DNA of 64,000 nt from Gammaproteobacteria bacterium (GTDB taxonomy: Bacteria > Pseudomonadota > Gammaproteobacteria > QZLD01), in the NCBI GenBank assembly GCA_033852075.1, contig JAWSVC010000010.1, forward strand, positions 105,683 through 169,682, given 5' to 3'. The translations under genes were made by a program, and so were the position numbers. The notes under the pieces were generated by a model that worked only from the letters and a program-made list of their open reading frames with translations, searched no databases and was not told the origin of the DNA. Within the stretch, counting starts at the first letter, position 1; the number at the start of each line of letters is the position of its first letter. Shown piece after piece: positions 1-64,000 of this stretch.

Positions 1-1506
1 TATTTTTTTATCTGTCCATCAGAATCACAGGTGATATCCAGTAATACTGCTCTTTTATCAGGCTTTTCGTCTAGTTTGTGAATGGGCATTATAGGAAAAA
101 TTTGTTCAATTCCCCAAATGTCAGGCATTGACTGGAAAATGGATAGATTACAAAAAAGTTTATCCGCCAATTTTTCCGATAATTTATTAAATATGTTGGG
201 GGCGTCTTTCCGTATTTCTTTGGTTTCCAGTATTTTTCTGCAGTAGTTGCGATATAGTGTTTCTGCATCCGCCTTAATTTTTAAAGTTAATTTTCCGGTT
301 TTAAACAGATCTTGAATTTGCTTGTAGAGTTTTTGTGTATTTGTAAATGCAGTTTCGATATTGTGAATAGGGGCTAACAATGCTTGTTTGAGTTGCAAAA
401 TAAGTTCGTGAGAATCAGTTATAGATTCAATGTTGGTAATTTCCTGGCGATCAAAGTCTACAGTATTGGTTAGAATAATCGCATGTTGGGCGGTAAGTGC
501 ACGTCCGGATTCGCAGATAATATCTGGTGGTTGGAGTTTGTAACTATTACAGATGTTGGTAATCGGCGATATTATTGCTTCGGCATATTCGGCAATTGAA
601 TAATTGGTCGAGCAAAAGCCGGTAGATTGAGAACCTTCATAGTCAACGCCAAGGCCGCCACCAACATCAATAACTTTAATGTCAACATCCAGTGTAGATA
701 TCTGTTGGAAATAACGAGCTATTTCGGTTGCGCCGGTTTTTATATGATTTAAATCGGTTATTTGTGAGCCGATATGGAAGTGTAATAATTTAAGGGATGA
801 TAGTAGGTCTAGGTTTGATAATTGCTCAAGAGCCAGCAAAATTTGGGCTGTGGTTAATCCAAATTTAGAATCTTCGCCGCCAGAGTTTTGCCAATTGCCA
901 GATCCTGCAGATGCTAATCTTGCTCTTATGCCAAGAAGTGGAGTAATTTGGGTTTGTTTGGCAACATGGTTGATAAGAGGGATCTCTGAAATCTTTTCGA
1001 TGACGATATATACCTTTAGCCCAATCTGTTGCCCTAATAGCGCAAGTCTGATGTATTCTTCATCCTTGTATCCATTGCAGATAACAGTTGAACCCGGAAG
1101 TGATTTTGCTAATACGGCAAGTAATTCAGGTTTACTTCCGGCTTCAAGACCAACGCGCTCTTTACCGTGGGATATTACCTCATCTATAACATCCTGTTGC
1201 TGATTAACCTTGATGGGGTAGATGATCCTGTGTTCTGCATGATAGTTATACTTATTCATTGCAGAGGAGAATGCTGATTCGATTCTATCAATGCGATTAT
1301 GAATAATATCAAGAAAGCGAATAAGTATTGGGAATGTTAGTCCTGATTCGGATAATTTTTTTGAAAGAGAGTTAATGTCGATCTTAACCCCGTTTCGTCC
1401 TGGGGTTACACTTAGGTTGCCGTTTTCACTGATATCGAAATAGCCGTCCCCCCATTTTTCAATGTTGTAGGTTTTACGGCTGTCTGAAATGGTCCAGTTT
1501 GACATA
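1..1506 (-). CDS. speA: Biosynthetic arginine decarboxylase, N-terminal ~500 aa; the 3' end lies beyond the window start
   Basis: The minus-strand translation starting at 1506 (MSNWTISDSRKTYNIEKWGDGYFDISENGNLSV...YPIKVNQQ...GLEAGSKPELLAVLA...VICNGYKDEEYIRLALLGQQIGLKVYIVIEKISEI...RARLASAGSGNWQNSGGEDSKFGL) is collinear with E. coli SpeA. It is absent from the ORF track because the stop is outside the window. Confidence 0.9.
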
Positions 1507-1656
1507 TTTTTCTTTACAAAAATGATTCTTGTATGTAAATAGCATGATAGTTTATTGTGTGAAAACTATAGTGTGATTGCACAGTTTACACTACGTTTGA
1601 GTGCTAATAGCAATTAGTGAATAATATGCCTTTTCGCTCAAGTTGCAACACAAAAA

Positions 1657-2520
1657 TTGGAGCAATTACCAGTGCTAGATAAAAATTGGTTTTCAGAGCC
1701 GTTTAGTGATGAAGGATTGGCTTTCTCGCTTAAAATTACCGAAAAGTTAGAAGAAGTACAGACCCCTTATCAAAAGATAGAAATTTATCAAACTGAGACA
1801 TTTGGTCGTTTGATGGTGATTGATGATTGCGTGATGCTGACTAGTCGCGATAATTTTATCTATCACGAGATGATGTCTCATCCTGCGCTTTCGCTGCACC
1901 CTGATCCGTGCAAGGTTTTGATTATTGGTGGTGGAGATTGTGGAACTATGCGCGAAGTATTAAAACATAAAGGTGTGCAGGAAGTTCATCAGGTTGATAT
2001 TGATGAGCAGGTAACTCGCTTGTCAGAAAAATACTTTCCGGAATTGTGTGATAGCAATAATGATCCTCGTGCTCATCTTCATTTTAAAGATGGGGTTAAG
2101 TGGGTGCAAGATGCAGAAGATAATGCATTCGATATAGTGATTATTGATAGTACAGATCCGGTTGGTCCTGCAGAGGGTTTGTTTAAAGAAGATTTCTTTG
2201 CTGAATGCTGTCGCATTCTTAAAGATAACGGCATTTACGTGCAGCAGAGCGAATCACCATTGCTACATGCAGATACAATAATAAAAAATATGAGAACTGA
2301 TCTACAAAATAGCGGATTTACTAAGGTTCAGACTTTAAACTTTCCTCAGTGCTGTTATCCGTCAGGATGGTGGTCTTGTACTCTTGCAAGCAAAGAAAAT
2401 GATTTGGATCAAATGGTTAACGTTGATGATGGTATTAAAACCAAGTATTACAATGAGAATATGCATCTTGCAGCGAAGGCAATTCCTCAATTTTGTTTGC
2501 AACTTTGGCAGGAAAACTAA
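1657..2520 (+). CDS. speE: Spermidine synthase (aminopropyltransferase)
   Basis: 287 aa with the motifs YQKIEIYQTETFGRLMVIDD, LIIGGGDCG, DIVIIDSTDPVGPAEGLF. It is divergent from speA. Confidence 0.9.
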   Translation: MEQLPVLDKNWFSEPFSDEGLAFSLKITEKLEEVQTPYQKIEIYQTETFGRLMVIDDCVMLTSRDNFIYHEMMSHPALSLHPDPCKVLIIGGGDCGTMREVLKHKGVQEVHQVDIDEQVTRLSEKYFPELCDSNNDPRAHLHFKDGVKWVQDAEDNAFDIVIIDSTDPVGPAEGLFKEDFFAECCRILKDNGIYVQQSESPLLHADTIIKNMRTDLQNSGFTKVQTLNFPQCCYPSGWWSCTLASKENDLDQMVNVDDGIKTKYYNENMHLAAKAIPQFCLQLWQEN

Positions 2521-2631
2521 ATAAAACCTTCTAAAATTATATTTAGCTGAAGTTCATGTTTTAATATGTATCGGGCATGAGCTAGCTAATAGTTGTTAAC
2601 GGAATAAAATAGATACAGAAGGTTAAATTCG

Positions 2632-3876
2632 ATGGGATCGATTATTAAGCTATTGCTTGTGGTTGTATGTTCTTCAGTTCTAATGCTAGCAATTGGAGTG
2701 TACAGCGGTTCTAAGTATTCGGGGCTTGTATCCGAAGCTAAAGAAATGGTGCAGGGTAAGTCTGCTGAAAAGGTCGAACAAGTTTTTGATGAGCTTGAGG
2801 AAGAGATTGGTTCTGCTCAAACTATGTCAGCCATACTGCTAGCGGTAATTGCAGTAGCTACACTAGCTGTATTCTTCTTTGTTGCCAATTTCGCTGTTTT
2901 TGGACAGCTGCAGAAACTTAAAGAATCAATTGTAGGGGCTGAAACGGGAAAGATAGGAGTTAATGAGTCCATTCAGGAATCCTTGTCGGGTGACTTTGCG
3001 CAGATGGCCGGATCGCTTAAAGGATATAAAGACTTTTTAGCAAAACAGCTAGGAGATATTTCTGCATCTGTTGATAAGTGCGCTAGTGCTGTTGGTGGGG
3101 CTAGCGGCAATGAAAAAGGGATGATTCTCGAGCAGAAAGACGAAGTTGATAAGGTTGCAACGGCTATGACAGAAATGTCAGCTACAGTGCATGAGGTGGC
3201 AAGAAATGCTACAGAAGCAGCTGAAGCTGCGCAGCGGGCTGATGAAGAAACAACGAAGGGTAAAATGGTAGTGTCTCAGGCCATTGAAGCAATTGACCTG
3301 CTTGCCAATGAGGTTAATGATGCTGCGCAGGTGATTCATAGGTTGGAACAGGATAGTGACGAGATTGGAGCGGTTCTTGATGTAATTCGTGGTATTGCGG
3401 AACAAACCAATCTTCTGGCTCTTAATGCTGCTATTGAGGCTGCAAGAGCTGGTGAGCAGGGGCGTGGTTTTGCGGTTGTTGCAGACGAAGTGCGAACTTT
3501 GGCTCAAAGAACTCAGCAGTCGACTCAAGAGATTCAGAATATGATTGAAAGATTGCAGTCGGGTGCTCAGGATGCTGTAAAAGCTATGGAGCAGGGAAGG
3601 AGCCGTGCTCAAGTTGGTGTTGAGCAGGCGGCAGAAGCAGGCACCTCGCTAGAAACTATTGCGCAGGCAGTAGGTACAATTTCTGATATGAATACTCAAA
3701 TCGCAACCGCGGCTGAAGAGCAAAGTGTAGTTGCTGAGGAGATTAATCTTAATATTGTAAGTATTTCTGATATGGCAGATAAGATCGCAAGTGAGAGTGG
3801 TGCAGGTGATCTTGGTGCAGGTCAGGTTACTGCTGCATGTGAAGAGATACGTACCGCAGTTAGAATGCTTAGTTAA
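2632..3876 (+). CDS. Methyl-accepting chemotaxis protein with two N-terminal TM helices, a very short periplasmic loop and an MCP signalling domain
   Basis: Highly conserved MCP signalling motif [38 protein letters not shown], with N-terminal hydrophobic segments. Confidence 0.85.
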
Positions 3877-3895
3877 TTATTATTAATAAATACAT

Positions 3896-3927
3896 GAAAA
3901 AGCCTGGTTTTTTTACCAGGTTTTTTT
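3896..3927. terminator. Bidirectional rho-independent terminator between the MCP gene and rpsT
   Basis: aaaaaGCCTGGTttttttACCAGGttttttt: a GC stem flanked by an A-run and a T-run, so it serves convergent genes on both strands. Confidence 0.6.
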
Positions 3928-4066
3928 ATATGCTATGCAATTTATAATTTGTGTCTATAAATAAAATTTGCACGCAAAAAAGCAAGAGTAAGACAAGTTA
4001 CTCTCGCTTTAGAAAACTTTTATACTGCTTTAGGTATATCCAGTCAGATATATAACGATGCAGTTC

Positions 4067-4327
4067 TTAAAGAGCGCGGATTTTAGCGTTCAAGCGGCTC
4101 TTATGACGTGCGGCTTTGTTTTTATGGATAAGACCTTTAGTAGCCATGCGGTCAATAATAGGAACTGCTATTTTGTACGCTTCTTCTGCTGCTGTTTTCT
4201 CTCCAGCTTCAATTGCGTATACGGTTTTCTTGATATATGTTCTTAACATTGAACGCTGACTAGCATTGCGTACACGATTGCTTTCTGCTTGTCTTGCTCT
4301 TTTTTTAGCTTGTGGACTGTTAGCCAA
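4067..4327 (-). CDS. rpsT: 30S ribosomal protein S20
   Basis: 86 aa [34 protein letters not shown]...[19 protein letters not shown]. Confidence 0.95.
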
Positions 4328-4371
4328 TTTTTATCTCCAAAAATAATTATTGGGTCTGTAAAAGGGTGCTT

Positions 4372-4400
4372 ACTATGCTGATTTTCTCGCGTTTTGTCAA
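4372..4400 (-). promoter_or_regulatory. Candidate sigma70 promoter of rpsT (TTGACA-N17-CATAGT on the minus strand)
   Basis: Reverse complement of 4372-4400 reads cTTGACAaaacgcgagaaaatcagCATAGT, which is upstream of the rpsT start. Confidence 0.4.
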
Positions 4401-4539
4401 GTTACTATCCCAAAAAAATATTAAAGATTTGTGAGTTGTTTTAAGGGAATGGGGATAGGGGGGAAATCATCGTGGTTGCTTGTAATATCTTATTGATAAT
4501 TAATATATAATCTGTATTTAGAATAAATAGGAATAGCAA

Positions 4540-5793
4540 TTGAAGAACGTCGGGAAATATTTGCAAAAATACGCTGAACCATTTGCAAGGTTGTCAATTG
4601 AGTTGCCATTTGTATTTGATAATGTGGTGGTTATTCCTGCATTTGATGAGGGGCAGGCATTTCTTGAGCAAAAAAACTTTGCGCAGGGCGGTAGCAATCT
4701 AGTAATCGTAGTAGTTAATGCTCCTGAGCAGGAGGTGGATCAGTCTAGGTTGGATAGAACTAAGTTATTGCTTGAGTATATCTATAAAGAAATGATCATC
4801 TTATGGAAGAATGATTTAGGTATGGCATTGCTTAAAAATGAGAAAATTGGATATTCTTTATTTGTAGTGGATTGTGTATCTATTGGGAGAAGGATTCCAG
4901 ATAAGATGGGGGTTGGAATGGCACGTAAGATTGGTGCTGATATAGCGGTGAATCTTATTTATAGTGCCCAAATTAGGTCACGAACTATTTTCTCAACTGA
5001 TGCAGATGTGCAAATTCCAGATGGATATTTAAAGTCAATAGATGGCCCTGATCTTCGGATTTCAGGATATACATTTCCTTTTTCTCACAATCCTGATTAT
5101 GGGTTTGATATGGCGATGCAGCTTTATGAGTTTTCGTTACATTATTATGTGGTGGGGCTTAAATATGCTGGGTCTGGTTATGCGTTCCATACTATAGGTA
5201 GCTGTTTGGCTTTTGATGTTGAGGCTTATGCGAAGGTTAGGGGGTTTCCTAAGCGGGCTGCAGGAGAGGATTTTTATCTGTTAAATAAGCTGGCGAAGGT
5301 GGGAGTGATTAAGTCTTTAGCAAGGCCTGTAGTTAAAATTGCCGGGCGTGGGTCTGATAGAGTTCCGTTTGGTACTGGGCCGGCAATTACTAAGATAGCT
5401 GGTTTGGAATCACCTTTGGAGCAATATCGCTTTTATAATCCAGCGGTATTTAAGTGCCTTAAAATTTTTTTACAATCTTTGTGGCGGTATTGGAAAACTA
5501 ATGGTTCTGATGTTGTTTTTAATGAATATAATGAGCAGATTGTGGGCGCGTTGCGGGGTATTGGATTTTATTCGGTACTGTATAAGTTGAGAGGGCAGGC
5601 AAAGAGTCAGGAGCAGTTTTTACGTGCGAGTTATGATTGGTTTGATGCCTTTAAAACGTTGAAGTTTATACATTACCTGCGAGATAATTTTTTTTCATCG
5701 GTATTAATAGGTGAACTTCATGGGGGGGAATTTGTCTCAGAATTAGTAAAACAATATCCTGCTTTGTTTAAGCATGAATTAGCAGTACAATAG
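4540..5793 (+). CDS. Family-2 (GT-A fold) glycosyltransferase-like protein of unknown specificity, TTG start
   Basis: VVVIPAFDEG (like the VIPxYNE opening of GT2), an STDAD DxD motif and a GEDFYLLNKL (ED..L) motif. An AGGAATAG ribosome-binding site sits 5 nt upstream of the TTG. There is no in-frame ATG near the N-terminus. Confidence 0.45.
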   Translation: MKNVGKYLQKYAEPFARLSIELPFVFDNVVVIPAFDEGQAFLEQKNFAQGGSNLVIVVVNAPEQEVDQSRLDRTKLLLEYIYKEMIILWKNDLGMALLKNEKIGYSLFVVDCVSIGRRIPDKMGVGMARKIGADIAVNLIYSAQIRSRTIFSTDADVQIPDGYLKSIDGPDLRISGYTFPFSHNPDYGFDMAMQLYEFSLHYYVVGLKYAGSGYAFHTIGSCLAFDVEAYAKVRGFPKRAAGEDFYLLNKLAKVGVIKSLARPVVKIAGRGSDRVPFGTGPAITKIAGLESPLEQYRFYNPAVFKCLKIFLQSLWRYWKTNGSDVVFNEYNEQIVGALRGIGFYSVLYKLRGQAKSQEQFLRASYDWFDAFKTLKFIHYLRDNFFSSVLIGELHGGEFVSELVKQYPALFKHELAVQ

Positions 5794-5820
5794 GGTGTCA
5801 TTTCGGGTTATCTTATTAAG

Positions 5821-6117
5821 GTGTCTATGAAATTTGGTAAATTGCTAAAGTTGATCGCGATACTGTTGGTGGTAATGGTGGTAGTGAAGGTTCTTCCTCC
5901 GCTATTGGGTCCCTATTGGGATGCGTTTTATAATCCAGATTCGGTTTTGATTGAGAAGAAAAAGGAAAATATCAAGGCGCGTAATCAGGAGGATCATGAT
6001 TGGATTGGTGATTCGCTTAATATGGAAAAAAAATTGAATGACTCTAAGGATCAGCGTTATAAAGAGATAGACCCTGTATACGTCCCCCCGGAAGATGATG
6101 AGTGGAACGAAGATTAA
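5821..6117 (+). CDS. Small membrane-anchored hypothetical protein with an acidic C-terminus
   Basis: 98 aa with one N-terminal TM helix (LLKLIAILLVVMVVVKVL) and a PEDDEWNED tail. No recognisable family. Confidence 0.3.
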   Translation: MSMKFGKLLKLIAILLVVMVVVKVLPPLLGPYWDAFYNPDSVLIEKKKENIKARNQEDHDWIGDSLNMEKKLNDSKDQRYKEIDPVYVPPEDDEWNED

Positions 6118-6133
6118 GTGCAATCGTGTATAT

Positions 6134-6799
6134 TTAAAGTATTTTGTTATTGCTTAGCCATTCAACCGCTGTTGGAATTGTCATTATCAGAGTATAACCT
6201 CCAAAGGCAATTAATAGTAATCCACTTATAGATGCTACAATTCTAGGATGTTGGCTGATTATTCCAACCTTTTGGCGAAATGCTTGGGTTGAGTAGCCTG
6301 CTAATAATATCGGTATTGAAAATCCTATTGCGTATACGATTAATAAAGATATTCCATATATCATGCTTTGTTCGGATGCGATTTTGGCAAATACACTGGA
6401 AAGTGTTGGACCAACACATGGTATCCAAATAACTCCTAAAGATAGACCTAAAAAGAATCCGGAAAAATATCCGTTCTCATTGGTTTGGATATTGGATAAA
6501 AATCCTAGACGTTTGAATGGATTAAATCCTAGTAGCATTGTTGCGCCAAATATGCATATTATTCCACCAGAAAATCTTTCCAGCATAACCATGTTGTCGG
6601 TAAGTAGATGAAAAAATGCGCTGCTGATAACTCCCATTATGATGAAGCTAATAGATAATCCCATAACGATAAGTAAAGGACGATGTTTGCTGTCCTCAGT
6701 GCTTCCGGTTACGATTATTGGTAAAACAGGAAGTACGCATGGTGACGCAACGCTAATAAGCCCAGCGCCAATAGCAAAGGCAAAATCAACTGGATTCAT
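6134..6799 (-). CDS. ccdA: CcdA/DsbD-family thiol:disulfide transmembrane electron transporter
   Basis: Polytopic membrane protein with the two conserved Cys motifs ASPCVLPVLP and WIPCVGPTL. Confidence 0.75.
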   Translation of the reverse strand: MNPVDFAFAIGAGLISVASPCVLPVLPIIVTGSTEDSKHRPLLIVMGLSISFIIMGVISSAFFHLLTDNMVMLERFSGGIICIFGATMLLGFNPFKRLGFLSNIQTNENGYFSGFFLGLSLGVIWIPCVGPTLSSVFAKIASEQSMIYGISLLIVYAIGFSIPILLAGYSTQAFRQKVGIISQHPRIVASISGLLLIAFGGYTLIMTIPTAVEWLSNNKIL

Positions 6800-6811
6800 A
6801 GTGTGTCTCGG

Positions 6812-7213
6812 TTATTTTAATTCGTTTAAAGCACTAGTTATTTCGTCTACAGATCTGATTCCTGGAGGAAAGTGCTTAGAAACATTGCCATTTGCATCTA
6901 ATAGTACCAAAGATGGCAGGCTGCGAATGCCATAGCGGCTGAATGAAAAACGGCTCATTGGGTCAGTCGTTGAGATGTAGCTAACGTCGGCTTTGGTAGA
7001 AATTTGTTCCATGCTTTGTTTTAAAATTTTAGCTTGCCGCTGGCAAGGTGCTCCATTTGGATTTAGAAAGAACAATAATGTTCCTTTTTCAATGGCTTTT
7101 TCTATGGTTGTTGTAGGTTTTTCTGTTTCTTGTTTATTTGTTTGCGTGGTTGCAAAGCTAATTGAGCTGATTGAAAGAATAATGGCTGCAAATCCGATAA
7201 GAGTTTTTTTCAT
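6812..7213 (-). CDS. Secreted thioredoxin-fold protein with a single-Cys GAPC motif instead of CxxC
   Basis: Signal peptide present. YGIRSLPSLVLLDANGN aligns with thioredoxin YGIRGIPTLLLF, and LLFFLNPNGAPCQRQ aligns with the WCGPCK region with the first Cys replaced by Gly. It sits immediately upstream of ccdA. Confidence 0.55.
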   Translation of the reverse strand: MKKTLIGFAAIILSISSISFATTQTNKQETEKPTTTIEKAIEKGTLLFFLNPNGAPCQRQAKILKQSMEQISTKADVSYISTTDPMSRFSFSRYGIRSLPSLVLLDANGNVSKHFPPGIRSVDEITSALNELK

Positions 7214-7377
7214 AATTGTTCTCGAAAGTAAGTTAAAAATCCGAAGCTAATATCGTAACAATATTACTGGCTATGGGTCAAGGTTTCTATAGTTTATGAC
7301 TAGGTTTTTATGAAGTTATGTATTTAACTAAAAAAGAGTCTGTGCCGCAGTCGAAAAAAATTAAATAAATATATTGT

Positions 7378-8247
7378 TTAAGCAGAGATAAAAGTTTTAA
7401 GCTTTTTCATTGCATTCTTTTCAAGTTGTCTGATTCTTTCGGCAGAAACATTATATTCGGCAGCTAGATCGTGTAATGTTGCTTTGTCTTCGTTTAGCCA
7501 GCGGCGTTTAAGAATGTCCTGGCTTCTGGCGTCAAGCCTTTCTAAGGCTTCGGTTAGACCGTTTAGTGAATTATTTGCTGATTCGCTGTTTTCTACTAAA
7601 AGAGCAGGGTCAGTGCTGTGATCTTCGAGGTAGTTTGCCGGAGCATAAGTTGTTTGTTCGTCACTATCGTCAGATGGGGCGTCAAATGTAACATCATTGG
7701 CAGCTAGGCGTGATTCCATTTCCAAGACGGTTTCTGGCTTTACGCCCAGATCATTTGCTACTGCTTCAACCTCTTCGTTATTCATCCAGCCCAGACGTTT
7801 TTTGGCTTTGCGTAGATTAAAGAACAGTTTGCGTTGTGCTTTGGTGGTTGCAACCTTAACAATACGCCAGTTTTTAATTACAAAGTCATGAATTTCGGAT
7901 TTAATCCAGTGTACGGCAAAAGATATTAGGCGTACCCCCATTTCTGGGTTGAAGCGTTTAACTGCCTTCATGAGGCCGATATTGCCTTCCTGGATTAGAT
8001 CATTTAGGGCAAGGCCATAGCCTTTAAACCCTTTGGCGATGTGGACTACAAAACGTAGGTGAGACATAACTAGCTTGCGTGCAGCTTCAAGATCTTGCTC
8101 ATAAAAGAATTTACAGGCAAGCTCATGTTCTTCTTCGGCGCTAAGAATTGGGATTTCGCGGATTTGCAGCTGATACGCTTCTTCGCTACCAGCGATTAAT
8201 ACAGGCAAAGTGGATTGGTTTCTTGCTATAAGTGCGGTTCCGGTCAT
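7378..8247 (-). CDS. rpoH: RNA polymerase sigma-32 (heat-shock sigma factor)
   Basis: Collinear with E. coli RpoH ([33 protein letters not shown], RpoH box [21 protein letters not shown]-terminal [13 protein letters not shown]). The start was chosen at MTGTAL, which has the better ribosome-binding site (GGGAAGAG). The ORF could extend to 8277. Confidence 0.9.
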
Positions 8248-8421
8248 TTTTATCTCTTCCCAATTGTAAGTAGCCAATGTCTCTTTTGGACAATTAAGGC
8301 CATGCTATTCTAGCAGGCAAATGATTAGATTTCCACTAGTGGGAAAAGTTCCAACAATATATGTAAAAAAATCACTATATATTGGATAGGTTGCGGGGAT
8401 ATTGCGAACCGATTGATTACC

Positions 8422-9408
8422 TTAACTTGGTTCGATTTTACCCAGATGTTTTCCAACGGCTATCCAAGATCCGGCAAAGCCAAGAGTTGTACTGATAGCA
8501 ATCAGTGTCAAGCTACCATTAAATCCAAGGCCGCTAAGTTCAAAACCACTGCTGTAAAGGCTGGAAAGCTTGCTGACTGAATTTGATAGCAATCCAATGC
8601 TTATGCTGATGAGGATTGAGGCGATAATTCCGCCCAGAAGGCCGTATAGGATGCCGGTGTAAAGGAATGGGCGGCGGATAAATGAGTTGGTGGCCCCGAT
8701 TAGCTTGGTTACCAATATCTCATCGTATCGGTTTTGAATGTCCAGGCGGATGGTGTTGCCGGTTATAAGGATAACTGCAAGGGCCAATAGAGCACCAACG
8801 ATCATAACTCCGCGATTAATGATTTCCATAATCGAATATAGCCGTTTTACCCACTGCATATCCAATTGGGCATGGTCGACAATGGGGTTGTCTTGTAATG
8901 ATTGAACCAGTTGGTTTAATTGTTTCGGAGAACTGGCGTTTATGCCTGGACTGATTACTATAACTGCTGGGAGGGGGTTTTCATCAAGAGCATCCAGAGC
9001 TTGACCAAAACCTGATAGGCGTTTGAATTCTTCCAGTGCAGAATTTGGTGATATGTATTCGGTTTTTTCAACTTGGCTCATCATTCCTATTTGAGATTGA
9101 AAGTTAGTGATTTTATTTTCAGGTACATCTTTTTTTATGAATAGGGAAATTTGTGCGGCGCCATCCCAACCTGCAGTAACGAATTCGATGTTTTTTATAA
9201 GTACATGCATTCCGGCAGGTAGTGCCAGTGAAATGGCAATAACTGCAATGGTCATAAGACTGGATATTGGTGAGCGGCAAATTCTGCCTAAAGCGGCTAA
9301 GCAGACTTGTATGTGGCGTAAGATATAACCTTTTATGGAAAAAGAAGCTTTGTATTCTTTGTTGTGCTGTTTATTAGCTGGTTTGCGATACTGTTGTTTA
9401 TTATTCAT
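8422..9408 (-). CDS. ftsX: Cell-division ABC transporter permease
   Basis: 328 aa with four C-terminal TM segments and the N-terminal basic region typical of FtsX. It directly follows ftsE. Confidence 0.88.
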   Translation of the reverse strand: MNNKQQYRKPANKQHNKEYKASFSIKGYILRHIQVCLAALGRICRSPISSLMTIAVIAISLALPAGMHVLIKNIEFVTAGWDGAAQISLFIKKDVPENKITNFQSQIGMMSQVEKTEYISPNSALEEFKRLSGFGQALDALDENPLPAVIVISPGINASSPKQLNQLVQSLQDNPIVDHAQLDMQWVKRLYSIMEIINRGVMIVGALLALAVILITGNTIRLDIQNRYDEILVTKLIGATNSFIRRPFLYTGILYGLLGGIIASILISISIGLLSNSVSKLSSLYSSGFELSGLGFNGSLTLIAISTTLGFAGSWIAVGKHLGKIEPS

Positions 9409-9426
9409 CTATAACGCCCCCACCAT

Positions 9427-10149
9427 TTAATATCCAGAAATTGAGTTGTTATGGGGTGATTGACTATGAAAGCTTTTAGGAGTGTATCCATACCCGTCGT
9501 AGATGATCTTTCCTTGTTGCAGGGTAATGATTCGTTTGTTCATTTGATTGATTAGATCAATGTCATGGCTGGCAATTAGAATGCATACTCCAACCTGATT
9601 GAATTGTTCAAACAGGTGCATGATTTCGGATGATAGTTCCGGGTCTAGGTTTCCGGTTGGTTCGTCAGCTAGGATAATTGGTGGTTTATGCACGACCGCA
9701 CGCGCAATACCTACACGCTGTTGTTCTCCTCCGGAAAGAGTAACCGGGTAAAGTTTTTCTTTGCTAAGTAGGTTGACTTTGTCTAGAGCGGCGCGGACTC
9801 GACGACCAATTTCCCGGTGTGGAAGCCCTTGAATAACTAGTGGTAGGGCGATATTGTCAAATACGGTGCGATCAAAAAGAAGTTGGTGATTTTGGAAGAT
9901 AATGCCAATATTGCGGCGCAGATAGGGGATCTTGCTCTTTCTAAGCTTGCTGATATTAACGCCATTGACGATAACTTGGCCTCGGGTAGGGCGTTCGATA
10001 CAGGCGATAAGTTTTAGTAGAGTGCTTTTGCCTGCTCCGGAGTGTCCGGTCAAAAAGGACATTTCTCCTTCATTGAGGTCAAAGCTGATGCTGCTCAGGG
10101 CTTCATGCCCCTCGCTGTATCTTTTGGTGGTGTTATCAAATCGAATCAT
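9427..10149 (-). CDS. ftsE: Cell-division ATP-binding protein
   Basis: Walker [13 protein letters not shown] signature LSGGEQQR and Walker [12 protein letters not shown]. ftsY-ftsE-ftsX order. Confidence 0.93.
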
Positions 10150-10172
10150 TCCGTTGTCTTTTTATGATTTAC

Positions 10173-11315
10173 CTATTCAGTGTCACTTTCATTGAAAAGG
10201 GCTGCAACAAACTCATTGCCATCAAATTCGCGCAGATCTTCAATCCCTTCGCCGATACCGATAAAGCGAATAGGTATCCTTAGCTTATCAGCAATTGCAA
10301 AGATAATTCCACCTTTGGCTGTACCGTCAAGTTTGGTCAGGGCTACACCGGTAAGACCAATTGCGGTATTAAAAGTGGTGGCTTGTGATAAGGCATTTTG
10401 GCCGGTAGATGCATCCAGAACCAAAAGAACCTCGTTTGGAGCATCCTCGTCGATCTTCTTGATAACACGCTGAATTTTTTTTAGCTCTTCCATAAGGTTG
10501 TCTTTTGTGTGCAGACGGCCGGCAGTATCAGCGATAAGTACATCTATATTACGAGCCTTTGCTGCCTGAAATGCATCAAAAATAACTGAAGCAGAGTCGG
10601 CGCCGGTGTGTTGGGCTATTACCGGAATCTGATTGCGTTCACCCCAGATCTCAAGTTGTTCAACGGCTGCTGCGCGGAAGGTGTCTCCGGCTGCCAGCAT
10701 TACGCTCTGACCTTGCTGCTGGAATTTTTTAGCTAATTTGCCAATGGTGGTGGTTTTGCCAACACCGTTAACACCAACAACAAGAATTACAAATGGTTTC
10801 TTGGTAGTAACATCCAGCTTTGCCGAGCATGGAGCCAGGATGTTGTTCATCTCGTCACGAAGGGTGTTGATAACTAGGGTGTCATCGTTCAGTTCTTTGC
10901 GGCCCAGCTTTTCGGTAAGGCGGTTAACTATGGTCATGGTTGTATCAACGCCAACATCAGCAAGCAATAGTCTGGTTTCAAGCTCTTCCAGCAGGTCATC
11001 ATCTAATTGCTTTTTTCCAAGAAGCAGATTGGAAAGACCGTCGGTAAGACCATGTCTGGTTTTACTTAATTTTTCTTTCAGGCGAGAAAATAGCCCTTTC
11101 TTCTTTTGAGGAGCCTCTTCGGTTGATGGTTCTGTGGTGATCTTTGATTTAGATTCAGGTTCAACAGTTGGTACCTGAGTCTGTTCTGTTTCTATCTCTT
11201 GAGAAATGGCAGGAGCATCATCGGTTATCTGCTCAGAAACCTGTATATGCTCTTCTTTATGAGCATCTTGAACCTGCTTGGTGTTTTTTTTCTTGCCGCG
11301 TAAAAATTTCAACAT
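10173..11315 (-). CDS. ftsY: Signal recognition particle receptor
   Basis: SRP GTPase motifs GVNGVGKTTTIGKLA, DTAGRLH and TKLDGTAKGG, with an acidic N-terminal domain. Confidence 0.93.
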   Translation of the reverse strand: MLKFLRGKKKNTKQVQDAHKEEHIQVSEQITDDAPAISQEIETEQTQVPTVEPESKSKITTEPSTEEAPQKKKGLFSRLKEKLSKTRHGLTDGLSNLLLGKKQLDDDLLEELETRLLLADVGVDTTMTIVNRLTEKLGRKELNDDTLVINTLRDEMNNILAPCSAKLDVTTKKPFVILVVGVNGVGKTTTIGKLAKKFQQQGQSVMLAAGDTFRAAAVEQLEIWGERNQIPVIAQHTGADSASVIFDAFQAAKARNIDVLIADTAGRLHTKDNLMEELKKIQRVIKKIDEDAPNEVLLVLDASTGQNALSQATTFNTAIGLTGVALTKLDGTAKGGIIFAIADKLRIPIRFIGIGEGIEDLREFDGNEFVAALFNESDTE

Positions 11316-11478
11316 AATCGAGAGCTTTGGTAATAATGATTGTTTACGAAGAGCGTATTATCTTAGATTAATTTGTCATCGGCAAACAAATACCATAAAT
11401 TTAAGGAAATTTTTGTAAAATTTGCGTTTTTGTTGTCATAGGAAGCAGTGAATGGATTTTTTATATGATGAGGATTTG

Positions 11479-11574
11479 CTGGATACCGGCCTTCGCCGGT
11501 ATGACGTATTAAGGCTTTAGTGCAGATTTATTTATACTACAACGTGCGTCATTCCCGCGAAGGCGGGAATCCAG
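11479..11574. repeat. Two REP-like hairpin units: GGAT-accggccttcgccggt-ATGACG, and CGTCAT-tcccgcgaaggcgggaat-CCAG
   Basis: Perfect stem-loops with a conserved GAAGG/CCTTC loop and CGTCAT/ATCCAG flanks. The same family recurs at 23447, 33302, 47577 and 56179-56259. Confidence 0.7.
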
Positions 11575-11649
11575 AGAATCTTGTCGTGCAAAGATTATAT
11601 TTTCACTTTTTTGGGAATAGTGAATAAAAGGGTATGGAGTAAATTATTA

Positions 11650-13071
11650 ATGATTAAGTTTTTACCGGGTTTAATGGTTGTCGTGGTGCTATTCACTGCA
11701 TCATGTCGGGCGGTTAAATCTGAAGATATTAAGAGTAGTGAACAGGCGCAAGCAGAGCAACCTACTGCAGCAGAAACAAAAAAAGTAGCCGAATTCAAAC
11801 TTGATAATGGTCTGAAAATTCTGGTTAAAGAGGATCATCGTGCGTCTATAGTTACCTCACAGGTTTGGTATAAAGTTGGTTCCAGTTTTGAGCCTGCTGG
11901 GTTGACCGGAATTTCACATATGCTTGAGCATATGATGTTTAAGGGGACCAAAAAATTTCCATCGGGGATGGCTCGCAAGATTATTGCTGAGAATGGCGGT
12001 AATGAGAACGCCTATACCAGCCGCGACCACACAGTGTATTACCAAAATATAGAAAAGAGTCGTTTGGAGATCTGTTTTGAACTGGAGGCAGATCGTATGG
12101 TTAATCTGCTTTTGGATGATAAAGAATTCCAAAAAGAACGTCAGGTAGTTTTGGAAGAGCGACGTATGCGCACCGAGGATAATCCAAACGCTAAATTATA
12201 TGAGCGCTTTAATGCGGTTGCTTATTTAAGTAATGGTTATGCAACACCTGTGATTGGTTGGCAGCATGATATTGATGGTTATACCATCGAGGATTTAAGA
12301 CAATGGTATCAGGACTGGTATACGCCACAGAATGCAACTTTGGTGGTAGTTGGTGATGTTAATTCACAAGAGGTTTATCAGCTAGCCAAAAAATACTTTG
12401 GTCCAATTAAAGGCAAGCTGGTAAGGCAGGTAAAACCTTCTGTAGAGATAGAACCTCTTGGAAGGAAAGATCTGCAGGTAAAGGCTAAGGCTCAGTTGCC
12501 AATAATAATTGCAGGATATTCAGTACCATCTTTTATTACAGCAAAAGAAGATTGGGAACCATATGCCTTAACTGTGCTGGCTGGAATTATGGATGGAGGT
12601 GCAAGTTCCAGATTTACTTCTCGCTTGGTACGAGGTAAAGAGCTGGCTGTGTGGGCAGGTGTAGGTTATAACCCATTATCCAGACTAGATTCGCAATTTA
12701 GTATTTGGAGTAGTCCTGCTCATGGTGTAGATATAAATGATCTGATTGCTGCGATAAATACCGAAATAGCTGAACTTAAAAAGGAACTGGTTTCTGAGGG
12801 TGAGTTGGAGCGGGTTAAGGCTCAGGTTATGGCAAGTGCTATTTATGAGTTGGATTCTGTAAGTGCTCAGGCTAGGGAGATTGGGCAATTGGAGACTCTT
12901 GGGCTTGGTTGGGAATTTGTTGATGAATACTATCAAAGATTTCAGCAGGTAACTGCAAAGCAAGTGCAAGCAGTTGCTAGAAAATATCTTGTTGATGAGC
13001 GTCTGACATTCGCACGTTTGATTCCTGAAAAAGAGGATATTTCTATGGCTAATGATGGAGGGAAACAATAA
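11650..13071 (+). CDS. M16-family zinc metallopeptidase (insulinase/pitrilysin-like), active subunit
   Basis: Inverted zinc motif HMLEHMMFKGT (HxxEH) and an N-terminal signal/lipobox-like segment. Start chosen at MIKFLPG (ATG 11650). Confidence 0.8.
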   Translation: MIKFLPGLMVVVVLFTASCRAVKSEDIKSSEQAQAEQPTAAETKKVAEFKLDNGLKILVKEDHRASIVTSQVWYKVGSSFEPAGLTGISHMLEHMMFKGTKKFPSGMARKIIAENGGNENAYTSRDHTVYYQNIEKSRLEICFELEADRMVNLLLDDKEFQKERQVVLEERRMRTEDNPNAKLYERFNAVAYLSNGYATPVIGWQHDIDGYTIEDLRQWYQDWYTPQNATLVVVGDVNSQEVYQLAKKYFGPIKGKLVRQVKPSVEIEPLGRKDLQVKAKAQLPIIIAGYSVPSFITAKEDWEPYALTVLAGIMDGGASSRFTSRLVRGKELAVWAGVGYNPLSRLDSQFSIWSSPAHGVDINDLIAAINTEIAELKKELVSEGELERVKAQVMASAIYELDSVSAQAREIGQLETLGLGWEFVDEYYQRFQQVTAKQVQAVARKYLVDERLTFARLIPEKEDISMANDGGKQ

Positions 13072-14414
13072 TGCTGAATCTAAATAAATATTTGTTTTTT
13101 ATTGTTGCCGTATTTTTTGCTAGTCATGTGGTAGCAGCACCAAAGATAGAGGAGTGGTATTCCAGCAATGGTGCCAGGGTATTGTTTGTGCAGGCAGATA
13201 GTTTGCCGATGGTTGATTTCAGTATCTCTTTTGCTGCTGGAGCAGCAAGAGATGGAGAGTTATATGGCCTTGCAGTTGCAACCAATAGCCTTCTTAATGA
13301 GGGGGCTGGAGGTGTTTCAGCTACAGAGATATCTAAACGTTTAGAACAGGTAGGGATAAAATTAGGGGCTGGTGTTAGTAAAGATATGGCCTGGATTGGC
13401 ATGCGTTCGCTTTCTAATAAAGAGAAGTTGCAACATGGTATCGAAGTATTGAATATGATGCTGACCAATCCCGATTTTGGTGAACAGCAGATTGAAAGGC
13501 AGAAAAATTTTATGCGTATTAATCTGGAGCAGATAAAACAGTCTCCAGATAAGATTGCTGGTTTAACGATGTTTGCAAAGCTATATCCGGATCATCCATA
13601 TGGCAGACCTACAGATGGTAATAAAGATACGATTGAACAGATCAAAAGGTCTGATGTTCAAGGGTTCTTTAAGCGTTATTACGTTGCTGAGAATGCAACG
13701 GTAGTAATCGTTGGTGATATTGATTCTGCAGGGGCTCATGAGCTGGTAGAACAGGTTTTAGCTGGAGTCGCTAAAGGGGAAAAGGCGGAAGTGTTGCCGC
13801 AGGTAGAAACCGTAAATGCTGATGATGTTGAGATAGAGTATCCATCGCAGCAAACGCATATCCTGATTGGACAGAATGCAATTAAAAAAGGTGATCCGCG
13901 TTTTCATGCTTTGTATGTTGGAAATTATATATTGGGCGGAGGTAGCTTAATCTCATTATTAGGTGATGAGATCAGAGTAAAACGCGGACTTGCTTATAGC
14001 ATATATAGTTATTTTTCTACAATGCGACAGCGCGGTATATTTATCTTAGGGGCGCAGACCCGGGGTGAACAAGCGCAGCAATCAGTGGAAGTGATGCGGC
14101 AAGTATTGAGAGATTTTATCGAAAATGGGCCGACACAAGAGCAGCTTGATGCCGCCAAGAAAAGTATAACTGGTAGTTATCCGCTTGGAGTTGCCAGTAA
14201 TAGCGATATAGCAGGATTTTTGAAGGTGATAGGATTTTATGATTTGCCGCTGGATTATATGGACACGTTTACCGCAAAAATTGATAAGGTGACTGTAAAA
14301 GATGTGCAAGAAGCATTTGCAGCGGTGGTAAAACCTGAAAACATGGTTACTGTGCTTGTAGGTAGAAAGATTGTTGATGAGGGTGTGAAAAATCAGCAGG
14401 ATGAAGATGAATAA
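13071..14414 (+). CDS. M16-family peptidase, second (probably non-catalytic) subunit
   Basis: 447 aa with a signal peptide and the M16 fold-length. It lacks the HxxEH motif and its start is coupled to the upstream peptidase stop (TAATG). Confidence 0.7.
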   Translation: MLNLNKYLFFIVAVFFASHVVAAPKIEEWYSSNGARVLFVQADSLPMVDFSISFAAGAARDGELYGLAVATNSLLNEGAGGVSATEISKRLEQVGIKLGAGVSKDMAWIGMRSLSNKEKLQHGIEVLNMMLTNPDFGEQQIERQKNFMRINLEQIKQSPDKIAGLTMFAKLYPDHPYGRPTDGNKDTIEQIKRSDVQGFFKRYYVAENATVVIVGDIDSAGAHELVEQVLAGVAKGEKAEVLPQVETVNADDVEIEYPSQQTHILIGQNAIKKGDPRFHALYVGNYILGGGSLISLLGDEIRVKRGLAYSIYSYFSTMRQRGIFILGAQTRGEQAQQSVEVMRQVLRDFIENGPTQEQLDAAKKSITGSYPLGVASNSDIAGFLKVIGFYDLPLDYMDTFTAKIDKVTVKDVQEAFAAVVKPENMVTVLVGRKIVDEGVKNQQDEDE

Positions 14415-14995
14415 TGGCTCGCAGACCAGGTAAACAAAAAACAACAGCAGATAATACTTTGCGAATAATTGGAGGTGAGTGGCGTAGTAGAAAGCTGCAA
14501 TTTCCTGATGCCAATGGCTTGCGCCCAACATCCGGTAAGATTAGAGAAACGTTGTTTAACTGGCTTGGGCATCAGGTAATAGGTTCGAGTGTTCTGGATA
14601 TGTTTGCAGGTAGTGGTGCGCTTGGACTTGAGGCTCTTTCCAGAGGTGCAACACAAGTTATTATGTTGGAAAAGGATCGCAAGGTAGCTGAACAGCTCAA
14701 GCAAAATTGCGCTATTCTTAAGGTTGATAATGCAGCCGTGATAAATTCAGATGCAATGGCATGGGCTTCTGGTGTTAGCTGTGTGTTTGATATTGTATTT
14801 CTTGATCCACCATTTGCTGCTGAAATGGCTCTTCGGTGTCTTGATCTATGTAAATCTGGAATAGTTAAATGTGATGGTTTCGTATATCTTGAAACCGCAA
14901 AAGATCAACAGGTAGAAATACCAGAAGAATTTGAAGTGTTAAAAGATAAAAGCAGTGGTAATGTTAAGTATCAACTTCTACGAAGGATAAAATAA
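14414..14995 (+). CDS. rsmD: 16S rRNA (guanine966-N2)-methyltransferase
   Basis: LRIIGGEWRSRKL, DMFAGSGALGLEALSRGA, VFLDPPF. Confidence 0.85.
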   Translation: MARRPGKQKTTADNTLRIIGGEWRSRKLQFPDANGLRPTSGKIRETLFNWLGHQVIGSSVLDMFAGSGALGLEALSRGATQVIMLEKDRKVAEQLKQNCAILKVDNAAVINSDAMAWASGVSCVFDIVFLDPPFAAEMALRCLDLCKSGIVKCDGFVYLETAKDQQVEIPEEFEVLKDKSSGNVKYQLLRRIK

Positions 14996-15498
14996 TGAGT
15001 GCAGTAGCAGTATATTCAGGAACCTTTGATCCGATTACAAATGGACATGCAGATATTGCAATTCGTGCTGCAAATATATTCGATAAGGTTATTGTTGCAG
15101 TTGCTGATTTTCCTGGCGCTAGTAAAAAGCCAATCTTTTCCGGTGAGGAACGGATTGAATTGGCAAAAATTGCATTGGCTGAAAAAAGAAACATTGAGGT
15201 AGTTACATTTAACTCTTTACTTGTAGATTTTGTAAAAGAGGTTGATGCCAAAGTAATAATACGCGGAATTCGTTCGTTCACAGATTTTGATTATGAAGCT
15301 CAACTTTCTGGTATGAATAATCATTTAGATCCAAATATAGAAACTGTTTATATGAACTGTACTCCAGAGCTGGGATATATCTCGTCGACACTGGTGAAAG
15401 AGGTTGCGTTTTTGGGGAAAGATGTTTCTGAATTATTGCATCCGGCAGTTGCGTATGCGTTAGCGGAAAGAATTATAGAGTTGCAAAATAATAAGTAA
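14995..15498 (+). CDS. coaD: Phosphopantetheine adenylyltransferase
   Basis: AVYSGTFDPITNGHADI, with family length and context (rsmD-coaD). Confidence 0.93.
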   Translation: MSAVAVYSGTFDPITNGHADIAIRAANIFDKVIVAVADFPGASKKPIFSGEERIELAKIALAEKRNIEVVTFNSLLVDFVKEVDAKVIIRGIRSFTDFDYEAQLSGMNNHLDPNIETVYMNCTPELGYISSTLVKEVAFLGKDVSELLHPAVAYALAERIIELQNNK

Positions 15499-15504
15499 TT
15501 AAAA

Positions 15505-15531
15505 GAAAAAACGCCCCGCAGGGCGTTTTTT
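15505..15531 (+). terminator. Rho-independent terminator after coaD
   Basis: aaaaaACGCCCCGCAGGGCGTttttt. Confidence 0.7.
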
Positions 15532-15638
15532 AAATGGTAGATGTTACTAAGCTGTTTTCAGAGATCTAAACCGGACAGTTTATGTGCTACAAGACCGGAC
15601 ATATTATGTGCTTACTACATGGGTAATATAGGTTGTGA

Positions 15639-15995
15639 TTACCAGTCTTTTTCAGGGATTTTCCAAGGATGGTATTTGGCAATAAATTCCGGGTCGTCAA
15701 AGTCTTCTTTGCTAGGTAGATAGCCTTGGTAGTCATCACGGAGGTGCTGAAAAAATACGCATTCAATTATTTCAGCAGGATATTTATGTTTGAAGGTTTC
15801 AATTACTTCATTTAGAGCTTCTTTATGATGTTTGTGTTGTCTATGTGAAAATGGATTGTAATATTCCATATCGCCAGTTTCTATTACTACCTGAAACTTT
15901 ATCTTGTCGAAGTGGCTATCAATCCATTTGTGGATGTCTTTGGCGCTTTCTCCACACAGTTTTTTTGTATTCCTAGCGTGCTGTCGTAACTTCAT
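15639..15995 (-). CDS. Hypothetical His-rich cytoplasmic protein (118 aa)
   Basis: An ORF with no recognisable family (HRQHKHHKEAL segment). Its strand is opposite to the neighbouring genes. Confidence 0.35.
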   Translation of the reverse strand: MKLRQHARNTKKLCGESAKDIHKWIDSHFDKIKFQVVIETGDMEYYNPFSHRQHKHHKEALNEVIETFKHKYPAEIIECVFFQHLRDDYQGYLPSKEDFDDPEFIAKYHPWKIPEKDW

Positions 15996-16107
15996 TGTTT
16001 ATTGTGTCCAATCCTTGTCCGGTTAACCATTATAGTTAGAAAAATTGATTTTGTAATTTTCTTTATAAGTAATAGTATAGGCGGTCAGAGATAATATTGA
16101 GAAAACT

Positions 16108-16572
16108 ATGTTTCATATAGCACTAGCAAATCCAGAAATACCGCCCAATACCGGTAATATAATCAGGTTGTGCGCCAATACAGGCTCACAGCTGCATCTT
16201 ATTCATCCAATAGCATTTCAGTTGGATGATAAAAGATTAAGGCGTGCAGGACTTGATTACCATGAATGGGCGTCAGTAAAAGAGTATTTATGTATGGACG
16301 ATTTCTTGAGGGAGTTTGCTGATAGCAGGATATTTGCATTGTCTACCCATGGAACCAGAACATATTCAGATGTTCAATTTAAAGCAGGGGATGTGTTTTT
16401 ATTTGGATCTGAGACCAGAGGGTTAGGAACCGATTTTTTATCGTCCATGCCGCAAGAGAATGTATTGCGACTTCCTATGCTGGAGAATAGCCGTAGTCTG
16501 AACTTATCAAATACAGCTGCTATTATGTTATATGAGGCATGGCGACAGAATGAGTTTGCTGGAGCAAAATAA
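16108..16572 (+). CDS. trmL: tRNA (cytidine/uridine-2'-O)-methyltransferase, SpoU/TrmL family
   Basis: IPPNTGNIIRLCANTG, FGSETRGL, LNLSNTAAIMLYEAWRQ. Confidence 0.88.
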   Translation: MFHIALANPEIPPNTGNIIRLCANTGSQLHLIHPIAFQLDDKRLRRAGLDYHEWASVKEYLCMDDFLREFADSRIFALSTHGTRTYSDVQFKAGDVFLFGSETRGLGTDFLSSMPQENVLRLPMLENSRSLNLSNTAAIMLYEAWRQNEFAGAK

Positions 16573-16645
16573 AAAGCATGTTATTCCTGCGTAGGTTGGA
16601 ATCTTGATATGACAGAGTGGTTTTTTATTTGTTCTGGATCCAAGA

Positions 16646-17413
16646 ATGAGTTTGGAAACTATTAAGGGAGAAAAAATGGAAAACGATAATTTTGACCAAC
16701 AAGGGATGAATGGGACTGGTTATGATGAACGTAGCAGTCAGCCGCCTCCGCCTCCACTGCCACCAAAGAGTAATGCAGGAAAATATATCGGAATTGGTTG
16801 TCTGGTTATTGTGTTGATATTTATTGGCTTGGGCTATGCTGGTTATCGTATGGTAGTTGGGTTGATGAATGATGTAGTAGCAGAATATACAGATGTTGAG
16901 GCGCGTGAATTGCCAGCGCCAATGGCTTCTAGGGGTGAGTCGGGTGCTACGTTAGATATGTTTGATGAATTTGTATATTCAGTAAAAAATGATGTTGCTG
17001 TTGAATCGCTAGCGCTGGATGCTGAGCAAATTAACCAAATAATAAATTATCATCCAGAATTTGCTGGTGTTGCTGAACACGTTTTTATAAAGATTAATGA
17101 AAATTTAGTGTCGGCAGAGGTTAGCATTCCTCTTGATGGTTTAAAAGAGATGAGCGAGTTATTCGTTGGTCGTTATTTAAATGGGGCTATAGAGCTTGAT
17201 TTGGAACTTAAAAACGAGCGTTTTGAGGTTTATGCTGAGTCAATTGAGGTAAATGGGAAAAAGATTCCTGAAGAGTATATGAGTCAGTTTCGTACAGAGA
17301 ATCTAGCAAAGGATTTTAATAAGAAACGGGAAAATAAAGAGCTTATTGAAAAACTTGAGTCTATTGAAATTGAGGGTGGGGTTGTCACTGTGGTGCCGAA
17401 GAATAGGCTATAA
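16646..17413 (+). CDS. Hypothetical membrane-anchored protein with a proline-rich N-terminus
   Basis: PPPPPLPP segment, one TM helix (IGIGCLVIVLIFIGLGYAGY) and a C-terminal soluble domain of unknown family. The start may be the internal Met at 16676. Confidence 0.45.
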   Translation: MSLETIKGEKMENDNFDQQGMNGTGYDERSSQPPPPPLPPKSNAGKYIGIGCLVIVLIFIGLGYAGYRMVVGLMNDVVAEYTDVEARELPAPMASRGESGATLDMFDEFVYSVKNDVAVESLALDAEQINQIINYHPEFAGVAEHVFIKINENLVSAEVSIPLDGLKEMSELFVGRYLNGAIELDLELKNERFEVYAESIEVNGKKIPEEYMSQFRTENLAKDFNKKRENKELIEKLESIEIEGGVVTVVPKNRL

Positions 17414-17461
17414 ATAGCGTATTTGTTTGGTTAGCGTATAGAAATATTAATATCTAAGAAT

Positions 17462-17490
17462 AAAAAAGGGCCGTTTGGCCCTTTTTTAAA
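17462..17490. terminator. Bidirectional rho-independent terminator
   Basis: aaaaaaGGGCCgtttGGCCCttttttaaa, lying between convergent genes. Confidence 0.7.
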
Positions 17491-17509
17491 TTCAAATTTC
17501 TAACTGATA

Positions 17510-17887
17510 TTAGCCTTGAGCTGCTGTTAGAAATGGAGCTGTCATCTCAGATAGACGAGCAAGATCTTTTTGAGCAAGAGCTTGAATGTCATTAGCAAAA
17601 ACTTCGCCCATTTTTGCTAGAGTTTGTGCATCTTCAGCGATTTTTTTGCTAACAGAAGTAGCAACTTCAGTTTGTTTTTTGATGAAAGCTTGTAGAGATT
17701 CTGCGTCTTTAATATCAGCAGCGTTTTTAAGTTGGTCCATACCAAGATCTGTATATGATTTTACAGCGTTAACTTGGAATTGGCTTAATTTCTCAATGTA
17801 ATCAACAGTTAGAGAGGTGATTTCGCCTACAGGCTCTGCAAATTTTTGGCTTTGCTCAGTAAGTTGAGCTAGAAGTTGTTCGTACAT
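17510..17887 (-). CDS. Phasin-family (PHA granule-associated) protein
   Basis: 125 aa, all-helical and Ala/Gln/Lys-rich, with the composition and length typical of phasins. This is similarity by recollection only. Confidence 0.5.
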   Translation of the reverse strand: MYEQLLAQLTEQSQKFAEPVGEITSLTVDYIEKLSQFQVNAVKSYTDLGMDQLKNAADIKDAESLQAFIKKQTEVATSVSKKIAEDAQTLAKMGEVFANDIQALAQKDLARLSEMTAPFLTAAQG

Positions 17888-18227
17888 AATCCATTGTCTC
17901 CTGAAAAGTAGATTGTTTGATATGGCGCATAGTATACATCAATACTTGTGCGATGCAACAAATAAATTCTTAGCGCGATTTACACTCTAACATCTGTCGA
18001 GATTAAATCAAAGGGTAATAAATAAAAAAAAGCACTTTTTTTTAGGGTTGAAAAATTCAGCTTCACATATGTGTTATTGGTCTTTGTGATAATTAGAACT
18101 TGCTGATATTTTTATAAAAACTTGATGTTGAGCTGAAATAAAAGAGGAGAGGCTTTTGGTGTATAGATTTACTTTAAGGGGCGGTAATTAGTACCGCCCT
18201 GTTTGACATGAATTTTTACCTAACTTT

Positions 18228-18893
18228 TTAAGCCGGTAAGATCTTTTTTATTCCATTCTGGGTTCCCAGCAGTAGAACATTTGCTGCGTTAATTGCAAAA
18301 ATTCCAGTTGTTACTACTCCGGCAATATTATTGATCTCTTTTTCCATTTCCAGAGGATTTGTTATTTGCAGGCCATGAATATCAAGAATAATATTTCCGT
18401 TATCAGTAGTGAATTCTTCACGAAGTTTTGGTTGGCCTCCCATAGCTTCAAGTTTACGTGCTACTAATTTTTGAGCCATTGGAATTACTTCAATAGGTAG
18501 TGGGAATTTACCCATGGTATCTACAAGTTTTGATTCATCGGCAATACAAATAAATTGTTCGCAACTGGCAGCGACAATCTTTTCACGAGTTAATGCACCG
18601 CCGCCACCTTTGATAAGGTTTAGTCCAGCATCAGATTCATCGGCGCCATCAATGTAAACGGGGATGGTTTCATTTACTTCGTTTAGGTTAAATACCTTGA
18701 TGCCGTGTTCTTGCATTCTTTGGGTTGAGGCTTCAGAGCTTGAAACCGCACCTTTGATTTTAAAATCAAGATCAGCTAGACCATCAATAAAAAAGTTAAC
18801 GGTAGATCCAGTGCCAACACCAACTATGGTATTTGGTTTGATATATTCTAGTGCGGCTAAGGCGGTTGCTTTTTTTAGCTGATTTTGATCCAT
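18228..18893 (-). CDS. rpiA: Ribose-5-phosphate isomerase A
   Basis: [29 protein letters not shown]. Confidence 0.93.
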
Positions 18894-19053
18894 GGTGTCT
18901 CCGTATGGTGGTTATGCTTGAATGGGGGTATTTTAAATAGTTCGCACTTTGCAAAGCAAGCAATCATTTTTTAGGCACACATAAATAAGTTTATGTAACT
19001 CCGCTGCCGTTATTCATGCCGTAGACTGTTTTCTAAATGATAGTTTACTTTTT

Positions 19054-19674
19054 TTAGAGAGAATGATGCTCTATATGGGGATGTCTTTTGAGGTTATAAA
19101 CTGACTTTTCAGTAATAACTGCAGTAAGTGGAATATCCCATGGCTCACGTTTAAGTTTGTCTATATGTTGAAATTCATAGGCTAGGCCGATTAGTTTGGG
19201 CTTGTGCAAAGATTTTCGGTTTGCAAGATAGCTGAAAGTACGATCATAAAAACCACCACCCATGCCAAGTCTGTTGCCTTGGGAATCAAATCCGACTAGT
19301 GGCATTAATACAATATCTAGTTCTTTGGCAGTAATAGAACATTTTTTGGCACAGATTATTTCAGGAATACCAAATTTGTTGTTCTCAAATTTTGATTTTG
19401 TAGTGAAACGACAGAAATGCATTGGTTGCCATTTAAAATGGGGTAGGTTTGGCAGGTAAAATTTTACCGGCTGATTGCGGCACTTGTGTATAAGCGGCAA
19501 GGGATTGATTTCGCCGTCAAATGGCCAGTAAATCGCGATTCTTTTGTTGATAAAGATATTGGTTAGACGAGCAACGCGTGCACACATTTGTTTAGACAAG
19601 TGGTCACGTTGCCTTGTGGTAAGGCTGCGGCGTTGTTCGCGGATTTTTTTTCGTAACGATTGTTTGTTGTTCAT
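19054..19674 (-). CDS. ygfA: 5-formyltetrahydrofolate cyclo-ligase (YgfA family)
   Basis: LRKKIREQRRSL, LMPLVGFDSQGNRLGMGGGFYDRT. Start placed at MNNKQS (ATG 19674). The ORF-track N-terminal extension overlaps the 6S RNA gene. Confidence 0.8.
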   Translation of the reverse strand: MNNKQSLRKKIREQRRSLTTRQRDHLSKQMCARVARLTNIFINKRIAIYWPFDGEINPLPLIHKCRNQPVKFYLPNLPHFKWQPMHFCRFTTKSKFENNKFGIPEIICAKKCSITAKELDIVLMPLVGFDSQGNRLGMGGGFYDRTFSYLANRKSLHKPKLIGLAYEFQHIDKLKREPWDIPLTAVITEKSVYNLKRHPHIEHHSL

Positions 19675-19684
19675 ATCAAAAAAT

Positions 19685-19882
19685 GTAGGACATCCTCCGC
19701 TTGTGCCGGTCTGGCCGCTGCCCCTGAACCAACGGTTCAGGTGGGACGGATGAGTTACTTTGCAGGTTTTCCGCACGTGACGGATATACGCAACAAGCAA
19801 AAACACCTAGTGTCCCGTATTTAGTAATTAGGCTCAAGAGGTACCCAGGCCTTGTTCGAACACAGCAGGGGACGTCACTTTT
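19685..19882 (-). ncRNA. ssrS: 6S RNA (SsrS)
   Basis: Minus-strand sequence ...GUGACGUCCCCUGCUGUGUUCGAACAAGGCCUGGGUACCUCUUGAGCC...CACCUGAACCGUUGGUUCAGGGGCAGCGGCCAGACCGGCACAAGCGGAGGAUGUCC aligns with E. coli 6S RNA, including 5'/3' closing-stem complementarity. It is in the canonical zapA-ssrS-ygfA position. Ends are approximate (+/-5 nt). Confidence 0.72.
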
Positions 19883-19936
19883 AGGTTCTTACAAATAGTG
19901 AATAATGTCAATTGAGTGTTTCAAAATATAGAAAAA

Positions 19937-20239
19937 CTACTCAACTTCATCCATGAACAGATCAATTTGTTTTGAGATTTTTTGAATGCGTTCCAATGTC
20001 TTAGAATTATTGGGGTTGTCAATAGAACGATTTTGTAGCATTTCATGAGTGATATTTAATGCTGCCATAATTGCAATACGGTCGGTTCCTATTACCTTGC
20101 CGCCGGCTCTAATTTCGCGCATCTTATCGCTTAAATAATCAGCTGCTTGTAAAAGCCCTTCTTTTTCTTCGGGGGGGCAGGCAATAAGGAACTCTTTTTC
20201 CAGAATTTTAATTTCAACGGGTGTTGGTTCACTGCTCAT
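19937..20239 (-). CDS. zapA: Cell division protein ZapA
   Basis: 100 aa with a ZapA-like N-terminal domain and a C-terminal coiled coil. It lies immediately upstream of ssrS as in enterobacteria. Confidence 0.8.
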   Translation of the reverse strand: MSSEPTPVEIKILEKEFLIACPPEEKEGLLQAADYLSDKMREIRAGGKVIGTDRIAIMAALNITHEMLQNRSIDNPNNSKTLERIQKISKQIDLFMDEVE

Positions 20240-20266
20240 TGCGGATCCTTTACTAAGACTGACAAA

Positions 20267-20485
20267 TTAGCTCTTTTCCATGGTTTTTAAGCGACGGATC
20301 ATCGCTTCTACACGGCTTTTGGCTTGATTGTTCTTTTCTAATAACGCAGCTCTTTCAGAGTTGAGTGCCTGCTGTGAAGCTCGAAGAGATTTGTTTTCTT
20401 CGGAAAGCTTAGTACATAGCGAAGTTAAAGATTCAACTTTATCTGCAAGTGCTGTTATCTCATTGTCGAATGAATTCTTTTCCAT
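20267..20485 (-). CDS. Small coiled-coil protein (ZapB-like, or the TIGR02449-type protein found upstream of zapA)
   Basis: 72 aa, entirely a heptad coiled coil (LRASQQALNSERAALLEKNNQAKSRVEAMIRRL). Confidence 0.45.
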   Translation of the reverse strand: MEKNSFDNEITALADKVESLTSLCTKLSEENKSLRASQQALNSERAALLEKNNQAKSRVEAMIRRLKTMEKS

Positions 20486-20651
20486 GTCAAAAATATAGCC
20501 CTCATATAAGCACTGGTCAATGATTATTCAGAATAGATATATTAGTCTCATTAAAGTAATATGCTTCTTTTTAGTATTTTCTAAATGATTTGGTCAACGT
20601 TATTAGCAATTATTTTTACAATTAAGATCATAGCATACTTAATGCCTACAA

Positions 20652-21227
20652 ATGGAGAAGTTGATGTTTTCTTTTGAATATCAGGACTATATAGATTTGC
20701 AAGACGTACTTGAAGAGGTTAAGGCCGCGACAGGTCCTTCAGAGGCTCAAGGGATATTGTGCGGAATGATTGTGGCTGATGATGAGGATTCAAAGGCAAA
20801 ATGGATGGCTCAGGTTTTAGATAACGCTGAGCTAAAGGGCGAGGTCGCTAAGCAATGTCTGGTTCTATTAGATGCGTTATACACTAAAACTAAGGAGCAT
20901 ATGGCAGATGAACAGTTTCGACTGGAATTATTATTACCTGATGAGGAGCAGTCAATAAGTGAGCGTGTGACGGCAATCTCTTTTTGGTGTCAGGGGTTTT
21001 TGTATGGCTTGGCTGTTGCTGGAGTAGATCTAAATGCAAAAGATTTACCGGAAGAAGCTATGGAGGTAGTTCGTGATCTTGGTGAAATATCAAAGGCGGA
21101 TGATGAGCTTGAAGATAATGAAGAAAATGAACAGGCTTTATTTGATATAGAGGAATTTGTTCGTATGGGAGTGTTGCTGTTGGCGGAGATCTTTAGGGCT
21201 CCCGATCCTGAGCAGGCAGTGCACTGA
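20652..21227 (+). CDS. ygfB: UPF0149 family protein (YgfB-like)
   Basis: EAQGILCGMIVA aligns with E. coli YgfB, and the protein has an acidic C-terminus. ygfB-pepP adjacency divergent from zapA, as in E. coli. Confidence 0.7.
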   Translation: MEKLMFSFEYQDYIDLQDVLEEVKAATGPSEAQGILCGMIVADDEDSKAKWMAQVLDNAELKGEVAKQCLVLLDALYTKTKEHMADEQFRLELLLPDEEQSISERVTAISFWCQGFLYGLAVAGVDLNAKDLPEEAMEVVRDLGEISKADDELEDNEENEQALFDIEEFVRMGVLLLAEIFRAPDPEQAVH

Positions 21228-21402
21228 TGGATTTATAAGTAGGAAAGCGTCATCATTGATTTGGTCCGGGGACCGGCAAATATAGCAAAGCTAATTTTGC
21301 CGCGTAAAGCGCGCATACTAAATCGGTTTATTAATACTATGGATTAACTTCTTCGTGGGAATGACGAATTTTTGATAAATGGTTTTTGGGATATGGTTAA
21401 AA

Positions 21403-22701
21403 ATGGAATTAAAAGAGTTTAAGGCAAGAAGAAAAGAATTGATGCAGATGGTTGGGGAAGACTCCATCGTAATTATTCCTGCAGCCCCTGAGCGTAAGCG
21501 TAATCGAGATGTTTATCATAGGTATCGGCAAGACAGTGACTTTTTTTATCTGACCGGCTTTGTTGAACCAGAGGCTGTGTTGGTGTTAGTGCCTGGGCGT
21601 GAATATGGAGAGGTGCTTATATTTTGTCGGGAAAAGGATCCGCTTAAAGAAACTTGGGATGGTAGAAGGGTTGGTCTTGAGGCGATTTGTGATTTGTACG
21701 CGATTGATGATTCATTTCCAATAAGTGATATAGATGATATTTTGCCAGGAATTATTGAAGGGCGAAATAAGCTTTATTGTACGATGGGGATAGATTCTGC
21801 TTTTGATCAAAAGGTAATGGTTTGGATAAATCATATTCGTGAAAATTCTCGAAAAGGTATGCATCCGCCGCATGAGATAGTGTCGTTAGAAAACATCCTG
21901 CATGAAATGCGGCTTTATAAAAGTTCGTTTGAAATAAAGATGATGAAGCGTGCTGCCAAACTTTCGGCACAAGCTCATATTCGTGCTATGCGGTTGTGTA
22001 AGCCGGGAATGATGGAATATGAGCTAGATGCAGAGATCGTGCATGAATTTATGAAAAATGGAGCTACTTATGCATATCCGTCAATTATCGGGGGCGGTGA
22101 AAATGGGTGTATTCTGCACTATATTGAGAACAACTCACAGCTTAAGGGTGGTGATCTGGTTTTGATTGATGCTGGAGCAGAATTTGATCATTATGCGGGC
22201 GATATTTCTCGTACCTTTCCTGTTAATGGACGGTTTTCAGCAGAACAAAAGGCGGTATATGAGATAGTGCTGGATGCTCAAATGGCAGCGATTGAAGCCG
22301 CGCAACCAAATAATCACTGGAATCAACCTCATGAAGTGGCAGTTCGCATTATTACTCAAGGTCTTATTGATCTGGGGGTTTTGGATGGTACTGTAGATGA
22401 TCAGATCGAACAAAATGGTTATCAGCAGTTTTTCATGCATCGTACCGGGCATTGGTTGGGTATGGATGTTCATGACGTTGGTGATTACAAGGTTAATGGT
22501 GAATGGCGGATGCTTGAAAAGGGTATGGTTTTGACCATAGAGCCTGGAATATACATAACTCCGGCAAAAACCGTTGATGAAAAATGGTGGAATATCGGAA
22601 TAAGAATTGAGGATAATGTGGTTGTTACTTCGAAAGGTAATGAGGTGATAACGAAAGATGCGCCGAAGACAATATCTGATATCGAAGACTTAATGGGTTA
22701 A
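21403..22701 (+). CDS. pepP: Xaa-Pro aminopeptidase
   Basis: Collinear with E. coli PepP (YRQDSDFFYLTGF, HRTGHWLGMDVHDVG, GIRIEDNVVVT). Start placed at MELKEF. Confidence 0.92.
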   Translation: MELKEFKARRKELMQMVGEDSIVIIPAAPERKRNRDVYHRYRQDSDFFYLTGFVEPEAVLVLVPGREYGEVLIFCREKDPLKETWDGRRVGLEAICDLYAIDDSFPISDIDDILPGIIEGRNKLYCTMGIDSAFDQKVMVWINHIRENSRKGMHPPHEIVSLENILHEMRLYKSSFEIKMMKRAAKLSAQAHIRAMRLCKPGMMEYELDAEIVHEFMKNGATYAYPSIIGGGENGCILHYIENNSQLKGGDLVLIDAGAEFDHYAGDISRTFPVNGRFSAEQKAVYEIVLDAQMAAIEAAQPNNHWNQPHEVAVRIITQGLIDLGVLDGTVDDQIEQNGYQQFFMHRTGHWLGMDVHDVGDYKVNGEWRMLEKGMVLTIEPGIYITPAKTVDEKWWNIGIRIEDNVVVTSKGNEVITKDAPKTISDIEDLMG

Positions 22702-22708
22702 TTCGCGC

Positions 22709-22816
22709 CTATTTCCCCAAATACTGCGTTATATCTCCAGACTTATTCGGGCACATATTTCATATATGCTTCCTCATAAGGCTTCGATATGCCTTGTCTT
22801 TGGGAAAATATTCTGC
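22709..22816. repeat. ~105-bp MITE-like intergenic element, copy A, with imperfect terminal inverted repeats
   Basis: About 80% identical to 33058-33166. Termini TATTTCCCCAAA ... TTTGGGAAAATA are inverted repeats, and there is an internal hairpin AAGGCTTCG..GCCTTG. Confidence 0.55.
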
Positions 22817-22887
22817 GAATTAACTGTGCCCGGGCAGTATGTGCGTTTATTTTTTATAAACCGCGCCTTGATCTTGAAAAAATATCC

Positions 22888-23415
22888 TCAGAATTTTGGA
22901 GCTTTATTTGTAAACATCATCTCAAATCCCGGTAAAAACACCTCTATCAAATCCGCCTTATAATCTGCAATGGCAAGAATCGAGCGTCTGCATAACAGCG
23001 AATTACATTTTTTTATTTCAGGGTTGTCCTGGATCTCTGCTGGAAGCAGCTTGATCTGTGTTAGATATCCAAAATCCATCCTGTCTTTGTGAAATTGCCC
23101 ATGCTCAAGCAGGAAAAAACCAAGTGAACTGTTACCAAGCTGGGTTAGTCTAGGTATTTCCTTAACTAATTCTTGTTGGAAATGGGTTTGTGCGTAAATC
23201 AACGGAGTATCACCATTGTAAATGATTGCTTCGCGACAAAAAACGTTTTGGTTTTCTAGGTAATTATTGCTGATGAGCTTGAATCTTGTGGGGAGCTCCA
23301 GTTTGCCCTGTAAGAATTGGGAAACTGGAGAGGTTTTTTGCAACCAAGAGCAAAAAGATTCGTTCTTGTGGGATATGTTGTTGCTTGTCCATTGGATATT
23401 GTTAAGGTTTATCAA
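22888..23415 (-). CDS. ubiC: Chorismate--pyruvate lyase-like (UbiC family)
   Basis: The C-terminus RSILAIADYKADLIEVFLPG aligns with E. coli UbiC [20 protein letters not shown], and GNSSLGFFLL aligns with GKTPLGRYLF. Similarity is moderate. Confidence 0.55.
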   Translation of the reverse strand: MINLNNIQWTSNNISHKNESFCSWLQKTSPVSQFLQGKLELPTRFKLISNNYLENQNVFCREAIIYNGDTPLIYAQTHFQQELVKEIPRLTQLGNSSLGFFLLEHGQFHKDRMDFGYLTQIKLLPAEIQDNPEIKKCNSLLCRRSILAIADYKADLIEVFLPGFEMMFTNKAPKF

Positions 23416-23446
23416 TTTATTACCGGTAGAAAATTATATAAAGTCA

Positions 23447-23474
23447 CGTCATACCGGCAAATGTCGGTATCCAG
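23447..23474. repeat. REP-like hairpin unit CGTCAT-accggcaaatgtcggt-ATCCAG
   Basis: Same flank and stem architecture as the units at 11479-11574 and 56179-56259. Confidence 0.6.
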
Positions 23475-23803
23475 AAAAAAGCAAAGTTATATTGCTTATT
23501 ATATCGATTAGGCCAATGAAAATAATGCAAAAACAACGACCAGGTCAACTTTCTAAGTGGATGAAGCCTTTATTTTGGACTATATATTTTAAGTTGGATA
23601 CTTTTTTGAGCGCGCTCAATATTATGGAAGATATTGGGTAGGAGTGGAAAAACGCTATGTTTTCAAATTCTTATCATTATGGTGTTTGTTGTGCTGCATT
23701 GTGGTAGTGCTAGGTATTGCATTTTTTCCACTTATCGGGAAAAGGGTTGGACGCATCGGAAAACAGCTGTCGGGTAAATAATAAAGTGCTAATAATAGAT
23801 GAT

Positions 23804-24340
23804 ATGAAAAGTTCAAAAGGTTTTACATTGCTGGAGTTAATGATAACGCTGGCTGTTTCGGCAATTCTAATGTTTGTAGCCGTGCCATCTTTTGTGTCTT
23901 TTATCCGTAATAGTCAGATGACTACACAGGCAAATGCCTTTTTTACAGATTTAAGTCTTACAAAAAGTGAAGCAGTTAAAAGAAATGCCAGAGTTTCCAT
24001 TTGCGCAAGCACTAATGGCACTACATGTTCAGGTAGTACAAACTGGGCAACGGGATGGATTGTGTTTACTGATGCATCTGGTAGTTCCGGGGTGCTGGAT
24101 GATTCTGATGAGTTGCTGCGTACTCATGGTGAGATAAAAGGTGAAGCCACATTTACCTCCGGAGGTGACAGTTACGTTCAATTTACCGCTTCTGGTTATT
24201 CAAGTGCTTATAATGATGCTTCTGCTTCAGAGATTGTATTTACCTTAGACCATCCGAGTTGTAGTGGCGATCAAAAGCGGGTTATCTCTGTCGCTCCGTT
24301 TGGAAGGGTAGAGGTTGAGCGTCAGGCTTGTGGAACCTAA
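23804..24340 (+). CDS. fimU: Type IV minor pilin FimU (GspH-like)
   Basis: Prepilin leader plus MKSSKGFTLLELMITLAVSAILMF. First gene of the fimU-pilVWXY1E-type operon. Start ATG 23804 (in-frame internal Met of the ORF-track ORF). Confidence 0.75.
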   Translation: MKSSKGFTLLELMITLAVSAILMFVAVPSFVSFIRNSQMTTQANAFFTDLSLTKSEAVKRNARVSICASTNGTTCSGSTNWATGWIVFTDASGSSGVLDDSDELLRTHGEIKGEATFTSGGDSYVQFTASGYSSAYNDASASEIVFTLDHPSCSGDQKRVISVAPFGRVEVERQACGT

Positions 24341-24356
24341 GTAAGAGGTTGCTGAT

Positions 24357-24860
24357 ATGAGAATTAATAGATGCAAACAGCAAAATAAGATAGAAAAAGG
24401 TTTCGGGATCCTTGAAATTCTTATTACTGTATTTGTGTTGGCGATAGGTTTGCTTGGAATAGCTTCTTTGCAAACTCTTGGGTTTAGAGCCAGTCAGGGT
24501 GCTTATATGCGTACAATCGCATCATATAAAGCATATGAGATGATCGATAGGATGCGTGCTAATCCCGACGGCATATCTGCCGGTAGCTACAATGCGATTA
24601 CCGGAATACCATCTACATCTGATTGTTCTGCACAGTCTTGTAGTTATTCTGAAATGGCTGTTTATGACGCTAATCAATGGAATTCTGAATTGGCAGAACT
24701 TCTTCCTTCCGGGCAGGGAACAGTTGTTGGCTCTGGTTCGGGTTCAGTATTTCAGGTTGTGGTTAGATGGGATGAAAACAGAGAAGGTGCTACAGGATTA
24801 GGATGTGACCCCGATTCAGATACCGACTTGGTTTGTTTTAGTATTAATGTGCAGTTATAG
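24357..24860 (+). CDS. pilV: Type IV pilus minor pilin PilV
   Basis: KGFGILEILITVFVLAIGLLGIASLQ, the PilV-type N-terminus. Confidence 0.8.
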   Translation: MRINRCKQQNKIEKGFGILEILITVFVLAIGLLGIASLQTLGFRASQGAYMRTIASYKAYEMIDRMRANPDGISAGSYNAITGIPSTSDCSAQSCSYSEMAVYDANQWNSELAELLPSGQGTVVGSGSGSVFQVVVRWDENREGATGLGCDPDSDTDLVCFSINVQL

Positions 24861-24901
24861 GGTGGCTTTCTTTATAAGAGATAAAAAAACAAGAGAAAAA
24901 T

Positions 24902-25942
24902 ATGAATATTAAGGCACAAAGGCAAACAAGGATGGATAAAAGTTATAAATTCCAGGATGGGCAAAAAGGGTTATCGTTAGTGGAACTAATGATTGCCATG
25001 GTGATAGGCCTTATTCTTTTAACCGGTATTTTACAGATTACTATTGCCAATAGTGATAATAGCCGTATGCATGAGCAGATGTCACGTGTGCAAGAAGCAG
25101 GAAGATTTGCGATAGATGTACTTTCTAAAGATATACGTATGGCGGATTTTTGGGGATGCATATCATCGGCAACCAAGCTTACGAATAATCTTGATCCATC
25201 AAGTTCTAGTTTTGCAGGGTTGGAATTTGACCGAGGTGTCGGAGGAGAGGATGGCGCTTCCGGAGGCCCTGACTCAATAACCTTGAGTGGTGCCATTGGT
25301 ACGGGTTTGATAGTTCAGCCACCATATGGACCACAAGCGTCATCTAATGTTAAAGTTCCTGCAGGCAACTCACTGGAACAATTTGATATTGTTGTGTTAA
25401 GCGATTGTCTTGCAGGGGATATCTTTGAGATTGTAAATGCCAACCCTGGTGGCAGTGGCACCGTTGATCACAATACTGGTACGGTTGCCGTAGGCCCTGG
25501 AAATTATAACCCTGATCCTACATGTCCTAGTGGTCATTGCCTTTCAAAAGTCTACCGAGGTGACGCGCAGATCTATGGTTTGCAAAGTCTTACCTATTTT
25601 ATTCAGCAAGCTGCATTTGAGGAGCCTAAATTGGTTCGTAGTTTAAATGGAAATGCTCCGGTTGAATTGGTTTCCGGTATTGAAGATATGCAGCTTGAAT
25701 ATGGTGTCGATACTGATGGCAATAGTGTGGCTGATTACTATAAAACAGCAACTCAGATTACTGCTGCAGGGGAGTGGGAAACTGTTATTACAGTTAAGAT
25801 TTCCCTTTTGGTTCGGGCTAAAGAGGCAATAATGCATGAAGCTCAAACTTATAAATATAATGGGGCAACTGTAACCTCAAATGATCGCCGTTTGAGACGG
25901 GTTTTTACTACCGTAGTTACTATTCGCAACAGGACTAAATAG
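24902..25942 (+). CDS. pilW: Type IV pilus assembly protein PilW
   Basis: QKGLSLVELMIAMVIGLILLTG prepilin N-terminus, 346 aa, operon position. Confidence 0.8.
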   Translation: MNIKAQRQTRMDKSYKFQDGQKGLSLVELMIAMVIGLILLTGILQITIANSDNSRMHEQMSRVQEAGRFAIDVLSKDIRMADFWGCISSATKLTNNLDPSSSSFAGLEFDRGVGGEDGASGGPDSITLSGAIGTGLIVQPPYGPQASSNVKVPAGNSLEQFDIVVLSDCLAGDIFEIVNANPGGSGTVDHNTGTVAVGPGNYNPDPTCPSGHCLSKVYRGDAQIYGLQSLTYFIQQAAFEEPKLVRSLNGNAPVELVSGIEDMQLEYGVDTDGNSVADYYKTATQITAAGEWETVITVKISLLVRAKEAIMHEAQTYKYNGATVTSNDRRLRRVFTTVVTIRNRTK

Positions 25943-25969
25943 AAGCAGAACAATATAAAAGGTGTTCGC

Positions 25970-26509
25970 ATGAAAGCAAAAAGATTAATCAATAAATCAA
26001 GAAGGCAAAAAGGCGCTGTGCTTGTCGTGGGGCTTATTATGCTTTTGATAATGACTCTTCTTGGTATAACTACAATGCATACATCAGTTATTGAAGAGCA
26101 TATGAGCGGTAATTTGCGCGACAAGCAACTTGCCTTTCAGGCAGCAGAATCATGTTTGCGTAATGCAGAGCAATTTCTTGAAACCATTGTTTCTACTTCT
26201 GCTCTTGATGGCAGTGGTGGGCTTTACGGTGTTGATAATGATGAACCGGATATTGACAGTGCTTGGGATGACAGTAATTCCAGAGTATATAGTGGTAGCC
26301 TTAGTGGAATAAGTACCCAGCCAAGATACAGAGTTAAATTGATTGGAGAGTTTGGTACAGATACTGGAGCTATCAATATTGGGCGTTATGGCGAGTTAAA
26401 AGCACAAGAAGGGGTGACAGCCTTTTTGATAACAGTGCGCGGAACTGGCGGAAGTGATAATTCAGTAGTCTATGTGCGTTCATATTACGGGCGCAGAATT
26501 AGTGGTTAG
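25970..26509 (+). CDS. pilX: Type IV pilus minor pilin PilX
   Basis: RRQKGAVLVVGLIMLLIMTLLG. PilX-like length and position. Confidence 0.7.
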   Translation: MKAKRLINKSRRQKGAVLVVGLIMLLIMTLLGITTMHTSVIEEHMSGNLRDKQLAFQAAESCLRNAEQFLETIVSTSALDGSGGLYGVDNDEPDIDSAWDDSNSRVYSGSLSGISTQPRYRVKLIGEFGTDTGAINIGRYGELKAQEGVTAFLITVRGTGGSDNSVVYVRSYYGRRISG

Positions 26510-26559
26510 ATTGATTATTACGATAGTTATTAGGTCAGCATGAATTGAGGAGAAGAGAG

Positions 26560-29500
26560 ATGAATATCTTAAATAAAGCAAAGCTTGGTAAGTTGGCGGC
26601 ACTGCTTTTTGTCTGTGGTACGGCTCCGGCAATTCATGCAGATCCTGGCACACTAGCAGACAGCCCGCTGTTTCTATCAACCTCGGTAGAGCCAAATATT
26701 TTTTGGACAGTTGATGATTCCGGTAGTATGGATTGGGAGGTGCTAAGTAGCACAGGTGTTTCGGGTAGGCCTTATTTGCGTAATACATATTCCAATTTCT
26801 ATATTCTACCAAGCGTTAATAATGATTATGATGCGTATTGGATATCAAATCATAATTATTACCCGTATACCATACCTTCAGAGGCATCTGAGGCAGGAGC
26901 GTGGAAAGCACGTAATAGTACATTCAATGCTCTTTATTATAATCCAGAGATAACTTATGAAGCATGGGCCGGCTCAGATATTTCTGGTAACCCTATGTAT
27001 ATGAATGCGAATGCAGCGGCGGCATTAGTTGATCCAACCAATGCTGGGGCAGGAACTTTAGATCTTACAGCTGATATTACCTATAAAAATTGGAGCTTCT
27101 CTGGAGGTAATTGGTACGATGACACTATCTATCCTGCCCAGTATTATACTTGGACAGACACCGATAACGACGGTGTCGTAGAAGATACAGATGCCCATGC
27201 ATTGATAGAAATTAAAAGTGCAAATGCTCCATTTACAGGCAGTTCTGATAGGTCAGATTGTGTTTCAGCTCCGTCTTGTACCTATGCCGAAGAGATTCAA
27301 AACTTTGCTAACTGGTACCAGTATTACCGCAAAAGAGAATATGCAGGGAAGGCTGCAGTTGGAAATATTGTGCAAGGAAACTCTTCTTCCAGAATGGGAA
27401 TGCAGGTATTCAACGATGGGTTGGTGTCAAATGCAACTAGTATGAGCGTTGCTGCTGATAAGGTTTCTCTACTAAGTAGTGTATATGGGCTTTCTATGCC
27501 ATGTACATCTGGGAATTGCCCTGGAACACCAGCCAGAACCTCTTTAAAAAGTGTTGGCGACCTATTTGAAGGTGCAAGTTCCCCGATATTGGGCTCATCT
27601 ACTGGCGGTACATGTCAGCAAAACTTTAATATCCTGATCACTGATGGTTATTGGAACGGAAGTAGCCCAGGCGTTGGCAATACTGATGGTGGAACAAGTA
27701 ATAGTGACTTTGATGGTGGTTATTATGCAGACTCATATTCAGATACGCTAGCTGATGTGGCTATGCATTATTATGAAAGGGATTTGAAAACAACTTTAGA
27801 TAATAGGGTTCCAACTACTCCAGGAGTGGATGAGGCAGATCATCAACACCTTGTGACCTACGCTGTTGCATTTGGTGTATCAGGGTCTTTAGATCATACA
27901 ACTCAGGACCCATCAGATACAGGGTTTGCTTGGCCAGATCCAGAATCAGGAGATATATACAAAGTAGATGACCTATGGCATACGGCTTATAACGGTAGAG
28001 GCCTTTATCTAAATGCACAAAACCCACAGCAGCTGGTTAGCTCTTTAGAGTCAGCTCTAGAGAATATTGATGACCGGTCCGGGAGTGCTGCAGCGGTAGC
28101 GTTTAATACCAATACTCTATCCACCGGTAGTGCTGTCTTCCTGGTTTTATTTAACTCCAACCGTTGGAGCGGTAGCGTATATAAATATGCACTTGATCCA
28201 TTTACTGGTGCTGTGTCAAACACAGTGACTTGGGAGGCATCTGATGTATTGGATAGTAGGAATCTATCTTCTAATTCGCGGGTGATCATGACCCATAATG
28301 GTACTGATGGTGTTCCTTTTCAGTGGGCAAATATCACAACTGCGCAACAAAATGACCTAAAAACAAATCCCGCAGGCGGAACAGATGCTGATGCGAAGGC
28401 TCAGGCTAGACTAAACTATATTCGCGGTGATAGGACCAATGAGGGGTCAGGTTATAACTTCAGAACCAGGTCCAGTCGTTTAGGTGATATTGTACATTCA
28501 AACCCGGTTTATGTAGGTGAGCCATCAATGGCATGGCCTGACTCCTCGCCATTCCCTGATGCAGATACAACAAAGTATTCCTATTGGAAGTCGCTAAGTG
28601 CAGTTAAAAATAGAGAACCAATGCTCTATGTTGGAGCCAACGATGGCATGATGCATGGTTTTAGAAGTAGCGATGGTGCAGAGATGATGGCATATATCCC
28701 ATCTAATCTGTTCTCTACAGATACCAATGGTGGGTTACATTACCTGACTGATCCAGCTTATCTGCATAGATACTATGTTGATCTGCCTCCAACCGTTACT
28801 GATGCCTATGTTAAGGTTGATGCGGCTGGAGCTGTTGGTTGGAGGACGCTATTGCTTGGTGGTCAACGTGCAGGCGGTAGAGGTATATTTGCAATGGATA
28901 TTACCTATCCAACCAGCTTCTCTGAAGCTAATGCGGCCAATACTGTATTATGGGAGTTTACTAGTTCAGATGATGCTGACCTGGGGTACACCTATAGTGA
29001 GCCAACCGTTGCTTTGATGAATAACGGCAAGTGGGCGGCAATATTTGGTAATGGCTACAATGATAGTGGCAGTGGGGAAGCGCAATTATTCATCGTATAT
29101 CTAGAGGGTGGATTAGACGGTGTATGGACTGCTGGCACTGATTATATGAAGATCACTACAGATAGCGGTTCTACAAGTAATAGAAATGGATTGTCAACCC
29201 CTGCAGTAATTGATGAAGATGGTGATGGCACTGCGGACAGAATATATGCTGGAGATTTGTATGGAGATTTGTGGGCTTTTGATATCTCTGATTCCAGTAC
29301 CGCAAAATGGACGGTTGCACATAAATCAGGAAATACGCTTGTGCCGTTATATGATGGATTAAGTACGCAGCCAATAACTGTTGAACCGGTGGTGACTGAT
29401 CATCCAACAGAATCCGGTTATATGGTTTATTTTGGTACAGGACAATATTTAGTCGATACTGATAAAACCAGTACTGATTCGCAGTCGTTCTATGGTGTTT

Positions 29501-30060
29501 GGGATTCTGGAGCTAAACAGCTTGCGCGTACTGACTTGATAGCTCAAACATTTGAGACCGGGTTTGCCAGTAACGTAAGAGTGTTAACCAATAATACAGT
29601 TAACTATGCAGATGGCGATGATGGGTGGTATATCGATTTGCCTACTACAACAGAGAGGATTGTGGTTAACCCAATACTTCGAGGCGAAACTCTATACTTT
29701 AATACACTAATATCTTCAACAGATCCATGTACCTATGGTGGTAGTGGTTGGCTAATGGGAGTGGATATGATGACTGGTGGCAGGCCTGATGCGGATAATC
29801 TTATCTTTGATGTTAATGGAGATAATATTGTTAATAGTGATGATCTATTAAGCAATGGCGATAGTTCTGTATCTAATGCAGCTGCTGGTGGTATTCAGTA
29901 TGCTGAAGGCATACCTGCTGAATCAGCATTCTTGGGTGACTATCAATATACACCTGGAACTAATACAGATGATGGAAGCGATATCAAGGTGAATAAAGTG
30001 CAAGACCTTGGTGATGGTGAGACTGGAAGGCTATCTTGGGAAGAGATCTCGCTAGACTAG
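26560..30060 (+). CDS. pilY1: Type IV pilus tip adhesin / biogenesis factor PilY1, with an N-terminal vWA-like domain and a C-terminal beta-propeller
   Basis: 1166 aa. It has a signal peptide, a vWA MIDAS motif WTVDDSGSMDWE, and a C-terminal PilY1 propeller with the Ca-binding loop DEDGDGTADRIYAGDLYGDLWAFD. Start ATG 26560 has a GAGGAG ribosome-binding site. The ORF-track TTG at 26545 is less likely. Confidence 0.88.
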   Translation: MNILNKAKLGKLAALLFVCGTAPAIHADPGTLADSPLFLSTSVEPNIFWTVDDSGSMDWEVLSSTGVSGRPYLRNTYSNFYILPSVNNDYDAYWISNHNYYPYTIPSEASEAGAWKARNSTFNALYYNPEITYEAWAGSDISGNPMYMNANAAAALVDPTNAGAGTLDLTADITYKNWSFSGGNWYDDTIYPAQYYTWTDTDNDGVVEDTDAHALIEIKSANAPFTGSSDRSDCVSAPSCTYAEEIQNFANWYQYYRKREYAGKAAVGNIVQGNSSSRMGMQVFNDGLVSNATSMSVAADKVSLLSSVYGLSMPCTSGNCPGTPARTSLKSVGDLFEGASSPILGSSTGGTCQQNFNILITDGYWNGSSPGVGNTDGGTSNSDFDGGYYADSYSDTLADVAMHYYERDLKTTLDNRVPTTPGVDEADHQHLVTYAVAFGVSGSLDHTTQDPSDTGFAWPDPESGDIYKVDDLWHTAYNGRGLYLNAQNPQQLVSSLESALENIDDRSGSAAAVAFNTNTLSTGSAVFLVLFNSNRWSGSVYKYALDPFTGAVSNTVTWEASDVLDSRNLSSNSRVIMTHNGTDGVPFQWANITTAQQNDLKTNPAGGTDADAKAQARLNYIRGDRTNEGSGYNFRTRSSRLGDIVHSNPVYVGEPSMAWPDSSPFPDADTTKYSYWKSLSAVKNREPMLYVGANDGMMHGFRSSDGAEMMAYIPSNLFSTDTNGGLHYLTDPAYLHRYYVDLPPTVTDAYVKVDAAGAVGWRTLLLGGQRAGGRGIFAMDITYPTSFSEANAANTVLWEFTSSDDADLGYTYSEPTVALMNNGKWAAIFGNGYNDSGSGEAQLFIVYLEGGLDGVWTAGTDYMKITTDSGSTSNRNGLSTPAVIDEDGDGTADRIYAGDLYGDLWAFDISDSSTAKWTVAHKSGNTLVPLYDGLSTQPITVEPVVTDHPTESGYMVYFGTGQYLVDTDKTSTDSQSFYGVWDSGAKQLARTDLIAQTFETGFASNVRVLTNNTVNYADGDDGWYIDLPTTTERIVVNPILRGETLYFNTLISSTDPCTYGGSGWLMGVDMMTGGRPDADNLIFDVNGDNIVNSDDLLSNGDSSVSNAAAGGIQYAEGIPAESAFLGDYQYTPGTNTDDGSDIKVNKVQDLGDGETGRLSWEEISLD

Positions 30061-30076
30061 TATAGGAGAAAAGATT

Positions 30077-30520
30077 ATGAAAAGGTTAAGATTAATACAA
30101 GGCTTGTTTATAGCGCTATTTGCTTTCTCTCCAATGCTGGCAAATGCAGAGGTCCCTTCCTGGTATCCGCAAACTGGGTACGATATTAGTGGTGTTGTTG
30201 TGCAGATTGATATTCGTAGTAGGGTAATTTTAATTGAAGATGATCAATTGAAGTTATCAACCAGCGTAAAAGCGCACAGTATTGCTGATGAATTTTATTC
30301 CCTTTCGCAAATAAAAGCTGGCGATTTTATTGGAGTAGATGTTTCTGAGTTATCAGATGGCAGTGTGGAAATTGTAGAAATATGGCTGCTTGATAAGGAG
30401 TCTCAATTGCAGGCGTTTCCAGTGCCTCCGGGAACACCTACAGTTTCTTCTAGTACAAAAAAAGATTCTGAGAAAGGTAATAGCCAGGGATTTGGGGTTA
30501 AAAAACAATGGAGAAAGTAA
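30077..30520 (+). CDS. Secreted small protein in the PilY2 position (hypothetical)
   Basis: 147 aa with a signal peptide (FALFAFSPMLANA). It sits between pilY1 and pilE and has no recognisable similarity. Confidence 0.35.
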   Translation: MKRLRLIQGLFIALFAFSPMLANAEVPSWYPQTGYDISGVVVQIDIRSRVILIEDDQLKLSTSVKAHSIADEFYSLSQIKAGDFIGVDVSELSDGSVEIVEIWLLDKESQLQAFPVPPGTPTVSSSTKKDSEKGNSQGFGVKKQWRK

Positions 30521-30939
30521 TGTATAGAAAACATAAAGGGTTTTCGCTGATAGAGTTAATGATTGTAGTTGCAGTAATGGCGATATTGGCAGCTGTAGCA
30601 TTTCCATCATATATGTCACACGTTCAAAAAACCCGTAGAGCTGATGGACAGTCAAAATTGATGGAGATAATGGGGCTGGAAGAGCGCCATTATTCTTTGA
30701 ATAATACTTATGTCGTGCTATCAGGATTGAGTGCCTATGGTAGTGATTCTGTAGATAGTGATGAGGGGTTCTATTCTATATCTGCGGCCGCATGTGGAAG
30801 TGGTCTTGGGAGTTGTGTGCAGTTAACAGCAACTCCGCAAGGTGCTCAGGCTAATGATAGTGAATGTGGAGCTCTTACCTATGATTCGCGAGGTCAAAAA
30901 GGTGAAGGTGGTACAGGATCGGTTGATGATTGTTGGTAA
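30520..30939 (+). CDS. pilE: Type IV minor pilin PilE
   Basis: KGFSLIELMIVVAVMAILAAVAFPSY, a C-terminal Cys pair, and last gene of the operon. Start ATG 30520, coupled to the upstream stop. Confidence 0.8.
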   Translation: MYRKHKGFSLIELMIVVAVMAILAAVAFPSYMSHVQKTRRADGQSKLMEIMGLEERHYSLNNTYVVLSGLSAYGSDSVDSDEGFYSISAAACGSGLGSCVQLTATPQGAQANDSECGALTYDSRGQKGEGGTGSVDDCW

Positions 30940-31032
30940 ATGAAGCCTTAAAAGCGGAACTGTTAGGTTGCAAATAAGATTAGGCATGTCTAATATATTA
31001 AAATAATAGGATGAAATTATAAAGGGTGGCTT

Positions 31033-31200
31033 ATGGCTCCAAATGATAATAACTACATGGGTAAAGAGCGAAGAAATCAGCAGCGGCGTACAGGTCAAGA
31101 TCGTAGGCAAATGGTGCGTTTTAGTGAAAAAGCTGACAGGAGAACCGGAAAAGATCGGCGTAATTTTAGAGGGGTTTGGAATACACGCTGTACTATTTAG
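31033..31200 (+). CDS. Candidate 55-aa arginine-rich micro-protein with tandem RRTGxDRR repeats
   Basis: MAPNDNNYMGKERRNQQRRTGQDRRQMVRFSEKADRRTGKDRRNFRGVWNTRCTI. An AAGGGTGG ribosome-binding site lies 6 nt upstream. It is below the ORF-track size cutoff and has no known family. Confidence 0.25.
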   Translation: MAPNDNNYMGKERRNQQRRTGQDRRQMVRFSEKADRRTGKDRRNFRGVWNTRCTI

Positions 31201-31240
31201 TTAGCTCAAATAATCATTTCAGAATTCTGTTATGCCGGTA

Positions 31241-31368
31241 CAGGTATTAATACCGTTCGTGCTGAGCGCGAAGCAGTCGAAGTATGAAACGGTATTGATG
31301 AAAGGTTTGCAAGCACCCTTCGACTGCTCGTACCTCGCGCTCAGGATGAACGGGATTTTAAGCTTTTA
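31241..31368 (+). repeat. Composite palindromic intergenic element, copy 1
   Basis: CCGTTCGTGCTGAGCGCGAAGCAGTCGAAG ... CTTCGACTGCTCGTACCTCGCGCTCAGGATGAACGG are imperfect ~30-nt inverted arms. About 85% identical to 47577-47736 and to the reverse complement of 37224-37357. Confidence 0.7.
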
Positions 31369-31506
31369 ATACTCTTCATCCATTAATAGCATTAGCAAAT
31401 TTGAATGGGTAATTTATAAGTAAGTGGTTTTTATCTTTAGCTACCAGCAAAATCCCTTCTATGCTACGATCTGCCTTTCTCTGAACGGATTCATTTTAAT
31501 AAAGCA

Positions 31507-33051
31507 ATGAGCAAATCACTTCTAAAATCTTCATTTGTCGTAGCAATAATGACTATGCTTTCACGAGTATTTGGCGTGGTGCGCGATATTGTTTTTTCTC
31601 ACTACCTTGGGGCAACCGGTGGTGCCGATGCGTTTTTTATTGCGTTTAAGATTCCAAATCTGATGCGTCGCATCTTTGCCGAAGGCGCCTTTTCGCAAGC
31701 ATTTATTCCAGTGCTTGCGGATCATAAGCACGAAGGTGATCATGAGTTAACTCGTAGATTTATCAGTGATGTTTGGGGGACGTTGGGAGCAATTCTGTTT
31801 GTAATATCTGTGGCTGGGGTATTTTTGGCTCCAATAATTGCCTTTATATTTGTTCCTGGTTGGTACTTTGATAAGCAGGAACAATATCAGCTAACCGTGC
31901 TGCTGTTGCGCTTTACTACTCCGTATATTCTGTTTATTTCGCTTGTTGCTTGTGCGGGCGGAATACTTAATTCTTATGGTAAGTTTGCGGTGCCTGCGTT
32001 TACTCCGGTACTTTTAAATATCTGCCTGATTCTGGCAACTATATTTATGGCACCGCACTTTTCTAATCCGCAGGTTGGGATAGCTTGCGGAGTGTTTGTT
32101 GCTGGGGCAGTGCAGTTGCTGTTTCAGTTGCCGTTCCTGTTTAAGCTTAATGTGCTTGGTAGACCTGGCTGGGGTTGGAATACCCCGGCGGTGAAAAAGA
32201 TCGTGAAGCTGATGCTGCCTTCTATTGTGGGGTCGTCGGCAGCGCAGATCAATCTGCTGATTGGCAGTATTCTGGCTTCACTGCTGGTTACCGGAAGCGT
32301 GAGTTGGCTTTACTATTCAGATCGTCTTATGGAGTTTCCGGTCGGGGTATTCGGAATTGCCGTATCAACGGTGATTCTACCGAAATTATCTGAGCAGCAT
32401 GTTGGCGATAATCAGGAACATTTTTCGCGCACGTTGGATTGGGCCTTACGTTTGGTTTTGGTTATTGGAACGCCGGCGGTGGTCGGTTTGATTTTTCTTT
32501 CTGAGCCAATAATTGCGACCATATTTGGTCATGGCGCTATTTCTGCGCATGATGTTACTCAGTCATCCAATAGTTTGATTGCCTATGCAATTGGTACGCA
32601 GGGGTTTATTCTAGTAAAGGTGTTGTCACCTGGTTTTTTTGCGCGCAAGGATACCAAGACTCCGATGAAGTTTGGTTTGGTGGCTGTTGTAACAAATATC
32701 GTATTAAGTCTTATCTTGCTGTATCCGCTGCAGCATGTTGGCCTGGCTCTGGCTACTTCTTTAGCTGCAATAGTAAATGCGGGATTGCTGTTTATCACTC
32801 TGTATCGACGCAAGATATATGTCCCGGAACATGGTTGGGGAATTATGATTCTGCGCACCATATTTGCCAATGCGTTTCTGGCCGCATTTTTGATTCACTT
32901 TTCTTCGATCGATAGTCATTGGTTTGATGAGCTATTGCTGGATAAAGTGATTTTTCTGCTGGAGGTGGTAGTTGGTGGCGGTGTGTTGTATTTCTTTGTT
33001 TTAGCTTCATTTGGGTTGCGGCCATCCCACCTAAAAGCCGATATCCACTGA
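31507..33051 (+). CDS. murJ: Lipid II flippase MurJ (MviN)
   Basis: 514 aa with 14 TM segments. N-terminus LTMLSRVFGVVRDIVFSHYLGATGGADAFFIAFKIPNLMRRIFAEGAFSQAFIPVL is diagnostic. Confidence 0.93.
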   Translation: MSKSLLKSSFVVAIMTMLSRVFGVVRDIVFSHYLGATGGADAFFIAFKIPNLMRRIFAEGAFSQAFIPVLADHKHEGDHELTRRFISDVWGTLGAILFVISVAGVFLAPIIAFIFVPGWYFDKQEQYQLTVLLLRFTTPYILFISLVACAGGILNSYGKFAVPAFTPVLLNICLILATIFMAPHFSNPQVGIACGVFVAGAVQLLFQLPFLFKLNVLGRPGWGWNTPAVKKIVKLMLPSIVGSSAAQINLLIGSILASLLVTGSVSWLYYSDRLMEFPVGVFGIAVSTVILPKLSEQHVGDNQEHFSRTLDWALRLVLVIGTPAVVGLIFLSEPIIATIFGHGAISAHDVTQSSNSLIAYAIGTQGFILVKVLSPGFFARKDTKTPMKFGLVAVVTNIVLSLILLYPLQHVGLALATSLAAIVNAGLLFITLYRRKIYVPEHGWGIMILRTIFANAFLAAFLIHFSSIDSHWFDELLLDKVIFLLEVVVGGGVLYFFVLASFGLRPSHLKADIH

Positions 33052-33057
33052 ATTTTT

Positions 33058-33166
33058 TCCTATTTTGTCCAATACTGCGTTATAGCTCCAGACTTGTTCA
33101 GTTACATATTGCAATATGCGCCTTCACAAGGCTTCGCTTTGCCTTGTCTTGGGCAAAATATGCTAA
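33058..33166. repeat. ~105-bp MITE-like intergenic element, copy B
   Basis: Paralogue of 22709-22816, with terminal inverted repeats CTATTTTGTCCAA / TTGGGCAAAATAT. The ORF 33094-33291 inside it is spurious. Confidence 0.55.
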
Positions 33167-33301
33167 AAATTAAAAGTCTACTGTATTGTATTCGCATTGC
33201 GTTTTTTATTCGTAAAATAAGTAGCATGCTGTTGTTCGGAGCAGGTTGGAATGTGGAGTTTATAAGCTGGGTTCAAATAGTAATTAATTAGCAGCTTTTT
33301 T

Positions 33302-33329
33302 TCTGGATTCCCGCCTTCACGGGAACGAC
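33302..33329. repeat. REP-like hairpin unit (inverted orientation, slightly degenerate)
   Basis: CTGGAT-tcccgccttcacgggaa-CGACG. Confidence 0.5.
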
Positions 33330-33426
33330 GGATGCGTAAATGCAAAAAACCCTTAATTTAACTCGCAATTATCCGCTATTTTTAGGATAATCTACGGTTC
33401 TGGTTGTCCGGTACGTCACTTGGGAT

Positions 33427-34356
33427 ATGCACTTAATACGCTCTTTAGAACAGTTCAGGCATCATTATGATGGTTGTGTAGCAACTATCGGTAATTTTGA
33501 TGGCGTCCATCTTGGGCATCAAAAGATGATGCGCGAGCTTAAAGAGAAAGGAAAAGAGCTGAATCTGCCGGTTGTGGTAATAACCTTTGAGCCGCATCCA
33601 AAAGATTACTTTGTACCTCAGTTTGCGCCATCGCGAATTTGCCGTTTGCGCGATAAGCTGGTATTTCTGCGCGATTGCGGTATTGATTACGTATATTTGA
33701 TTCGTTTTAACAGCCAGATTGCGCATATGAAAGCAGGAGCCTTTGTAGATGATGTGCTGGTAAGTGGTTTTGGAATCAAATATCTGGTAGTTGGTGATGA
33801 CTTCAGATTCGGCGCTGCCAGAGAAGGTGACTTTGACCTGCTGGTAACTCAGGGGAAGGATAAAGGTTTTGCTGTATCGCGCATGCCAACCTATCCACTG
33901 GATGGTGCCAGAGTCAGTAGCTCCAGAATTCGTGCCTGCCTTATGGAGAACGATATTGGTTATGCCGCCAAGTTATTGGGGCGGGAATACAGTATTTCTG
34001 GCAGAGTAAGGCATGGTTTAAAGCTGGGCCGAAAGTTAGAATTTCCAACTGCAAATATTGGTATGCCGCAGATGCCATTTCCATTGAACGGTGTGTATTT
34101 TGTTCGGGTTTATGGGCTTGACGATAAATCATATCCTGCTGTTGCCAATGTTGGATGCAGGCCAACAGTGGATGGAACATTGACTGTTTTAGAGGTGCAT
34201 ATACTTGAGTTTGACGAAGATATATATGGACGTTATATTCGAGTTGGTTTTCTCCATTTTTTGCGACCAGAGCAAAAGTTTGATTCCGTAGATGAACTAC
34301 GTAAGCAGATTGAGCAGGATGTTGCTCAGTCGAAAAAGTTTTTTAATTTAAATTAA
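33427..34356 (+). CDS. ribF: Bifunctional riboflavin kinase / FMN adenylyltransferase
   Basis: [11 protein letters not shown], and the riboflavin-kinase C-terminal domain PTANI...GVYFVRV. Confidence 0.93.
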
Positions 34357-34358
34357 AA

Positions 34359-37199
34359 TTGGGTATGCCCGTGACAAAAGACTATAAAGATACGCTAAAC
34401 CTTCCTGAAACCGAATTTCCAATGCGCGGAAATTTGGCTAAACGTGAGCCAGATATGCTGAAAGACTGGCAGGAAAAAGATATCTACAACAAGATTAGAG
34501 AGATATCCAAGGGAAGAGATAAGTATATTCTGCATGACGGCCCTCCGTATGCGAATGGTGATATCCATATCGGTCATGCGGTAAACAAGATCCTGAAAGA
34601 TTTTATTATCAAGAGTAAAACTCTAAGTGGTTACGATGTGCCTTATATCCCAGGCTGGGACTGTCATGGTCTGCCGATTGAAACTCAGGTCGAAAAGAAG
34701 GTTGGCAAGGTTGGTAAAAAAGTAGATGCCAAAGGCTTCAGAGATCTGTGTCGTGAATATGCGGGTAAGCAGGTTGAAGGGCAAAAACGTGATTTTGTTC
34801 GTCTTGGTGTATTTGGTGAGTGGGATAATCCATATTTGACTATGGATTATAGAACCGAGGCCGATATCCTGCGTGTTCTTGGTAAGGTGATCGAAAATGA
34901 TCACTTAGTACGTGGTTTTAAGCCGGTACACTGGTGTATGGATTGTGGCTCATCTCTGGCAGAGGCCGAGGTCGAATACGAAGATAAAGAATCACCAGCG
35001 ATTGATGTTAAGTTTGATGTGGTTGATAAGGCTGCGTTTCTTGAAAAGACCGGTTGTGAAATAAACGGTGTTGATCCTGCCCTAGTTATCTGGACCACAA
35101 CTCCGTGGACACTTCCTGCTAACCGCGCTGTATGTTTGCATCCTGATCTGGATTATGTGGTCGTATCTTTTGTTCAAGAAGGCAATAAACAGCTGGTTTT
35201 GTTGGCAGAGGCACTCTACAGTCAGGCAGTATTGCGCTATGGTGCGGAAGATGTACTGGTGGTTGGCAGATGCCGTGGTTGTGATTTGGAAAATATGGAG
35301 CTTAAACATCCGTTCTACGATCGTATTGTGCCGGTGATTCTTGGTGAGCACGTTACAACCGATACTGGTACCGGAGCGGTTCATACAGCCCCTGGTCATG
35401 GCGTTGACGACTATGTGGTTGGTCAGCGTTACGGTATTGAAGTAGATAATCCGGTTGGTGCTAATGGCTGCTTCCTGGAAGGGACCGAACTGTTTGCAGG
35501 TGAACACGTGTTTAAGGCAAATCCAAAGGTGGTTGAGGTTCTTAAAGAGCGTGGCGCGTTGTTGAAACATGAAAAACTACTGCACAGCTATCCACACTGT
35601 TGGAGACATAAAACCCCGGTGATTTTCCGTGCTACACCACAGTGGTTTATTGGTATGGAAAAGAAAGGTCTGCGCAAAGGCTGTGTTGATGCCATTAATA
35701 ATGTTGAGTGGATCCCAGGCTGGGGTAAGGCTCGTATAGAAGGGATGGTGGAAAAATCTCCGGACTGGTGTATTTCGCGTCAGCGTATTTGGGGAGTTCC
35801 GATTGCGCTATTCGTGCATAAAGAGACTCAAGAGCCGCATCCAGACAGTGTAAAACTGATCGAAGAGGTTGCGAAAAAAGTTGAGCATGGTGGTATCGAT
35901 GCCTGGTTCGAACTGGAAGCGGAAGAGCTTATCGGTGCTGATGCGGAAAGCTATGAAAAGGTACACGATACCCTGGATGTATGGTTTGATTCCGGCGCTA
36001 CCAACTATTCAGTAATTGATCAGCGCGATCAGCTGGAGTTTCCGGCAGATCTTTATCTTGAGGGTTCCGACCAGCATCGTGGCTGGTTCCAAACCTCACT
36101 GAAACTTTCAATGGCAATGCGTGGTAAGCCGCCATTTAAAAATGTTCTGACCCATGGCTTTGTGGTAGATGCTCACGGTAAGAAAATGTCCAAATCTGCT
36201 GGTAATGTAGTGTTGCCACAAAAGGTATTTAACTCATTGGGTGCTGATATCCTCAGACTGTGGGTAGCAGCAACCGATTACACCACCGAGATGCGAGTAT
36301 CGGATGAAATCTTAAAGCGAGCAGCTGATTCTTATCGTCGTATGCGTAATACCTCGCGTTTCCTATTGGCTAATCTTTCTGGATTTGATCCAAAACAGCA
36401 TATGTTGGAATCATCAGAAATGATTGCCATCGATCGCTGGGCTATGGATCGTGCGGCTGAAATTCAGGAAGAGGTAATTAAGGCCTATGATGATTTTGAT
36501 TTTCATCTTATCTACCAGAAGGTGCATAACTTCTGTTCTGTGGATATGGGGGGGTTCTATCTAGATATCATCAAAGACAGGCAATATACAACTGCAACAG
36601 ACAGTGTTGCTCGTCGTTCTGCGCAAACTGCTATCTATCACATTGTTGAAGCGTTGACTCGCTGGTTGGCTCCGATCCTGAGCTTTACCGCAGATGAGAT
36701 TTGGAAAGAGATTCCTGGTGAGCGTGAAGAGTCTGTATTCTTCGTAACCTGGTATGAAGGTTTGCAGCGTCTTGAGCAGGATGGCAAACTTAATAAAGGT
36801 TTCTGGGATAGTCTGTTGGCAGTTCGCGAAGGGGTGAATAACTCTCTGGAAGGGTTAAGATCCGGTAAGCAGATTGGTTCATCGTTGGATGCTGAGGTGA
36901 CTATCTACTGTGATGATACGCTGTTGGAAAAATTGTCTGCGGTTGGTGATGAATTGCGCTTTGCGTTAATTACATCTTATGCGGCAGCAAAACCTCTAAG
37001 TGAAGTAGGTGATGTTGAGATTGTTGAGATCGAAAGTGGCGAGAAATATGCAGTGGCTGCCACAGTATCCAAGCATACAAAGTGTGTGCGCTGCTGGCAT
37101 CATCGCGAAGATGTTGGTGGTGATGCTGAACACCCTGGTCTTTGTTCAAGATGTGTCGAGAATGTTACTACCTGTGGTGAAAATCGGCAGTTTGTGTGA
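34359..37199 (+). CDS. ileS: Isoleucine--tRNA ligase
   Basis: 946 aa with HIGH ([12 protein letters not shown]), KMSKS, and a C-terminal zinc-finger CxxC...CxxC. Confidence 0.97.
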
Positions 37200-37223
37200 T
37201 TAGTATGTTTACTGGTAAAGCAT

Positions 37224-37357
37224 AAAAGCTATTCCGTTCATCCTGAGCGTGAGGTACGAACAGTCGAAGGGTGATAGTAAAAAGCCGAATTAATACCGTT
37301 TCATACTTCGACTGCTTCGCGCTCAGCACGAACGGCATTAATTTCCCCGGACAGCAG
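37224..37357 (-). repeat. Composite palindromic intergenic element, copy 2 (inverted)
   Basis: Reverse complement matches copies 1 and 3, including the flank CATTAATTTCCCCGGACAGCAG. Confidence 0.7.
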
Positions 37358-37448
37358 TGGGACTTGACTCGGTATCCAGTAAAAGAAAGTTTGCAGCGCG
37401 AAGCGCTAATTTTACGTAATATTAATGAATAGGATTCTTTTGGAGTAG

Positions 37449-37949
37449 TTGATGCTTAAGTGGTTATGGTTATCTGTAGTTGTAGTGATTGCCGATCAGA
37501 TAACCAAGATATTGGTTATTCAGAACTTTGAATATCAGGACGCAGTTGCCGTTTTGCCTGTATTTAATTTGGTGCACGTACATAATTTTGGTGCAGCGTT
37601 CAGCTTTTTAAGTACTGAAAGTGGTTGGCAGCGCTGGCTATTTGCCGGATTGGCGATAGTTATCAGCGTAATGATAGTATTTTGGATAAGCCGATTGAAA
37701 ATTGGTGAACGATTCACTGCTATTGGGCTTGCTCTTGTTTTAGGCGGTGCGGTTGGTAATTTGGTTGACCGTATTTATCATGGATATGTTATTGATTTTT
37801 TAGATTTTCATCTTGGAACAAATCATTGGCCTGCGTTTAATGTTGCTGATATTGCTATATCGGTTGGGGTTGTTGCGCTTATTATTCTTTCTTTTTTTGA
37901 TAAGAAGGATGTTATTGATAATAAAAAAGAGATTAACCAGAATGGTTGA
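37449..37949 (+). CDS. lspA: Lipoprotein signal peptidase II
   Basis: 166 aa with 4 TM segments, FNLVHVHNFGAAFSFL and NVADIAISVG. Confidence 0.92.
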   Translation: MMLKWLWLSVVVVIADQITKILVIQNFEYQDAVAVLPVFNLVHVHNFGAAFSFLSTESGWQRWLFAGLAIVISVMIVFWISRLKIGERFTAIGLALVLGGAVGNLVDRIYHGYVIDFLDFHLGTNHWPAFNVADIAISVGVVALIILSFFDKKDVIDNKKEINQNG

Positions 37950-38886
37950 GAAAATTCTGGTAGCCAATCCTCGTGGTTTTTGTGCTGGTGTGCAACGGGC
38001 AATTCAGATTGTTGAAACTGCATTGGCAAAATTTGGAGCACCAATATACGTAAGACATGAGATTGTACATAACCGTTTTGTGGTTGAAGGCCTAAAGGAT
38101 AAAGGGGTTGTTTTTGTCGAAAACGTTGAAGAGGTTCCTGAAGGAGAGATTGTAATATTTAGTGCTCATGGTGTTTCCAAGGAAGTAGAAAATAAGGCAA
38201 TTAATAGGAATCTACGTGTATTTGACGCAACTTGTCCACTTGTGTCTAAGATTCATTCTCAAGTTGTATCTAATGCAAAGGAAGGTAGGGATACGATTTT
38301 GATAGGGCATCCAGGTCATGCAGAGGTGGAAGGAACTCTTGGTCAATTTGCTGGGGCGGTTGCTTGTAGAGCAAAAATTCATGTTGTGGCAAATTTAGAT
38401 GATGTAGATAAGCTTGATATTGATGCTGAGAAGCCACTGGCATATGTGACTCAGACTACCCTATCCGTTGATGATGCAAGAGATATTTTGAGCTCTTTGC
38501 AGAAGAAGTATCCATATATTACTGGTCCTAAAAGTAAAGATATCTGTTATGCGACGCAAAATCGTCAAGATGCTGTAAAGAAGCTATCCAAACAGTCTGA
38601 TGTTATCTTTGTTGTAGGATCTAAAAATAGTTCCAACTCCAATCGATTGCGAGAAATTGGTGAAAAACATGGGGTGATGACATATCTGGTTGATTGTGCT
38701 GATGAAATAGAAGATTTTATGCTGCATGATGTGAAGATTGTTGGTGTTACCGCAGGTGCCTCTGCTCCTGAAGAGTTGGTGCAGGAAGTATTGAAAAAAT
38801 TAAGTAATGATGGGGCGGTTATTGAGCAGTTGGATGGGGTGGCGGAAAAAATAGTATTTTCTTTACCAAAACAATTGTTAAGATAG
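37942..38886 (+). CDS. ispH: 4-hydroxy-3-methylbut-2-enyl diphosphate reductase
   Basis: MVEKILVANPRGFCAGVQRAIQIVE, SAHGVS, and the three conserved Cys. The start overlaps the lspA stop (ATGGTTGA). The ORF-track 5' extension (37813) is an out-of-context reading through lspA. Confidence 0.93.
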   Translation: MVEKILVANPRGFCAGVQRAIQIVETALAKFGAPIYVRHEIVHNRFVVEGLKDKGVVFVENVEEVPEGEIVIFSAHGVSKEVENKAINRNLRVFDATCPLVSKIHSQVVSNAKEGRDTILIGHPGHAEVEGTLGQFAGAVACRAKIHVVANLDDVDKLDIDAEKPLAYVTQTTLSVDDARDILSSLQKKYPYITGPKSKDICYATQNRQDAVKKLSKQSDVIFVVGSKNSSNSNRLREIGEKHGVMTYLVDCADEIEDFMLHDVKIVGVTAGASAPEELVQEVLKKLSNDGAVIEQLDGVAEKIVFSLPKQLLR

Positions 38887-38960
38887 TCAATATGGCTAAA
38901 ATGAATGTTGATGGTTAAATCGCTAATTCGTATATAAAAAAATATAGCAAAGGGATTAAT

Positions 38961-39338
38961 TTGGTTGAAGGCAAAGACAAGACGATCTTAATTGTTGATG
39001 ATAGTAAGCTAGCAAGGCTAATAATCAGTAATATCATTAATGCATGTTATCCTCACTGGAAAATTATTGAGGCTGAGGATGTTGTTGATGCCGCAGAAAA
39101 ATCAAAGGGTAGATCTTTTGATGCTATTTCTCTTGATGTAAATATGCCTGGAGAGGATGGTTTGTCGTTCGCACCAAGGCTTAAAAAGATGTGCCCGGAT
39201 ATTCCAATTGCATTGCTTACGGCTAATATTCAACCTAAGGTGCAGGAAAGGGCAAAAGAATTGGGGCTTTATTTTATACCTAAGCCAATAACTAAAGATA
39301 AACTTGCCGGTTTTATGCAAGTTGTTTTGCAAAAGTGA
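38961..39338 (+). CDS. Single-domain response regulator (CheY-like receiver), TTG start
   Basis: KTILIVDDS, phospho-acceptor region LDVNMPGEDG, LLTAN, and the conserved K in FIPKP. Confidence 0.5.
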   Translation: MVEGKDKTILIVDDSKLARLIISNIINACYPHWKIIEAEDVVDAAEKSKGRSFDAISLDVNMPGEDGLSFAPRLKKMCPDIPIALLTANIQPKVQERAKELGLYFIPKPITKDKLAGFMQVVLQK

Positions 39339-39490
39339 TAAAAAAACTGACATCTTGTGTAAAAAAGCTTGACATTGCTGGTTATCGATACTAGCATTAT
39401 AGTGAATAAGCCTTTGTTTTATAATTCTTTTGTGAAGTTGTTTGGGGACACGCAATTAGGCTTCATTACTTTTTAAAACGAGAGTCATAG

Positions 39491-40933
39491 ATGGATATAA
39501 CAGCGCGCAAGCCATTTAATAACCCTATCTTATGGAATAAATACATTAGAGTATTTAGAAGCTATGTTCCGGCGTGGTTATTGGTGCTTGGTATTATTGA
39601 ACTACTGGTGCTGATGATTATTTCGGTGTTTGCAGCGGCAGAATTTGATTTCTATCAGTTGTTTGCTGCTGATGGTAATTGTTTTTCATGCCTTTTTAAG
39701 GCTGGAATATTTAGTATTACTATTTGGTTGTCTATGATCTCAATGGGATTGTATCAGCGTAGGTTGCGAGAAGGTGCTGCAGGTATTGCGTTGAGAGTTG
39801 TTATAAGTCATATATTTGGAGCAATAGCTCTATTTTGTTTTTATTTCATTATCCCCAATATATCTATTGATTTTAAAATTACTTTTGCCGCATTAATTAT
39901 CTCATATATATCTATATTGATGGTTAGAATTGCCTTTCTGCGTTTGGTGGGTACAGAAGTTTTCAAAAGTAGAGTTATGGTTTTAGGTACTGGAGAAAAG
40001 GCTGGGGGTATAACTCATCTTAAGCGTTGGATTGATACGGTTGGCTATACTTTGGTTGGTTTTATAAATGTTGGTAATAGTGAACCAAAGATAGATATAG
40101 ACCGCATAATAGATTCGAAAGGTAAAACTTTGGCTCAACTAGTTCGTGAATATTGCGTTGATGAAATTGTTATTGCCTTTGATGATCGCCGTCGGCGTAT
40201 GCCTATGGACGATTTGCTTGATTGTAAAATGCTTGGGGTGAGAGTTGTAGATCTTATTACCTTCTATGAAAGGGAAACCTATAAGCTTAAATTAGATGTT
40301 ATGGATCGGAGTTGGTTGATCTTTTCAGATGGATTTCAGCAAGGTGTATATGCTCGGTGGATAAAGCGAATATTGGATATTATTGTTAGTGGTTCAATAT
40401 TGTTAATAACGATGCCTATTATGGTAATCACTGCCATTGCGATAAAATTAGAAAGTCATGGAGGAGTATTTTATTCCCAAAAAAGAGTTGGTTTTGCTGG
40501 TAAGCTATATTCTGTGCACAAGTTTCGCAGTATGGTGGCCAATGCCGAAAAAAACGGAGCTCAATGGGCAACCAAGAACGATAGTCGGGTAACAAAGGTT
40601 GGAGGGTTTATCCGTCTGACGCGGATTGATGAGCTTCCACAATTATGGAATGTATTAAAAGGTGATATGAGTTTTGTCGGGCCACGCCCTGAACGTCCAG
40701 AGTTTGTTGATCAGTTTTGTGAACGGATTGAATATTATGCAGAACGGCATAGGGTAAAACCTGGTATAACTGGTTGGGCACAGGTGTGTTATCCATATGG
40801 TGCATCGGAAAGTGATGCGTTCGAGAAACTTCAATACGACCTTTATTATGCCAAGAATAGCAGCCTGTTTCTTGATCTTATGATTATATTGCAGACAGTT
40901 GAGGTTATAGTTTGGCAAAAAGGGGCTCGCTGA
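39491..40933 (+). CDS. epsB: EPS polyprenyl glycosylphosphotransferase, EpsB-type (PEP-CTERM-system-associated sugar transferase)
   Basis: 480 aa with N-terminal TM helices and a C-terminal bacterial sugar-transferase domain (PGITGWAQV, DLYYAKNSSLFLDLMIILQT). It sits immediately upstream of prsK/prsR/prsT. Confidence 0.75.
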   Translation: MDITARKPFNNPILWNKYIRVFRSYVPAWLLVLGIIELLVLMIISVFAAAEFDFYQLFAADGNCFSCLFKAGIFSITIWLSMISMGLYQRRLREGAAGIALRVVISHIFGAIALFCFYFIIPNISIDFKITFAALIISYISILMVRIAFLRLVGTEVFKSRVMVLGTGEKAGGITHLKRWIDTVGYTLVGFINVGNSEPKIDIDRIIDSKGKTLAQLVREYCVDEIVIAFDDRRRRMPMDDLLDCKMLGVRVVDLITFYERETYKLKLDVMDRSWLIFSDGFQQGVYARWIKRILDIIVSGSILLITMPIMVITAIAIKLESHGGVFYSQKRVGFAGKLYSVHKFRSMVANAEKNGAQWATKNDSRVTKVGGFIRLTRIDELPQLWNVLKGDMSFVGPRPERPEFVDQFCERIEYYAERHRVKPGITGWAQVCYPYGASESDAFEKLQYDLYYAKNSSLFLDLMIILQTVEVIVWQKGAR

Positions 40934-40997
40934 TTTTTTGCAGGGCGTATAGCAATCCGCCAATAATAATTCCGCACGATAGAGAGATATAAATAGA

Positions 40998-43109
40998 ATG
41001 ATAAATCTAACTCTTGTAGCCTACATCGTATGTGCGGTAGCTTACCTGTTTCTTTTTGTTGTCTTGCTTATTGGGTGGCGGGGTAAAAAGGAGGGTGCGG
41101 TATTATTACTTGTCAGCGTACTTACTTTTGTATGGGCAATTTCAGGAATGTTAGTTACCGTTTCTCACGGTCATTTGGTAGCAATATCATTAATAATTGA
41201 AGGTTTAAGAAATGTTGCGATCATTGCTTTTTTGTTAACGTTATTGAAAAAGGTAACCTCTTTAGTTATTGAAGGCGAACATGTAAAGTCTTCACCCTAT
41301 TATTATTCAGTGTTGTCGGTATCAATTTTAATTCTGGCTTACAGTATAGGAATAGATCTGTTAACTAGTTTTACCCCTTGGATTGGTACAGTAACCCCAG
41401 GCATTTCCGGTCACTTGGCGACTTCAGTTTTAATCTTAGCGTTACTTGAACAACTCTATAGAAATACTGCAAATGAAAAGCGCTGGGGAATAAAATATAT
41501 AAGCTTGGCTTTTGCTGGAATATTTGTATATGAATTTTATCTCTATGCAGATTCTTTGCTTTTTAGTCGGATTGAGGCTGGAATTTGGGGCGCGCGCCCT
41601 TGGATTGTGGCTGTAGTATCACCATTAATAGCGGTTTCAGCTGCCAGGAATCCTAAATGGTCGCTCGATGTTTACGTTTCCAGGCAGGCTGTATTTCATA
41701 CTGCAACCCTTATTTGTGCAGGCATCTATTTATTATTAATGTCAATTGCCGGATTCTATATCAAAAAATATGGTGGCGATTGGGGGGCTGTAGCACAAGC
41801 GGTCTTTATTTTTGCGGCAATAATGGGGCTTTTATTAATTGTATTGTCCGGAAAAGCACGCTCATGGTTAAAGGTAACGGTTAATAAACATTTTTTTAAT
41901 TATAAATATGACTATCGTGAAGAGTGGATCAGATTTAATAAAACGCTAACCGCTCTTGATGATATTTTACCAATTCGAAATCGAGCGATTAAATCATTGG
42001 CACAGATAGTAGAGTCGCCAGCCGGACTGTTATTCAGCAAAAACCAGAATGGTGATTATCATCTTGCTGCAAATTGGAATACCCCTTTGCCAAAATCAGA
42101 CCTTATAGAAAGGGATGATCCATTAGCATTATTTATTGAAGAGAAGGAATGGATTATTGACCTGAATGAAAAAGCTAAGACTATAAGGAGCGAAGTTGGA
42201 GGGGGTAAAGGTGATATGAAGTATCAGCATTTGGTAATTGGAGATACCTTAAGTTGTGAAGAATACAGGTTTATAGTGCCGCTGTTAAATGAATCAGAGA
42301 TGTATGGTTTTGTTGTATTAAACGAACCTAGGTCTAAGCGTACCCTTAATTGGGAAGATGTTGATATATTAAAAACAGCTGGAAACCAGGTGGCTAGCTA
42401 TCTTGCTCAATTTGATGCTAATAACCAATTAACTATATCTAGGCAGTTTGAGGCTTATAATAGGCTTTCAACATTTGTAATTCATGATGTAAAGAACCTA
42501 GTAGGTCAGTTAACGCTGCTAAGTGCTAATAGCAAAAAGTTCAGACATAATGAAAAGTTTATTGACGATGCCTTCGAAACTGTAGAAAACGCTGTAGATA
42601 AGATGAATCATTTACTTGAACAGCTACGCAGCGGTATTGAGAAAAAGATTGTAGGAAGAGTCAATATTAGTGAACTGATGAAAACCATTATTCAGTTACG
42701 TAAGGCATCTGGTATTGAGATAGAAATTTATGATGATAGTAGTGCAAACTTTATTAGTGCAGATAAGCAGGAGCTTTCTGCTGTAATTGAGCATATTTTG
42801 CAAAATGCGATTGATGCTACAGTATCAAATAAGGAACAGGCTAAAGTGAAGATCTGTATCAACTCAGATGCAGAATTTTCTACTGTAAAAATTGAAGATA
42901 ATGGAGAGGGAATGAGCAGAGAGTTTATTCGTGATCGTCTTTTTTCTCCATTTGATACAACTAAAGGGGATTCTGGTATGGGGGTTGGTGTATATCAAGC
43001 AAGAGAATATATCACCAGGATTGGCGGTAGGATTGAAGTATGTAGTGAAGTAGGAATTGGTACAACTTTTGAGTTGTATCTGCCACTCGCAGTTTCAAGT
43101 GAAGAGTAA
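40998..43109 (+). CDS. prsK: PEP-CTERM-system sensor histidine kinase PrsK-like
   Basis: 703 aa with about 8 N-terminal TM helices, a central GAF-like region, an H-box region FVIHDVKNLVGQL, and an HATPase C-terminus. It is adjacent to a sigma-54 response regulator and a large TPR protein. Confidence 0.7.
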   Translation: MINLTLVAYIVCAVAYLFLFVVLLIGWRGKKEGAVLLLVSVLTFVWAISGMLVTVSHGHLVAISLIIEGLRNVAIIAFLLTLLKKVTSLVIEGEHVKSSPYYYSVLSVSILILAYSIGIDLLTSFTPWIGTVTPGISGHLATSVLILALLEQLYRNTANEKRWGIKYISLAFAGIFVYEFYLYADSLLFSRIEAGIWGARPWIVAVVSPLIAVSAARNPKWSLDVYVSRQAVFHTATLICAGIYLLLMSIAGFYIKKYGGDWGAVAQAVFIFAAIMGLLLIVLSGKARSWLKVTVNKHFFNYKYDYREEWIRFNKTLTALDDILPIRNRAIKSLAQIVESPAGLLFSKNQNGDYHLAANWNTPLPKSDLIERDDPLALFIEEKEWIIDLNEKAKTIRSEVGGGKGDMKYQHLVIGDTLSCEEYRFIVPLLNESEMYGFVVLNEPRSKRTLNWEDVDILKTAGNQVASYLAQFDANNQLTISRQFEAYNRLSTFVIHDVKNLVGQLTLLSANSKKFRHNEKFIDDAFETVENAVDKMNHLLEQLRSGIEKKIVGRVNISELMKTIIQLRKASGIEIEIYDDSSANFISADKQELSAVIEHILQNAIDATVSNKEQAKVKICINSDAEFSTVKIEDNGEGMSREFIRDRLFSPFDTTKGDSGMGVGVYQAREYITRIGGRIEVCSEVGIGTTFELYLPLAVSSEE

Positions 43110-43122
43110 TAGGCTAGGCATT

Positions 43123-44478
43123 ATGGAACAAGATAATAGAAAACTATTGATCGTAGAAGATGATAAGGGACTTCAAAAGCAGCTGAAGTGGAGCTTTGAG
43201 GAGTTTGAAGTAATTATTGCAGAAAATCGTCAGAGTGCTATCAAAGAATTACGCAGGCATGAGCCTGCTGTTGTTACCCTGGATTTGGGTTTGCCTCCGG
43301 ATAGTAATGGAGCAACGGAAGGGTTAGCAACTTTAACCGAGATTATTCAACTTGCACCACATACAAAAGTGATTGTTGTAACCGGAAATGATGATCGAGA
43401 GAATGCAGTTAAGGCTGTGAGTTTAGGGGCATATGATTTCTATCAAAAACCTGTAGATGCTGAAGTTCTTCAGTTGATAGTTAATCGTGCTTATGCATTG
43501 GCAGAATTAGAAGAAGAAAATCGAAAGCTCAAGAAAGGAGGACCTGATAGTCCTCTGGATGGAGTAGTTGCATCTAGCCCGGAAATGTTAAAGGTATGTA
43601 GAACTGTTGAAAAGATATCGTCTGTAGAAGTGACGTCTTTATTGCTTGGTGAAAGCGGTACCGGTAAAGAGGTTATAGCAAAAGCGATTCATCAGTTAAG
43701 TCCTCGCGCACATAATAATTTTGTAGCGATAAACTGTGCTGCTATTCCAGAAAATCTATTAGAGAGTGAACTATTCGGATATGAAAAAGGTGCTTTTACC
43801 GGAGCGGCCAAAAGAACTATTGGGAAAATAGAGCATGCCAATAAAGGAACATTGTTCTTGGATGAAATTGGTGATTTGCCAATGTCTTTGCAGGCTAAAC
43901 TGTTAAGATTTTTACAGGAGCGAGTGATAGAACGCTTGGGGGGCAGGGAGGAAATTCCTATTGATGTCAGAGTTATTTGTGCAACTAACCAAAATTTGGA
44001 AGAGTTGATAAAAAATAGTGGATTTAGAGAGGATCTTTACTATCGTGTAAGCGAGGTTGTGATAAATCTGCCTCCGCTTAGAGATAGAAAAGGTGATTCC
44101 TTAGTTATAGCTAAAAATTTCCTTAACAGGTTTGCTATGCAATATGGCCGTAAAATCAAAGGATTTAGTTCTGATGGCGTGGTTGCTATTGAAGGGTATA
44201 AGTGGCCAGGTAATGTTAGAGAGTTGGAAAATAAACTTAAACGTGCAGTTGTGATGGCTGATGGTGAATTTATTACCGCTGAGGATTTGGAATTGAGATC
44301 CGACGAAAATGTAGCACAGATGCCGTTTAATCTTAGACAAGTTAGAGATGAGGCAGAAAGGGGATGTATAGTAAATGCATTAGCCTATACTGAAGGGAAT
44401 ATATCTCATGCTGCGGAATTGTTGGGTGTAACCCGTCCAACCTTATATACCATGTTGAATAAGTATGGATTAGGGTGA
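43123..44478 (+). CDS. prsR: Sigma-54-dependent response regulator (PEP-CTERM-box regulator PrsR-like)
   Basis: Receiver domain (LLIVEDDKGL), AAA+ sigma-54 activator domain (GESGTGKE, GAFTGA, ESELFGYEKGAFTG), and a C-terminal HTH. Start at MEQDNRK (ATG 43123). Confidence 0.85.
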   Translation: MEQDNRKLLIVEDDKGLQKQLKWSFEEFEVIIAENRQSAIKELRRHEPAVVTLDLGLPPDSNGATEGLATLTEIIQLAPHTKVIVVTGNDDRENAVKAVSLGAYDFYQKPVDAEVLQLIVNRAYALAELEEENRKLKKGGPDSPLDGVVASSPEMLKVCRTVEKISSVEVTSLLLGESGTGKEVIAKAIHQLSPRAHNNFVAINCAAIPENLLESELFGYEKGAFTGAAKRTIGKIEHANKGTLFLDEIGDLPMSLQAKLLRFLQERVIERLGGREEIPIDVRVICATNQNLEELIKNSGFREDLYYRVSEVVINLPPLRDRKGDSLVIAKNFLNRFAMQYGRKIKGFSSDGVVAIEGYKWPGNVRELENKLKRAVVMADGEFITAEDLELRSDENVAQMPFNLRQVRDEAERGCIVNALAYTEGNISHAAELLGVTRPTLYTMLNKYGLG

Positions 44479-44739
44479 GGGTGTAATATTTAATAACACA
44501 TTTTCCCTTCTCAAATCAAAGTGCTTACAGGCTCAATTTGTAATTTGATTGTTGAGGCTGTTGGGCGGGATTCTTCGATTTTCGAAGGAGAAATCTGTTA
44601 TTATTCATGAGCCTGATATTGTTGATGATATTTTTTCGGGCGGCTGAGAGTGAAGGTTGGTATCCAGTTTTTAATAAGCGTATTAAAACAGAAAAAAGTA
44701 ATAGGAATATTAAATTCTAGAAAGGAACAGGGGTTAAAA

Positions 44740-47508
44740 ATGTTTAAAAAGATAGTCATGGTTCTTATCGCATCATTTTTGATGCAGATGGCAGTTACCG
44801 CAAATGCTGCATCAAAAGAGCAGTATTTGCAGAGTGCAAAGAAGTATTTTCGCGAAAATAAATTTCGTGAGGCCATAATTGAGCTTAAAAATGCTATTAA
44901 GGATGATCCTGAATACATAGATGCCAGAATATTTCTAGGTGATGTAAATGCGGCTACTGGTCAGCCACTTGCAGCAGAAAAAGAATATTTATACGCAAAA
45001 AAAGCAGGAGCAAAGGCATCGCTGTGGATGTTGCCGCTTGGAGATGTTTATATAGGAATGGGGCGTTACGATGAAGTATTATCTCAACTTAAACTTGGCA
45101 CCGATGCCACCCCTGAAGAATTATCGAAATTGTCAGTGCTTCGTGGAATGGCTTATGCTGGCTTGAAAAAGAAAGACAAGGCTGAAGAGGAGTTTGTTCG
45201 TGCTAGTCAGCTAGATGAAAAAAATGCCAGGGCATATCTTGGTCAGGCATCTCTTATGGTTAATCCGGATCAGTTGGATAAGGTGGAAGAGTTTATTTCC
45301 AAAGCTATAGAAGTGGAACCAAAGTTAGTCGATGCTCATCTGGCAATGACCACAGCAAAACTAAGAAGAAAGGATGTTGATGCAGCCATAGTTTCAATCG
45401 AAAAGGCTAGAGAATTATCTCCTTACAATATAAGAGTATTATTGGCAGCATCAGATATCTATCTTCTTAAAGGAAATTTAGATAAGGCTCAGGAAGACGT
45501 AGATACCGTTTTAAAGTCCCATCCATCGTTACCGATTGCAAATCATGTGAAGGCAATGGTTTCATATTCGCGGCAGGACTATGAAAGTGCAAAAAATCAT
45601 GCAGATAAAGTGTTAAGGGTTTCTAAGGACTATTTGCCTGCTATTCGTCTGCTTGGTGCAATTGCCCTTAATCGTGGAGAATATAACTCTGCTCAGGAAT
45701 TGTTACAAAAGGCTCATAGTCTTGCTCCAAAAGATATAAAGGTATTAAGAGCCTTGGCAGATACCCAATATCGGGCCAGTGAATATGCAAAAGCAAAAAT
45801 AAGCTTGAAGAATCTTCTAGAGCTTGATGAGAAAGATGCTGCTGCCATGTCTATGTTAGGTTCTGTTTATCTAAAACTTGGTGAAAAGGAAAAGGGTAAA
45901 CAATATATGGAGCAAGCAGTAAAACTTGATCCGAACGCTGCCAAGCTAAAAACCAATCTGGCTTTGGCCAATATTGCGATGGGGGATACAAAAGGCGCCA
46001 TTAATGCTCTTGAAGCAATAGGTGTAGGTGATGAATCTGCTAGATCTGATGCGTTACTGGCAATGGCATATGCAAAAGATAAGGAATATGACAAAGCTTT
46101 TGAAATTGCAAACAGGATGATAGATGGTGATGTTAGTTTATCTGGGGCTTACAATTTACGTGGTGAGATAAATCTAATGGCCAAAAATAACGAAGCAGCT
46201 CTTGCTGATTTCGCTAAGGCAATAGAAATTAATTCGGATAATAATAAGGCAATGCTAAACCTTGCGCGAACCAATGCAATATTGGGTAAATATGATTTGG
46301 CGCAACAGCAATTTCAGAAGTTACTGGAAAAAAAGAAAGATAATCTAGAGGCTATGCTAGGGCTAGTTGAGATAGCAAGACTAAATAAAAATCAACTTCA
46401 GGTTCAAAGTTGGTTAGAAAAAATCAATGAATTACATCCTACTCATATTCCATCTGCCGGTTTGTTGGTAAGTGTTTATCTGGGCCAAAAGGAATACCTA
46501 AAAGCGCTAGGGGTTTCTAGGAAGCTATATCAGTTATATCCTAAAAATGCTGATGTGATTGCTTTGTATGCAGAGCAGTTGATGCAAAATGGTGAAAATA
46601 AACAAGCTGCAAATTATTTTAAAGATGCATTGGATATAAAAACTGATGATCCGAAATTATATATTAGATTGGCTAGAGCCTATGCCGCAGATAAGGCAAA
46701 TAAAAAGGCCTTAGAAACAATTGATAAAGGTCTTAAGGAGTTGCCGGAAAACATTCCTCTACTTAAGGGTAAGGTGCGTGTATTAAAGCATGATAAGCAA
46801 GATGATAAGGCTTTAGTATTGTGTGAACAGTTAATGAAAAAGTTGCCACAAGATCCATTTGCTTATGATTTTGCAGGAGATATTTATGTTCAGCAAGAAA
46901 AGTATAAAAAAGCGGATGAACTATATCGCAAGACGATAGATCTTCAAGATAATCCGCAAACAAGGATTAAACTTCATAAGTTACTTACATTAAAAGGTAA
47001 AAATGACGAGGCTTTGGATCTTTTGCGAGAATGGTATAAGAAAGATAATGCATCGCAGCAGCTAAATGCCGTGTTTGCTCTTAATTTACAGCAGGTTGGA
47101 GTAAAAGATGAGGCAATTAAGGTTTATGAAGTAATGGTAAAAAATAATCCTAATGATCTTGTGGCACTGAATAATCTTGCCTGGATGTATATGGAAAAAG
47201 GTGATCTGGAGAATGCTCAGAAAACTGGTGAGCAAGCATATAAAATCAATCCGGAAATGGTTGCTGTGCTTGATACCTATGGCTGGATTTTAGTAAAAAG
47301 TGGCAAGATAGATGAAGGACAAAAATTACTGCAGCAAGCAGTTAGTAAGGCTCCACAAGATCGTGATGTCAGATATCATGTTGCTGCGACGTTAGCTAAG
47401 AAAGGGGATGTTAAGGGCGCTGTGATTGAACTGAAACAGGCTCTTTCTGGGGATGTGGATTTTCTGAGTAGGGAAGAGGCGCAGGAATTATTGCAGAAAC
47501 TGCAATAG
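44740..47508 (+). CDS. prsT: PEP-CTERM-system TPR-repeat protein PrsT-like (secreted or lipoprotein)
   Basis: 922 aa made almost entirely of TPR repeats, with an N-terminal signal peptide MFKKIVMVLIASFLMQMAVTANA. Position and size match PrsT. Start ATG 44740. Confidence 0.65.
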   Translation: MFKKIVMVLIASFLMQMAVTANAASKEQYLQSAKKYFRENKFREAIIELKNAIKDDPEYIDARIFLGDVNAATGQPLAAEKEYLYAKKAGAKASLWMLPLGDVYIGMGRYDEVLSQLKLGTDATPEELSKLSVLRGMAYAGLKKKDKAEEEFVRASQLDEKNARAYLGQASLMVNPDQLDKVEEFISKAIEVEPKLVDAHLAMTTAKLRRKDVDAAIVSIEKARELSPYNIRVLLAASDIYLLKGNLDKAQEDVDTVLKSHPSLPIANHVKAMVSYSRQDYESAKNHADKVLRVSKDYLPAIRLLGAIALNRGEYNSAQELLQKAHSLAPKDIKVLRALADTQYRASEYAKAKISLKNLLELDEKDAAAMSMLGSVYLKLGEKEKGKQYMEQAVKLDPNAAKLKTNLALANIAMGDTKGAINALEAIGVGDESARSDALLAMAYAKDKEYDKAFEIANRMIDGDVSLSGAYNLRGEINLMAKNNEAALADFAKAIEINSDNNKAMLNLARTNAILGKYDLAQQQFQKLLEKKKDNLEAMLGLVEIARLNKNQLQVQSWLEKINELHPTHIPSAGLLVSVYLGQKEYLKALGVSRKLYQLYPKNADVIALYAEQLMQNGENKQAANYFKDALDIKTDDPKLYIRLARAYAADKANKKALETIDKGLKELPENIPLLKGKVRVLKHDKQDDKALVLCEQLMKKLPQDPFAYDFAGDIYVQQEKYKKADELYRKTIDLQDNPQTRIKLHKLLTLKGKNDEALDLLREWYKKDNASQQLNAVFALNLQQVGVKDEAIKVYEVMVKNNPNDLVALNNLAWMYMEKGDLENAQKTGEQAYKINPEMVAVLDTYGWILVKSGKIDEGQKLLQQAVSKAPQDRDVRYHVAATLAKKGDVKGAVIELKQALSGDVDFLSREEAQELLQKLQ

Positions 47509-47576
47509 TTCTTTTTGCTATGTAGGGGCGCGGCGTGCCGTGCCCAAATAAGTTTCATCTTTCTGCTAATAGCGTT

Positions 47577-47736
47577 GTCATTCCCGCGAAGGCGTGCTGC
47601 TGTCTGGGGAAATTAATGCCGTTCGTGCTGAGCGCGAAGCAGTCGAAGTATGAAATGGTATTAATTCAGTTGTTTACTATCACCCTTCGACTGTTCGTAC
47701 CTCACGCTCAGGATGAACGGAGATTTTAAGCTTTTT
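47577..47736 (+). repeat. Composite palindromic intergenic element, copy 3, with a half REP unit (GTCATTCCCGCGAAGGCG) at its 5' end
   Basis: Aligns with 31241-31368, and in inverted orientation with 37224-37357. It lies between convergent prsT and the RND gene. Confidence 0.7.
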
Positions 47737-47769
47737 CTCATTCCCAAACTCCACCTGATAACGCATAAT

Positions 47770-50700
47770 TTAATTCTCCACAAACGAAGTTGGTGGATCA
47801 ATTTCAGCATAAACTGGTTTCGTTGTTGCCCTTCTGTGTCCCAGTTTATATCCAAGCATTAACAAAGCCGGTGTCAGGATCAGGGTAAGAACTGTTGCAA
47901 AGGTTAGCCCTCCTGCAACTGCGGTTGCCAACTGTTTCCACCACTGAGAAGATGGGGCATCTATGGTTAAGTGTCTACCGATAAGGTCAATGTTCAGTCC
48001 CAGCATCATTGGCATTAGTCCGAGAATGGTGGTTACAGTTGTAAGCATTACCGGTCTTAATCTTTGGGCCCCGGTACGAATAATTGCCTCAGCAGCTCCC
48101 ATGTTGGTTGTTTCTAAAAGTTGGTTGAAGGTATCAATCAAAACGATATTGTTATTAACCACAATCCCTGCCAGAGATATAACTCCAATTCCACTCATAA
48201 CAATACCAAATGGTGTGCCAGTAATCATGTGCCCAAGTAAAACCCCTGCGGTTGAGAAAACGACCGCACTTAAGATCAGTAGCGACTGGAAGAAGCTATT
48301 GAATTGGGTAACTAGAATAATGGCAATCATAAATATTGCTACCATGAATGCCTTTAATAGGAATATAGTTGCTTTTTGCTGTTCTTCGTTGTCTCCACGG
48401 AAGCGGATGTTGACTCCGTTAGGAAGAATCTGATTTTTTTGTATTAGGCTTCGTATCTCTTTTATCTTTTGGTCCGATGTTACCTTTTCACCATTTTGAT
48501 CGGTTTTGATTATATCTGCCTCAATAGTTAGAACCCTTCTACCATCAACACGCTCTATCTTGCTGATTCTGTTTTTTGGGATCAGCTTTACAAAATTGCT
48601 GGCCGGAATATTTCCGTTTTGGGTTGGAATGCGAATCTTCTTAAGCTGATCAATGCTGCGGTTAACCTCTGGAAAACGGATGCGGATATCAAGTTCGTCT
48701 ACAGAGTCATCTGGGCGGAAAGTCCCGATATTGATGCCATTGGTAACCATCTGTACCGCATTGCCAAGGCTTGTAATATCTGCTCCATATTTGCTGGCTT
48801 CAGCGCGGTCTACTTTTAGTTGCCATTCAATTCCTGGGATAGGGCGTGAGTCGCTTATATTGATCAGCCCTTCAATCTCGTTATGAAACATATTGGACAG
48901 GTCCTCAATTGCAGGAGGAAGTAAATCGTAATCTATTGAATTTATTTCAACCTGGATGGCCTTGCCTTGGCTGGGACCATGTTTTTCTTTTTGAGTTTCT
49001 ATAACGATTCCGTTCAGGTGAACGGTGTTATCACGAATTTCCTGAAAGATCTCTTCTGCTGGTCTGCGGATTTGCCAATCGGCAAATTCAAGTTGAATAA
49101 TGCCGATAACATCTTCAGTTATGCCAGGGCCGCCAAACTTAAGTCCGCTTCTGCTATATACCGTAGTAAATCCTTCGATTTTCAGTACCTGATCTTCAAC
49201 CTCGGCTACAAGCTTGTCTCTTTCATAAATCGAAAGGTCTCCGCGAGCATGAATTAATACCATTCCATTTTCCGGTTCAGCTTCCGGGAACAGTTCAACG
49301 CCATTTCCAAATTTACCATAGAGAACTATGGTGCAAACCAGGATTAATAATATGCTTAAAAGGGTTTTTGCCGGATGTTTTACCGCGGTGGAAAGTACTT
49401 TTATGTATATCTTGGTAAAGCCTGTCATGTGATTTAGATCGCCAGATTCTGCAATAGCAAGGTTTTCCATATTGCGGTCACTATCTGGTGCCCGTTTGCC
49501 AAAGATTGACCCTAGGCTTGGTACAAATATAAGGGCCATAAATAATGAAGCTGCTAGAGTAGTAATCAGGGTTATGGGTAGATATTTCATAAACTCTCCC
49601 ATTATCCCCGGCCAGACAATTAATGGGGCAAAGGCGGCAAGTGTGGTTGCGGTTGATGCGATTATAGGCCATGCCATCCTTTTGGATGCGATCATATATG
49701 CCTGTTTTTTACAAAGCCCTTCGGCCATTTTGCGATCTGCTATCTCTACCACAACAATTGCGCCATCTACCAACATTCCTACCGACATAATAAGGCTGAA
49801 AAGCACTACCATGTTGATAGTAAACCCCATGGCAGCTAGGATTAGAATTCCGGTAACAAAAGATCCTGGTATCGCCATTCCTACCAGCCCAGCCGATCTT
49901 AATCCAAGTGAGGCGATAATAACGATCATTACCAGAATAACTGCAAATATTACGTTGTTCTGTAGTTCGCGCAGCATGTCGTTGATGACTATAGATTGAT
50001 CTTGAGAGAAACCGATATTTATACCTTTAGGCCATAGGCTTTGTTCATTCTTTACCAGCTGCTTTACCTTGGATAAGGTATCAATAACATTGGCACCAAT
50101 CGATTTTGAAACCTCCAGCGCAATTGCTGGTTGGCCATTAACTCTGGCGAACTCTAATGGATCTTTATATATCCTTTGGCCGGTTGCAATGTCACTGAAT
50201 TTTATAACGGTATTGCCATCTACCTTTATGGGGACATCAAGAATATCCTCAATCTCTTCAAATACTCCGGGAACCTTTATTGAGAATCGACCTTCTCCTG
50301 TGTCTAATGCACCTGCAGCAACCAAACGATTGTTGCGTGATACAAACTGGAATATTTCACTTTGAGAAAGGTGATAACTCTCCATTTTTTGTGGGTCGAT
50401 AACAATTTCGATCATCTCATCTTTATCGCCGGCAATGCTGGCTCCGTATACCCCTGATATTGATTCAATCTTGTCTTTAAGGTCATTGGCAATAGTTATT
50501 AAAGTGCGATCAGATACATCTCCTGATAAGGTGATAACTAAAACGGGAAACAGGGCAACATTTACCTCGCTTACCACTGGGTCATCAGATTCTCCAGGCA
50601 GGTCTGATTTGGCGGTATCAACCTTATCACGAACATCGCGCAGGGCTTTTTCACTGTCAAATCCAGCTTGGAATTTAATGGTGATATTTGCATTACTTTC

Positions 50701-50958
50701 TGATGCCGTAGAGGTGATTTCATCCAGGCCTTCAACGCTGCGTAATTCGGTTTCCATAGGGCGAATTAGCAGCCTTTCTGAATCTGTAGCAGATATTCCT
50801 TCGTGGTGAATAGAGACGTTGATTATCGGAATGGCAACATCAGGAAATGATTCCTTAGGTATGGAGATGTAAGAAACCGTTCCTGAAATCAGAATAAGAA
50901 GCAAGATCAGCAGTACTGATCTGGTGTGTCTAAGGGTTGACTGAATAGCTGTGCGCAT
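47770..50958 (-). CDS. RND-family efflux transporter permease (AcrB/CzcA superfamily)
   Basis: 1062 aa with 12 TM segments and two large periplasmic loops. Confidence 0.9.
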   Translation of the reverse strand: MRTAIQSTLRHTRSVLLILLLILISGTVSYISIPKESFPDVAIPIINVSIHHEGISATDSERLLIRPMETELRSVEGLDEITSTASESNANITIKFQAGFDSEKALRDVRDKVDTAKSDLPGESDDPVVSEVNVALFPVLVITLSGDVSDRTLITIANDLKDKIESISGVYGASIAGDKDEMIEIVIDPQKMESYHLSQSEIFQFVSRNNRLVAAGALDTGEGRFSIKVPGVFEEIEDILDVPIKVDGNTVIKFSDIATGQRIYKDPLEFARVNGQPAIALEVSKSIGANVIDTLSKVKQLVKNEQSLWPKGINIGFSQDQSIVINDMLRELQNNVIFAVILVMIVIIASLGLRSAGLVGMAIPGSFVTGILILAAMGFTINMVVLFSLIMSVGMLVDGAIVVVEIADRKMAEGLCKKQAYMIASKRMAWPIIASTATTLAAFAPLIVWPGIMGEFMKYLPITLITTLAASLFMALIFVPSLGSIFGKRAPDSDRNMENLAIAESGDLNHMTGFTKIYIKVLSTAVKHPAKTLLSILLILVCTIVLYGKFGNGVELFPEAEPENGMVLIHARGDLSIYERDKLVAEVEDQVLKIEGFTTVYSRSGLKFGGPGITEDVIGIIQLEFADWQIRRPAEEIFQEIRDNTVHLNGIVIETQKEKHGPSQGKAIQVEINSIDYDLLPPAIEDLSNMFHNEIEGLINISDSRPIPGIEWQLKVDRAEASKYGADITSLGNAVQMVTNGINIGTFRPDDSVDELDIRIRFPEVNRSIDQLKKIRIPTQNGNIPASNFVKLIPKNRISKIERVDGRRVLTIEADIIKTDQNGEKVTSDQKIKEIRSLIQKNQILPNGVNIRFRGDNEEQQKATIFLLKAFMVAIFMIAIILVTQFNSFFQSLLILSAVVFSTAGVLLGHMITGTPFGIVMSGIGVISLAGIVVNNNIVLIDTFNQLLETTNMGAAEAIIRTGAQRLRPVMLTTVTTILGLMPMMLGLNIDLIGRHLTIDAPSSQWWKQLATAVAGGLTFATVLTLILTPALLMLGYKLGHRRATTKPVYAEIDPPTSFVEN

Positions 50959-50963
50959 CAGAA

Positions 50964-52118
50964 TTACCCTCCAGTAACAGATGAAGAGTTAGTGGTGTTA
51001 GTTATCTCTTCAATAGTTGCTTTAACCTGCTCTCCATCTTTTACGAATCCATGACCAATAGTTATTACCTGAACATTGGCAGGCAGTCCGGTAACCCAGG
51101 TTGTATTTGATGATGAGTTGATGATTTCAATTGGCAAAAATTTAACTTTGTTGTCGGAAGTTACAGTCTTTACTCCGATATTTCCAGATGGATCAAGTGA
51201 TATTATTGAAGGGGATATAGTATGGGTAATGATGTCGTCATTGTTAAGACATAGTTCAGCAGTCAACCCTGCAAGGATTTGATTATCCTCATTGATCGCT
51301 TTTAATTCTACAGCAAAGGTTCTGGTTTGTGCATTGGCAATAGATGAAATATAGCTGACTGAGCCTTTAGCATTGATACCGGAAAGAGTGGTTGCTGTTC
51401 CTGTGGTGCCGATTTTTATCTTGGAAATATTTTGTTCGGTTATTGATGTGTCAAAAACAATAGGGGAAATGGTTATTAGTTCTGCCAATGCTTTGCCTGT
51501 GGTTATAAAATCACCTTCTTCGGTATATGTGGTGTTGATAATTCCGTCGAATGGGGCGGTGATAGAAATGTTTTCGATCTCAAGCTTTATTTGCGCAAGC
51601 TGAGTTTTTGCCCCTTCAAGGTTAGCCTTGGCCGCAGCCAAATTGGTTTCTGTAGAAAAATTCTTTTTCTGTAGTTTTTTGGCGACTTGATATTCCAGTT
51701 TAAAGCGTTCAAGTTGAGCTTCTGCCTGAGATTTTCTTTCAATCCGGTCATCAAGATCTATTTTAAAAAGGATATCACCTTTTTTAACGTTATCTCCTTT
51801 GGAGACTAATTTTTTTGATAGTTTGCCCGATACTTCAGCTTTTACCTCAAGTATTTTTGATGGTTTGGTCGTCGCTGTGGTGCATATTTTAGGGGAAAAA
51901 CTAACTTGTTTTAAAATCTGTGTGCGAACATGTTTGATTTCGTCTTTGGTTGGCTTAACTATTGGTTTGTTAATAACGGGCTCAGATGAATAGGCTCCGG
52001 ATGCTATCCAACCAGTAAGTAAAATGGCAATTGTTATAGCAATTATTATTGATTGGTTGGTTTTTATAGCTTTTATCATTGTCGGTACCTTTGTATATCT
52101 CAGATCAGGCTTCGGCAC
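50964..52118 (-). CDS. RND efflux periplasmic adaptor (membrane fusion protein, HlyD family)
   Basis: N-terminal TM anchor, central coiled coil (AEAQLERFKLEYQVAKKLQKK ... LEGAKTQLAQIKLEIE), and beta-barrel and lipoyl-like segments. The real start may be the internal Met at 52079. Confidence 0.8.
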   Translation of the reverse strand: MPKPDLRYTKVPTMIKAIKTNQSIIIAITIAILLTGWIASGAYSSEPVINKPIVKPTKDEIKHVRTQILKQVSFSPKICTTATTKPSKILEVKAEVSGKLSKKLVSKGDNVKKGDILFKIDLDDRIERKSQAEAQLERFKLEYQVAKKLQKKNFSTETNLAAAKANLEGAKTQLAQIKLEIENISITAPFDGIINTTYTEEGDFITTGKALAELITISPIVFDTSITEQNISKIKIGTTGTATTLSGINAKGSVSYISSIANAQTRTFAVELKAINEDNQILAGLTAELCLNNDDIITHTISPSIISLDPSGNIGVKTVTSDNKVKFLPIEIINSSSNTTWVTGLPANVQVITIGHGFVKDGEQVKATIEEITNTTNSSSVTGG

Positions 52119-52145
52119 CGGGTAACTTATTAAACCATATTGGTA

Positions 52146-52952
52146 TTATGCAATGCTACGTCCCGGTTCTAGCTGAGATTTAGATTTTAAAGTTGAGCAT
52201 ACATAAGAGAATGCAGAATCAATACGCTGATTGTCTGGTAGCGTAGCTCGTATCATCTGAAGATAGTCTCTTTGTAAAATAAGCTGTGCAGTTTTATCAT
52301 GATTAATATCGAAAACCCAGCTTAATTGCAACAACTTAAAGTCATTTAATGAATGCAGTTCATTATACTTTATAGGTTTGTGAGAGAAAATGCTATTAAT
52401 CGCTGAATCTGAAATGTGCTTGCTATCTTCAAGTTCTAGTTCAACGGTTTTATTCTTTTCAGTATTGCGGTTTTGATAGTGTTCGGTGACGACTCGGTAT
52501 ATGTCCAGTTTATCTGCATCTCTAAGTAAAGATAAGAAAAACTGAGAGCGTTCGGATAGTCCGGTTGGGAGCTTGGGGAGATTGTGGTGGCGCACGCAGT
52601 CGATGATTATGTGTTTATCTCGTGATTCTACAAAATCGAGGATATTAGAATCTTCAAGAATTTCAGCACCAAATTCTCCGTGACTTACTGAGCGGTTATC
52701 GGCAAAGGTGGAATATTTTACATACTGTTCAAATCTTCCAATATCATGTAAAAGCCCAATTGCCTCCGCCAGTATAAGATCGTTTCTATCAACACCAATA
52801 CTAAGAGCAATTGTGGTGATCTCTTTGCTAACCTTCCAAGAGTGAACCTCTTTTAAGCCAATATTTTTTTTCCAGTCTGGAACGCGATATTTAAAAGACC
52901 GCACATACTCAGTGAATTTGAGTTTTATATCATTTAATTGTTCCAGTTCCAT
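52146..52952 (-). CDS. HD-domain metal-dependent phosphohydrolase
   Basis: H...HD...H...HH...D pattern (LLHDIGRF, VSHGEFG, VRHHNL, RDADKLD). Confidence 0.7.
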   Translation of the reverse strand: MELEQLNDIKLKFTEYVRSFKYRVPDWKKNIGLKEVHSWKVSKEITTIALSIGVDRNDLILAEAIGLLHDIGRFEQYVKYSTFADNRSVSHGEFGAEILEDSNILDFVESRDKHIIIDCVRHHNLPKLPTGLSERSQFFLSLLRDADKLDIYRVVTEHYQNRNTEKNKTVELELEDSKHISDSAINSIFSHKPIKYNELHSLNDFKLLQLSWVFDINHDKTAQLILQRDYLQMIRATLPDNQRIDSAFSYVCSTLKSKSQLEPGRSIA

Positions 52953-52976
52953 CAGAATCTCCTACAACTAATTCCG

Positions 52977-53579
52977 TTAGCCGACGTTATCAAGTATCCG
53001 TTTTCTAAATTTTACATGTCTTTCTGTGGCCAGTTTTTCGCAGGCGTCTATATCGACACCGTTAAGACCTTCGATAGCAGAGGCGGTAACATCATCGATA
53101 TATTTGGGTGCCATCTCAACAAAATCCAACATTGCCTGGTATGATCCAATCATGGCCGGTTGGCAGTGGTGGTTATATACCTTTTCATTTTGAGCATTCA
53201 TTGATATTGATATTGCATCAACACACTCACCAAGCTCAGGTAGTACATTGCGTTTATAGACAAGATTTGCCAATCCATCAGTATTTACACGAACCTTGCC
53301 TCCGTGGTCTTTAATCCAATGCGCAATGGCTAAAAGCTCTTTTAGACGCAAGGTTGGTTCTCCAAATCCGCAAAAAACTATCTCGGTATATTTGGTTGGA
53401 TCGCCAATCGCGGCAATGTAATGCTCGACATCGGTTTTTTCATGTAGTGTTAAATCGTATTTATGAACGATTGGGTGACCTTGGGTTTTAGGACAGAACT
53501 GACATTTAAGTGTGCAGGTGCTATTCAGATTTATATAGCGACGGTCTTCAATATCATAAACCAGAATGTCGTCAGACAT
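52977..53579 (-). CDS. Small radical-SAM protein (4Fe-4S CX3CX2C), QueE/NrdG-sized
   Basis: CTLKCQFC near the N-terminus and a GFGEPTL SAM/Gly-rich motif. 200 aa. It is co-directional with the HD gene, 24 nt upstream of it. Confidence 0.7.
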   Translation of the reverse strand: MSDDILVYDIEDRRYINLNSTCTLKCQFCPKTQGHPIVHKYDLTLHEKTDVEHYIAAIGDPTKYTEIVFCGFGEPTLRLKELLAIAHWIKDHGGKVRVNTDGLANLVYKRNVLPELGECVDAISISMNAQNEKVYNHHCQPAMIGSYQAMLDFVEMAPKYIDDVTASAIEGLNGVDIDACEKLATERHVKFRKRILDNVG

Positions 53580-53711
53580 ATGACCCTCTTAGAGTTAAAA
53601 TAGTAGAGGCTTTTAAAACCTTTTTGATTTCCTAGCAAAATGTGTGAAGCGAGAATTTCGCTGCAATGCAGCATTGTAGCATTGTTTTTGTTGTGAAATC
53701 AATAAGGAAAA

Positions 53712-54740
53712 CTAATTCTCAACCTTCCACTCAATATCTTGTCCAGCCATAAAAGGTACTACTGTGCTGTCTCCAAATGGAAATGAATAAGGTATTGTGT
53801 GCCTTTCTTTAGTTAGAGTTATCTTTTCTTTATTGCGATTAAGTCCGTAATAGTCGGCTCCGTAAAAACTAGTGAAAGCTTCTAATTTATGCAGACATTT
53901 TGCTTCGTCAAATGCTTGGCAATAAAGTTCTAGTGCATTTGCAGCCGTATAAATTCCAGCAGAGCCCCCAGCTTTGATCTTGTTTTCGATTGGATGTGGA
54001 GCACTGTCGGTTCCGGCAAAAAATTTAGGGTTTCCGGATGTGGTTGCAGCAATCAAAGCTTTTCTATCTTCTGCAGTTTTTGCAATTGGCAGGCAATAGT
54101 TATGTGGATTTATTCCTTCATTGAAAATGTCATTCCTGGTTATAAACAGGTGATGTGCGGTAATGGTACAAGCAATATTAGGACCTGCGCGTTCAACGAA
54201 CTGGATCATTTCTTTGGTGGTTGCGTGTTCGCAGATAATTCTAAGTGCTGGAAAATTTTGGGTAAGAAAAGTAAGTTCTCTATCAATAAATACCTTTTCC
54301 CGGTCGAATATATCAATGTTGGGATCTGTTACCTCGCAATGAATGGAGAGCGGCATCCCCATCTCTTGTAATTGATTTAGAAGTAACGAGCATTTTTCTA
54401 TGGCCGAAACACCATGTTCAGAATTGGTGGTTGCTCCAGCAGGGTAGTATTTTACCGCAGCAAAGCCTAAGTCTTTTGCGCGAGTCAGTTCATCAGGTGT
54501 GGTATTTTCTGTCAGGTAAAGGGTCATAAGAGGGTCGAAGTTTTTGTTTTCAACCGCATTCATTATTCTCTGTTTGTATTCCAGGGCGGTATCAACTGAT
54601 GTAACCGGTGGGACGATATTGGGCATTATCATTGCGCGGGAGAATATATTAGCGCTGTGATTAACTACAGATGCCATTGCGTTTCCGTCGCGCAGGTGAA
54701 GGTGAAAATCGTCTGGTTTGGTAATGGTTATGCTGTTCAT
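53712..54740 (-). CDS. pyrC: Dihydroorotase (type II, homodimeric)
   Basis: PDDFHLHLRDG, AVKYYPAGATTNS, and a C-terminus matching E. coli PyrC. Start at MNSITI. Confidence 0.9.
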   Translation of the reverse strand: MNSITITKPDDFHLHLRDGNAMASVVNHSANIFSRAMIMPNIVPPVTSVDTALEYKQRIMNAVENKNFDPLMTLYLTENTTPDELTRAKDLGFAAVKYYPAGATTNSEHGVSAIEKCSLLLNQLQEMGMPLSIHCEVTDPNIDIFDREKVFIDRELTFLTQNFPALRIICEHATTKEMIQFVERAGPNIACTITAHHLFITRNDIFNEGINPHNYCLPIAKTAEDRKALIAATTSGNPKFFAGTDSAPHPIENKIKAGGSAGIYTAANALELYCQAFDEAKCLHKLEAFTSFYGADYYGLNRNKEKITLTKERHTIPYSFPFGDSTVVPFMAGQDIEWKVEN

Positions 54741-54875
54741 CTTATGGTCCTGAAGAAACATTTGCGTTAAATGGTTCTGAAATTAGAATATTTTGGTATC
54801 ATACCTGTTGCTCATAAAGATATGAAGCAAGATAATATCACATTCCGTAAATCTAATTTCTGGAGTCAATTGTAA

Positions 54876-56087
54876 ATGTCCAAGGTTAAGAAAGTCGTAT
54901 TGGCGTATTCAGGTGGTCTGGATACATCTGTAATTCTAAAGTGGTTACAAGAAACATATGATTGTGAAGTTGTTACTTTTACCGCTGATATCGGTCAGCG
55001 AGGAGAGGTAGAGCCAGCACGTAAAAAGGCTGAGGCTTTAGGTATTCAAGAGATTTACATTGATGATCTGTGTGAAGAGTTTGCTAGAGATTTCGTATTC
55101 CCAATGTTTCGTGCCAATGCAATCTATGAAGGTGAATACTTGCTTGGAACATCTATTGCGCGCCCATTGATTGCTAAAAGACAGATTGAGATTGCTAATG
55201 AAACTGGTGCAGATGCTGTATGTCATGGTGCTACTGGTAAAGGTAATGATCAAGTGCGCTTTGAACTTGGTTATTATGGTTTAAGACCTGATATCAAAGT
55301 AATTGCTCCGTGGCGTGAGTGGGATCTGATGTCGAGAGAAAAGATGCTTGCCTATGCAGATAAGAACGGCATTGTGATCGAAAAGCATGGTCAAAAGTCT
55401 CCGTACTCTATGGATGCCAATTTGCTGCATATCTCTTATGAAGGAGGTATTCTTGAAGATCCATGGGCTGAGCCGGAAGAAGATATGTGGAGATGGACCG
55501 TATCTCCAGAGGCGGCTCCGGATGAACCAACCTATATCGAGCTTACTTATGAGAAGGGTGATGTGGTTGCTATCGATGGCGTTGCTAAGACTCCTGCTCA
55601 GGTGTTGAATGAATTAAACGATATTGCAGGTAAAAACGGTATTGGACGTTTGGATATTGTAGAAAATAGATATGTTGGTATGAAGTCACGTGGATGTTAC
55701 GAGACACCAGCAGGAACTGTATTGCTAAAGGCGCATCGTGCGATTGAATCGCTGACTCTTGATCGTGAAGCTGCGCACCTAAAAGATGAAATTATGCCTA
55801 AATATGCGGCGATGGTTTACAACGGTTATTGGTGGAGTGAAGAGCGCAGAATGCTGCAAACCATGATTGATGCTTCGCAGGAATCAGTAAACGGTGTAGT
55901 TAGGCTTAAGCTTTACAAAGGTAACGTTGTCGTGGTTGGACGTATGTCTGAAACCGATAGTCTGTTCGACGAAGATATCGCAACCTTTGAAGATGATGCC
56001 GGTGCATATGATCATACTGATGCACATGGGTTTATTAGACTGAATGCATTACGCCTAAAGCTAGCAGCCAAGAAGAAAGGAAAATAA
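54876..56087 (+). CDS. argG: Argininosuccinate synthase
   Basis: [12 protein letters not shown], with full-length collinearity to ArgG. Confidence 0.95.
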
Positions 56088-56178
56088 AGCTATTGCTCTC
56101 ATGACACTTTTTAGCGTTGCTGAGATCCCTGATATAGGCAGTAATGCTGTTGGGGAAAGATATAATAGCTAAATATAG

Positions 56179-56259
56179 CGTCATACCGGCGAAGGCCGGT
56201 ATCCAGGAAAGTTAAGGATATATTAATAGCACTGGATGCCGGCCTTCGCCGGCATGACG
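56179..56259. repeat. Inverted pair of REP-like hairpin units (CGTCAT-accggcgaaggccggt-ATCCAG ... CTGGAT-gccggccttcgccggc-ATGACG)
   Basis: Two perfect units in opposite orientation, about 25 nt apart, in the argG-mutL spacer. Confidence 0.7.
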
Positions 56260-56396
56260 ATAGGTTGCTTCAAAGGTAGATAAGAAAATGTAGGGTGGGC
56301 AATGCCCGCCTTTTTTGATTTTTCGGACCCTTCGGCTACGCTCAGGGAGCTTAAAAAAACAAGTTACGGATTAAAAAACCAGGAATTAACTACCAT

Positions 56397-58241
56397 ATGG
56401 CAAAACGGATAAACGCCCTTGATCCTCAACTAATAAATCAGATCGCTGCCGGTGAGGTTATCGAGCGTCCGGCTTCTGTGGTTAAAGAGCTTCTGGAAAA
56501 TAGTCTGGATGCAGGATCAACTTGCATAGATATCGATATCGAAGAAGGTGGGAAAAAGCTTATCCGTGTTCGCGATAATGGTCATGGTATTGATAAGGAT
56601 GATCTTGAGTTGGCTCTTTCACGACATGCAACTAGCAAGGTTAGAAGCTTAGGCGATTTGGAACGAATTAGTAGCCTGGGGTTTCGTGGTGAAGCGCTTC
56701 CAAGTATAAGTTCGGTATCGCGGATGAAGATTACGTCCAAGGATGAGGATAGTGATAATGCTTGGGCGATTATTGGTGATGGTAGTCAGATAGGTAATGA
56801 ACTGACCCCTGCATCGCATACTCAGGGAACCACGATTGAGGTGCGCGATCTGTTCTACAATGTGCCGGCTCGACGCAAATTCCTGCGCACGGATAAAACC
56901 GAATTCAATCATATCAAGGATGTAATTGATAAGATCTCTCTTAGTCGTTTCGGTATTGATATAAATCTGAATAATAACGGTAAAAAGATCGCTAGTTTTC
57001 GCAGTGGTGCCAATGCTGATGCTGAGGCCCGTAGGATTGCTGAGGTTTGCGGCAAACCTTTTGTTGAGAGTGCAATCAAAATTGGCTTTGCGGCTGCTGG
57101 CTTGAGCCTTGAAGGGTGGGTTGCCAAACCAACCTTTTCTCGTAGCCAGGCAGATCTGCAATACTTTTTTGTTAATGGCAGAATCGTACGCGACAAGCTT
57201 ATCGTACACGCAATTCGCCAGGCTTACAGCGATGTGATGTATTCTGGGCGTCACCCTGCATTTGTGCTTTATCTGCAGCTTCCTCCAGAGATGGTGGATG
57301 TAAATGCGCACCCAACCAAGCACGAAGTGCGTTTTCGTGAATCACGTTTAGTACATGACTTTATCTTCCGCGCAATCCATAAGTCGATTGCTGAGCAGAG
57401 GCCGGCTCAGGATGAAAATGCATTGAGCATTTCGGCGCAGTCTATCCCGAGCGTAGTCGAGGGACTAAGTGAGTTTGAAAGATCAAAAGCTTCGTTATCA
57501 TTGCACTCCAAATCAAATAATCACCAATACACTACCTTCAGTCAAAGTTCTATGCCTTTGCCGGTCAAAGAGCAGATGGCTGGTTATGATAAACTAACTC
57601 AGGGTTCTTTGGGTATTGTTGCTGAGGAGAGTGGCGGTGAAGCAACTGAGCAGGAAGAACATCCGTTGGGATTTGCGCTGGGGCAGCTCCATGGCATCTA
57701 TATCTTAGCGCAGAATAAAAGCGGTTTGATTTTGGTTGATATGCATGCGGCGCATGAGCGCATTACCTATGAAAAAATGAAGAGAGAGTATGAATCCAAG
57801 GCAATAGTTGCGCAGCCATTGTTGGTCCCAATTACGATTGCCGTCAGCCGTAACGAGGCCAATATCGTAGAGGAATCAAAAGAGTTTTTTCAGGAGATTG
57901 GTTTGGAAGTAGATCGTATGGGAACTGAAACTGTGGTGGTCAGGCAGGTTCCAGCTTATCTGTATAAGGCTGATGCGGTGAGCTTGGTGAAGGATATTGT
58001 CTCTGATTTGGCTGCTGATGGAATGTCTAATCGCGGTCGCGAGGCAGTTAACCATGTATTGGCGACCATGGCGTGTCATGGTTCAGTGCGTGCGCATCGC
58101 CAACTTACTATTCCTGAGATGAATTCGCTGCTGCGTCAGATGGAACGGACAGAGCGAATAGAGCAGTGTAATCATGGTCGTCCGACCTGGACTTCGTTGA
58201 GCATGGATGATCTGGATAAACTCTTCCTGCGGGGGCGATAG
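56397..58241 (+). CDS. mutL: DNA mismatch repair protein MutL
   Basis: GHKL ATPase N-terminus (IAAGEVIERPASVVKELLENSLDAG, RVRDNGHGI) and MutL C-terminal dimerisation domain. Confidence 0.95.
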   Translation: MAKRINALDPQLINQIAAGEVIERPASVVKELLENSLDAGSTCIDIDIEEGGKKLIRVRDNGHGIDKDDLELALSRHATSKVRSLGDLERISSLGFRGEALPSISSVSRMKITSKDEDSDNAWAIIGDGSQIGNELTPASHTQGTTIEVRDLFYNVPARRKFLRTDKTEFNHIKDVIDKISLSRFGIDINLNNNGKKIASFRSGANADAEARRIAEVCGKPFVESAIKIGFAAAGLSLEGWVAKPTFSRSQADLQYFFVNGRIVRDKLIVHAIRQAYSDVMYSGRHPAFVLYLQLPPEMVDVNAHPTKHEVRFRESRLVHDFIFRAIHKSIAEQRPAQDENALSISAQSIPSVVEGLSEFERSKASLSLHSKSNNHQYTTFSQSSMPLPVKEQMAGYDKLTQGSLGIVAEESGGEATEQEEHPLGFALGQLHGIYILAQNKSGLILVDMHAAHERITYEKMKREYESKAIVAQPLLVPITIAVSRNEANIVEESKEFFQEIGLEVDRMGTETVVVRQVPAYLYKADAVSLVKDIVSDLAADGMSNRGREAVNHVLATMACHGSVRAHRQLTIPEMNSLLRQMERTERIEQCNHGRPTWTSLSMDDLDKLFLRGR

Positions 58242-58247
58242 GAAAAT

Positions 58248-59177
58248 ATGCAGGATAAAAAAGTAATCTGTGTTATGGGGCCAACCGCATCCGGCAAGAC
58301 AGGTCTTGGAATCGAACTGATTGAACATCTTAATGGTGAAATTATCAGTGTTGATTCGGCAATGGTTTATAAAGGGATGGATATCGGTACCGCCAAGCCT
58401 AGCAAAGAAGAACTTGCACGCGCCCCGCATCGTCTTATTGATATTATTGATCCTGCCGAGGCTTATTCTGCTGCAAATTTTCGGGAAGATGCAATTCACG
58501 AAGCTGATCAAATCTTTGCCAAGGGTAAAATTCCAGTTTTGGTTGGTGGAACAATGCTCTATTTTAGAGCTTTGCTAACTGGGTTGTCTAATCTACCGCA
58601 GGCAGATGAAGAAATTCGTAAAAGGCTGGAAGATGAGGCTTTGCAAAATGGCTGGGATAAGATGCATGAGCGTTTACAGCAGGTGGATTCAGCTTCTGCG
58701 GCTAGGATTCATCCTAATGACCCGCAACGAATTCAGCGAGCCTTGGAGGTATATGAGATAACAGGAAAACCTTTAACGCAGCTTTTTGAAGAGCAAAAGA
58801 GAGAACAAGCTCCGTTTCAGGCAATTAAGTTGGCGTTGCAACCAGATGATCGAGCCAAACTGCATCAAAAAATAGAGTTGCGTTTCAAGTTGATGTTAGA
58901 GCAAGGATTTATTGAAGAGGTAGAGAGTCTCAGGTCAAGGGGCGATCTTGATCTTAGTAAACCGTCAATGCGAGCGGTTGGTTATCGTCAGGTTTGGGAG
59001 TACCTTGATGGGGTTCGCAGTTATGAAGAGATGTTTGCCAAAGGGGTGGCCGCTACTAGACAACTGGCAAAGCGTCAGATTACATGGCTGCGGGCGGAAG
59101 ATAATCTAACCTGGTTTGATAGTGATAATGCGCAACTTGTTGAAAATGTATTGAGTTTTGTAGACAATTTAGTATAA
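58248..59177 (+). CDS. miaA: tRNA dimethylallyltransferase
   Basis: P-loop GPTASGKT and [16 protein letters not shown]. Confidence 0.93.
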
Positions 59178-59326
59178 AATTAACGTTCGCTTGAAAAAAT
59201 CCCGTTTATCGAGTTTAATACGCGTTGAATGTGCATGCTAGTCACGGATGATGTTAAGGTATGTATCTTGAAGTAAAAGATGGTAAAAGCGATGCTGTAC
59301 AGGTGTCCTAAATGGAATTGTGGACA

Positions 59327-59364
59327 GGCGGAAAAAATAATTTTAAATGTTTCCGCTTTTATTT
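59327..59364 (+). terminator. Candidate rho-independent terminator after miaA
   Basis: GGCGGAAA-(15-nt loop)-TTTCCGC followed by TTTTATTT. Confidence 0.4.
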
Positions 59365-59423
59365 AAACAAATGAGGGGGGATCCTCTCGAATAAGAAAAT
59401 AATTCTTATAAAAGGAGAATAAA

Positions 59424-59699
59424 ATGGCCAAAGGTCAATCATTACAAGAACCTTTTCTAAACGCACTACGTAAAGAGCGCATCCAGGTTGCAATTTACTT
59501 GGTAAATGGTATCAAACTACAAGGTGTTGTTGAGTCTTTTGATCAATTTGTAGTACTACTAAAAAATACTGTAGGTCAAATGGTTTACAAACACGCTATT
59601 TCAACAATCGTTCCTGTTAGAAACGTAAAGTGGCAGACTCCTACGCAGGATGATCAACCAGGGGCTGGTGGTTCGCAGGGCGATATTGGCAACAGATAA
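59424..59699 (+). CDS. hfq: RNA chaperone Hfq
   Basis: [57 protein letters not shown] (Sm1/Sm2 motifs). Confidence 0.95.
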
Positions 59700-61002
59700 T
59701 TCAAATACGTCGCAGCATTCTGCGACGGCGTTATTTGACCGCCCGCAATCTGGAGAGCGGGCGGTTTTAGTTCAGGTAGACTTTGGTCAGGCAAATATTG
59801 AAGAAGATATCGAAGAACTTTCTTCTTTGGCTCTGTCTGCAGGCGCTGATCCTGTTGCATTGTTAACTGCTAAACGAAATGCTCCTGATGCCAGAATCTA
59901 TATCGGTAAAGGCAAACTTGAAGAGTTGCATAGAACTGTTGAGCTTGCTGAAGCTGATGTGGTTTTATTCAATCATGCTCTTTCTCCAAGTCAGGAGAGA
60001 AACCTCGAAAAAGAATTGCGTTGTCGTGTGCTTGATCGCGCAGGACTAATTCTGGATATTTTTGCCCAACGCGCACGTACCTTTGAAGGTAAACTGCAGG
60101 TGGAGCTTGCTCAACTGCGGCATATATCTACCCGTTTGGTTAGAGGCTGGACTCATTTGGAAAGGCAAAAAGGTGGTATTGGTTTGCGTGGCCCGGGTGA
60201 AACCCAGTTGGAAACGGATCGCCGATTACTTGGTATTCGCATTAAACAGCTGCGTAAAAAGTTAGAAAAGGTGCGTAAGCAGCGTGATCAAGGTAGACAG
60301 TCACGGATAAAACATGATCTGCCGACTGTAGCTTTGGTTGGCTATACTAATGCAGGCAAGTCGACTCTATTTAATCATATAACTAATTCTGATGTTTACG
60401 CTGCTGATCAGCTGTTTGCAACGCTTGATCCTACTTTGCGAAAAATTCCCCTTAACGAAACTGATTCGGTGATTTTAGCTGATACCGTAGGCTTCATCAG
60501 CCAGCTTCCTCATGAATTAGTTGCTGCATTTCGTGCTACTTTAGAAGAAACAAGAATGGCAAATTTATTGGTGCATGTAATTGATGCCAATGATGAGCTG
60601 CGTAATGAGCGTATAGATCAGGTTAATGAGGTGCTTGATGAGATCGGAGCCAAAGATGTCCCGCAACTATTGGTAATGAACAAGATTGATCTTATGGAGA
60701 TGCCTGCCAGGATTGATGTTAATGAAGATGGAAAGGCAAAGGTTGTATGGCTTTCTGCCAAAACAGGAGATGGACTGGAATTACTAAAGCAGGCATTAAC
60801 TGAGCATTTAGGGCAAGAAAAGATATGTGGTGAAATCACTCTTACCCCTGCAGAAGGTAGAATCAGGGCCAAGTTATTTGCATTGGATGCTGTTAGTGAT
60901 GAAAAAATTCTCGAGAATGGGGATGTTGTGCTTACAGTTAATACCTCGAAAAAGTCTTATAATCAGTTGTGTAAGGAATTGGGTGTTGATTTGTCTTTAT
61001 AA
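59650..61002 (+). CDS. hflX: GTPase HflX
   Basis: [21 protein letters not shown], and the HflX N-terminal domain. Start is uncertain (ATG 59650 overlaps the hfq tail; GTG 59668 and TTG 59686 are alternatives). Confidence 0.88.
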
Positions 61003-61010
61003 GCTATTGC

Positions 61011-62417
61011 TTAGTTTTCTTGGGTAACCTCTTCGGAAGCGATAATAACTTGATTGCGTCCATTTTCTTTAGCTTCATAGAGGGCGTTATCGGCGCGTTC
61101 AATAAAGTGAGTTGTTGATTCGTCGTCTTGATATAGCGCAGCACCAAATGAAGCTGTTATGTTTATGTCTTTGTCTTCAAGATGTATGGGTTCCATTTCA
61201 ATGGCTCTTCGTAAACGTTCTGCAAGTCCTGCGGCTCCTTCCAAATTACAGTTTGGAAGAATAATTACGAATTCTTCGCCTCCATATCGGCATGGGGTAT
61301 CCATTTTACGAACAATATTTCTAATTCTTTGAGATACTTCAGTAAGAGCGATATTTCCGGATAAGTGGCCATACTGGTCATTAAAGTTTTTGAAGTGATC
61401 GATATCGACAATTATTAAAGATAGAGGCTGTTTGTAATTTGCACGATTATATTCCCGGACTCGTTTGTCGAGTGCTTCCTGAAAGTAGCCAAAGTTTTTC
61501 AAATTTGTGAGTTTGTCTGTGATGGCTTGTATTCTTAATTCTTCATTTAGAGCCTCGATTTCATTATTTTTATCTTGAATTTGATCGCGTTGTTTACAGG
61601 TTGTTTCTAATAGGGATCTCAATTGACCAATAAATTGATTAAAGTTATCCGCAAGATCACCAATTTCATCGTTAGTGGTGCATTTTACCAGTCCGCCGGT
61701 AAGCCCATCTGATAAGTTCATATCCTTGATGGAGGTATTGATTTCGCGGATAGCCTTAAGGACGGTTTTCATTACAATTGCCCCTATGATCAGGATAATT
61801 ATAAGGGTGGCAATCCCTGTGGTAATTGCTGTGGAGATACCTTGCTCTGCTTCTTTTTTGGTGGCGTTGACAGCCTGAGAATGATTACGGATAGAATTTT
61901 CACGGAAAGACCATGTTTTTTGGCGGCACTGTTGAAGCAGTGACCGCATCTTTTGGCGTTCTGGAACTATTTCTTTTAAAAATGAAGGATCTCTGGCTTG
62001 GGTTGAGTTGTCTATAACCTTGATTGAGAGCGGTAATGCAGCTTCATACCATTGGGTGCATGTTTCTTTTATCGAGGTAGATTGCTGACTTATTGCTGAG
62101 TTGCCTATGCTTAATTTATTGAGATCAGAAATAAATGCTTGCCATATGGTTTCTGTGGTATTGGCTAGGTCAATATCGCCGATAGATACTGCTGAATCAA
62201 GGGTGTCAGAGATGCGTTCTAAACGCATATTGTTGGAATTTGCTACCTCGATTGCAGGGGTGTAAATAGATTCAATAGTAGTAAGTCGTGTGTCATTATT
62301 GCTGGCAATTGTATAGGAAGTGATTGTGTATATCATAAATCCAATTGCCGCTACTAAAGGAATTAATCCAAACTTGATTTGGATAGGCCAATCCCTGAAA
62401 TTCCGGAATCTTGTCAT
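61011..62417 (-). CDS. Diguanylate cyclase (GGDEF) with a periplasmic sensor domain, two TM helices and a HAMP-like linker
   Basis: RYGGEEF active-site motif and an RxxD I-site region; N-terminal TM - about 160-aa periplasmic region - TM. Confidence 0.85.
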   Translation of the reverse strand: MTRFRNFRDWPIQIKFGLIPLVAAIGFMIYTITSYTIASNNDTRLTTIESIYTPAIEVANSNNMRLERISDTLDSAVSIGDIDLANTTETIWQAFISDLNKLSIGNSAISQQSTSIKETCTQWYEAALPLSIKVIDNSTQARDPSFLKEIVPERQKMRSLLQQCRQKTWSFRENSIRNHSQAVNATKKEAEQGISTAITTGIATLIIILIIGAIVMKTVLKAIREINTSIKDMNLSDGLTGGLVKCTTNDEIGDLADNFNQFIGQLRSLLETTCKQRDQIQDKNNEIEALNEELRIQAITDKLTNLKNFGYFQEALDKRVREYNRANYKQPLSLIIVDIDHFKNFNDQYGHLSGNIALTEVSQRIRNIVRKMDTPCRYGGEEFVIILPNCNLEGAAGLAERLRRAIEMEPIHLEDKDINITASFGAALYQDDESTTHFIERADNALYEAKENGRNQVIIASEEVTQEN

Positions 62418-63655
62418 TAGAACACCATATTTATAGCAAATGTAAACATATCAACATGGCCTCTGCCATTAGGACTAAATATAAAGTTATTGGTGTTATG
62501 TTTGGCATTGAAACGTCGCAGCTCTGCTTTTATGTCTATACCAGGTTGATAGGCGTAGCGAAAACCAATGGCGCTAACCTCAAGATTTAGATAGCCTACT
62601 CTATATGTGTATTCAACTAGCTCATCTACCGCGCTTTCCAGGCCAAATGTTTCTATGTATCCACCAGCTGGTGCATGGTATGGGTCATGTGATCCTGTGT
62701 TTTTTGAATACCCGTATTCAAAATATGGCATTAGTCTTGGCGTTATGTTCCAACCGGAAACCAGATACCAAACAACCATGTCTGGGCTCAGGCGGCCCCC
62801 TAAATGTTTAGCTAAATGCCCCATTAAATAAAGGTCTTCATCTTCATAGCGAAAACCAATGGCTGGACGACGAAAGAGTGAATCTTCTGAGAAATATGGA
62901 TCGTTTAACATTTCATCACGAATACCTGCAGCATATACCTCAGGGTAGCCATAGCCCAGCAGTGTAGGGTATACGGCGTCATTTATGATAATGTCCCAAG
63001 GATAGGTATCAAATTTATGGGCGCTGTACATAAACCACAGTTCAAGCCAATCTTCTTTTAGTAATGAAAGCTGAAATCCTTTGAATTTTCCATATGACTG
63101 AATGTCGCGATCTTCGAGATAGAATGGATTAAAAATAAGGTCCCAATCTCCTATGGGGCGGCGATAGATGGCATCGACCCCTTTTACTTCTCCCCCAAGT
63201 CCATATAGATCGAATAATGGAAGTGGCCAGGGATAAGCCAGCCCAACATGGCGTACCTGAGAAAGCATAAGAAATGGTGACACCATTTTGCCGGCACGGA
63301 TGGTAAGGTTGTCGGTTGGCTTGTAGGCAAGATAGGCCCATTCCCAGTCAAGCTGCCAATCTTTTCTTCCAAGCACAACTGCTTGGGTGACCAGGCTGAA
63401 ATCATCATATGAGAGAATATGGTGCAATCCCAATGTTGTTGGCCAAACTATATCTAGGTCATCATCCAAAGGTCGTTTAATGTCACCAGATGGGGCACCG
63501 TGAAGTTCTTGATCTGTTCCCCCTACTATTTGTGCTCCCCCTAGAGTTAGAAAGCCGTAGCCTTCAGATCTTATACCATTCCATTCATAATCAAATCTTG
63601 CATAGGAGGTGTTGGTAAAACTTACAGCGATTAGGAGAAAAATTATTTGTTTCAT
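62417..63655 (-). CDS. Outer-membrane beta-barrel (porin-like) protein, hypothetical
   Basis: Signal peptide (LLIAVSFTNTSYA), aromatic-rich alternating strands, and a C-terminal Phe (…FAINMVF). Its stop overlaps the GGDEF gene start. Confidence 0.45.
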   Translation of the reverse strand: MKQIIFLLIAVSFTNTSYARFDYEWNGIRSEGYGFLTLGGAQIVGGTDQELHGAPSGDIKRPLDDDLDIVWPTTLGLHHILSYDDFSLVTQAVVLGRKDWQLDWEWAYLAYKPTDNLTIRAGKMVSPFLMLSQVRHVGLAYPWPLPLFDLYGLGGEVKGVDAIYRRPIGDWDLIFNPFYLEDRDIQSYGKFKGFQLSLLKEDWLELWFMYSAHKFDTYPWDIIINDAVYPTLLGYGYPEVYAAGIRDEMLNDPYFSEDSLFRRPAIGFRYEDEDLYLMGHLAKHLGGRLSPDMVVWYLVSGWNITPRLMPYFEYGYSKNTGSHDPYHAPAGGYIETFGLESAVDELVEYTYRVGYLNLEVSAIGFRYAYQPGIDIKAELRRFNAKHNTNNFIFSPNGRGHVDMFTFAINMVF

Positions 63656-63666
63656 GTTCTTCTCCT

Positions 63667-64000
63667 ATTCAATAGCTAATTTTTTAATGTTGCCATCTGC
63701 TGGATTGCAAGGTATGTACCCTATAGCAGATTCCGCCCCAACCGTTTTTTTCATCTCTTCTTCACTTGCAACCGTTTTGGGTGGCGTAGCAGTTCCTGTA
63801 AATACAGCTCTTGCCCAATAACGTTCCATTTGCTCCGGAGTGCGTTTGAGGATCTTGGTGTAATAGCTGCGCCTGGTTTCTGAATCCCGAGCAAAATCAA
63901 TGGGTTGTACTTTTTGGTTGTCGATTTCAGTTACGCGCCCCAGATATAGTCGTTGAAGATCGGTTAGTTGAATGCTATCTAGCTTAATATTTTTGTTGGC
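63667..64000 (-). CDS. C-terminal 111 aa of a protein of unknown family (possibly a periplasmic substrate-binding domain); the 5' end lies beyond the window end
   Basis: Open minus-strand frame to the window edge, ending ...GYIPCNPADGNIKKLAIE*(TAG 63667-63669). It is co-directional with the porin-like and GGDEF genes. Not in the ORF track because the start is outside the window. Confidence 0.35.

Follow-up and report, generated by a model that had tools for sequence, protein, structure and literature searches.

A TIGR04038 radical SAM gene followed by a predicted HD phosphohydrolase gene in a narrow clade of Gammaproteobacteria

Radical SAM (rSAM) enzymes use a [4Fe-4S] cluster to cleave SAM reductively, and the resulting 5'-deoxyadenosyl radical abstracts a hydrogen atom. 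To our knowledge, OxsA/OxsB is the only established case in which an HD phosphohydrolase and an rSAM enzyme are paired on nucleotides. In this oxetanocin-A system, the HD phosphohydrolase works together with the rSAM enzyme on nucleotide substrates (PMC9204698). Fusions of an rSAM domain to a TatD nuclease domain occur in Thermodesulfovibrio, Geoalkalibacter, and Magnetococcales. On the nuclease side, YcfH and TatD of Escherichia coli act in vitro as Mg-dependent 3'-exonucleases with AP-endonuclease activity and are linked to peroxide tolerance (PMC10085689). Here we compare these systems with an rSAM gene and an HD-domain gene found side by side in a 64-kb stretch of gammaproteobacterial DNA, the whole of which is called the window below.

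The features of the locus are listed in Table 1. A preliminary description of the locus had placed the rSAM gene 24 nt ahead of the HD gene on the same strand, and the pair between the RND pump and pyrC. This arrangement was found as described: the gap is exactly 24 nt, with a PyrC-like gene upstream and the genes of an RND membrane-fusion protein (MFP) and an RND pump downstream, all on the minus strand. The two motifs reported for the 200-aa rSAM protein, CTLKCQFC (CX3CX2C) and GFGEPTL, are both encoded in 52977..53579(-). The minus-strand gene upstream of rSAM encodes a 349-aa Amidohydro_1 protein, which by sequence reading is probably a PyrC of the E. coli type. Both ORFs of the pair are regarded as real genes, because their Pfam scores exceed the cutoffs (Radical_SAM, 42.8 bits against 29.5; PF01966 for the HD protein, 42 bits against 22) and because they have thousands of homologues at E<=1e-3 (1938 for the rSAM protein and 4135 for the HD protein).

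Table 1. Features of the rSAM-HD locus in the window
Feature	Position	Strand	Description
rSAM gene	52977..53579	(-)	200 aa, stand-alone; TIGR04038/IPR023821 member
HD-domain gene	52146..52952	(-)	268 aa; HDIG-type, predicted metal-dependent phosphohydrolase
rSAM-HD spacer	52953..52976	(-)	24 nt, with Shine-Dalgarno sequence AGGAG at 52959-52963
RND MFP gene	50964-52118	(-)	Pfam BSH_RND; directly downstream of HD
RND pump gene	47770-50958	(-)	Pfam ACR_tran; downstream of MFP gene
Candidate promoter and palindrome	53660..53702	(-)	TTGATT-18 nt-TACAAT with TG; palindrome GCTGCATTGCAGC at 53660-53672

The layout of the locus is operon-like. AGGAG ends 6 nt ahead of the ATG of the HD gene, and a scan of the minus strand between the rSAM, HD, and pump genes gave no terminator-like sites. 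Since these features and the short gap of 24 nt fit an operon, co-transcription of rSAM and HD is plausible. The first possible start of the MFP gene is 27 nt beyond the HD stop codon, and the MFP and pump genes may be co-transcribed with the pair.

The rSAM protein was compared with the NCBIfam models. It scored 252.9 bits with TIGR04038 ("TatD family nuclease-associated radical SAM"; cutoff, 129.7), and the match takes in residues 6-196 and, on the model, positions 2-191 out of 192. By this score, it belongs clearly to TIGR04038/IPR023821, a curated family whose function is uncharacterised. The cluster cysteines of the CX3CX2C motif are Cys22, Cys26, and Cys29; GFGEPTL lies at residues 71-77, and the GGE-type SAM motif at 71-75. 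Residues were taken as conserved throughout the family when at least 85% of the fused representatives (75) and of the stand-alone ones (54) keep them. The window rSAM retains all of them, including Cys70 within FCGxGEP: present are C22/C26/C29, C70-G71-x-G73-E74-P75, R97, T100, G102, D121, S124, S126, N128, Y135, and R194. Cys139 and Cys180 fall short of universal conservation in the family (about 77% and about 65%, respectively), and an obligatory auxiliary cluster is therefore unlikely.

These scores bear on whether the rSAM protein could be QueE, NrdG, or another activase of a glycyl radical enzyme, with its partners encoded elsewhere. PFL-AE, NrdG, and QueE are minimal cores, and the window rSAM was far below the cutoffs of the first two (PFLA model, 18.2 bits against 231.75; NrdG2 model, 21.1 bits against 131.15), whereas the score with the family-specific TIGR04038 model was far above its cutoff. 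No QueE model appeared among the 25 best NCBIfam matches. In addition, no glycyl radical enzyme was found among the approximately 25 annotated ORFs of the window, no queuosine genes were seen among them, and the fusion partner of the rSAM family is TatD, not a glycyl radical enzyme. Such a role is effectively refuted by the profile scores. The preliminary description had already set QueE aside, correctly, and NrdG is excluded as well; the profile search that it called for also brought to light the membership in TIGR04038/IPR023821, which it had missed.

Prokaryotic viperin (pVip) was rejected on the basis of the model NF038283 (28.6 bits against a cutoff of 180); the pVip models of PADLOC gave 33 and 24 bits and covered only the N-terminal core. 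As a group, the NrdG2, PFLA, MoaA, and viperin models scored 18-29 bits against cutoffs of 131-284, and the structural ranking also spoke against these and against QueE. An anti-phage defence system was likewise rejected, as PADLOC gave only weak, generic pVip and Cas3-HD matches. Single-sequence and profile searches of the PDB yielded no meaningful sequence relatives of either the rSAM or the HD protein. The function had initially been called unassigned, and this agrees with the searchable literature, which holds no functional study of TIGR04038/IPR023821 (IPR023821 is only listed in one preprint) and no experiments on members of the rSAM family or the HD family.

In order to describe the rSAM family as a whole, 1.84 billion cluster representatives (clusters at 50% identity) were searched with a profile, and 912 relatives were obtained at E<=1e-10. 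Full TatD_DNase(N)-rSAM(C) fusions, about 450-485 aa long, make up half (75) of the 150 best representatives; in them, the rSAM domain is joined to the conserved housekeeping nuclease YcfH. Another 12 are intermediate in length, and the 8 of these that were scanned all proved to be truncated TatD-rSAM fusions. The remaining 63 are of 260 aa or less; 54 of them are full-length stand-alone proteins and the others fragments. Amphritea, Zooshikella, and Sedimenticola are among the genera with a stand-alone gene. PF01026 (TatD_DNase) was followed by PF04055 (Radical_SAM) in 10 out of 10 longer proteins scanned; every fusion checked was of the TatD-rSAM kind, and none joined an rSAM to an HD domain. 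The TatD domains of 108 of 119 fusions carry the HxH motif of group II (YcfH/YjjV type) in the grouping of PMC10085689.

The genomic position of the fusion genes is in keeping with that of ycfH. In Geoalkalibacter and a CG1_02_64_396 proteobacterium, the fusion gene closes the series tmk-holB-PSP1-metG-(fusion); we take the end of the tmk-holB-PSP1-metG operon to be the slot occupied by ycfH in E. coli and by yabD in Bacillus subtilis. In Thermodesulfovibrio-type genomes, the fusion follows apgM. Across the TIGR04038 family, YcfH-type TatD is an obligate-looking partner of the rSAM domain.

Aligned with proteobacterial TatD-rSAM fusions, the window rSAM reaches 50% identity (197 aa) to the rSAM domain of P0244 and 52% to that of a Magnetococcales fusion. 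These alignments place the similarity between the window protein and the TatD-fused rSAM domains at the level of orthology. With the fusions of Thermodesulfovibrio, Geoalkalibacter, and Magnetococcales, the window protein shares the motifs CX3CX2C and GGE, Cys70, and the remaining conserved residues. On the other hand, the window protein is stand-alone and is followed by an HD hydrolase, whose fold is unrelated to that of TatD. No TatD-like sequence was detected in the window by tblastn; where fusion or adjacency to TatD is the contextual hallmark of TIGR04038, the gene downstream of the window rSAM encodes the HD protein. This hallmark does not define the family by sequence, and 63 of the 150 best representatives lack the fusion as well. 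E. coli YcfH/TatD, the usual partner of the rSAM family, resembles the HD protein in being a two-metal phosphoesterase, but it is absent from the locus and has a TIM-barrel, amidohydrolase-like fold instead of the all-helical HD fold. An HD partner is a new context for TIGR04038, a family that was already known and is uncharacterised.

The HD protein also matched TIGR00277 (HDIG; 31.1 bits against a cutoff of 27.6). Its six-ligand motif H..HD..H..H..D is intact, a pattern typical of two-metal HD enzymes, and H37, H69, D70, H91, H123, D145, and D147 are invariant in 40 HD homologues. The protein consists of an HD core (about residues 30-160) and a conserved helical C-terminal domain of about 100 aa (LNDFKLLQ..W.FD.N), and the AF2 model is confident (pLDDT 92). 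With the whole protein, Foldseek found no match in the PDB at E<=1e-3. In fold, the HD core comes closest to 2pq7, a predicted HD hydrolase, to YedJ of E. coli, and to YpgQ of B. subtilis, the last of which is an NTP pyrophosphohydrolase. Identity to these three is 13-22%, and the window protein differs from them by the additional helical C-terminal domain. From its motifs, the HD protein is predicted to be an HDIG-type two-metal phosphohydrolase. Matches to the HD domains of Cas3 and Cas10 were weak and far below the cutoffs.

The six-ligand motif would also suit a mixed-valent di-iron oxygenase of the TmpB/PhnZ type, which could form with the rSAM protein an O2-dependent and O2-independent pair for a single oxidative step. 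TmpB gave the best non-generic matches of the HD protein in both NCBIfam and the PDB sequences, each of them weak (E 1.9e-4 and E 0.099, respectively), and GBBH/TmpA-like TauD dioxygenases or DUF971 proteins are encoded downstream of rSAM in other lineages. However, the motif is common to many two-metal HD hydrolases, the score with the TmpB model was 21 bits against a cutoff of 300, and the HD family occurs mainly in strict anaerobes, among them an archaeon of the Methanotrichaceae. Judged on the equivalog cutoff, the closest fold, and the distribution of the family, the protein is not placed among the di-iron oxygenases TmpB, PhnZ, and MIOX. We give an oxygenase very little credence.

The two genes differ in their relatives. 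Beyond its own clade, the HD protein has its nearest relatives, at 44-47% identity, in anaerobes belonging to other phyla; those named by taxon belong to Methanotrichaceae, Bacteroidales, Deltaproteobacteria, Aminicenantes, Omnitrophica, and Chloroflexi, and some HD homologues are fused to a ferredoxin domain. By contrast, the rSAM protein has many gammaproteobacterial relatives with 60-68% identity. This difference indicates that the two genes have different histories and that HD was recruited to its position. To judge from its relatives, the HD gene looks imported from outside Gammaproteobacteria. No clear compositional trace of a recent transfer was found, the GC content of HD being about 37-39% and that of its neighbours 38-44%.

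The preliminary description had named a lack of conservation of the adjacency among its refuting conditions, and the adjacency was examined from both sides. For rSAM, 586 relatives were confirmed by scanning genomes; the 80 best loci, all gammaproteobacterial, were inspected together with 4 contigs. For HD, 80 metagenome loci and 4 contigs were inspected. An HD homologue was found within 6 kb of rSAM only in L001, which has the same sequence as the window, and in L005 and L006, which come from the assemblies JAWSVB01 and JAWSVA01. Within this clade, in which the rSAM proteins are 83-100% and the HD proteins 68-100% identical, the pair is kept in every member seen. The spacer between rSAM and HD is 40 nt in L005 and L006, and the entire block miaA-mutL-argG-pyrC-rSAM-HD-MFP-RND of these two loci is syntenic with the window. 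With synteny over the whole region, conservation of the pair in the clade does not exceed that of the surrounding 12 kb.

Outside the clade, the neighbours of rSAM vary. No HD gene was present within 6 kb in the 80 other gammaproteobacterial rSAM loci, and a TatD gene was within that distance in only one of them. In these loci, the genes tightly coupled to rSAM on its downstream side include one for a DUF971+MoaD fusion (about 14-17 loci), one for a GBBH/TmpA-like TauD dioxygenase (9 loci, often overlapping by 4 nt), and one for the tRNA-modification rSAM MnmL/YtqA (5-6 loci, overlapping by 11 nt). Because the tightly coupled downstream gene changes from lineage to lineage, adjacency to rSAM is a weak predictor of function. 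Upstream of rSAM, an HDOD protein, a cytochrome c' type protein, or a pair of M16 peptidases is encoded. The M16 pair, which rSAM directly follows in some other gammaproteobacteria, is 38 kb away in the window, and this indicates that rSAM occupies a different site in the clade of the window. Around HD, neither a TIGR04038 rSAM nor TatD was found within 5 kb in any of 83 HD-family loci, and no neighbour family occurred in more than 6 of the 83. A different rSAM, of 313 aa, adjoins an HD-family member in one lineage (L086/L087 and L089, with HD directly after it) and is near the HD gene in two more loci.

The adjacency is limited to one narrow clade, and the pair is absent from 80 rSAM and 83 HD loci outside it; the shared pathway that had been deduced from adjacency is accordingly not supported. 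The rSAM-HD pair is real, and a shared pathway is unproven. The two genes may indeed be incidental neighbours. The rSAM protein would then act alone or with YcfH encoded elsewhere, as in most gammaproteobacteria, and HD would be a housekeeping nucleotide pyrophosphohydrolase or phosphodiesterase independent of it, gained by horizontal transfer and inserted by chance between rSAM and the RND genes, so that co-transcription of the two would have no functional meaning. Besides the confinement of the pair to a clade with full regional synteny, this account agrees with the variable neighbours of rSAM over the 80 other loci, with the stand-alone nature of the HD family in the 83 loci, and with the resemblance of the HD core to generic stand-alone hydrolases (2pq7, YpgQ, and YedJ). 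Against it, the rSAM family is independently and strongly linked to a metal-dependent phosphoesterase, the spacer is short and contains a Shine-Dalgarno site, and a foreign HD gene was retained at exactly this position with all catalytic residues down to 68% identity. Because rSAM tolerates many neighbours, and HD-family genes show no preferred one, we regard incidental adjacency as a serious possibility, almost as likely as the reading that we favour below.

The short gaps of 24 and 27 nt, the common strand of rSAM, HD, MFP, and RND pump genes, and the absence of a predicted terminator among them raise another possibility, namely that the pair makes a modified nucleoside or small molecule that the RND pump exports. 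An rSAM-catalysed rearrangement followed by dephosphorylation by HD would parallel OxsA/OxsB (PMC9204698), and the window rSAM weakly resembles viperin and MoaA, two enzymes with NTP substrates. However, OxsB is a large cobalamin-dependent rSAM, whereas the window rSAM consists of a 200-aa core and lacks a B12 domain and any further domain for substrate binding. OxsA was not among the best 60 structural matches of the window HD protein, which is not OxsA-like, and the setting of OxsA/OxsB is a natural-product cluster, whereas that of the window pair is chromosomal housekeeping. Orthologues of the rSAM are fused to housekeeping YcfH in replication/translation operons, not in biosynthetic clusters, and the pump arrangement of the window was not seen at the other gammaproteobacterial rSAM loci. 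Export of a product of the pair is therefore improbable.

The explanation that we favour, tentatively, is that rSAM and HD form a lineage-specific operon and that HD, an imported phosphoesterase, takes over or supplements the role of the TatD partner on a nucleotide or nucleic-acid substrate. Two precedents speak for such a coupling: OxsA/OxsB (PMC9204698) and the one other lineage with an HD-family gene directly behind a different small rSAM. We infer the functional coupling, the substrate class, and the order of the steps as follows. The rSAM protein would bind a [4Fe-4S] cluster via Cys22, Cys26, and Cys29 and cleave SAM reductively, and its 5'-deoxyadenosyl radical would abstract a hydrogen atom from the substrate; Cys70, conserved across the family, is a candidate catalytic residue. 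Because the rSAM domain recurs fused to a housekeeping two-metal nuclease, the substrate would be a nucleotide residue or a nucleic-acid end. An HDIG-type HD phosphohydrolase, probably acquired from outside Gammaproteobacteria and placed 24 nt downstream of rSAM, would supply the step of phosphoester hydrolysis, replacing or supplementing TatD. As HD is a predicted two-metal phosphoesterase that appears to have been imported and fixed 24-40 nt behind rSAM, supplying or supplementing the cleavage step of the partner is the most economical role for it. The nucleotide or cofactor step proposed in the preliminary description stands in part: a nucleotide or nucleic-acid role is still plausible through the link to TatD, but not through conservation of the pair.

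A more specific form of this explanation, that HD is a non-orthologous replacement of YcfH-type TatD and that the rSAM/phosphoesterase system processes damaged or modified nucleotides in DNA, RNA, or the nucleotide pool, is rather unlikely in our estimation. If HD does replace TatD, the contribution of the partner narrows to metal-dependent phosphoester cleavage, with nothing specific to TatD. Such a replacement would give the first functional handle on IPR023821, a large and widespread rSAM family, and would offer a two-protein system that may lend itself better to biochemical dissection than the fusion does. Should the adjacency be incidental, what is left is the correct annotation of two conserved genes without known function.

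Upstream of rSAM, no riboswitch or other Rfam RNA element was found at E<=1. The promoter scan as a whole was at chance level (22 sites against 20.6 expected), and one of its matches, TTGATT-18 nt-TACAAT with TG, lies upstream of rSAM and is directly followed by a 13-bp palindrome, GCTGCATTGCAGC. When the spacers between pyrC and rSAM of the window, L005, and L006 were compared, the −10-like TACAAT together with this palindrome was the only well-conserved block. The palindrome is a possible candidate for an operator of the rSAM-HD unit.

Two alternative kinds of gene were found directly behind the TIGR04038 radical SAM gene (rSAM) when the best 80 of its 586 relatives were examined. In Sedimenticola-type gammaproteobacteria, the gap between rSAM and the next gene is 26-96 nt, and this gene encodes a fusion of a zinc domain like the N-terminal domain of gamma-butyrobetaine hydroxylase (GBBH) (DUF971, PF06155) with a MoaD/ThiS-like sulfur-carrier domain; about 14-17 of the 80 loci have this arrangement. 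Nine further loci carry a TauD-family dioxygenase gene downstream of rSAM, frequently with a 4-nt overlap, and the encoded protein is closest, but weakly, to gamma-butyrobetaine and TmpA dioxygenases. GBBH consists of a DUF971 half and a TauD-domain half. The DUF971 fusion and the TauD dioxygenase may therefore be related to one another as neighbours of rSAM.

A third neighbour was observed in Amphritea and its relatives, in which MnmL/YtqA, a tRNA-modification radical SAM protein matching TIGR01212 with 376 bits, is encoded by a gene that overlaps rSAM by 4-11 nt. This overlap is a hint that the function of the TIGR04038 family is related to RNA. Locations of these neighbours and of the other features are listed in the table.

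Features of the window and of the compared loci (L numbers)
Feature	Location	Remarks
DUF971-MoaD/ThiS-like fusion gene	L002:6668-7312	Directly downstream of rSAM; also L014, L017, L029, L030, L034, L044, L065, L070, L083 and others
TauD-family dioxygenase gene	L022:786-1670; L025:6585-7451	After rSAM; also L035, L067, L072 and others
MnmL/YtqA gene	L011:6590-7609	Overlaps rSAM; also L027, L037, L077, L081
TatD-rSAM fusion genes	L169:5001-6386; L171:5001-6380	End of tmk-holB-PSP1-metG operon
HD-family regions	L086:3993-5840; L085:1-5810	Also HD homologue proteins P0230, P0237
M16 (insulinase-type) peptidase gene pair	window 11581-14414	Adjoins ftsY-ftsE-ftsX-rpoH
-10-like element TACAAT	last base at window 53673	Abuts the palindrome

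The final gene of the tmk-holB-PSP1-metG operons of L169 and L171 encodes a TatD-rSAM fusion. Since the fusion occupies the ycfH/yabD slot, the entire housekeeping YcfH of these bacteria bears a radical SAM domain. In Geoalkalibacter (L169:6793-10976), genes for an RND pump and a membrane-fusion protein adjoin the fusion gene in convergent orientation; the resemblance to the window pump downstream of the rSAM-HD pair is probably a coincidence.

A gene pair orthologous to the M16 peptidase pair of the window is followed after 1-3 nt by the start of rSAM in eight or more other loci of gammaproteobacteria. It is therefore apparent that the location of rSAM changed in the clade of the window. Comparison of the pyrC-rSAM spacer among the window and the related genomes L005 and L006 revealed only one well-conserved block, which consists of the -10-like element and, directly after it, a perfect 13-bp palindrome, GCTGCATTGCAGC (window 53660-53672). 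The palindrome is a candidate operator for some regulator.

Among the homologues of the HD protein, some carry fused two-[4Fe-4S] ferredoxin domains. In the HD-family loci L086 and L089, the HD gene lies directly 3' of another radical SAM gene, whose 313-aa product has a C-terminal winged-helix domain, alongside NifX-like and Mrp/ParA-ferredoxin genes; MOSC and flavodoxin-like genes precede the HD gene in L085.

Elsewhere in the window, two ORFs of more than 400 aa each, at 4540-5793 (+) and 62417-63655 (-), gave no Pfam match at E<=1e-5. The run of genes at 39491-47508 resembles exopolysaccharide (PEP-CTERM-type) regulatory loci in its set of encoded proteins: a sugar transferase (Bac_transf), a histidine kinase, a sigma-54 response regulator, and a TPR protein of 952 aa.
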